This document shows positions 1-33,417 of a DNA stretch of 33,417 nucleotides, piece after piece (positions within the stretch are counted from its first letter, which is position 1; every line of letters begins with the position of its first letter). Under the pieces are notes generated by a model. The model searched no databases. It saw nothing but the letters and a program-made list of their open reading frames with translations, and had not been told where the DNA came from. The position numbers and the translations under genes are program-made. The DNA comes from a virus (taxonomy: Duplodnaviria > Heunggongvirae > Uroviricota > Caudoviricetes). The DNA lies in IMG/VR virus record IMGVR_UViG_3300017992_000017, positions 1-33,417 of that record. The stretch is one strand, 5' to 3'.

Positions 1-4
1 GCAG

Positions 5-463
5 GTGCGTTTGGTTGCCGAGCAGAGGACCCGCGAAACCCTACGAGACCAGATGATCAAGGACGCACTCGTGAAGGCCGGTTGCAACGACATGACGATC
101 GGCTACCGGTGGGTGCTTCCGGACGTGAAGTACATGGAGGGTGAGGATCGACCCGAAGATCAGTGGGTGGTGGTGTTCAGGGACGACGACAACACGGAGA
201 TGGAGAGTCCGATCGAAGAATATATCGAACATCGACTCCCGGACAACCTGCGATCGCCAAAAATGCGGGGCGGCGGGTCAGGCAGTCAGACCGGAAGTCC
301 CAAGCGCCGGGCCGTGCAAGACGATGTGGAGCGGCTTGAGCAGGAGCATAAGACCGCGTACAAGACGGCCATGTCGACCCAGCGTGCGTCAGATCAGCTC
401 CGAGCCGAGCAACTCCGGGTTGCACTGGCGAAGAAGAAAGCCGAACTCAAGGCGATGTCGTAA
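5..463 (+). CDS. Capsid scaffolding protein, C-terminal part (5'-truncated by window)
   Basis: Frame is open to the window start; lies directly before the major capsid gene; charged helical protein with a GGGSGS-type linker near the C-terminus, typical of scaffolds. Confidence 0.6.
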   Translation: MRLVAEQRTRETLRDQMIKDALVKAGCNDMTIGYRWVLPDVKYMEGEDRPEDQWVVVFRDDDNTEMESPIEEYIEHRLPDNLRSPKMRGGGSGSQTGSPKRRAVQDDVERLEQEHKTAYKTAMSTQRASDQLRAEQLRVALAKKKAELKAMS

Positions 464-579
464 CGGTGTGAAGCCACCGGAGCGTAAGGTGACTACGACC
501 TCCAACTGTAGGTGACTGGGTACTGCCATCCATAAGGCAGGCAAACTACAGCCATTTACTTTTGTTGGAGGTGCAAATC

Positions 580-1701
580 ATGCCGTTTACCGGCAAGGCA
601 GTTTACGATACAGGCAATTGGAGCGAGATCAAAGAGGATGTGAGCCAGCTCATCTCCATGATCTCGCCCAAGGCCACTCCTCTCCTGGATGCTCTGAGTC
701 CTCCCGAGTACGAGGCTCAGAGTGTCCTTCACTCTTGGTTGGATGAGACGCTCAACCCGAATACGGTTGTGTCCTCGACCGATGCTAGCACATCGGGCAC
801 GGCGATCGGTGTTGTGGCTTCGGATGCTGGTCCTCTGACCTTCCTGACGGCGGGTACGATCCTGAAGAACCGCAGCACGGGCGAGTTCCTCCAGGTGAGC
901 GCGATCTCCGGGAGTACCATTACGGTATCCCGTCAGTTCGGTTCGACGTCGATGTCCACGGTTGCTGCCGGAGTCACGTTCGAGGTGATCTCGGATGCGG
1001 CACTCGAAGGCGCGGACGTCACCACGGACATCTCTCGTCCGCGAACCGCCGTGAGCAACTACTGTCAGTTGTTCAAGAAGGACGTCATCATCAGCGGTAC
1101 CGAGATGGCCGTTGCTCATCACGGGGTCGCCAACGAGTACGATCACCAGAAGCGCAACCGTATCGTCGAGTCGTTGCGTGACCTGGAGAAGGTCGTGATC
1201 CAGGGCAAGCTCTCTGGCAACACGATCGGGTCGAGCTCTGCGTGGCGAACGCTGAAGGGTCTCTGGGACTTCGTGCCTGCGACCAACGCCACCTCGACGG
1301 CCACCTTGACCCCCTCCATCCTCGACAGCGTCATCAAGCTGGCGTGGGACGAGGGGGCCGAGGACCTCGACTTGATCGTCTGCGATGCGAACTGGAAGGG
1401 GTACATCGACGCCTTCAACAACAGTCGCACCCAGGTCGAGAACCGTGACGAGCTGTTCAAGCAGCGTGTGACCTACTACGCGGGTTCGTACGACGAGATG
1501 CGTGTCGTGCGGAGCCGGTGGATGCCGCAGAACAGCTTGATGGTCCTGTCAAGCGAGCGGTGCCACGTGGTCCCGATGCGTGGTCGGTCGTTCCACCACG
1601 AGTCGGTGTCCAAGACGGGCGACTCGGTCAAGGGCATGATCCTCGGCGAGTACACCGTCGAGGTCCGGAACGCTGCGGGTATGGCCAAGGCATACGGCTA
1701 G
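580..1701 (+). CDS. Major capsid protein (HK97 fold, SU10_MCP/DUF5309-like) with an inserted beta domain
   Basis: GGAGG at 567-571 before ATG 580; motifs LISMISPKATPLL, HSWLDETL, ALEGAD, NYCQLFKKDVIISGT, RDLEKVVIQG and GMILGEYTVEVRN match DUF5309-type capsids; followed by a strong terminator. Confidence 0.88.
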   Translation: MPFTGKAVYDTGNWSEIKEDVSQLISMISPKATPLLDALSPPEYEAQSVLHSWLDETLNPNTVVSSTDASTSGTAIGVVASDAGPLTFLTAGTILKNRSTGEFLQVSAISGSTITVSRQFGSTSMSTVAAGVTFEVISDAALEGADVTTDISRPRTAVSNYCQLFKKDVIISGTEMAVAHHGVANEYDHQKRNRIVESLRDLEKVVIQGKLSGNTIGSSSAWRTLKGLWDFVPATNATSTATLTPSILDSVIKLAWDEGAEDLDLIVCDANWKGYIDAFNNSRTQVENRDELFKQRVTYYAGSYDEMRVVRSRWMPQNSLMVLSSERCHVVPMRGRSFHHESVSKTGDSVKGMILGEYTVEVRNAAGMAKAYG

Positions 1702-1709
1702 TCCTCACT

Positions 1710-1760
1710 CAGACAGGGGATGCGCGTCTTAATGACGCGCGTCCTCTGTCTGTTCTTTTA
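1710..1760 (+). terminator. Rho-independent terminator after the capsid gene
   Basis: cagacaggggatgcgcgtc (1710-1728) pairs with gacgcgcgtcctctgtctg (1734-1752), including G-U pairs, loop ttaat, followed by ttctttt. Confidence 0.85.
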
Positions 1761-1776
1761 ACTCGAGGACCAGCCT

Positions 1777-2169
1777 ATGACCAGTCCAAAAGACGACAAG
1801 GTTCACGGTGATCTCTCTTGCCGGTTGGATGCGCATTCTCATCGGTTGGAGGAGTGGGGCAAACTGCAAAGTGAGATCTTGCAGGTGGTGACACGGATTG
1901 ACACACGCTGCGAAACGTGCCAGCAGTCACTCCACGAGCACGAACAGGCGATCAACGGACTACCCGGGAACGGAGCCAACCCAGGACTCAAGACCCGAAT
2001 TGCCACGTCGGAGGAGCGTATCGAGACCGTTCGTAGTGACATGGACAAGATCGAAAGAAAGTATACGTGGGTCATCCGGAGTTTGATCGGTGTTGCGATT
2101 ACGTTCGTGAGTGGTCTTCTTTTGTGGGGCATACAAATACTGGTTGTCGCTCCGGATTCCGTCAAGTGA
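1777..2169 (+). CDS. Holin-like membrane protein (coiled coil plus one C-terminal TM helix)
   Basis: Heptad-rich N-terminal region then hydrophobic WVIRSLIGVAITFVSGLLLWGIQILVV; XhlA/holin-like architecture. Confidence 0.5.
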   Translation: MTSPKDDKVHGDLSCRLDAHSHRLEEWGKLQSEILQVVTRIDTRCETCQQSLHEHEQAINGLPGNGANPGLKTRIATSEERIETVRSDMDKIERKYTWVIRSLIGVAITFVSGLLLWGIQILVVAPDSVK

Positions 2170-2202
2170 AGTTGTTTTGTTCACGGGAGAGAGGTGTAGT
2201 CC

Positions 2203-2739
2203 ATGGCAGACACAATTAGAAATAAACAGGATCTCAATGTTCTTCTACGGGACAACGGAAACAACGAACTTTCTGCGCAGGACATTCGAGACATCCTCGT
2301 GTCAATGAACGTCCATGGGCAGATCGGTAGCGTTGGGGCAGATTCGATCACCTTGGATACGGGCTGGAATACGGTTGTCTTCGACGCAGCCAACAGCCTC
2401 AAGCGGGGTGTGACGCTCAACACAACGGACTACCGGATTGAGGACGTGCCGGTAGACATGGGGGTAGACTTGTTCTACAGCGTCGATTTTAAGGGAGCCG
2501 TAGATACGGATTATGAGTTTGTGATATACAAGAACGGGGCCACATCGCCTGCTCGGGTCCCCGGTACGTCTCGCACGAAGCGGGTAGTCGATGCTGATGA
2601 GATCGTGACCGTCTCTTGCGGCCCGATTGCGGTGAACCTCGACCAGGACGACACAATTGAGCTTGCAGTCAACGCGGGGGCTGTGTCGTTTGAGGTTCTC
2701 AGTGGTCTCCTGAAACTCAAGCGACTGGGGGTGGAGTAA
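2203..2739 (+). CDS. Putative virion decoration protein (short N-terminal anchor plus beta-sandwich, C1q/TNF-like)
   Basis: RBS GAGAGG; N-terminal LLRDNGNNELSAQDIRD segment followed by alternating beta-strand pattern; lies in structural block. Confidence 0.45.
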   Translation: MADTIRNKQDLNVLLRDNGNNELSAQDIRDILVSMNVHGQIGSVGADSITLDTGWNTVVFDAANSLKRGVTLNTTDYRIEDVPVDMGVDLFYSVDFKGAVDTDYEFVIYKNGATSPARVPGTSRTKRVVDADEIVTVSCGPIAVNLDQDDTIELAVNAGAVSFEVLSGLLKLKRLGVE

Positions 2740-3293
2740 TGCCCGAGCAGACCGACTATAGCTCGGTGGTCAAACAGATTACTGAAGAGATTGAACTGGA
2801 AATGGCAGACGGCGTGTTGGACGACCCACAGGAGTTTGTGCGGGACAAGCTAGTGCCGTTGTTCAATCGGCTATTCGCCAACTGTCCGACGCTCAGGCAG
2901 GACGAAATCGACCAAGCCCAAAAGATCGCCAATCTCGGGAAGCAACTCAAGGTGACTGCCGAGGCCCGCGATGAGTGGCGACGGAAGTTTCAAGAGCAGG
3001 TCGGACTCGATGATGAGCGGGTTGCTGAGTTCGCGGCGGCAGGGCAAACGCCAAACGAGGAACTACAAGCTCTGGTTGATTCCCTTCGGTCGCGGCTAAA
3101 GGACGTCAACAGTCGAGCCGCCAAGCTGAAGATGCGAAACAAGGAGCTTGGGGCCACGATTCAAGAGCTACGCGAACGCATTCCGGATGGCGTAGCCGAT
3201 CAAGTCCTACGTGACATCAAGAGCGGCAAGCTGGCCGAGGACAAGCGGGTTGCCGAACTACGAGCCAGGAGGAAGAAAGATGCCTCTGGTTAG
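2739..3293 (+). CDS. Hypothetical coiled-coil protein
   Basis: TAATG overlap with the upstream gene; 184 aa, strongly E/K/R/L helical. Confidence 0.6.
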   Translation: MPEQTDYSSVVKQITEEIELEMADGVLDDPQEFVRDKLVPLFNRLFANCPTLRQDEIDQAQKIANLGKQLKVTAEARDEWRRKFQEQVGLDDERVAEFAAAGQTPNEELQALVDSLRSRLKDVNSRAAKLKMRNKELGATIQELRERIPDGVADQVLRDIKSGKLAEDKRVAELRARRKKDASG

Positions 3294-4101
3294 TGACTTC
3301 AACTCGGACTTCAACTCGGACTTTGGCACGCGAAAGCACGCCCAAGCCCTGATTGTCCCGAACGACAAGGGACCAGATCCGCAATACCAATCTGGCGACC
3401 CGTTGGTCGTCTGGAACAATCGCCGTATTCGGCAAGTCCACGCGGAGCACATCTGCCACCCCAGGGTGGACGGGTTGAAGGTCAAGGGGCTCGCGTGCAA
3501 CGGCTACCCGATGTTGCGAAAGATGCTGGAGCTCACTAAGCAATACCAGTACGAGCGGCAATCAACCAACGAGGTGCTGCGGACCAATCTACGCACGTCG
3601 GAAGAGGATACGATGTCGCCTACGGCCACCGATCCGAAGCTGCGGATGCAGGTTGCTCAGACTTGCGAAGCGGCGGTAGCTGCTGGCTCGAAGAGGGTGT
3701 GCTTCGGCACCCTGGAGAATCTCGTATGGTTCGGTGGACGTACTTACGTTGCCGATAGCGACCTGGAAGCAGTGTGGACGCAGATTGAAACGCTGTCGGC
3801 CCACCGCGAAAGGGATTTCATTTCGATTCCATGGGGCCGCGCTGACGGATTTGCCTTTCTGGCGATTACGCTGACGAACATGAGCGACGAGCGGGCCAAC
3901 GAGTTGGTGATGCCCGATATTGACGACACAGACCCCGAGAACCCGATTACGATTCGTAGGCGACGGTTCAAAATCCCCTGGGAAGACCTGGCTGAGATGA
4001 AAGGCCATGTGGACGACGTGAAGAATGCGGAGAAGTTCACGGACCTGAGAAACCTGAGAGAGTACGTCGAGGTCAACGAAGTCGTGGACAAACTGGCGTA
4101 A
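3280..4101 (+). CDS. Hypothetical protein with N-terminal DFNSDFNSDF motif
   Basis: AGGAGG at 3267-3272 before ATG 3280 (preferred over the track start at 3211); protein-like composition. Confidence 0.65.
   Translation: MPLVSDFNSDFNSDFGTRKHAQALIVPNDKGPDPQYQSGDPLVVWNNRRIRQVHAEHICHPRVDGLKVKGLACNGYPMLRKMLELTKQYQYERQSTNEVLRTNLRTSEEDTMSPTATDPKLRMQVAQTCEAAVAAGSKRVCFGTLENLVWFGGRTYVADSDLEAVWTQIETLSAHRERDFISIPWGRADGFAFLAITLTNMSDERANELVMPDIDDTDPENPITIRRRRFKIPWEDLAEMKGHVDDVKNAEKFTDLRNLREYVEVNEVVDKLA
3295..3324 (+). repeat. 12-bp tandem repeat (gacttcaactcg) x2.5 encoding DFNS-DFNS-DF
   Basis: gacttcaactcg gacttcaactcg gacttt read directly. Confidence 0.9.
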
Positions 4102-4104
4102 GCA

Positions 4105-6384
4105 ATGGCAACAGTCACCACTAATGTTGGCACGCGGTCTGCGGAAAACGTAGACATCAGTAGCGTTGCAGGGGCGGGGAGCCCTTGGACAGTAACGCTG
4201 AGTGGCGCCCCGTCCAATACGGCTATCGGAGACACGTTGACTGACGAAGCCGGTACGCCTGATTCCTTTCTTATTACCGGGATCAGCGGCAGCGACTTGA
4301 CGGTGGTGGATGCTTACGGAGTAGGCTCAGCCCCCGATGATTCCGCTACGTCGCAGGCTACAACCGTTCGCACTTTTGCCACGCCCACCGCCTTTGAAGC
4401 AGAACTAGACAACACCGATTTCTTCCCCGCGTCTTCAGATGCCGTTGCCGATATGTACGACGATTCGGCATTTTCAGATTCCCAGGTGCTTATTGACAGT
4501 GGCACAGGCTTGACGAGTGTTACGCTCAAAGCAGCAAGCGGAGAGGAACATGGGGGTGTTCCCGGTGCTGGAGTGCGGTTTACTTCGACGGCCAACGACG
4601 AGCGAATATATCGTACAGCCGCCGTAACCGTAAACATCCTGGACATCGAAGTGGATGTTAGCGGCGGGGACCAGAATAACCAGAAAGGGGTTATTGCGTC
4701 CAACAAGGCGGCCACTAATCTGATTATGAAAGTGGCCCGTTGCATTGTTCATGACATAGCAGGCGGCGGTAATGTGAAAGGCATTGGCCAGTATAGGGGG
4801 GCGATGACAATAGAAAACTGCCTCGTGTTCGACATCATATCCGACGAAACTTCAACAGCGTGGGGCATTTCAGCGGATGATCAATACCGAAACGCTGTCA
4901 TCAATAACAACACTGTTTACAACATCGGGTGCGACAACGAGGGCGCATCGGCAGATCCATACGGGATCATTTTTGAAGATGATCCTCAGCATACGGTGCA
5001 AAACAACTTAGTTGGCGGGGTATTCACGGATGGATCAGGAGACGCCTACGATTACAGCCATACGTCCCCAAGCAACGCCACGGTAAACACCAACGCCAGC
5101 GAAGACGCGACCGCCCCCGACCCGATCACCGGCAACCCGATAGTTCCCGCCGATGAGTTCAACAGTATTGGCGGGGAAGAGTTCTGGCTGAAAGACACCG
5201 ACGCAGAAAGTTACGGTGCAGGTACAGACCTCGGAGCGGACTATGGCGAAGACCTGAGCGGGTTCAATCGCCACACGGACGACACTTACGACCCGTGGGA
5301 TGTTGGGTGCTTTGAGCTGCAGGAGTTAGCGACCGGGACGACCTACGACGAGTCCCTCACGCTCGCTACCCAGGCGACGGCAACATGGTCGGAGACGCTC
5401 ATCCTTCCTGCCGGGTTGACTCTTGCTGCTTCGGCCGGTGTGACTGAGCTGGCCAATCTCGTTATGGGAACCTCGTTGTCTCTGGCTACCTCGGCGGGTG
5501 TCTCGGAAGGACAAAATCTGACAATTCCCGAAACATTGAGTGCAAGCATACTGTCCGGCCTTACGCTAGCCGGTATTCGTGTTGTGTCGGATAGTGTCAC
5601 GCTTGCCGTCCAGTCGGGGATGTCGTTGACGGATGCGTTGGTTGCTGCGGCGGCGTTGAGTGCGGCCGTCGAGGCGGGTCTGGCTCAAGATGCGTCCCTG
5701 GTCCTCCCCGACGCGTTGTCCTTGGCCGTGACTGCCGGGTTGAGCGAGACCCTTGGTACTTTCTACGAACAGGCGTTATCGGCCGGGGTGACTGCCGGGT
5801 TGACGTTGGACAATGAGGCCATCCTCCAAGCTCTCCTGACAGCAGCTGCTCAGGTGGGGACCACGCTCGACACGACGGCGATTCTGGGCACGGCCATGAC
5901 GCTGGCTGCTCAGGTGGCCGCGTCCTTGGCTGGCTCGGCGCAGAAGGATGTGTCCCTGACCTTGGCGGCGTCTCAGGGACTGACACAGACTTCGGAGAGG
6001 ATCGTCGACGACGCGCTGGCCCTGGCGGTGACCGGGGACTACGCATTGGACACACAGGCTGACTTGGCCGCGTCGATTACGTTCGCGGTTCAGCAGAGCA
6101 TGGACCAGGCGACCGGTTCCATCCAGTCGGTCTTGCTGTCGCTTGGCGTGGCGCAAGAGATCGCGTGCAGTCTTGGTGGCACGTATGAGGAGGCTCTATC
6201 GCTTTCGGTACAGCTCTCTTTGCTCCGTGCGATGGCGTCTGCTACCGGTCCTCCGACGTTGATCCGTGCCGTGCTTGAGGGACTCACGTTACCGGGTGCG
6301 TCGGGTGAGACACTGACAAAGAGTGACCTGTCCTCAGAGTCGTTGGCGAATAGCGACTTGGATGACGAGACACTGACGAACTAG
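4105..6384 (+). CDS. Fibre/spike-like virion protein: right-handed beta-helix (pectin-lyase-like) region plus 20-aa repeat shaft
   Basis: Beta-helix-type segments (CIVHDI, IENCLVFDI, INNNTVYNI, VQNNLV) and a WDVGCFE terminus, then 15 x 20-aa repeats. Confidence 0.65.
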   Translation: MATVTTNVGTRSAENVDISSVAGAGSPWTVTLSGAPSNTAIGDTLTDEAGTPDSFLITGISGSDLTVVDAYGVGSAPDDSATSQATTVRTFATPTAFEAELDNTDFFPASSDAVADMYDDSAFSDSQVLIDSGTGLTSVTLKAASGEEHGGVPGAGVRFTSTANDERIYRTAAVTVNILDIEVDVSGGDQNNQKGVIASNKAATNLIMKVARCIVHDIAGGGNVKGIGQYRGAMTIENCLVFDIISDETSTAWGISADDQYRNAVINNNTVYNIGCDNEGASADPYGIIFEDDPQHTVQNNLVGGVFTDGSGDAYDYSHTSPSNATVNTNASEDATAPDPITGNPIVPADEFNSIGGEEFWLKDTDAESYGAGTDLGADYGEDLSGFNRHTDDTYDPWDVGCFELQELATGTTYDESLTLATQATATWSETLILPAGLTLAASAGVTELANLVMGTSLSLATSAGVSEGQNLTIPETLSASILSGLTLAGIRVVSDSVTLAVQSGMSLTDALVAAAALSAAVEAGLAQDASLVLPDALSLAVTAGLSETLGTFYEQALSAGVTAGLTLDNEAILQALLTAAAQVGTTLDTTAILGTAMTLAAQVAASLAGSAQKDVSLTLAASQGLTQTSERIVDDALALAVTGDYALDTQADLAASITFAVQQSMDQATGSIQSVLLSLGVAQEIACSLGGTYEEALSLSVQLSLLRAMASATGPPTLIRAVLEGLTLPGASGETLTKSDLSSESLANSDLDDETLTN
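5350..6249 (+). repeat. 15 tandem degenerate 20-aa repeats (protein level)
   Basis: ESLTLATQATATWSETLILP / AGLTLAASAGVTELANLVMG / TSLSLATSAGVSEGQNLTIP ... EALSLSVQLSLLRAMASATG; register kept without gaps over 900 nt. Confidence 0.85.
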
Positions 6385-6392
6385 CTTGCGTG

Positions 6393-6444
6393 GGTGACTG
6401 CTCTCCTGAAGCAGGTGTGCGGTGACTGCTCTCCTGAAGCAGGT
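6393..6444 (+). repeat. Perfect 24-bp direct repeat x2 (ggtgactgctctcctgaagcaggt), 4-bp spacer
   Basis: Copies at 6393-6416 and 6421-6444 in the intergenic gap; each holds a CTGCT/AGCAG hairpin. Confidence 0.95.
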
Positions 6445-6481
6445 ACGTACAACCAAACACTGTATTTGGGAGAGGGTCCTC

Positions 6482-7021
6482 ATGAATGACGCGATACAAA
6501 AACTCAAGATGAAAACCGTCTACCGGTTTGAGTGCTTTGACAAGGACGGGAATCTCAAGTGGGTCGAGGAGCTCAAGAACCTGGTTACCAACGAGGGACT
6601 GGACGACCTTCTGGACAAGTACCTGAAAGGCTCCGGCTACACGGCTGCCTGGTACGCCGGGTTGATCGACAATGATGGATTCACGGCCATTGCTGCGGGT
6701 GATACGGCAGCCAAGATCAACACGACGGCCAATCCCCCGACCACGAACGGGTGGCAGGAGCTGGATGACTACGACGAGGCTACGCGTGAGACGATTACGC
6801 TCGGGTCCGTGAGTGGTCAGAGCGTGGATAACTCAGCCAGCAAGGCCGAGTTCACGATCAATGCCACCAAGACCGTCAAGGGTGCGTTCGTGATTTCCAA
6901 CAGCACGATCGGTGGAACCTCTGGTGTCCTCTACGGTGCGGGTGCTTTTGGTTCGACCCGGTCCGTGGTTGACGACGACGTGGTTCGGCTGACCGTGACT
7001 TGTACTGCCGCCAGCGCATAA
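6482..7021 (+). CDS. Virion structural protein (fibre-associated, mycobacteriophage Gp80-like family)
   Basis: GGGAGAGG RBS before ATG 6482; motifs ECFDKDGNLKW, NLVTNEGLDDLL, WYAGL, AEFTI, GAF, GVLYGAGAF and DVVRLTVT are typical of this widespread phage family. Confidence 0.65.
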   Translation: MNDAIQKLKMKTVYRFECFDKDGNLKWVEELKNLVTNEGLDDLLDKYLKGSGYTAAWYAGLIDNDGFTAIAAGDTAAKINTTANPPTTNGWQELDDYDEATRETITLGSVSGQSVDNSASKAEFTINATKTVKGAFVISNSTIGGTSGVLYGAGAFGSTRSVVDDDVVRLTVTCTAASA

Positions 7022-7030
7022 GCGAGGTGG

Positions 7031-7969
7031 ATGATGGCGTTATCTGAAGCAGCGGCGACTCTTCTTGAGGCGACGACCGGGTTGTACTCGGCCACCTTGA
7101 AGGACGAGAACGATACGGTCATCAGTTACGCCGATCTCGATACGCTCACCGTGACGTACTACAACAAGGCGGATGGGTCGATTATCAACAGTCGAACCCA
7201 GCAAGACGTCTTGAACAAAAACAACGTCACGGTGAGCGAGGCGGGGGTTCTCGAGTGGGAGATCCAACCGGCTGACACGGTCATTGTCGACACCACGTTG
7301 ACGCCGGGACAGAAGGAAACCCACGTTGCGTTGTTCGAGTGGACGTACGACTCGGGGACGAACTCGGGACGGCACGAGCTCACACTCTACGTCAAGCAGC
7401 TCAACGAGGTGACGCTTTCGGCTGGAGCGACGTTGGTCTCCTCGTACGGGGGTGCGGCGGCCAACACCTACTGCTCGCTGACGGAGGCCAATAGCTTCAT
7501 CACGACGGCGATCTTGGACAACTCGGCGTGGAACAGTGCCAAGGTTGCTGAGAAGGCTGCGGCGCTTCTGCAGGCGACCCGGGAGATCGACTCGAGGAAC
7601 TACATCTACGGCCGGTACTATACGGATCAGAGCCTGTCCTTTCCCCGTGCACAGACAACGGGATCAAACATCACGTTGACGACTTCCACGCTTCATACCG
7701 TGGCGTATACGCAGCAGAGAGAGGCCGTTCGTCAGGCGTGTTGTCACCAGGCTGTTTGGCTGCTGAGGAATTCCGGCCGTAACGACATGCTGGAGACGAT
7801 CCTCCAGGGAGTGACCCGGTTCTCCAAGCGTGTCGGTCCGATCTCCGAGTCGTATCAGTTTGGAGCGTCTGGTGGAGGTGCCGGTGCTGGGGGTGGGAAT
7901 CCTCTCTGTCCGGATGCGAGACGGCTGTTGGCAACCTGGTACTGCGGTCCTCGAGTTGTGAGAGCGTGA
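7031..7969 (+). CDS. Head-tail adaptor (DnaT_2-like) fused to an N-terminal Ig/BppU-like beta domain
   Basis: C-half has ANTYCSLTEANSF, ALLQATREID, YYTDQSLSFPR and VRQACCHQA, typical of phage DnaT-like connectors; N-half is beta-rich (GVLEWEIQPADT). Confidence 0.7.
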   Translation: MMALSEAAATLLEATTGLYSATLKDENDTVISYADLDTLTVTYYNKADGSIINSRTQQDVLNKNNVTVSEAGVLEWEIQPADTVIVDTTLTPGQKETHVALFEWTYDSGTNSGRHELTLYVKQLNEVTLSAGATLVSSYGGAAANTYCSLTEANSFITTAILDNSAWNSAKVAEKAAALLQATREIDSRNYIYGRYYTDQSLSFPRAQTTGSNITLTTSTLHTVAYTQQREAVRQACCHQAVWLLRNSGRNDMLETILQGVTRFSKRVGPISESYQFGASGGGAGAGGGNPLCPDARRLLATWYCGPRVVRA

Positions 7970-8313
7970 TGTTTCTCGACGTAACCAAGTACCTGAACCA
8001 TACCGTCCAGTACTGGCGGGTAACGAAGACAAGGCACGGGGTGACCTCAGCGTCCTCCGTGACCACCTTGTCTTGTTTTGCGTACTTCGGGGAGCGGGAG
8101 CTGACCAAGGAATCTCCCCGAAGAACCAGCACGCAAGGGTGGAACATTGTGTTTGGGACCGACGCAAGGACGTTGCTGACCAAGGGGGATCATATTCGGA
8201 ACCTGGTGGATCAGGACGGGGTTACGGTGATCACCTCGGCAACGGTGGTCTCGGTGGCTCCTTACCGTCATTGGGGTGAAGGACACACGGCAACGGTAAT
8301 CGAGGTGGAGTAG
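7966..8313 (+). CDS. Head closure/stopper protein
   Basis: 115-aa beta-rich protein immediately after the adaptor (GTGA overlap); positional and size match. Confidence 0.55.
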   Translation: MMFLDVTKYLNHTVQYWRVTKTRHGVTSASSVTTLSCFAYFGERELTKESPRRTSTQGWNIVFGTDARTLLTKGDHIRNLVDQDGVTVITSATVVSVAPYRHWGEGHTATVIEVE

Positions 8314-9224
8314 TGGCTAGTTTTGGCGATCAACGCATCGACCAGCTCGTAAGCACCTTCAGCCAAGCGTCTGAAGAGCTTGCCGAGTTGATGTCGCAAA
8401 TGGTGGAGGCCGATCGAGAAGACCGGCACGCCATCTACGCGCTGATCCTGGCCATCCTGCTCCGGCTCCGTAAGGCTGCTCAGGAGTGGTCCGAGGTTAC
8501 CGTGGCTGGGATCTACGCCGAAGCACTCCAAGAGGCAGCCGATGATCTGATCTCACAGGGGTATCTCGGCGACCTGATCGGACCGGACCAAGGCACCCAC
8601 GAGGTCCAGCGTATGGCCGACTCCTTCCTTGCCGATACGGAAGGTGCTCTGTCCAACGTCCGGAGTGTGGCTGTTCGACTGAGAAATGGACAGACCGATC
8701 GGAGGTTTCTCACCGGTACTCTGGTGGTTGGGTTGTCGGCTGGTGGGGTACGAGCGATCAAGGCCAGACGACGGATCAAGCAATCACTCCGGGAAGGGAT
8801 GATGGCGATGCTGGCCAAGGACGGGAAGATCTACCACTATTCTCTCGACTACTACGTGGGGATGGTGGCGCAGCAGATCAAATATAAGACCATGTCGCGT
8901 GCCGTGTTGAACCAGATGCAGTTCACCGGACACGACCTGGTGCAGATCTCCCCCAACCCCTCGACCATTGGAGACTATTGCGACGAGTACAGGGGGAAGG
9001 TGTTTAGCATCTCCGGGACCGATCCACACTATCCTCCGTTAGCAGAGACACCATCGGGAGGACCACCGTTTCATCCTCACTGTCACCATACGTTACAGCC
9101 GTATGTGGATAGAGCGATTGCAGAGATGGGACCTGTGGATCCTAAGTTCTTGGAGATGGGACGAACGCCGGGGATGGGACCAAACGATTTCCAAAAACTG
9201 TGGCGAGCGAAGCGAGCCGGATGA
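8313..9224 (+). CDS. Minor capsid / head morphogenesis protein (Phage_min_cap2 / SPP1 gp7-like)
   Basis: YSLDYYVGMVAQ, HDLVQIS, DYCDEYRGKVFSISG and GPPFHPHCHHTLQPY (HPxCxH) motifs. Confidence 0.82.
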   Translation: MASFGDQRIDQLVSTFSQASEELAELMSQMVEADREDRHAIYALILAILLRLRKAAQEWSEVTVAGIYAEALQEAADDLISQGYLGDLIGPDQGTHEVQRMADSFLADTEGALSNVRSVAVRLRNGQTDRRFLTGTLVVGLSAGGVRAIKARRRIKQSLREGMMAMLAKDGKIYHYSLDYYVGMVAQQIKYKTMSRAVLNQMQFTGHDLVQISPNPSTIGDYCDEYRGKVFSISGTDPHYPPLAETPSGGPPFHPHCHHTLQPYVDRAIAEMGPVDPKFLEMGRTPGMGPNDFQKLWRAKRAG

Positions 9225-9685
9225 CCAAGAACTGGAACGTCAACAACCTGGAGGAGATGGCCGATATGGTGGAGGGGATCCCTTTCCGTATCCATAAGGC
9301 GGCTCTCCAGTTTGTTGCCGAAGCGAGTGTGCATGCGGCCAGGAGAAGTGAGCTCAACGCTCCTATCCTCACGGGGATGTTGCGTGCTGGGTGTTATCCG
9401 ATCGAGACCAAGGTACGCGGAGATGATTTCATTGGGGGAGTGGCCGACGACGTGCCGTATGCTGCGTACGTGCATGCGATGGTGGCTCCCGAAGGACCAA
9501 AGGGTTTGGGTCCTGTGAGTCGTCAGCAGCCAAAACAACCCGAGGGCGGTCCTATGGGTGGGTACATCGAAAACACCGTTCTCTGGTGGGTGCCTACGTA
9601 TGATCGTGCCTTGCGTGAGATGGTCGACAAAGCGATTAAGGGAAGAGACGTGGCAGGATCGCCGTTACTGAGTTTGGGAGGTTAA
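9221..9685 (+). CDS. HK97 gp10-like neck/tail-completion protein
   Basis: ATGA overlap at 9221-9224; NAPILTGMLRAG (APvdTGxLRxS-like) and VPYAAYVH motifs. Confidence 0.72.
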   Translation: MTKNWNVNNLEEMADMVEGIPFRIHKAALQFVAEASVHAARRSELNAPILTGMLRAGCYPIETKVRGDDFIGGVADDVPYAAYVHAMVAPEGPKGLGPVSRQQPKQPEGGPMGGYIENTVLWWVPTYDRALREMVDKAIKGRDVAGSPLLSLGG

Positions 9686-9707
9686 ACCGAAAAACGGGGA
9701 TCCCAAG

Positions 9708-12700
9708 ATGTTGATTGCATTTGTTACGAGTGGGTTGCCATTCACTGGCGACAGTTTGAAGACCGGAGCACTGGGTGGTTCCGAGACGGCGTTGGCTTCG
9801 ATGGCCAGGTCCTTTGCCAAGCGAGGACATGACGTCCGCGTCTACTGCGAGTGTCCTGCGCCGGGTACGTACGACGGGGTGCGGTACTTTCGGAACACGG
9901 AGTTTGCTGGTCAGGCTGCGGTGATCGCGTTCGACGTGGTGATTGCCAGTCGTTGGAATCAGTTCCTCACGACCCCGTCCGATGCGGGTTTGAACGTGCT
10001 CTGGCTCCATGACGTGCTGACCGACGAAGCGGCCTTGATGGGTGGTTTGCACGCGACCGATCTGATCATGTGCCTGAGCGACTACCACATCGGCCTTTAC
10101 ACCGACGCACTTCCGGACCTGGCGCCACATATCTGGAAGACTCGTAACGGGATCGACCCGGAGCTGATCCAAGCCAATCTGCGTCAGAAGGTCCCGGGCA
10201 AGATGATCTACTCGAGCCGCGCCGAACGCGGACTCTTGTATCTTTTGCGGGACATTTTTCCGAGAATCCTCCAACAAGTTCCTACGGCTAGGTTGCACTA
10301 TTGTAGTTACCAGGTCAACAACATGGCCGTGCCTGACGCCGTGTCGCAGATCCAGGAGACGTGCCAGCAGATCGCGGCGCAGTATTCTGGAGGCGTTGTG
10401 GACATGGGATCGCTCTCCAAGGAGGACCTGTACCGGCAGATCTCGAGCTCGCAGCTGATGGTTTATCCGAGTGATTTCCCTGAGATCTCACCGGTTCGTG
10501 GAGACACATTGATTGAGACCTTGGATGGTCGGAAGCAGATTAAGGATCTTGTAGGTCAGTCTGGCTTCAAGGTCTACTCCTGCGACAAGGAAGGGAGGCT
10601 CTCGTTGTCCGAGGTCAAGGGCGTCTTCTTGACTCGGAAGAACGCAGAGATGGTCAAGCTCACGGTTCGTCCGGGAAGGGGCCGGAACGCCAACAAGGAG
10701 AAGGTTCTTCACTTGACGCCAGACCATGAGGTGATGTTGCGAGACGGAACGTACAAACCCGCAGGTCAGTTGATGGCAGGCGACCGTGTCAAAGCGTTCC
10801 ACCGTCGTCGGAACGAGCATGGTAACGGGTATGACACGGTGGGTGTGACGGACTGTCCGGTGTTTCCGGAACACCGGTTTGTTGCCTCAAAGACGTTGGG
10901 GAGAGAGATTCAAGACGGTGAGGTTGTGGATCATCTAGACGGCGACACGCACAACAACACCCCGGAGAATCTCGCGGTCACAACACAGTCTCAACATTGG
11001 CACGATCATTGGGCACGGATGACTCCCGAGCAGTACGCCGAGACGTGCAAGCGTCATAAGGAAGGCTTGCATCGGCACATGCAGGAGAACCCGGAGGAGT
11101 TCCGACAGTCACGTCAGCGGGCCGTACAGGCGATGTGGGATCGGTACAACTCTCTCTCGGACGAGGAGCGAAAGGCGTGGTTGAAACACCGCGTGGAGTG
11201 CCGTCAAAAGAAGATGTCCAACCACGTCGTCGTCTCGGTCGAACCTGCTGAGTCGGCCGATGCGTTTTGTATGGAAGTTGAACCGGATCATAACTTTGTG
11301 GCCAATGGAATCTTTGTCCACAACTGCATCGGCGCCATCGAAGCTCAGGCGTGCGGCACTCCCATCGTGACGACCAACGACTTCGCACTGGCCGAGACGG
11401 TGGGTTACGGGGGGATCAAGCTCGACGGGAGTCCTCGGGACAAAGACTACCAGGACCGGTTCGTCGATACCGTGGTGCGTCTCCTGAGCGATGAGGAGGA
11501 GTACCGGAGGCTGTCGGAAGGAGGACCCAAGTACGTCAAGGAGATCGGGTACGAGTGGGACGCGATCGTCGGTCAGTGGGAGCACAAGTTCAAGGAGATG
11601 CTCGAACAGCGGTGGATCCAGAACCGGGAGAAGGTCATCACCAACCTGGTCCGGAAGAACGATCTCCAGGTTGCTCGGTTGATGGCTATGAAGTCAGGGA
11701 TGCAGCACCGGGTGAGCGAGATCGAGGCGCAGTCCACTCACGTCTCGGAACGTACGGAGACCGAACCAGAGGCGGTGAAGCGGGATATCGACGCCATGAT
11801 CCCGAGGTTTCACAAGCTGGTGGAACTTCTGAAGTTGTCGGAAAAGACGCCGACGAGCATTGTCGAGAAGGATGCCACCGACGCGTCGTACGGGTTGTTT
11901 CTAGCCAAGATGTTTCCCGAAGCCAAGGTGGTTCTCGAAGCGACCACAGAAGAGACCTGCGAGCGGTTGCTGGGATACGTGGACGAAACAGGAGCGGAAG
12001 TCGAGGTCACTACAGAGTTGCCGGTTGGCGAGAAGTACGATCTTGTGATCCTCCCGGACGTTCTGGATGCGGTGTTTGAGCCGTCTGCGTACCTGAAGCA
12101 CCTGACCAGTCTGGTGGCTGACGGCGGGCAGATTGCGGTCACTGTTCGTGTCGGGACCGATAACGTCTTTCCTGGGGCGGCTCCGAACAGGCTCTGGAAC
12201 TTCGACTACCAGGACCTTGCCAACCTCTCACTACACGATGAGGAGTTTCGGGCAACCTTCCACGACGAGAAGATCTCCGACGCTGGGGAGATTGTTGGTC
12301 ATTGGATCGGTCTCCTCCCCAAGAAGGAGAAGTACGGCAAGCTCGATATCAAGGCCAAAGCGCTCCGTACCCGTCCGTATCAGTCCCTTTGTGCGACGGT
12401 GTGTGTGAAGAACGAGGAGGAGTGGATCCGGGGTGTGGTCAAGAGTATCGAGAAGGTGTGCGACCGTATCCTGGTGATGGTGGATAACGAGTCAACGGAT
12501 CGTACCAGGGAGATCGCCGAGGAGCTGGGGTGTGACGTCCGTTCGGTGACATTTGACAACTTCGGACAGGTGCACAACGACGCTCTGGAGGCCGTGACCG
12601 AAGACTGGGTTCTGTCCATTGATGGGGATGAGAGACTCCTGGGCGCCAACAAGCTCCGGGGTTACCTGAAGTCGGCGATCTTCGAGGGGTATGCGTTACG

Positions 12701-13484
12701 GCAGAACCACCTCATGCTCGATCTGCACGGGACGTTTGATCTTCCGGTGCGGGTCTTCAGGAACCGGTCACATTACCGGTACACGGGATACATTCACGAA
12801 CATTGCGAGGATACGTCGAAGGGTCCGTTCGACAATCCGATCTCCCCGACACTGATGATCGAGGAGGTTGACATCGCTCATTATGGGTATGTCAACGAAC
12901 GCATGCGAAGACACAAGTGCTCCAGCCGAAACATGGAGCTCTTGATTCGAGACGTCCAGGACAATGCTTCACGAGGTCGACTCCTAACTCGTGTCCTGGT
13001 CATCAGAGACTATTTGAACATGGTCAAGTGGTCTCTGGAAAAAACGGGAGGCGCCGTTACACCGGGATCGAAGGAACACGTTCTGGTGAGTGCGGCGATT
13101 ACAGACTACCGGCACTTCTTCGGTGATCGGTCACATAGGTACCACGACATCTCCTTCCCCATGTACCAGGAAGCTTTAGAGATCCTGGGACGCAATGGGA
13201 TTCCGTACCTTGACCGAAAGACCCCTCCTTTCCAGGTGGGACTCGCTCTGACGGGTGCTGTGGGTGGTCTTGAATCCTCGGACGTCGCTCCTCAAAAGCG
13301 GTGGTTCGTGGACGACTCAGAGCTCATGGAGTTCTTGGCTAACTGCGGTGCCAAGATGGTTCTCCAACTGGGTCTCGCAGGTGAAGAGGAGTACAAGGAT
13401 GCACTGACCTTCCGGAAGCCGTCTGTTGAAGAGCCGCTCCCGGATGCTGTCGAACTGCTGGGATGGGGGCTCGGGGTGGCATGA
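9708..13484 (+). CDS. Intein-containing multidomain glycosyltransferase: GT4 (GT-B), degenerate SAM-methyltransferase fold, GT2 (GT-A)
   Basis: GT4: LGGSETAL, RGHDVRVY, WLHD, RNGID, YSSRAERGL, E-x7-E (EIS|CIGAIE) split by the intein. MTase-like ~11800-12310: YDLVILPDVL...LVADGGQIAVTV. GT2 from ~12381: VKNEEEWI, DNESTDRTREIA, DWVLSIDGDE (DxD). Confidence 0.9.
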   Translation: MLIAFVTSGLPFTGDSLKTGALGGSETALASMARSFAKRGHDVRVYCECPAPGTYDGVRYFRNTEFAGQAAVIAFDVVIASRWNQFLTTPSDAGLNVLWLHDVLTDEAALMGGLHATDLIMCLSDYHIGLYTDALPDLAPHIWKTRNGIDPELIQANLRQKVPGKMIYSSRAERGLLYLLRDIFPRILQQVPTARLHYCSYQVNNMAVPDAVSQIQETCQQIAAQYSGGVVDMGSLSKEDLYRQISSSQLMVYPSDFPEISPVRGDTLIETLDGRKQIKDLVGQSGFKVYSCDKEGRLSLSEVKGVFLTRKNAEMVKLTVRPGRGRNANKEKVLHLTPDHEVMLRDGTYKPAGQLMAGDRVKAFHRRRNEHGNGYDTVGVTDCPVFPEHRFVASKTLGREIQDGEVVDHLDGDTHNNTPENLAVTTQSQHWHDHWARMTPEQYAETCKRHKEGLHRHMQENPEEFRQSRQRAVQAMWDRYNSLSDEERKAWLKHRVECRQKKMSNHVVVSVEPAESADAFCMEVEPDHNFVANGIFVHNCIGAIEAQACGTPIVTTNDFALAETVGYGGIKLDGSPRDKDYQDRFVDTVVRLLSDEEEYRRLSEGGPKYVKEIGYEWDAIVGQWEHKFKEMLEQRWIQNREKVITNLVRKNDLQVARLMAMKSGMQHRVSEIEAQSTHVSERTETEPEAVKRDIDAMIPRFHKLVELLKLSEKTPTSIVEKDATDASYGLFLAKMFPEAKVVLEATTEETCERLLGYVDETGAEVEVTTELPVGEKYDLVILPDVLDAVFEPSAYLKHLTSLVADGGQIAVTVRVGTDNVFPGAAPNRLWNFDYQDLANLSLHDEEFRATFHDEKISDAGEIVGHWIGLLPKKEKYGKLDIKAKALRTRPYQSLCATVCVKNEEEWIRGVVKSIEKVCDRILVMVDNESTDRTREIAEELGCDVRSVTFDNFGQVHNDALEAVTEDWVLSIDGDERLLGANKLRGYLKSAIFEGYALRQNHLMLDLHGTFDLPVRVFRNRSHYRYTGYIHEHCEDTSKGPFDNPISPTLMIEEVDIAHYGYVNERMRRHKCSSRNMELLIRDVQDNASRGRLLTRVLVIRDYLNMVKWSLEKTGGAVTPGSKEHVLVSAAITDYRHFFGDRSHRYHDISFPMYQEALEILGRNGIPYLDRKTPPFQVGLALTGAVGGLESSDVAPQKRWFVDDSELMEFLANCGAKMVLQLGLAGEEEYKDALTFRKPSVEEPLPDAVELLGWGLGVA
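10491..11324 (+). mobile_element. Intein (278 aa) with HNH homing endonuclease, in the GT4 active-site motif
   Basis: Block A-like PVRGDTLIETLDG, block B LTPDH, HNH_3-like EHRFVA...VDHLDGDTHNNTPENL, block F AFCMEV, block G HNFVANGIFVHN followed by Cys+1 (11325-11327). Removing it restores FPEISCIGAIEAQACG. Confidence 0.92.
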
Positions 13485-13684
13485 TTACGCACAAAAAGCA
13501 ACTCGATAGCGTCCTCCGTACGGTGCAAGATCTCCAGAAGGTCAAGTACTTCGGGAGGATGATGTGCCAGTTTGCTGACGGTAACGTGGTCATGATCCGG
13601 CTAGAGCAGACGGTCCATCCAGAAGCATTACTTGATGGAGCACCGTTAGTGGTGGCGCCGGGCGAACCGGTGCCTGAGCAATGA
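13481..13684 (+). CDS. Small protein, DUF2292/YezD-like
   Basis: ATGA overlap with the GT stop; YFGRMMCQFADGNVVMIRLEQTV resembles the 'FG.V.i...dG.Vv.I...ek' pattern. Confidence 0.5.
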   Translation: MITHKKQLDSVLRTVQDLQKVKYFGRMMCQFADGNVVMIRLEQTVHPEALLDGAPLVVAPGEPVPEQ

Positions 13685-13699
13685 CCGTGGAGGTGATCT

Positions 13700-13795
13700 A
13701 TGGCCAAGCGTTGTGTGAAGCTGAAGATACCAAAGCGGCACCAGAGGAAAGTGTCACGAATTAAGTCTCGGCAGGCAAAGCGACGTAAGCGATGA
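13700..13795 (+). CDS. 31-aa highly basic peptide MAKRCVKLKIPKRHQRKVSRIKSRQAKRRKR (absent from ORF track)
   Basis: GGAGGTGATC Shine-Dalgarno at 13689-13698; fills the gap between genes; stop overlaps the next start (ATGA 13792-13795). Confidence 0.72.
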   Translation: MAKRCVKLKIPKRHQRKVSRIKSRQAKRRKR

Positions 13796-14187
13796 GCTAC
13801 CGACACCTAGTTGAACCTTGGCTCACTTCGATCTGTTCGTACGTGGGCAAGAACGGCTTCGGGACGGTTGCAACGGATCTGTTTGCACCGCACATGCCTG
13901 AGGAGCCGGTTACATGCACGGCGGTTGTGCCGACCGGGGGTATTCGGTCCGGGGGTAATCCCGTTCGCCGAAGACTCGTGCAAATCCAGCATCGCCGACC
14001 GTTTGAAGATCTCGGTTCGGGGCTGACCTTTATTGGGTCGCTCTCCGGTCTCTTCGACGATCAGTGGAACAAGCTGGACGCGGACCATCTCGGGCGTTTT
14101 GAGCTGCAATCGGAACCGGGTCGCTACATCCTGGACGGAGCCGGAAACGTGATCTTTTCTTTGGACTACGTGTTTACCAGTACGTAA
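13792..14187 (+). CDS. Tail terminator / 'minor capsid' family neck protein
   Basis: GTVATDLFAPHMPEEP...VVPTGG...VQIQHR pattern; directly precedes the tail tube gene. Confidence 0.68.
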   Translation: MSYRHLVEPWLTSICSYVGKNGFGTVATDLFAPHMPEEPVTCTAVVPTGGIRSGGNPVRRRLVQIQHRRPFEDLGSGLTFIGSLSGLFDDQWNKLDADHLGRFELQSEPGRYILDGAGNVIFSLDYVFTST

Positions 14188-14250
14188 CCGTGTAAGCGCA
14201 CAGAACAACTGACGAGGGCGCGGTGAGGTCGTTTTCATGGGAGATGCGCA

Positions 14251-14898
14251 ATGCCATCTTATGTGAATGCAATTGTTGACCGAGAGGTCTCGATTGCGAT
14301 CGAGCGGTTTTTGATCGCTCCCTACCCGCAGACGTTCACTGCCGCGCGCGTGGACCTCGATAGCCTGCCCTCGGGATATATTGACCTTGGGCCGGTTGTT
14401 GAGGACACGCCGACTGTGACCGTCTCGCGTGAGAAGTATGTGCTAGAGACTGGAATCCCGAAGGTCATCCAGTACGAAGCAATCATGGGTGTGTCCGGGA
14501 CCGTGGAGTTCTCTCTGTGGTCCAACTCCTTCCACAAGGTGCAGTATGCCTTGGGGAACGAGTGGTACACCTACGATAGCACGACGCAGACTGCTCTGAC
14601 CACGCTGACGACGATCGCCAGCGGACAGGTCTTCTCGCAGTTCATCGGGACCAAGGACATCAACTACTACGCTCTTCTGGGTGTGGCTGACTTCTTGAAC
14701 GGCGTCCAGGTCGTTCATGAGTTCGGCAAGGTGGTTCCTTCCGAGGACTGGACCGAGACGTTCCGTCCGGATCAGGCCGGTCAGGTTCCTATCACGTTTG
14801 ACTGCGTGGGGTACCAGACGACCCTGGGGAGCTGCACCGAGCTGATCCTCGGCAAGCGGCACTACATCGGGGAGGACGGTATTACCTGCGTGACCTAG
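14251..14898 (+). CDS. Major tail tube protein
   Basis: GGGAG RBS; YIDLG...TPTVTVSRE, GTVEFSL and VPITFDC patterns; followed by a terminator and then the chaperone and tape measure genes. Confidence 0.78.
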   Translation: MPSYVNAIVDREVSIAIERFLIAPYPQTFTAARVDLDSLPSGYIDLGPVVEDTPTVTVSREKYVLETGIPKVIQYEAIMGVSGTVEFSLWSNSFHKVQYALGNEWYTYDSTTQTALTTLTTIASGQVFSQFIGTKDINYYALLGVADFLNGVQVVHEFGKVVPSEDWTETFRPDQAGQVPITFDCVGYQTTLGSCTELILGKRHYIGEDGITCVT

Positions 14899-14939
14899 CA
14901 TGCGGGGCGCCTAGTGTAAGGCGTCCCGTGGAGGTTTGT

Positions 14940-14989
14940 GGGGGCGCAGGACGTGCCATGCGGTTCTCCTGCGTCCCCTTCTATTTCTT
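14940..14989 (+). terminator. Rho-independent terminator after the tail tube gene
   Basis: gggggcgcagga (14940-14951) pairs with tcctgcgtcccc (14967-14978), then ttctatttctt; a second hairpin at 14902-14929 lies just upstream. Confidence 0.7.
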
Positions 14990-15012
14990 GAGCGAAAAAC
15001 GCAAAGAGGTGA

Positions 15013-15594
15013 GTGATGAGTGACAAACAAAACGACTTCGAGAATCAGCTGGACCAGGAGATTGCTCTGAACGCAAGTCTCCTCTCTCCCGAGCAGCAGT
15101 CCAGGCTCTCCAAGGTTCTCTTTCCTACAACGCACACCGACAAGATCCAGCTGGGAGGGAAGGAGAGGACGTTGCATCCTCTCCCGGTCAAGTTCTCTCG
15201 TCAGCTGCATGAAGTTGTGCTTCCCTTCGCGTCCCGTGCCGAGGAAGAGTCCACCAAGAAAGAGGGGGACGGTTCACCGTACGAGGTCGACAAGGATCTT
15301 CTCAAGGCGGTTCTCGAAGCTGTCCGTGTGCTTTGTGATGCGTACGGCGAGGACTGGGACGATGTGAAAGGCAAGCTCGAGCGGGAAGAGCTGGTCTTGT
15401 CCGAACTTCAGAATGCCGTCGTTCAGCAGCAAGAGCTCCAGGGGCAGTCGGATTTTACGCTCACTCCCTTGCGAGTCGCGATCAAAGTGATGAAGGCGAG
15501 GGAGATCGTGGAGATCATGCAGCAGGACGACTTTGGGACTGCGTCTATTGGGCAGCAGCCGTCGAGCGATTCGGATGCTCCTTCGACGAGCTGA
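15013..15594 (+). CDS. Tail assembly chaperone (G-like)
   Basis: Between tail tube and tape measure; GGKERTLHPLPVK ('i.gkey.l' type) motif; acidic and helical. Confidence 0.75.
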   Translation: MMSDKQNDFENQLDQEIALNASLLSPEQQSRLSKVLFPTTHTDKIQLGGKERTLHPLPVKFSRQLHEVVLPFASRAEEESTKKEGDGSPYEVDKDLLKAVLEAVRVLCDAYGEDWDDVKGKLEREELVLSELQNAVVQQQELQGQSDFTLTPLRVAIKVMKAREIVEIMQQDDFGTASIGQQPSSDSDAPSTS

Positions 15595-15839
15595 TCTCCA
15601 AACACACGGACGGGCAGATCATGCTGCTCGTCTACGGTTTTAACGAGCTGGAGAAGATCCGGAATGAAGCGGTGGAGCAGACGACCGAGTCCCGTAAGAA
15701 ACCACGTGCGCTTCAGTCTGCTCCACAACCTTCCAAGGCCAAGTCTGCTCCAGCCAACAAAGTGCCATGGAGTGAACTGAAGAAGATGACTCCCCAACAG
15801 TACGAGGCGTATCTTGCGGGGTCCGTTAGGGGACTGTAG
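15534..15839 (+). CDS. Tail assembly chaperone extension (T-like), probably expressed by -1 frameshift
   Basis: The -1 frame is open from 15339 to 15839; protein-like WDCVYWAAAVERFGCSFDELISKHTDGQI precedes ATG 15621 with no ATG/GTG/TTG upstream in frame. The start given is approximate. Confidence 0.62.
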   Translation, partial: WDCVYWAAAVERFGCSFDELISKHTDGQIMLLVYGFNELEKIRNEAVEQTTESRKKPRALQSAPQPSKAKSAPANKVPWSELKKMTPQQYEAYLAGSVRGL

Positions 15840-15860
15840 CTCTACTCCGAGGTAGCTGAC

Positions 15861-18800
15861 ATGCTCCAGGCATCCGGCGTCAAGTTCAATATCACGGCCA
15901 ACGTCACCGCAACTCGTGGCATCACCCGGCTGAACAAGGTGATGCGCGAGTTGGTTGGCGTGGTGAACTCGGGTGGGAAGAACTGGGAGAAGTTTCTGGA
16001 TGCTGTGGGGCGGCTGGGTTCTGTTAGTGCTAGGGTCTCGAAGATTACGGAGAAGCAGGCCGGTTCGGTCCAGCGGTTGTCCAAGGCGACTCAGCAAGAG
16101 ACGAAGAGCGTTCAGCAGTCTTTGTCCGTTACGGAGAAACTGATTGGTGTGAAGCAGAGAGCGGCCAAGGCGGCAGATCAACTGGGGACCGCTGTCTACC
16201 GGGAAGCGACGGCCATACAGCAGAGCGTTCAATCAGCACAGAGTGCTATCAGCGTTCACGATCGTTTGACGGCATCAGCGAACAAGGCCGGTAAAGCGAT
16301 GCAGCGACTCGGTACGGGATCTGCATCTGGTCGTGCCGTAGTGACTTCAGGTGCTGCTGGTGATGTAAACAAGCGTTTGGCTGGGCAGAGGGTTGAGCCA
16401 CGGACTGACAAGATCAAAGCAGCTACTCAGGCGATGCACACCTATACCACGGCTGTCTACGCTGCTCAACACGCGGTTATGGCTTTGGGTGCTGCTTGGG
16501 CTACTTGGAAACTCGGTCATCTTATCAAGGAAACGACGCTCCTTGCCGGTCGTGTCGAGAACTTGCGTACGATCATGTACAACGTCGGCGTGAATGCCGG
16601 GTATACGCACTCCGAGTTGGACGTGTTGGAGGGGAAGATTCGGAAGCTGGGTATTACAACCAGGCACACACGGGAGGCTATGACGCTCCTGGCTCGAAAC
16701 AATCTGGACGTGGCCAAGGGTTTTCAACTGGCTCGTATCGCTCAGGACGCGGCGGTGATTGCAGGTGAAAACTCCTCGGAAGCGTACGAGAAGCTGGCCA
16801 TCGCGATCCAGCGACTCGACACCCGACTGCTCCGTAACCGAGGTATCTTGATCAACCTGCGGAACCTCTATCAACAGGTAGCCGTAGCAACCGGTCGTGT
16901 GGAGACGACTCTGACCGCAGCCGAGAAGCAGGAGATCCTCTTGAACGAGGTGATCCGAAAGGGTGTCCAGACGATGGGTACCTACGAGTCGGCCATGAAC
17001 GATGTGTTTAAGCAGTACACATCGTTGGTGCGGTATACGGAGGAGGCTGCTCGTGTTTTCGGCGAGCAGTTCTTGCCGGTCTTTGAGGTGGTTGTGAAGA
17101 CGATGACCGGGTTTTTCAAGTGGTTCTCGGCTGATGACCGGCATCGTGGGTGGCATCTCGCGGCAGCTGGCGCAGCGTCTTTTGTGGCTATCTTAGGCAC
17201 GCTGACGACGGTTGTCCTTGGCGCAAAGCTCGCCATGAGTGCGTACACGCTCGCCGTGCTCGCCTCAAAGGCGGCAATGGATGCTGCAAAGGTGTCTTAC
17301 CTGGCAATGACTGTTGCTATGGCCAAGAATCCTCTGACACTTGTTGTTCTGGCGTTAAGTGCGGTGGCGACGGGACTTGTCATGCTGGCAGCGAACGCCA
17401 GAAGTGCTAAGCAAGAGTTGGAGGACTTGAAGAGCGAGGCCGCCGAGACAGCCGTGTCTCTCCATGGGTTGCAGCGCGCGTATCGTCGTATGGATGAGTT
17501 GTCTGCAAAGGGAGATTCATCTCGGGAGTCGTTGTTGCGACAGAAGATGGCGCTGGAGGACCTGAAGGCTGTTGCGCGTGATACGGGGATTGAGATTTCG
17601 GATCTTGCGTCTGAAGAGGAAACACTACAGACCTTGCGTGAACAAGGTATTGGTATTGAACAAACATCTGCGGAGACGGCTGCGCAATACAATGACGCAG
17701 TTTCGCAGCAGCGGGTGGAAGTGAATAGACTTGCGAAGGAGATACAGGAACTTGGGAAGCAGGAACGGGCACAATACGCACAGTGGAGGACTGGCAGGGG
17801 GTCGTTTGGCGGATACAACCGTATGGACAGTTCGCAGATGCGGTCGCTCAAGGAACAGTGGCGACAATCGATGCGTGATCTTGCGGTGCTGGAGGACAAA
17901 CATACGGCCTATATGGAAGTAGCATCTGCTGAGCGGATCCGCATTACACAAAAGGCTCTTGACGAGCAGCATGTCGCGTATCAGCTGGCGCTTCGTGCTG
18001 AAAACGCATTGCATAGGGAACGGGCTAAGATGTTCAAGGACGAAGGTCTTGAGATTTTAGATACATTAGACGAATACGGGAAGAAGCTGCGTACTGTGTT
18101 TGTTAGCGAGGAACAGATCTTCCAACAGGCTGCCGATCGGTGGGAGACGCAACGAAAGAAGATCGCCGAGACATTCAAGGAGAAGCGTGATCAGGCAGCT
18201 AACGCTACGGAGCTCGCGGAGGTTGAAACGCAGGAGGCAGCAGCACTTCGTCAGATTCATGGGTTCATTCGGAGTGAGATGAGCCAGGAGTTGCGGGAGC
18301 GGATTAAGATCAAGAATGTTATGGAAGATAAATATGAGCTAGCGAAGTTACTTCGAGAAGAGCAAGAGCGGGAAGTTGGTTATCTCAAAGAGCGTTTGGA
18401 TTTGGAGGAGCAGGGCGTAGACTCAGATACTATTTCTGTGTTGCAGGAGCTGCGTAAGGAGCTCTTTCGACGACAACAAGCGATGGATGAGTACAATCGT
18501 CGGCTGGGTGTGGATACTAAGGAGACTGAACAGATTGAGCGTCGTCGACAGGAGATTCGTGCTGAGATTGCGGACTACGAGCAGCGTGCCAAGGCGATCG
18601 AAGACGCGGAGAAAAGTGCGAGTACCGACGCCGCTATTGAAGCTGCTGTGTCGCGTCGTATTGCGATAAACAAGGAGCGTGGTGCCGTTGAGGCATTACA
18701 GCAGGAGCTTGATCTTCTAAACGTGCAGTACGACGAGTCGTCCAAGACGCTTGCAGAGCGGATTGACATAGCGCGTCAGGCGGCTGCCGAGGATGAGAAG

Positions 18801-21341
18801 AATGCACTTCTACAGGCAAAGTTGAACGATCTCCTGTTCGAGCAGGAGGAGGCTGTCAAGAATCTGGATGTTGCGAAGAGGAAGAGCGCACAAGTGGTTC
18901 GAGAGATTCTCCGAGACTATGTTACCTGGGCCAAGGAGGCTGCAGAAGACCGGAAGGAATCGCATGAGGAGGCGATCGATGACCTCGTAGGTATCGAGGA
19001 CAAGCTGACACGGAAAACGTGGGAGGCTGCCAAAGAGCGAATCGAGGCCAGGAAGAAGGAGTACGAGTCGGTTCAGGACTTCATCCGGAAGATCCAGCTC
19101 GACCTGTTGGAAGGTGAGACTCCGGGAACCAAGGAGATCATGTCGCTGGCTGATTCGTTCATCGAGAACGTCAAGAAAGCCGGAGATGATGAGCAGCTGA
19201 ATCTCTTGGAGCAGATGTTCCCAAAGAAGATGCGGCAGATCGGCAAGGACTATTTCGAGACGCTTCGGGAGCTGCAGAATCAGATTGTGGAACAGCGTAG
19301 GAAGCTGGTGTCGAGTGGGGACGTGAAGGATGCTATCAAGCTCCGGGAAATGTACTTCGAGTATGTGCAACTGCGTGAGCGGGGTGTGCAACTCAATAAG
19401 CTGTCGCAGGAGCAGACGAAGCGACTGACCGAGGAGATTGCAACCCAACGCGGGCTGATGGGTGACCGCCAGCGCCAGGCCAAGGAAGACCAGGCACTGA
19501 TCGATGCTGAGGTGAAGAAGCGTAAGGAGACCGTGTCGCTGGAGAAGGAGCTGTACGAGGCATCGGTCGGGGTTGCCAACGAGGCTCAACGGTGGGCCAC
19601 GGCGGTGAAGGAAGGAACAGCGTCTCTAGAAGATGCTCTGGCTGCGATGGAGAAGTTGTCGGGGACCGCTAAAGACTGGGGCATGCGCCCTGATGGGACA
19701 CAAAAGGGCGACGGCTTTCTTGGTCCTCTACAACTGCCGGGCGGCGGCGTAGCGACGGAATACAGCATAGGCGTGGGATTTGACGGAAAGGAGATGGATA
19801 TACCGACACTGGTCCCGACGCTTACCGACAAGGAGTTGGAAGCGATGGTCAACGATATCATCCCCAACCAGAAGATGCCACCGGAGGCGATCATCCGAAA
19901 GGCTGTGGAACACGCAAGAGACAGGATGGCACAAGGGCTACCCGTATTTGCTGGGCCTGGGGCCGACAAGCCGGGAGGTGGGTTCTTTGGACCCCCAACA
20001 GCGAAGGGGCAGGGCGGCGGTGCCGTTGGTGACTATGCGTCATCGCTCTCTTTCTCTTCGCTGACCGTCCCTGGTATGGTCCAGACGGCGCGGCGTTGGC
20101 GTGAGAAGACAGTGGCACGAGATATGCAGGAAGGCCAAATCCGTCGCGCACAGTCGCGATTGGATGCGAGGAGGGCTGGCATACCCAAGTGGGCGTATGA
20201 TCAGTACTATCTTGGTCAGCAGCCTAGCTCGGTTGGTCAGCAGCCTAGCTCGGTGCCAAGTTCTGGGTCTAAGATTGGTGTTCCGTCTCGTCCGTCGTCT
20301 CTGGATGTAACCGACTCGTCCATGGTTTTGGACCGGCAGGAGATGCAGAAAGCGTGGAAGGCGTTCTCTGCTGCAGGCACCTCTGACGATCGCTCTGCGG
20401 CAGAGGACCGATTCCGGAAGCATGCTAGTTTTTATAAGAAGGGTCTAAAGAAGAAGACCAGTGCTGGTAATTACGCGTCTCTTACTGGTGGTATGAACCG
20501 TCTGTTTCAGGCGTCTCGTGACATGACTGAGAGCGGGCTTTCACGGGCCAAATCAGCAGGGCGTTCGGGGCTTGGAAAAGCCAATTGGCTTGCAAGGCAG
20601 GCTTTGGCTGGTGGCGATGTTGGGCCAACTCAGCCTCATGTCAGACAGACTCCTGTTTCTCTGTCCGCAAGAGAACAATATGCTCAGGAACTTCAGAAGC
20701 TACGTACCTGGTTTGGCGTACATAGATCGGCCCGCCGGGCGTCGTCCACCGCGAGATCCCAGGAGCTTCGCACGCGTTTCGGGAACCAGGCACAGCAGGT
20801 TCGGGATGAATCGTTCTTGCGGACCCTTGCTGTAGAGCGTGATCTGAAATCTCCCGTTGCCAACCGCAGCACGGCGTCCGTAGGTAAGTATGGCTCCATC
20901 AAACTCAACCAGACATCCTACATGAAGGAGAAGGAGCAACTGGCACTTCTTCGACAACAACGTCGGGATGGGGAAACCAAGAGACGCGAGGATCTGCGAG
21001 GCAAGCACCAAACAGATCTCGAGAAGCTACGTACCAAACACCTAAACGAGCAGCAAAACCGGAGAATCCAGTTCGCGAAGACCGGGATCCGAGGTCCGTT
21101 CCGAGGTGGGGGTGGACAGGGTCTTCTGAACGTAGATGCTCAACAAGGGCAGGCGAACCAGGCGAGAGAGGAGGCCGACACGCAGGTCCTGGGCGCACTG
21201 AGCAAGCTCAGAGAAGCACTTGGGGTGAGTATCGAGGGATCCAAGAAGACTGCCGAGGTGGCCAAGGAACAGAAGAACAAGACTGCGGAGGACTATGCCA
21301 AGGCACGCGACGTTCTCTCAACTATCATGGGGGCAGTATAG
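15861..21341 (+). CDS. Tape measure protein
   Basis: 1826 aa after the chaperones; TMP core (AQDAAVIAG...AIQRLDTRLLRNRGI), hydrophobic Ala/Leu segments and long coiled coils. Confidence 0.92.
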   Translation: MLQASGVKFNITANVTATRGITRLNKVMRELVGVVNSGGKNWEKFLDAVGRLGSVSARVSKITEKQAGSVQRLSKATQQETKSVQQSLSVTEKLIGVKQRAAKAADQLGTAVYREATAIQQSVQSAQSAISVHDRLTASANKAGKAMQRLGTGSASGRAVVTSGAAGDVNKRLAGQRVEPRTDKIKAATQAMHTYTTAVYAAQHAVMALGAAWATWKLGHLIKETTLLAGRVENLRTIMYNVGVNAGYTHSELDVLEGKIRKLGITTRHTREAMTLLARNNLDVAKGFQLARIAQDAAVIAGENSSEAYEKLAIAIQRLDTRLLRNRGILINLRNLYQQVAVATGRVETTLTAAEKQEILLNEVIRKGVQTMGTYESAMNDVFKQYTSLVRYTEEAARVFGEQFLPVFEVVVKTMTGFFKWFSADDRHRGWHLAAAGAASFVAILGTLTTVVLGAKLAMSAYTLAVLASKAAMDAAKVSYLAMTVAMAKNPLTLVVLALSAVATGLVMLAANARSAKQELEDLKSEAAETAVSLHGLQRAYRRMDELSAKGDSSRESLLRQKMALEDLKAVARDTGIEISDLASEEETLQTLREQGIGIEQTSAETAAQYNDAVSQQRVEVNRLAKEIQELGKQERAQYAQWRTGRGSFGGYNRMDSSQMRSLKEQWRQSMRDLAVLEDKHTAYMEVASAERIRITQKALDEQHVAYQLALRAENALHRERAKMFKDEGLEILDTLDEYGKKLRTVFVSEEQIFQQAADRWETQRKKIAETFKEKRDQAANATELAEVETQEAAALRQIHGFIRSEMSQELRERIKIKNVMEDKYELAKLLREEQEREVGYLKERLDLEEQGVDSDTISVLQELRKELFRRQQAMDEYNRRLGVDTKETEQIERRRQEIRAEIADYEQRAKAIEDAEKSASTDAAIEAAVSRRIAINKERGAVEALQQELDLLNVQYDESSKTLAERIDIARQAAAEDEKNALLQAKLNDLLFEQEEAVKNLDVAKRKSAQVVREILRDYVTWAKEAAEDRKESHEEAIDDLVGIEDKLTRKTWEAAKERIEARKKEYESVQDFIRKIQLDLLEGETPGTKEIMSLADSFIENVKKAGDDEQLNLLEQMFPKKMRQIGKDYFETLRELQNQIVEQRRKLVSSGDVKDAIKLREMYFEYVQLRERGVQLNKLSQEQTKRLTEEIATQRGLMGDRQRQAKEDQALIDAEVKKRKETVSLEKELYEASVGVANEAQRWATAVKEGTASLEDALAAMEKLSGTAKDWGMRPDGTQKGDGFLGPLQLPGGGVATEYSIGVGFDGKEMDIPTLVPTLTDKELEAMVNDIIPNQKMPPEAIIRKAVEHARDRMAQGLPVFAGPGADKPGGGFFGPPTAKGQGGGAVGDYASSLSFSSLTVPGMVQTARRWREKTVARDMQEGQIRRAQSRLDARRAGIPKWAYDQYYLGQQPSSVGQQPSSVPSSGSKIGVPSRPSSLDVTDSSMVLDRQEMQKAWKAFSAAGTSDDRSAAEDRFRKHASFYKKGLKKKTSAGNYASLTGGMNRLFQASRDMTESGLSRAKSAGRSGLGKANWLARQALAGGDVGPTQPHVRQTPVSLSAREQYAQELQKLRTWFGVHRSARRASSTARSQELRTRFGNQAQQVRDESFLRTLAVERDLKSPVANRSTASVGKYGSIKLNQTSYMKEKEQLALLRQQRRDGETKRREDLRGKHQTDLEKLRTKHLNEQQNRRIQFAKTGIRGPFRGGGGQGLLNVDAQQGQANQAREEADTQVLGALSKLREALGVSIEGSKKTAEVAKEQKNKTAEDYAKARDVLSTIMGAV
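20212..20253 (+). repeat. Perfect 21-bp tandem duplication in the TMP (GQQPSSV x2)
   Basis: ttggtcagcagcctagctcgg x2. Confidence 0.92.
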
Positions 21342-21773
21342 ATGACATTCTGTTCCACATACGGCTCGACGCATTTTACCTTGGTCTTCTCCGGGTCGAC
21401 TCTCGGAGATCACCTCGCGTCGTTTCGTAGCGTACCTCGCCGAGCGACCCAGGTTGAGGAGCGGCACAACCTCTGGGCAACCACTCCTATTCTCGACGGG
21501 AGCTATCCGGCTCTTGTCTGGGACCACGAGTTCTTGGTCTATCAGGAGGACAACTACCCGCTGAACTTCGCCGAGACCTACTTCAACCTGGCTGCTCACT
21601 TCACCAGCGCTCCCCAGTCTCTCATCGTCAAGTTGAAGACCGATACGGCGATTGCGTTCGGCGACTGTTACATGCGGGAGTTTACGCAGTCTGACCCGGA
21701 GCAGCTCCTTCTCTACGCGGCTGGTATTCTGCCAATCAAGTTCGTGGGTACACAGATCCCGAGCGTTTCATGA
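21342..21773 (+). CDS. Distal tail protein (Dit-like), putative
   Basis: Abuts the TMP stop; 143-aa beta-rich; positional assignment. Confidence 0.5.
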   Translation: MTFCSTYGSTHFTLVFSGSTLGDHLASFRSVPRRATQVEERHNLWATTPILDGSYPALVWDHEFLVYQEDNYPLNFAETYFNLAAHFTSAPQSLIVKLKTDTAIAFGDCYMREFTQSDPEQLLLYAAGILPIKFVGTQIPSVS

Positions 21774-23308
21774 CCCTGACCAACCCAGCACGAGCCGGTC
21801 AGCTTGTCGACTTCACGAACCAGAGTGAAGCCGTCCTGACCGTTGCGTCGACCCCCGTGGATCTCAGCAACTCGCTCCACCGACTTGATCAGCTTGACGT
21901 CTCCTATGATAACGGCAAGACGCTTACGTTCACTGAGGCCACATCGATCGGCGCACCTACCTGGAGTATCGACGACGATGTGACCCTGCAGATGGATCTC
22001 GACGGCAGTCTCAAAACCTACTTTCGTGGCAAGATCAGGAAGAGAAAGAGAGTCGGGAGAAACAACCAAGAGGCGATCCAGTACACCGTCTTCGGCATCC
22101 AGCGACTTGCGTCCGAGATCACGATGACCGACGCGATCGATCTTCCCCTGGTGACTTGGACAGCGGGTACGGACATTACCACCGTGGGTACGACTGCAAT
22201 CTATGGACAGTCCATCTCCGGTGCTTTGACGTACTGCTTCTCCACCAACGCCACGGATCTCGGCAGTATCGGGGTCACCACGTCGATCGGAACTCCCGGC
22301 CATGACGCGATTCTGGGGGTGCTGGACGGGGAGGTGGCGCTCCAGAACATGAACTTCTTGGCCGCGATTCAACAGCTGGTATCCTACGCTCCCAACTACC
22401 GAGTGTTCTTCGACGATCTCCAGAACGCGTGGGTCTTTCCCGATATCCTCGACCAACCCGTAGCTGAGATCGAACTGGCCGACGACAACCTGGTGATGTT
22501 CGAGTACGAGGAGGACGTGTCGAACAGGTACACGGCGATCGAGTTGACGGCACCGTGGGAGGGTGTGTATGTGATCCCGTACAAGGGATACGCGTTGTTG
22601 ACTCCGATGTGGGATACGGATCTTGAGGATGATTGGTGTTATCAGAAGATCGGACTGGCAAACCCCCAGAACCCGAACGGCAATTACTCCTGGGTCTATC
22701 GCCGTTGGACCATTCCCGACCTGGTGGAGGAGGCGAACAAGCACGCGCCGATGCAGGTGGTGGTACGTGCGCTCAGGGAAAACTCGAACAACTACATCCC
22801 GATCGACGCGAGGATCGATCTTGAGAACCGGGTGGCTGTGGCTGAATGTCCGATCGTGATGGAAGGGAACCCCTACGATCCGGGACATGCTACCGGTCCC
22901 CTGGAGGCGTATATCACATTCTACCGGACCGACACGGCACCTACGGGAGGGTGGCAGTCTCTCCGTGTCCCAACTTCCGGTTTCGAGGGGACTGCTTACA
23001 CGCTGCACGGACTGGAACGTACCAAGAAGGAAGTGGTGGACTTGATGGATCTGAACGAGTATTACGCTCAGACCCGACTCGACGTGATGAAGGACGTGAT
23101 TATCACAGGGGATCCGATCATTGAGGGAGATCCGATCCCCGAGCTCATCAATCTCCAGAAGAAGGTCCGAGCTACCCACGCGTCCAAGACAACCGGACTC
23201 GAATCGGTGGCTGCTGTCTATACCGGATACACCTACCAGTTCGGACGTCGTGGGGAGAACCAGCTGCAACTGACGACCGACTTGGCGAACCTGCTGAGGA
23301 TCAACTGA
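21770..23308 (+). CDS. Tail tip / baseplate hub protein, putative
   Basis: ATGA overlap; YFRGKIR, YTVFGIQRL and YRVFFDD...WVF patterns typical of hub proteins; second gene after the TMP. Confidence 0.6.
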   Translation: MTLTNPARAGQLVDFTNQSEAVLTVASTPVDLSNSLHRLDQLDVSYDNGKTLTFTEATSIGAPTWSIDDDVTLQMDLDGSLKTYFRGKIRKRKRVGRNNQEAIQYTVFGIQRLASEITMTDAIDLPLVTWTAGTDITTVGTTAIYGQSISGALTYCFSTNATDLGSIGVTTSIGTPGHDAILGVLDGEVALQNMNFLAAIQQLVSYAPNYRVFFDDLQNAWVFPDILDQPVAEIELADDNLVMFEYEEDVSNRYTAIELTAPWEGVYVIPYKGYALLTPMWDTDLEDDWCYQKIGLANPQNPNGNYSWVYRRWTIPDLVEEANKHAPMQVVVRALRENSNNYIPIDARIDLENRVAVAECPIVMEGNPYDPGHATGPLEAYITFYRTDTAPTGGWQSLRVPTSGFEGTAYTLHGLERTKKEVVDLMDLNEYYAQTRLDVMKDVIITGDPIIEGDPIPELINLQKKVRATHASKTTGLESVAAVYTGYTYQFGRRGENQLQLTTDLANLLRIN

Positions 23309-23853
23309 TGCCTGATGCGTTTCAACAGCATATTGTAGCTCAGCATCTGAAGAAGATCTTGGCCGAGCTCAGGACCTTGGCGAGTCGGGTTGAAGCACTG
23401 GAGCGTCGGCAGCGTAATCTCCTGGATCCCGACGTGCCGTTCATGGAGAGTCGGCAGGTGTTTTTTGCGTGCAGTGTTACCTCGTTGGATACGGTGAATA
23501 ATCGTTTCGTGGGTCGACCACAGCAAGCATCAAACCCCAGTTCTGATCCGTTTAGTGACGCAACTTCGGTAGGTGCGATCTGGGCGTATGTAGGGAACGG
23601 TGCTGCCATGCCAACGGTCGGCAACGATGTGCATGTTGACTTCGTGGGGACGCACGGCTCTTCGTTTACGCCGATCTACGGATACTTTGCTGGTGCGACA
23701 CAGACGGCGACTCTCACGGTCATCACAACGACCAGGATCAGCTCTCTTAGCTTTCAGATCAAGTCGCGTCCTATTGGGGTTACGTGGGCAGGGACCGAGT
23801 CGGCATGGACTACGTATCATACAGGTACGGCTTGTACTTCGATCGGGAGTTAG
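23308..23853 (+). CDS. Tail tip-associated hypothetical protein
   Basis: TGATG overlap; N-terminal coiled coil (ELRTLASRVEALER) then beta-rich. Confidence 0.6.
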   Translation: MPDAFQQHIVAQHLKKILAELRTLASRVEALERRQRNLLDPDVPFMESRQVFFACSVTSLDTVNNRFVGRPQQASNPSSDPFSDATSVGAIWAYVGNGAAMPTVGNDVHVDFVGTHGSSFTPIYGYFAGATQTATLTVITTTRISSLSFQIKSRPIGVTWAGTESAWTTYHTGTACTSIGS

Positions 23854-23855
23854 CG

Positions 23856-24548
23856 GTGGGTGTTCAGTTTCAGGGTGGGGTAGTTCAGTTCATAGAGTCG
23901 GGTGGCGGGACGATACCTCGCGTGTCTGTCGGGCCTGTCGGGGAGTCCTGCGCATGCTGTCCGGGCAGCGCAACGTGTCTCAACAACTGTATAGGCGACG
24001 TTGCCTCGCAAGAGTTTCTACTAACTCTGGCTGGTTGGTCCGGAGATGGTTGGTGTTTCTCCGGAGGTAGCTATAGTTGGTGGACGGATGAGTGCGATAA
24101 CTTTAATGGGTCTTGGGTAGCAACGCAGAACACGACAGTCTTAGATGACTGTGAGTGGGGAGACAGTCATCCGATGCGATGGTGTACCGACTGTTGGGAT
24201 GGCGAAGCTTCGGACGTGAGCGAGCACTACCCTCTTTGCTGCTGGGACTACACTGACCCAGATTGTGAGGACCCGTTGACATTCTGCCACCACTTCAATG
24301 TCATAGGCTTCGTGATCCGTCCTCACCCTACCAATCCTGATAATTACGTGAGGATTCAAGGTGGTCTCTCAACCTGGATCTACGCTATGGACAACAGGCA
24401 GTATTGTGCGTACGGATCGCAAGACCTGGCGAAGCCGGTTGATTGCACGGATATTGATGTTACCTTGACCTTGTCGTTTATGGCAGACTACTTCAAACAC
24501 ATTTGTAAAACATCAGGCCCCGTTACGCTTAGAATCCAATCGCTATGA
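23856..24548 (+). CDS. Cys-rich secreted/virion-type protein
   Basis: GGGAG at 23845-23849 before GTG 23856; 17 Cys counted, including CACC and LCC; rich in W and D. Confidence 0.62.
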   Translation: MGVQFQGGVVQFIESGGGTIPRVSVGPVGESCACCPGSATCLNNCIGDVASQEFLLTLAGWSGDGWCFSGGSYSWWTDECDNFNGSWVATQNTTVLDDCEWGDSHPMRWCTDCWDGEASDVSEHYPLCCWDYTDPDCEDPLTFCHHFNVIGFVIRPHPTNPDNYVRIQGGLSTWIYAMDNRQYCAYGSQDLAKPVDCTDIDVTLTLSFMADYFKHICKTSGPVTLRIQSL

Positions 24549-24883
24549 AATGCACCTTTACGAGTACAAAGGAAGGCTGGAGATGCACGGCGTGTGGTTG
24601 GCTTCTTCCGATTCCCGCAGCATCTCCTCCTACTCGACGATGCGATGTTGCTGGCAGTACGGTCGCGAGTGGCTCGACGCGAAGGTCTTTCGGCGCGCCG
24701 TTTGAGGAGGCTCTTGCCAGGATCCAAATTGCTCCGGATCGTGTCATCAAGTGGGTGGGACGTGCTCGGGGTTGTGGCGCAAGAAATTTTCGGCTCAGCG
24801 AGCTTGCTCAGTGGGCACGGGAATCTGCCTCCGAAACTCCCGAGACCTCCCGCCAACTCCTCGAAAAGATCCTCCAGTCCTAA
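24545..24883 (+). CDS. Small Cys-containing protein (CxxC zinc-ribbon-like N-terminus)
   Basis: ATGA overlap; KCTF...WRCTACGW...RRC; C-terminal EEALARIQIAPDRVIKWVG...GCGAR. Confidence 0.6.
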   Translation: MKCTFTSTKEGWRCTACGWLLPIPAASPPTRRCDVAGSTVASGSTRRSFGAPFEEALARIQIAPDRVIKWVGRARGCGARNFRLSELAQWARESASETPETSRQLLEKILQS

Positions 24884-24897
24884 TCCCACACCTCAGA

Positions 24898-24987
24898 GGG
24901 GATTTCCGGAAAATCCCAAAAAATCTTCCGGATAATCCCATTCTCGGCATATAATATACCTGAGGGAAGGTATCAGGGTATAGTTTC
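24898..24987 (+). promoter_or_regulatory. Regulatory region between the structural and replication modules (candidate promoter plus repeats)
   Basis: TATAAT at 24950-24955; direct repeats TTCCGGAWAATCCCA (24904-24918, 24926-24940); GGTATAGTTTC (24977-24987). No consensus -35. Confidence 0.5.
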
Positions 24988-24998
24988 TGAGGTGGCAC

Positions 24999-26456
24999 GT
25001 GCATTTCATCGCTGGGGATCAATGGACCTGGATACACGGTTACGTACCTGGTGTGCTGGATGATGCGGTCAGCTGGAAGCCACACAACTTCTGGTTTGCT
25101 ACCGCCTACAAGAAAGGAAAGTGGGACGGACGCAAGCGACTGACGGAATATGACAGACGATCCTGTCTTTATAAATTCCCCTCCGGTCTCCTCCCCGACG
25201 TCCTCCAACTGCTGGACGACAGGAATCGGATCTACACGCTGGAGGACAAACGGACGACGGAGGTGACGACACCCCAGTACGACCTCCTCCCCGATATCCA
25301 CCTCGACCAGGGTAAGTACGCGTACCAGTCTTGTGCACTGGACGCGGCACTCTCAGCTGGCCGGGGGATCTTAAAATTACCAACCGGAGCTGGCAAAAGT
25401 GAGATTGGTGCCGCCATCTTCAAGTCGCTCAATCTCCCGGGGATCTGGCTGACGCACCGAACGAACCTCCTCTACCAGACTCGCGCACGACTTTCCGAAC
25501 GGTTGGGTCTTTACGTGGGGATTCTCGGGGACGGACAGTACGACTACCAGCCAATCACCGTGGCTATGGTCCAGACGCTCGACCGTAGAGTCCACGACAG
25601 TTTCCTCAAGACCCGTAAGGCGGTAATCGCGGACGAGTGCCATCACCTACCGGCCGATCAGTGGGTCGACAACATGGCGGCTATCCCTGCGCCGTATCGG
25701 TTCGGTCTTTCGGCAACCCCCCAGGAGTCCGGAGAGGGGATCTATCTGAAGGCGTGGACCGGTCCCGTGCTATATGAGATCTCCGTGACGGACCTGATCG
25801 ACCGTGACGTGCTGGTCAAGCCACGGATCTGGTTTGCTACGGTCGACAAACCCAAGATCCCTGCGTCGTCCGCGTGGGGAACCGTCTACAAAGAAGGGGT
25901 CACCAACAACCCGACTCGGCATGCTCTTATCCGGTCGATCCTCTGGCAGTTTCGTCGCGAAGAACGTCCAGCGATCTGTCTCGTGGCTCGTGTTGGTCAT
26001 GGAAGAACCCTTACGAAATACCTGGAGCGAGCAGGACTCCCCACGAAGTTTATCGAAGGCAAGGTTCCTCAGGCAGAACGGGAGGAGATCTTCGAGGATC
26101 TTCGTACTGGGGAGCTGGCTTGCGTCGTAGCCAATGCGCCGTGTGTTGGGGAAGGTACGGATCTTCCCTGGCTGTCAGCGATCGTCAATGCAACCGGTCT
26201 TCGGGGTGCCGGAAACCGGACGGATGGGGACGTGGGTCGTGACGTGATTCAGTTTCTGGGTCGTGGTCTGCGTTCTTCTCCCGGCAAGACGTACATGGAT
26301 TACGTGGACTTCTCCGATACGACACACAAGTACCTGGCCAAGGCGAGCGCCGAGCGGGTCAAGACGTTGGAGCGACAGGGGTACGCAGCGTACATCAAGT
26401 ACTGGAGTGACTATGCCGAGTTTGCGGGAGATGATTTGCGGTCCCATGTCGCGTGA
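24999..26456 (+). CDS. Superfamily 2 DNA helicase (UvsW/XPB-like)
   Basis: LPTGAGKS (I), DECHH (II), LSATP (III), GEGTDLP (V), QFLGRGLR (VI). Confidence 0.93.
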   Translation: MHFIAGDQWTWIHGYVPGVLDDAVSWKPHNFWFATAYKKGKWDGRKRLTEYDRRSCLYKFPSGLLPDVLQLLDDRNRIYTLEDKRTTEVTTPQYDLLPDIHLDQGKYAYQSCALDAALSAGRGILKLPTGAGKSEIGAAIFKSLNLPGIWLTHRTNLLYQTRARLSERLGLYVGILGDGQYDYQPITVAMVQTLDRRVHDSFLKTRKAVIADECHHLPADQWVDNMAAIPAPYRFGLSATPQESGEGIYLKAWTGPVLYEISVTDLIDRDVLVKPRIWFATVDKPKIPASSAWGTVYKEGVTNNPTRHALIRSILWQFRREERPAICLVARVGHGRTLTKYLERAGLPTKFIEGKVPQAEREEIFEDLRTGELACVVANAPCVGEGTDLPWLSAIVNATGLRGAGNRTDGDVGRDVIQFLGRGLRSSPGKTYMDYVDFSDTTHKYLAKASAERVKTLERQGYAAYIKYWSDYAEFAGDDLRSHVA

Positions 26457-26688
26457 GGAGCTCGAGATGCAGTTTGCTGAGCTCGCGGCACAGCATATTG
26501 CGTTGGTTCAGCTCCTCGTGGGGTGTGGCGCCTTCACGGCCACCGAGTATTCGCATGCGTGTATTGCGGCGCTGGGTGAGGTGGATCAGAGGTGCGCTGC
26601 GGAAAAGGTGGAGAGCATCCAGAGACTACGCGAGATGCTGGCCGAGGATCCCGAGCTGTCCTCCGTGTTGCGAGACCCGACTGCATGA
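26446..26688 (+). CDS. Hypothetical protein (80 aa)
   Basis: ATG 26446 overlapping the helicase end; helical; coupled to the next gene by ATGA. Confidence 0.55.
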   Translation: MSREELEMQFAELAAQHIALVQLLVGCGAFTATEYSHACIAALGEVDQRCAAEKVESIQRLREMLAEDPELSSVLRDPTA

Positions 26689-26861
26689 TGTGTCCTTACT
26701 GTGAAGATTCGGGAGTGGACCTGACGACGGCTCAACCTTGTAAGCACTGTCTTATGGGTCTGCAACTAGAGAGCATGCTTGGGGGTGTGTTGCTGTTGTT
26801 CACCGTCCCCACCCCCCGTCTTTTGGCATACGAAGCGGCGATGAATCCTTCGGTGAATTGA
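26685..26861 (+). CDS. Small zinc-finger protein (CPYC...CKHC)
   Basis: ATGA overlap upstream and TGATG overlap downstream; two CxxC pairs. Confidence 0.55.
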   Translation: MMCPYCEDSGVDLTTAQPCKHCLMGLQLESMLGGVLLLFTVPTPRLLAYEAAMNPSVN

Positions 26862-27355
26862 TGTCCGACCCGTTTACCAATTTCTCGGATGCAGACCGTC
26901 GCACGTTGGTGTTGGCCAGCGAGTATGAGCGTCTTCGGAGAAAGTGCGTCAACGGGTACTCCGGGTATCACGTGTTCGGGTGTGGGTTCGAGGAGCTGAC
27001 TACGGATGTGTGTAAGAACCCCAACTTCAAAGCACTCACGACCGTGCGCAAGTGGCTGGAGAAGGAGGGACTCACGGTTTCGTTGGACGAGATTCCGTGG
27101 AGAGCGTACCTCAAGTATCTCTTTTCTACGATCGAACCAAACGCACCCCAACCAGGACAGCTCAAGAACAAGATTGTCCTGCGCGAGTATCTAGCGGGTG
27201 GCTCGGAGACAGGGGAGCTTATCGAACCTGCACGTACGGGACAGGAGCTCGAGCGAATCTACAAGAAAGTGCTGCCGTCCTGGATCTCGGATAACCACGG
27301 GATGATGCGTGCGTTGGGACTCACGGACCTGGATCGATTGGATAACGACAAGTAA
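26861..27355 (+). CDS. Hypothetical replication-module protein (possible helicase loader/initiator)
   Basis: Coupled immediately upstream of the DnaB-like gene; function inferred from position only. Confidence 0.55.
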   Translation: MSDPFTNFSDADRRTLVLASEYERLRRKCVNGYSGYHVFGCGFEELTTDVCKNPNFKALTTVRKWLEKEGLTVSLDEIPWRAYLKYLFSTIEPNAPQPGQLKNKIVLREYLAGGSETGELIEPARTGQELERIYKKVLPSWISDNHGMMRALGLTDLDRLDNDK

Positions 27356-28653
27356 TGCAACCTTTGTCTCACCTTTACGACCGTCATTTCCAGGCTGCTT
27401 TCGTGGCGTCCATGCTGCGTGACGGGGAGTTTTTGCAGAGCGTGGCGGCTGACGTACGGCCGGAGACATTCACGGACGAGGGGTTGCAGCGTGCCGTACG
27501 GTTGATCCAGCAGTTCTACCAGGAGCATAACGGAGCGCCGGATACCCTAGTCTTCAACGAGATGGCCAAGCTGGAGCAGGCCGGGACGTTACCTAAGGAG
27601 ATCCATAACACGCTGAAGCTGACGTTGGATAGTCTCTTTGCCGTCGAGCTGAACAACCGTCGCTACCTGCTGGACGAGTTTGCAAGGTTCCTGCGTCACC
27701 GGAAGGTCGCGGATACGTTACCTAAGTTTGTGGCGCAGGTGGAGGCGGGAGATTTCGAGACGGCCGAGGACTTGATGCGAGAGGTGTTTGCCTTCCGGCC
27801 GTCTCGTGAAACAGATCTCGGGAAGGAATACACCGAGGACGCCACCGAGAGAACCCTACGACGCCAGCGATCCGAAGACGACGCGTTCTGGTCGTTGATC
27901 CCGGAGCTCGACCAAGTCATCCCGGGTATCCGAAGAGGCCAGCTCGCGGTGTTGCAGTCCCAGAAGTCGTCGTTCGGGAAGACGGCCGCGATGGCTCTTC
28001 TGACACGGAGCTATCTGGTGCAGGGATACAAGGTGCTGATCTTCTCGTTGGAGGAGACGTTGCAGCAGTACGAGGACCGGCTCGATCAGGCCATCATGGG
28101 ATTACGTCTGGACGAGCTGGTTTACAAGGGTGGGGAGATCCAGGAGCGTCTCGGTGCTCTTCGGCAGCATGGGGGTGGTGTGTGGTTGAAGGAGCTGCCG
28201 GGACGTACGACGAAGATCTCGGACCTACGGCAGATCACCCGGATGATCGAGAACGTCCACGGGTTTCGTCCGGACGCTGTGATGATCGACTACTGCGACG
28301 TGATGGCTCCCGAGACGTCTGCTCTGCGTAGCGACTCTTATGCGACGGGTAAGGAGATCTACCAGGCGTTTCACGATTGGGTGCAGGAGGATCGTCTCGT
28401 TGGTTGGACGGCCATGCAGTCGAGTCGGGGAGCACACCAAGCCACCTATGCCGAGCAGGAGCACTCGTCCGGATCGATCGCCAAGGTTCAGATCGCGGAC
28501 GTGGTGATTTCGATCAACCGGACTGCGGAGGAACGGGAGGCTGGGATCACTCGGTTGTGGGTGGTGAAGGGACGGGAGTCGGCAGCACAGGTCGAGGTAC
28601 GGATCAACACGGACTTTTCACGCGGTCTCTTTTGGGTGCCAGGAAATGAGTGA
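27355..28653 (+). CDS. Replicative DNA helicase, DnaB/T4 gp41-like (SF4)
   Basis: GQLAVLQSQKSSFGKT (H1), IFSLEE (H1a), VMIDYCD (H2), WTAMQSSR (H3), RLWVVKGR (H4). Confidence 0.9.
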   Translation: MQPLSHLYDRHFQAAFVASMLRDGEFLQSVAADVRPETFTDEGLQRAVRLIQQFYQEHNGAPDTLVFNEMAKLEQAGTLPKEIHNTLKLTLDSLFAVELNNRRYLLDEFARFLRHRKVADTLPKFVAQVEAGDFETAEDLMREVFAFRPSRETDLGKEYTEDATERTLRRQRSEDDAFWSLIPELDQVIPGIRRGQLAVLQSQKSSFGKTAAMALLTRSYLVQGYKVLIFSLEETLQQYEDRLDQAIMGLRLDELVYKGGEIQERLGALRQHGGGVWLKELPGRTTKISDLRQITRMIENVHGFRPDAVMIDYCDVMAPETSALRSDSYATGKEIYQAFHDWVQEDRLVGWTAMQSSRGAHQATYAEQEHSSGSIAKVQIADVVISINRTAEEREAGITRLWVVKGRESAAQVEVRINTDFSRGLFWVPGNE

Positions 28654-28882
28654 GAACGATCTGGAGTTGGTGGAGACGCAGGATCTGGTCCGTGAGCTAT
28701 TACATCGTTGTGAGCACGGGGTGGTCGGTCTGTTGTTTACGTCTCGACAAAACCAACTTGATTACATGTATCGCTGGACGGGGGGAATCTACGAGTCCAT
28801 AGGACTTGCTCATGATTTGGGTTCTTTTCTGTCGGGGGAGCTACGGCAGCGAACGGGCCCGTGGGATCCCCGAGGTACCTGA
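28646..28882 (+). CDS. Hypothetical protein (78 aa)
   Basis: Overlaps the helicase end; TGATG-coupled to the primase. Confidence 0.55.
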   Translation: MSENDLELVETQDLVRELLHRCEHGVVGLLFTSRQNQLDYMYRWTGGIYESIGLAHDLGSFLSGELRQRTGPWDPRGT

Positions 28883-29841
28883 TGCACGACCTGAAACAAG
28901 CAATCGCCGACTTCCCGATCGCACGGTGGCTCTCCGAGGTTGCCGGTGTGCCAGACACGGGTGGGAAGTACCTCTACGCCGACTGTCCTGTGTGTGGTGG
29001 GAAGGGAAAGCTGCTCGTACGGCGACAGAAGAAATCGTGTCTGTGCTTTCGTTGTGCTGATGCTGGCCACGGGAGAGACGTGTGGGGGGGACAAGGTGGG
29101 TTGCTGGACTTGATCCAGCTGTTGGAGAGCTGCACGAGGTACGAGGCGGCTCAGCGTGTCTTGGCTATGGCGGGGTGGCCTGAGGGAAGCGAGATCACCC
29201 CGACGTCCGATCGCTACGTGGACTGGCCAGAGGAGGCTATCCCGATCACCCTGGCTCGACCGGATCACCCTTCACGCATCCAGCTGAAGAACAGGGTCCT
29301 GGAGCACATGGAGGACCGGGTCTGGATCGCCGTGGACGGGGAGTATGCCGATCGTTGGATCCTACCGGTGTGGAGCAACGGCGAGCGTATGGGGTGGGAG
29401 GCCAAGAGCTATGCGAACGGTACTCCTAAGTCGCTCTTCCCCAAAGACTGGGACAAAGCATCCCACATCTACCAGACGCCAACTTGGGATCCAACACAGA
29501 ACTGGGTAGTGATCACCGAATCGATCTTTGACGCGGAGACGTTTGGCCACAACACGATCGGGATCTTCGGGTCGAGTCTAGGTCCGGGTCAGTTGGGGCG
29601 ACTCTTGGATCTTCGCGACAACGGGGTATCACAGCTCGTCTGGTGTCTGGATCAGGATGCCACCAAGAAAGCGGCCAGGATGATGCTTTCTAGGACGAGT
29701 CATTTTTTTGACAACTACTTCTGTCAATTACCGGTCGGCGAGGATCCCAACTCTCTTGGACGGTCACGGTGCTGGGAGGCCGTCAAGCGAGCCACCTACG
29801 TTTCCAGCGAGTTCGATTTCTTTCAGAAAAGTATAGTTTGA
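28882..29841 (+). CDS. DNA primase (zinc-binding domain plus TOPRIM)
   Basis: DCPVC...CFRC zinc domain; VITESIFDA, CLDQDA (DxD) and GEDPN TOPRIM motifs. Confidence 0.9.
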   Translation: MHDLKQAIADFPIARWLSEVAGVPDTGGKYLYADCPVCGGKGKLLVRRQKKSCLCFRCADAGHGRDVWGGQGGLLDLIQLLESCTRYEAAQRVLAMAGWPEGSEITPTSDRYVDWPEEAIPITLARPDHPSRIQLKNRVLEHMEDRVWIAVDGEYADRWILPVWSNGERMGWEAKSYANGTPKSLFPKDWDKASHIYQTPTWDPTQNWVVITESIFDAETFGHNTIGIFGSSLGPGQLGRLLDLRDNGVSQLVWCLDQDATKKAARMMLSRTSHFFDNYFCQLPVGEDPNSLGRSRCWEAVKRATYVSSEFDFFQKSIV

Positions 29842-29852
29842 GCGGTTGCCTT

Positions 29853-29882
29853 CCGAAACTATACCTTGTAGAATAGTTTCGG
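29853..29882. promoter_or_regulatory. Perfect 10-bp inverted repeat (ccgaaactat-N10-atagtttcgg), candidate operator
   Basis: Arms at 29853-29862 and 29873-29882 in the intergenic gap before the exonuclease gene; no U-tract. Confidence 0.55.
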
Positions 29883-29896
29883 TGAAAGGATTAGCG

Positions 29897-30796
29897 ATGC
29901 AGCTTTTGGTTGACGGACATCACTTGGCGTTTCGGCTCCGGTATTCTCGTGTCTGGGACCTCGCCACGAATGATGGACGGAGGAGCGGGGTGATCTACGG
30001 ATTCCTCCGATCCCTTGCCTACGCACGTCATGTGGCTGGCGCGACCGAGAGGGAAACGACCATCGTGCTGGACGGAGGTAGGAGCAAGAACCGGTTGGAG
30101 CTCTGTCCTGAGTACAAGTCCGGACGACGCAAGAAGGATCAGACCCCCGAGGACAAGGCGGATACGGAGGCGTTCTTCGCTCAGGTGGAGGAGTTGAAGC
30201 GAGCGTTACCATTGCTCGGGATACGGGTGGTGTGCGTGCCGGGTGTGGAGGCCGACGATCTCATTTCGATCTTTGCTCACTTCTACGGAAACCTCAAGAA
30301 GCGGGTTCTCATTTTTTCAGGTGACAAGGATTTTCATTCGATCGTTTCGGACTACATCTCCCTCTTTGTTCCAGATAACAGTGACCGCGAAGTCCAAGGA
30401 CCGGAGGAGATCCATGCGAAGTGGAACCTGTCCTCCGGTGAAGAGATCCTGCTGGCACGTGCGATCGAGGGGGATGCGTCCGATGCGATCCCGGGTGTAC
30501 CTAAGCTCGGAAAGAAGCGGGCGCAGAACATCGTGGCATGGCTGTCCTCCGGTGAGAAAGAGCCTCCTAGGGGACTGAAGAAGTGGGTCGACGTCTACCG
30601 GGAGAACACGGTGACCGTTGCCAGAAACCTCCAAATGATGCGTCTGCCTACTCGTTTCCAGAACAGTTTTCTCACGATTGAACAGGCAGAACAAGCGATT
30701 GAGCAGTTCCGTGTGGTGCCTGCTCGAGATCCGATGGCGTTTGCGGAGTTTTGTCGCGACTGGCAGATTCACCAGGAAGAGGGGGTGGGAGTATGA
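29897..30796 (+). CDS. 5'-3' exonuclease / flap endonuclease (T4 RNase H, PolA N-terminal-like)
   Basis: AAAGGA RBS; LLVDGHHLAFR, PEYKSGR, GVEADDLI, SGDKDF and GDASDAIPGVPKLGKKRA. Confidence 0.93.
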   Translation: MQLLVDGHHLAFRLRYSRVWDLATNDGRRSGVIYGFLRSLAYARHVAGATERETTIVLDGGRSKNRLELCPEYKSGRRKKDQTPEDKADTEAFFAQVEELKRALPLLGIRVVCVPGVEADDLISIFAHFYGNLKKRVLIFSGDKDFHSIVSDYISLFVPDNSDREVQGPEEIHAKWNLSSGEEILLARAIEGDASDAIPGVPKLGKKRAQNIVAWLSSGEKEPPRGLKKWVDVYRENTVTVARNLQMMRLPTRFQNSFLTIEQAEQAIEQFRVVPARDPMAFAEFCRDWQIHQEEGVGV

Positions 30797-31323
30797 AGAA
30801 CGCTGAGGAAGTGTCTACGGTGTTGCAGGGAGGCTACTGGGGAATTGAGTATCCATTCGTGCAGTTGCTCCACAGTTATCTCGGGTCGTGGGAGGAGGCG
30901 CAAGACCAGGTGCGTACGTTTGCTTGGGAGGCGACCCGGAAGTTTGATCCGTCGCTGGGTTTTCAGTTCTCCACATTTCTGCGCGGACATCTACGTCTTG
31001 CGAGCTTGGCAGAGATTAAGCGGGTGTTGCGGTGGAGGAGGGGGCGGGAATTGCATCAGGACCCCGCGGACCTCGTGTCTGATCGTCGTGTCCTGGATCC
31101 CTGTGAGTGGGAAGAGTTCGTGAGTGCGTTGTCGGAGAGAACACGGAAGATCCTGGAGCGGCTTATCGGGTCGGCACGTAGCGTTGGGTTGGACACGGAA
31201 TCGGTGCTTTGGGAGGAGACCGTGGAGATGCTTGGCGAGGAGGTTTCCAGCCAAGACCTGTCGGACGGGTTAGTGGAGATTCGGTCCAAGGCACCTCAAT
31301 ATCTGGAGATGGTCGATGCTTGA
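30793..31323 (+). CDS. Phage sigma70-family-like factor
   Basis: Region 2-like WEEAQDQV...WEATRKFDPSLGFQFSTFL; LSERTRKIL at the start of a region 4-like part. Confidence 0.72.
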   Translation: MKNAEEVSTVLQGGYWGIEYPFVQLLHSYLGSWEEAQDQVRTFAWEATRKFDPSLGFQFSTFLRGHLRLASLAEIKRVLRWRRGRELHQDPADLVSDRRVLDPCEWEEFVSALSERTRKILERLIGSARSVGLDTESVLWEETVEMLGEEVSSQDLSDGLVEIRSKAPQYLEMVDA

Positions 31324-31681
31324 GCAGTGTTCTACGTGTAAGGCGTGGGTGATGGCGGATTGTCAGTTTGGGTACTGTTGTCGTCGTGCGCCTACTGAGA
31401 ATACGAACGGGTGTGAGAAGCCTTGGACGCGGACGCAGCAAGACTGGTGGTGCCACGAATATGTCCCACCCGAACCGTCCCGGGAGGTGCTGGAGACGGA
31501 TCTTCCTATGCTCCAGTTGACTCCAGCAACCCGTCTCCTCTGCCAGAAACTTCACCTGCATACGGTGGAGGAGATCACACTCGTGGGTCGTCTCGCGTTT
31601 TCGGTGACCGGGGATCGAAATGCAGCTGCGGCGATCCAGGAGCTGTCTCGTGTTCTTGAAAAACTGGGGGTGAAGTGGTGA
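31316..31681 (+). CDS. Cys-rich zinc-binding domain fused to a degenerate RNA polymerase alpha-CTD-like domain
   Basis: CSTC...GYCCRRAP...WWCHEY, then LQLTPA...LHTVEEI...IQELSRVLEKLGV, which aligns by eye with alpha-CTD LELTVR...IHYIGDL...LTEIKDVLASRGL. Confidence 0.6.
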   Translation: MLEQCSTCKAWVMADCQFGYCCRRAPTENTNGCEKPWTRTQQDWWCHEYVPPEPSREVLETDLPMLQLTPATRLLCQKLHLHTVEEITLVGRLAFSVTGDRNAAAAIQELSRVLEKLGVKW

Positions 31682-31704
31682 GACCGACCGTTTGTGGAGG
31701 ACGC

Positions 31705-32184
31705 ATGAGCATAGGACCCAACGACCACCCAAAACCTGCCAACACCGGGTCGCTCCAGGTTGCTGCCTTGACGGCTCTCTACTCGGTCTGGCCAACGTGT
31801 CCCCCGGAGATCGCCAAACGGTTCGTGAAGGATCGGCTGGGGATTGAGCTGGATGGTCAAGTCCTTCTCGTGGCGTTGGAGAAACTGGGACTGGCCGTCG
31901 CGGAGGATCCAAACACTGAGTACTACCGGCTCTTTGTGGAGTGCGAGTTGCTCCAGGACGTTTGTCGGTTCGGGGTTTCGGGTAAGTCGACGGCGGCGTA
32001 CGTGGAGCATGTGGCTCATATCGCGAAACACCAGCTCAGACTCCCCAAAGACCTGGTGGCGCAGTGGGTTGGCGAGCACATGCAGCAGCTCGCCGGGAAG
32101 AAACATGAGTTGGCGGCTCTGCGGAAGCGAGCTCTTGAGTGTAAACAGAAACTACGTGAGATGGAGATGACTGAATGCTGTTAG
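31705..32184 (+). CDS. Hypothetical protein
   Basis: GGAGG at 31696-31700 before ATG 31705; helical, with a C-terminal coiled coil. Confidence 0.6.
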   Translation: MSIGPNDHPKPANTGSLQVAALTALYSVWPTCPPEIAKRFVKDRLGIELDGQVLLVALEKLGLAVAEDPNTEYYRLFVECELLQDVCRFGVSGKSTAAYVEHVAHIAKHQLRLPKDLVAQWVGEHMQQLAGKKHELAALRKRALECKQKLREMEMTECC

Positions 32185-32840
32185 TCAAGCCGGGGTTTGA
32201 GATTCTAACGGACGTCGACCCGATCGCCATACTCAAGCGGATCGAGGTGGCTGGACGTACCTGCTACAAGAGCGATGACAAGATTACGGAGGACTCGGGC
32301 AGGAAGTTCGTGGCCATGCTCGTTAAGCGGGGTCACGAGTCGGTCCTGGAGCACGAGTTGGTTACCGTGAAGTTCATCGTGGATCGTGGTGTGTCTCATG
32401 AGCTGGTCCGTCACCGGTTGTGCGCGTTTAGCCAAGAGAGCACCCGGTACTGCGACTACAAGGGTGGGGTCGCGTTTGTCATTCCCCCGTGGTGCAACAT
32501 CAGTGCGGGGGATTGGGGGACGAACCATGCAAGAACGCTGGCACAGGTATTCCAGACACCGGCAGAAGTTGAGTGGCATCAGGCAATGTATCAATCGGAG
32601 GAGCGGTACACCCATCTCCGTGATCTCGGTTGGTCTCCTCAACAAGCTCGCTCCGTTCTCCCCAACTCTCTCAAGACCGAAGTCGTCACCACAGCCAATC
32701 TCCGGCAGTGGCGACATATCCTTCGCATCCGGACGACCAACGCGTGTCACCCTCAAATGACCGAGGTGATGCGGCCGTTGCTCCTCCGGTTTCAAGAGCT
32801 GTTACCCGAGATCTTTGGCGATATTTCAAGGGAGTGGTGA
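32175..32840 (+). CDS. thyX: FAD-dependent thymidylate synthase ThyX
   Basis: GHESVLEH, RGVSHELVRHR...SQESTRY (RHRx7S signature) and ARSVLPN...TANLRQWRH. Confidence 0.96.
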   Translation: MLLVKPGFEILTDVDPIAILKRIEVAGRTCYKSDDKITEDSGRKFVAMLVKRGHESVLEHELVTVKFIVDRGVSHELVRHRLCAFSQESTRYCDYKGGVAFVIPPWCNISAGDWGTNHARTLAQVFQTPAEVEWHQAMYQSEERYTHLRDLGWSPQQARSVLPNSLKTEVVTTANLRQWRHILRIRTTNACHPQMTEVMRPLLLRFQELLPEIFGDISREW

Positions 32841-32841
32841 T

Positions 32842-33417
32842 ATGAGTTTTCGTAACTTCCTTCGTCGGTGGTGGCGATCTGGCTCACAACCGAAACCGCA
32901 ACCCGAGCCGCAACCTGTCGTAGAGATACCGCAGGCAGCTCCTCGTGCTCTACCACAATTCGGCATGAACAATCCTCATCCGTACTGGGAGGAAGCGGCC
33001 GAGTGTGGAGTGACGTTGGCGAAGAAGCTACCACACGAGTGGTCTGGGATTGAGCCGTTTCGACCTCTTGCTGGTGACCGACGTCGGTTTACCATCGACG
33101 ACTTCGGGTTGGGTGACCTCCCCAGCAAATATCAACCGTTTCTGGAGAAGCATTTCCGGACCACACTCGCCAGGCTCAAAGGACAACCGGTGGACTGGCA
33201 GCAGGATTCTCGCGGTCGGTGGCACGCGTTTTTCTGGCACGCGACCGATCGGTATGTCCGGGAGGCGCAGCAACACGGGATCGACGTGACCTTCTTGATG
33301 CACATGCGCACGCTCTGGGCATCCAATCCCCGGGGACTGGCACACGCGTTTGAGCGTCGAGATACCAAGGGAGCACACCTGTCTCCGACTCGACCTGAAG
33401 CGGATGCGGATCTGCAA
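32842..33417 (+). CDS. Hypothetical protein, 3'-truncated (MSFRNFLRRWW...QPKPQPEPQP...)
   Basis: GGGAGTGG RBS, ATG 32842; I translated 192 codons with no stop to the window end; not in the ORF track because it has no stop. Confidence 0.7.
   Translation, partial: MSFRNFLRRWWRSGSQPKPQPEPQPVVEIPQAAPRALPQFGMNNPHPYWEEAAECGVTLAKKLPHEWSGIEPFRPLAGDRRRFTIDDFGLGDLPSKYQPFLEKHFRTTLARLKGQPVDWQQDSRGRWHAFFWHATDRYVREAQQHGIDVTFLMHMRTLWASNPRGLAHAFERRDTKGAHLSPTRPEADADLQ

Follow-up and report, generated by a model that had tools for sequence, protein, structure and literature searches.

A phage fusion protein with two predicted glycosyltransferase domains and an unusual intein resides in structural gene modules

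Virion glycosylation in mycobacteriophages has reportedly been studied by Freeman et al. 2023, and in the chlorovirus PBCV-1 the three-domain protein A064R, with two glycosyltransferases and a methyltransferase, builds the capsid glycan. Two reports describe phage-encoded glycosyltransferases that modify capsid and tail tube subunits in the mycobacteriophages Che8, Corndog and Myrna, and glycosyltransferases found together with an O-methyltransferase in cluster O mycobacteriophages (PMC11600133, PMC12619734); one of them places the reported mycobacteriophage glycans on C-termini (PMC12619734). Glycosyltransferases that act directly on polypeptides include GmaR of Listeria monocytogenes, a flagellin O-GlcNAc transferase (PDB 22ao), and the glycocin S-glycosyltransferases SunS and ThuS (PDB 7msp, 7msn, 7msk). 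Class 3 inteins, whose prototype is the mycobacteriophage Bethlehem DnaB intein (PMC2807308, PMC4031507), carry a WCT triplet of Trp B:12, Cys F:4 and Thr G:5 (PMC2807308, PMC5050341); Trp B:12 is essential in the prototype, and an intein with Pro1 and a Cys F:4 nucleophile has been proven to splice (PMC2807308).

The stretch of DNA analysed here (the window, 33,417 nt) comes from an uncultured phage of 106 kb and contains a gene that, judged by its open frame, Pfam matches and orthologs, encodes a single protein with two sugar-adding domains (Table 1). From the N to the C terminus the order is GT4, a decayed methyltransferase-like domain, GT2 and a helical tail; conceptual removal of an intein leaves 980 aa, and the orthologs that lack the intein have ~980 aa and are 43–49% identical. 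No membrane segment was found in the fusion protein (Kyte-Doolittle maximum over 19 residues, 1.18), which is predicted to be soluble. A064R is similar in that a pair of sugar transferases and a methyltransferase acting on sugar share one polypeptide and serve the virus's own capsid glycan, but it belongs to a eukaryotic giant virus, has another domain order and other families, and makes an N-linked glycan. The mycobacteriophage system uses separate genes, whereas the window phage has one fusion; its glycans sit on C-termini, which in the window phage are not Ser/Thr-rich, and its hosts are actinobacterial, which the host of the window phage apparently is not, judging by relatives and composition. 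When the fusion protein (P0001) was compared by tblastn with 50,697 phage records, 13 partial matches appeared, none of them to a mycobacteriophage or other actinophage.

Table 1. Features of the fusion gene and its structural neighbours, in window coordinates
Feature	Position	Strand	Basis
Major capsid protein, SU10 type, candidate acceptor	580..1701	+	PF17236, E 7e-68
Neck gene, HK97 gp10-like by homology	9200..9685	+	33% identity to L006:7468-7959
GT4 / methyltransferase-like / GT2 fusion precursor	9708..13484	+	Open frame, 1258 aa; Pfam domains; orthologs
GT4 N-extein (aa 1-261)	9708..10490	+	Alignment with intein-less orthologs; ends ...FPEIS, first half of E-x7-E
Intein, aa 262-539 (278 aa)	10491..11324	+	Pfam, NCBIfam, exact absence in ortholog P0002
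GT4 C-extein part, from Cys540 (+1), CIGAIEAQACGTPIV	11325..11627	+	Pfam Glycos_transf_1; family alignment
Class I methyltransferase-like domain	11805..12197	+	Sub-threshold Pfam; family profile (aa ~700-830)
GT2 (GT-A) catalytic domain, GmaR/SunS/ThuS type	12372..12977	+	PF00535, 37.2 bits
Helical C-terminal domain of GT2 half	12978..13481	+	Confident helices in model; conserved across family
67-aa gene	13481..13684	+	ATGA start overlap with stop codon of fusion gene
31-aa Arg/Lys-rich micro-gene	13700..13795	+	Stop overlaps tail-terminator ATG; GGAGGTG upstream
Tail terminator	13792..14187	+	Phage_tail_terminator_6, PF12691, 28.2 bits vs cut-off 23.8
Tail tube protein, candidate acceptor	14251..14898	+	Atlas features and structure

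An earlier, sequence-only reading of this locus had placed a GT4+GT2 enzyme between a gp10-like neck gene and the tail terminator, and the open frame, the Pfam matches and the neighbouring genes all agree with it. The neck gene itself gave no match in Pfam and PHROG searches, and its product was modelled with low confidence (pLDDT 60); its homolog L006:7468-7959 scores 22.0 bits with PF04883 (HK97-gp10_like; cut-off 21.4). The tail tube protein has an Atlas ‘major tail protein’ feature score of 0.97 and TM 0.7–0.8 to tube families. The same reading had described two ATGA-coupled small genes, which holds for the start of the 67-aa gene, whose homologs (37–38% identical, in the same place) were found only in L002 and L006. 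The other small gene is in all likelihood the very basic 31-aa one, which has its own GGAGGTG ribosome-binding site and shows ATGA coupling at its end alone, to the tail terminator. It is kept directly 3′ of the fusion gene in L002, L003, L005, L006 and L089, and the homologous micro-proteins share the C-terminal ending [IL]KSRQAxRRKR. Co-transcription of the fusion gene with its structural neighbours is plausible, because no promoter-like or terminator-like site was found in the intergenic gaps, where counts were no higher than in shuffles.

The N-terminal enzyme is, by fold family, a GT4-type (GT-B) glycosyltransferase with predicted transfer activity. Pfam matches cover aa 540-608 (Glycos_transf_1, 28.6 bits against a cut-off of 26.4; Glyco_trans_1_4, 28.6 against 27), and the intein-less orthologs match the GT4 models more fully than the window protein does. 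The N-extein keeps the family-invariant GGSE, R/K and E residues, while the C-extein part holds the second half of the E-x7-E motif and the sugar-nucleotide site. This motif lies in the C-terminal Rossmann domain and reads E-ISCIGAI-E when conceptually spliced, with both Glu residues invariant among 45 aligned sequences. Since the intein splits E-x7-E, a complete GT4 domain requires its removal, which bears out the earlier proposal that GT4 activity depends on splicing.

By sequence and by fold model, the GT2 domain (Pfam Glycos_transf_2, aa 898-976) groups with the polypeptide glycosyltransferases GmaR, SunS and ThuS. The translation contains VKNEE, DNESTDRT, FDNF..N.AL and DWVLSIDGDE, all of which have aligned counterparts in GmaR, as expected from the earlier comparison with protein and flagellin glycosyltransferases; DGDE forms the DxD motif, with D99, D101 and E102 invariant, and DxD/E does not vary among 45 sequences. 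GmaR is the nearest solved relative (E 4.3e-15 with the window protein alone, 1.7e-34 with the family profile), the profile matches ThuS and SunS at E 1e-16 to 1e-18 with the next GT2 structure far weaker, and a fold search with the pLDDT 93.7 model returned SunS and ThuS on top at E about 1e-15, followed by a match at 8e-8. GmaR, SunS, ThuS and the window GT2 domain share a GT-A core with VKNEE, D..STD.T, DW....D.DE, IHE and HYGY..RN, followed by a helical domain. Unlike the three solved enzymes, the window GT2 is the C-terminal part of a fusion with GT4 and methyltransferase-like domains and is phage-encoded inside a structural module, and it has neither the TPR nor the anti-repressor part of GmaR. 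By analogy to the nearest relatives only, its acceptor would be a polypeptide side chain. The Swiss-Prot model matches also include the LPS-core transferases KdtX, WaaE and LpsC.

The middle domain had been missed by the sequence-only reading. Its family profile matches solved SAM methyltransferases, and the domain is intact in deeper relatives. In the window protein, matches to Pfam Methyltransf_12/23/31 reach 14-22 bits, below cut-offs of 27-30, and motif I reads EKDATDA, whereas the relatives P0044 and P0036 have DYGCG at motif I together with Pfam matches above cut-off, as in class I SAM methyltransferases. The domain is therefore probably inactive in this phage, as judged from these motifs.

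All 13 contexts examined for the enzyme set, 12 with the fusion and one split, are phage head-to-tail structural modules, and the expected linkage of homologs to structural operons was thus found throughout. The fusion contexts are those of the window, L002, L003/4, L005, L006, L007/8, L089, the P0044 contig, L009, L010, L095 and L098; the L089 fusion sits in a complete 89.5-kb genome, and L009, L010, L095 and L098 are unrelated phage types, the unrelated contexts including Mu-like phages. In the thirteenth context, L094, the same three activities are assigned to separate adjacent genes directly after the capsid genes. In the complete relative G001 the sole GT2 and GT1 matches lie within the fusion, and therefore no other phage glycosyltransferase is needed. 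These comparisons support the view that the enzyme belongs to phage structural modules as a conserved member. As evidence for function, gene position is circumstantial.

The element that interrupts the GT4 domain is an intein by its profile matches (Intein_splicing PF14890 at aa 275-539, 50.4 bits against a cut-off of 35.8, E 2.8e-13; NCBIfam intein_Cterm TIGR01443, 29.9 against 15.6), with splicing itself predicted, and an HNH_3 Pfam match at aa 389-430 locates an HNH nuclease at about 10872-10997. Its boundaries are fixed by ortholog P0002, in which FPEIS runs directly into CIGAIEAQ; the C-terminal junction here is VHN followed by C. Pro262 occupies position 1, Thr337 and His340 are B:7 and B:10, Val342 is B:12, Cys521 is F:4 and Val537-His538-Asn539 are G:5-7; when the blocks are aligned with those of the Mtu RecA intein, Cys521 lies opposite Asp F:4, and Val stands at B:12. 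Within a family of 23 GT4-specific inteins, Pro1 occurs in 22, Cys at F:4, the His-Asn end and Cys+1 in all, and Val at G:5 in 23 of 23, while B:12 is V, I or A and never Trp; the splicing blocks are conserved across the family, two of whose members are mini-inteins without nuclease, which speaks indirectly for splicing. The earlier reading had not stated the kind of intein. The residue pattern is that of an unusual type: as in class 3, position 1 is not Cys, Ser or Thr and F:4 is Cys, but Trp B:12 and Thr G:5 are missing. Pro1 in place of an N-terminal nucleophile, Cys F:4, the His-Asn end and phage origin are shared with the class 3 prototype, and Cys+1 is also known from a single class 3 intein, Bvi IcmO. 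In contrast to class 3, both B:12 and G:5 are Val, blocks B and G resemble class 1 inteins such as Mtu RecA, the insertion lies in a glycosyltransferase motif and not in a helicase/ATPase P-loop, and the nuclease is HNH. Because Trp B:12 and Thr G:5 are absent, the splicing chemistry could differ from that of the class 3 prototype.

The intein is present in 7 of the 52 compared fusion proteins and absent from 45, a distribution that requires at least five gains or losses on the extein (host-protein) tree, where P0059, with the intein, and P0036, without it, are close sisters. Splicing blocks of P0001 and P0022 are 70–72% identical, their exteins 42–50%, and free-standing GT4 genes, as well as other architectures, carry the same intein. 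The element thus looks like a mobile, selfish homing element, which the host gene tolerates but does not select for, given its sporadic occurrence, its HNH nuclease and its presence in other GT4 architectures. The sequence-only reading had proposed a redox or condition gate instead. Both predicted nucleophiles, Cys521 and Cys540, are indeed cysteines, and in Mycobacterium smegmatis a class 3 DnaB intein is reported to respond to oxidative stress and zinc (PMC6195587, PMC7360933), but the homing nuclease, the rarity of the intein among fusions, its repeated gain or loss, the differing sisters and its other carriers all speak against it, and we consider a conditional redox or metal switch that times or gates GT4 activity improbable.

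Phage glycosyltransferases that change the host serotype are well established. Such enzymes, mentioned in PMC12619734, would be a precedent for modification of a host target (flagellin, pilin, S-layer protein or envelope glycan) that blocks superinfection or keeps progeny from sticking to lysed cells, as would the action of GmaR on flagellin and the LPS-core GT2 enzymes among the fold matches; yet serotype converters are membrane-bound and encoded in lysogeny or early regions, whereas the window protein has no membrane segment and its head-to-tail position is kept in 12 of 12 fusion contexts, unrelated phage types included, and we regard a host target as unlikely. SunS glycosylates the neighbouring SunA peptide. 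With a SunS/ThuS-like GT2 domain and a micro-gene after the fusion in six clade members, which keep the Ser of the [IL]KSRQA motif, a glycocin-like arrangement with the 31-aa peptide as acceptor can be envisaged. It is nevertheless very unlikely: the peptide has no leader, conserved Cys or helix-loop-helix pattern, its gene has no export gene close by, the more distantly related L009, L094 and L095 have no such micro-gene after the fusion or enzyme genes, and Arg/Lys-rich micro-proteins are more often nucleic-acid binders. Least credible of all is glycosylation of phage DNA bases for evasion of restriction: phage DNA glycosyltransferases are widespread, as cited in PMC12619734, but the nearest relatives of this enzyme work on polypeptides, the gene lies in a late structural module and not amid nucleotide-metabolism genes, and the only matches to cultured phages in the phage collection fall either on regions annotated as terminase, HNH or DNA polymerase or on short Listeria fragments of 4-6 kb that carry no annotation.

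We consider it somewhat probable that the fusion enzyme, predicted to be soluble and late-expressed, adds sugars to structural proteins of the phage itself in the host cytoplasm. Residence in structural modules (13/13), polypeptide-type relatives of the GT2 domain and the absence of a membrane segment support this, short of proof; the LPS-core transferases among the GT2 fold matches and the absence of Ser/Thr-rich C-terminal tails from capsid and tube count against it. The earlier proposal of virion glycosylation therefore retains its support from gene position and GT2 type, whereas the acceptors it named are not singled out. The capsid protein is 19.8% Ser+Thr, with 10 of 20 residues Ser/Thr at aa 107-126, and the tail tube loop WYTYDSTTQTALTTLTT (aa 105-124), which is variable and carries a larger insertion in L006, likewise has 10 of 20; a stretch of the adaptor equals both. 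With a Ser/Thr content of 18–23% across capsid, adaptor and tube, such richness is common to beta-rich virion proteins and singles out no site.

In the proposed course of events, Cys521 (F:4) would most likely attack the Ser261-Pro262 bond in the precursor, the N-extein would move to Cys540 (+1), and Asn539 would cyclise, restoring the GT4 motif. The GmaR/SunS-type GT2 domain would then use a host UDP-sugar to attach the first sugar to a Ser or Thr (or Cys) of a virion protein, and the GT4 domain would add a second. In deeper relatives the middle domain may methylate the glycan, a step whose SAM site has seemingly been lost in this phage.

The record whose first 33.4 kb form the window is linear, 105.7 kb long and an estimated 83% complete, and its structural module runs rightward within the window (table below). 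The sequence-only reading held that a GT4+GT2 double glycosyltransferase gene and two small genes break the usual order of gp10-like protein, tail terminator and tube, and this holds: the gene upstream of the fusion has a homolog in the related locus L006 that narrowly clears the Pfam HK97-gp10_like cut-off, so that the order is truly interrupted. The fold model of the window neck protein is poor (pLDDT 60), and its identity is taken from this Pfam match of its homolog. The ATGA coupling ascribed to both small genes applies to the first, but the second has a ribosome-binding-like GGAGGTG and overlaps the terminator start only at its end. A sequence scan between module genes found no promoter-like or terminator-like sites above chance. 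The module pairs an SU10-type capsid, of a family otherwise typical of short-tailed phages, with a long-tail module (13792-21341) of tail terminator, tube and tape-measure-sized protein. Right after the capsid gene, a 130-aa ORF (1777-2169) has a weak PHROG holin match (E 1.7e-6); its placement is odd for a lysis gene, and a small protein of decoration or membrane-like type is another possibility.

Features of the structural module in the window, with copies of the basic micro-gene in related loci
Feature	Position	Strand	Remarks
Major capsid protein, SU10-type	580-1701	+	PF17236, E 7e-68
Head-associated genes	between capsid and adaptor (one at 4105-6384, 759-aa product)	+	
Ad1-type adaptor	7031-7969	+	
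Minor head protein	8313-9224	+	
Gene upstream of fusion	9200-9685	+	33% identity to L006:7468-7959
Fusion ORF	9708-13484	+	open frame, 1258 aa
First small gene	13481-	+	67 aa, start at ATGA overlap
Second small gene (micro-gene)	13700-13795	+	31 aa, very basic; most likely reading of the gene; GGAGGTG just upstream
Tail terminator	13792-14187	+	PF12691
Tube protein	14251-14898	+	Atlas: major tail protein, feature score 0.97; TM 0.7-0.8 to tube families
Tape-measure-sized protein	within 13792-21341		1826 aa
Micro-gene copy, L002	8772-8870		
Micro-gene copy, L003	about 12074-12175		
Micro-gene copy, L005	10928-11029		
Micro-gene copy, L006	11148-11234		
Micro-gene copy, L089	4459-4551		

Above Pfam cut-offs, the fusion ORF matches Glycos_transf_1 and Glyco_trans_1_4 at aa 540-608 and Glycos_transf_2 at aa 898-976, together with Intein_splicing at aa 275-539 (E 2.8e-13) and HNH_3 at aa 389-430; methyltransferase families match aa 750-814 below cut-off only. 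An intein-less ortholog (P0002; 985 aa, 43-47% identical) occupies the equivalent slot in a second viral contig, and a search of 5.8 billion proteins returned about 55 cluster representatives, 970-1030 aa long, that are built from the same three parts. P0016 is another ortholog that lacks the intein. Invariant in 45 aligned members are GGSE, an Arg/Lys and both Glu of E-x7-E in the GT4 domain, and two Asp followed by D-x-D-E in the GT2 domain. Two relatives, P0044 and P0036, keep DYGCG at methyltransferase motif I and are matched by both Pfam and NCBIfam, and in the deeper branches the middle domain is, as judged from its motifs, a genuine class I methyltransferase. The window protein has EKDATDA at this position, and its closest kin are similarly decayed; given this degraded motif, we judge its methyltransferase-like domain to be probably inactive. 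No membrane-like segment was found in the fusion protein, and no mycobacteriophage match to it appeared among the phage records searched. We read it as a fused glycosylation enzyme that is widespread in phages and differs from the mycobacteriophage system.

When the family profile was compared with solved structures, the GT4 half resembled generic retaining GT-B enzymes (GlgM, PimB, MshA), and the GT2 half matched GmaR, the Listeria flagellin O-GlcNAc transferase (E 1.7e-34), followed by the peptide S-glycosyltransferases ThuS and SunS (E 1e-16 to 1e-18); the next GT2 matches were a partial one (E ~4e-7) and TarS-type transferases (E ~1e-3). On its own, the window sequence matched GmaR across 197 residues (E 4.3e-15), and every GT2 motif quoted in the sequence-only reading is shared between the two. 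An AlphaFold model of aa 874-1258 (pLDDT 93.7, pTM 0.88) retrieved SunS and ThuS chains as the top six entries of a PDB fold search (E ~1e-15), with TarS next (E 8e-8), and among Swiss-Prot models SunS and a cyanobacterial GT2-TPR protein ranked highest, ahead of GT2 enzymes from Rickettsia and of the LPS-core type. This order of profile and fold matches, with GmaR, ThuS and SunS in front, supports the earlier assignment of the GT2 domain to the protein-glycosylating kind, among relatives that include some with other acceptors.

Homologs of the enzyme set are linked to structural operons, as the proposal of a virion-directed function would have it: all 13 readable contexts are phage structural modules, which is the strongest argument for such a function, a circumstantial one. 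Seven further loci belong to the same SU10-capsid, long-tailed clade (L002, L003/4, L005, L006, L007/8, the P0044 contig and L089, the last within a complete 89.5-kb genome with terminal repeats), and fusion versions at 25-31% identity reside in unrelated phages. A Mu-type portal and Phage_tube_2 are encoded in loci L009 and L098. Locus L095 combines Mu Gp36 with Phage_tube_2, and upstream it carries genes for a UDP-glucose dehydrogenase and a further GT2. A distant homolog in L010 (2282-8925) lies among Laminin_G and RCC1 fibre-like genes and adjoins a sulfotransferase, an APS kinase, a Methyltransf_21 gene and a TPR protein, neighbours that suggest a sulfated glycan. In the SU10-portal phage of L094, three adjacent separate genes follow the capsid genes (7001-10258), in the order GT4 with the same Pro1 intein, 222-aa methyltransferase and 249-aa GT2; this split set would be an independent sign that the three activities work together. 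A free-standing HNH gene lies on the opposite strand just downstream of it. The fusion is the sole GT2 and GT1 match in the complete relative genome G001. An Aequorivita locus (L101) was rejected as an ortholog, having a different bacterial GT architecture. Searching with the tail terminator protein alone found no loci and with the capsid protein alone only two; a capsid profile gave 80 loci, in which most close relatives' contigs end before the fusion gene, and L018, possibly a relative that lacks the enzyme, is a fragment of 13% completeness.

Ser and Thr make up 18-23% of the capsid, adaptor, 115-aa gene product and tube, against ~11-12% of most other window proteins, and the best 20-residue windows of capsid, adaptor and tube hold 10 Ser/Thr each. 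Since these three are alike, Ser/Thr content fails as an indicator of acceptors, and it does not single out the capsid insertion and tube loop that had been named as such. In relatives, the capsid 'insertion' turns out to be a conserved domain; the tube loop is variable. In L006, the tube (11662-12510) carries a larger insert of ~55-70 aa exactly at the site of the window tube's Thr-rich loop, which marks this loop as a hot spot of surface variation. For mycobacteriophages, glycans are reported to sit at C-termini (summarized in PMC12619734; for the gene set of cluster O, see PMC11600133); unlike in that system, neither the capsid nor the tube protein of the window has a Ser/Thr-rich C-terminal tail. 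Of the glycosylation cassette as originally proposed, the enzyme, the interrupted neck/tail order and the structural-module context stand, but the named acceptors are not singled out and a regulatory splicing gate is unsupported. Judged by context and by the acceptors of the nearest relatives, virion glycosylation would be the best-supported explanation, which we favor by a little over even chances.

At 48.7-63.8 kb of the whole genome record (G000; L093, L096 and L097), outside the window, a second glycan island combines genes for a NeuB-type nonulosonate synthase (61821-62696) and a radical SAM enzyme with two cytidylyltransferase genes and two more GT2 genes. The same stretch also encodes two ECF-type sigma factors (55777-56874). 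NeuB and both cytidylyltransferases are far from the window, and a search of this genome for other nucleotide-sugar genes found no Epimerase, NTP_transferase, DegT or Epimerase_2. No NeuB was found in G001, though the fusion is present there, so the two systems are separable and not obligatorily linked.

At the GT4 E-x7-E motif, P0002 reads ...FPEIS|CIGAIEAQ..., and the window protein has 278 extra residues exactly at this junction, from Pro262 to Asn539, followed by Cys540. Ser as intein residue 1 was ruled out because it would shrink the motif to E-x6-E; the intein thus starts at Pro. Aligned with the Mtu RecA intein, the sequence has Thr337 and His340 at B:7 and B:10, Val342 at B:12, Cys521 at F:4 (Asp in RecA) and Val537-His538-Asn539 at G:5-7. 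An exhaustive HMMER search with the intein gathered 23 representatives that form a coherent family and share this insertion site in the GT4 motif; their hosts are fusion enzymes, stand-alone GT4 proteins (~610-690 aa) and other architectures. Block F reads [FY]-C-M in all 23, which also share TPDH, then V, I or A at B:12, as well as Val-His-Asn and Cys+1. Residue 1 is Pro in 22 and Cys in one, which keeps Cys F:4, and two are mini-inteins without the HNH nuclease domain (147 and 156 aa); these outliers are found in P0069, P0084 and P0087. Between the window protein and P0022, splicing blocks are 70-72% identical and exteins 42-50%. A literature search for inteins in glycosyltransferases found no description.

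The class 3 prototype begins with Pro1, depends on Cys F:4 as its obligate nucleophile and splices efficiently (PMC2807308), and class 3 inteins are defined by a Trp-Cys-Thr triplet (PMC2807308, PMC5050341, PMC4031507). The window intein lacks two of these three residues, and its lineage departs from the class 3 definition. A Cys521-first route is the most likely chemistry, in which Cys521 would attack the Ser261-Pro262 bond, Cys540 would receive the N-extein and Asn539 would cyclize. The less probable alternative is a class 2-like reaction, in which Cys540 attacks directly.

Because the intein sits inside the E-x7-E motif, a complete GT4 site can form only after splicing, and in this trivial sense alone the enzyme is gated by splicing as had been suggested; regulation by this step is another matter. 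In a maximum-likelihood tree built from 52 exteins, the seven intein-bearing rows need at least five gains or losses, a minimum forced by well-supported branches, and the intein-bearing P0059 is a close sister of P0036, which has none. The window intein contains an HNH homing nuclease, and its composition is like that of the host gene; with the sporadic spread, these features leave a regulatory role unsupported. Conditional splicing of the kind reported for a mycobacterial class 3 DnaB intein (PMC6195587, PMC7360933) is conceivable, but our results give no indication of it here. The intein pattern reads as the signature of a homing element.

To our knowledge, only a few mycobacteriophages and giant algal viruses have been shown to have glycosylated virions, and there the glycans shield particles from antibodies. 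We tentatively propose, with rather less than even confidence in the two parts jointly, that a widespread, undescribed one-polypeptide enzyme for prime-extend-methylate protein O-glycosylation (GT4, methyltransferase and GmaR/SunS-type GT2) coats capsids or tails in many unrelated uncultured phage lineages, and that its GT4 motif is home to a distinct intein lineage (Pro1, Cys F:4, Val-His-Asn, Cys+1, no Trp/Thr) that would have reached the block-F-cysteine route from class-1-like stock, independently of the monophyletic class 3. If the enzyme works in this way, glycan-coated virions would be far commoner among phages than thought, and this compact, self-sufficient enzyme, found in structural modules of many unrelated uncultured phages, could serve as a one-gene co-expression tool. 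The intein adds the catalytic motif of a glycosyltransferase to the known targets of such elements, which were replication and ATPase proteins. It is also a natural case for testing whether a block-F cysteine can drive splicing when Trp and Thr, the partners regarded as essential in class 3, are missing.

An Arg/Lys-rich micro-gene of ~30 aa immediately follows the fusion gene in six members of the clade, next to this SunS-like transferase gene, and its products end alike, in [IL]KSRQAxRRKR.
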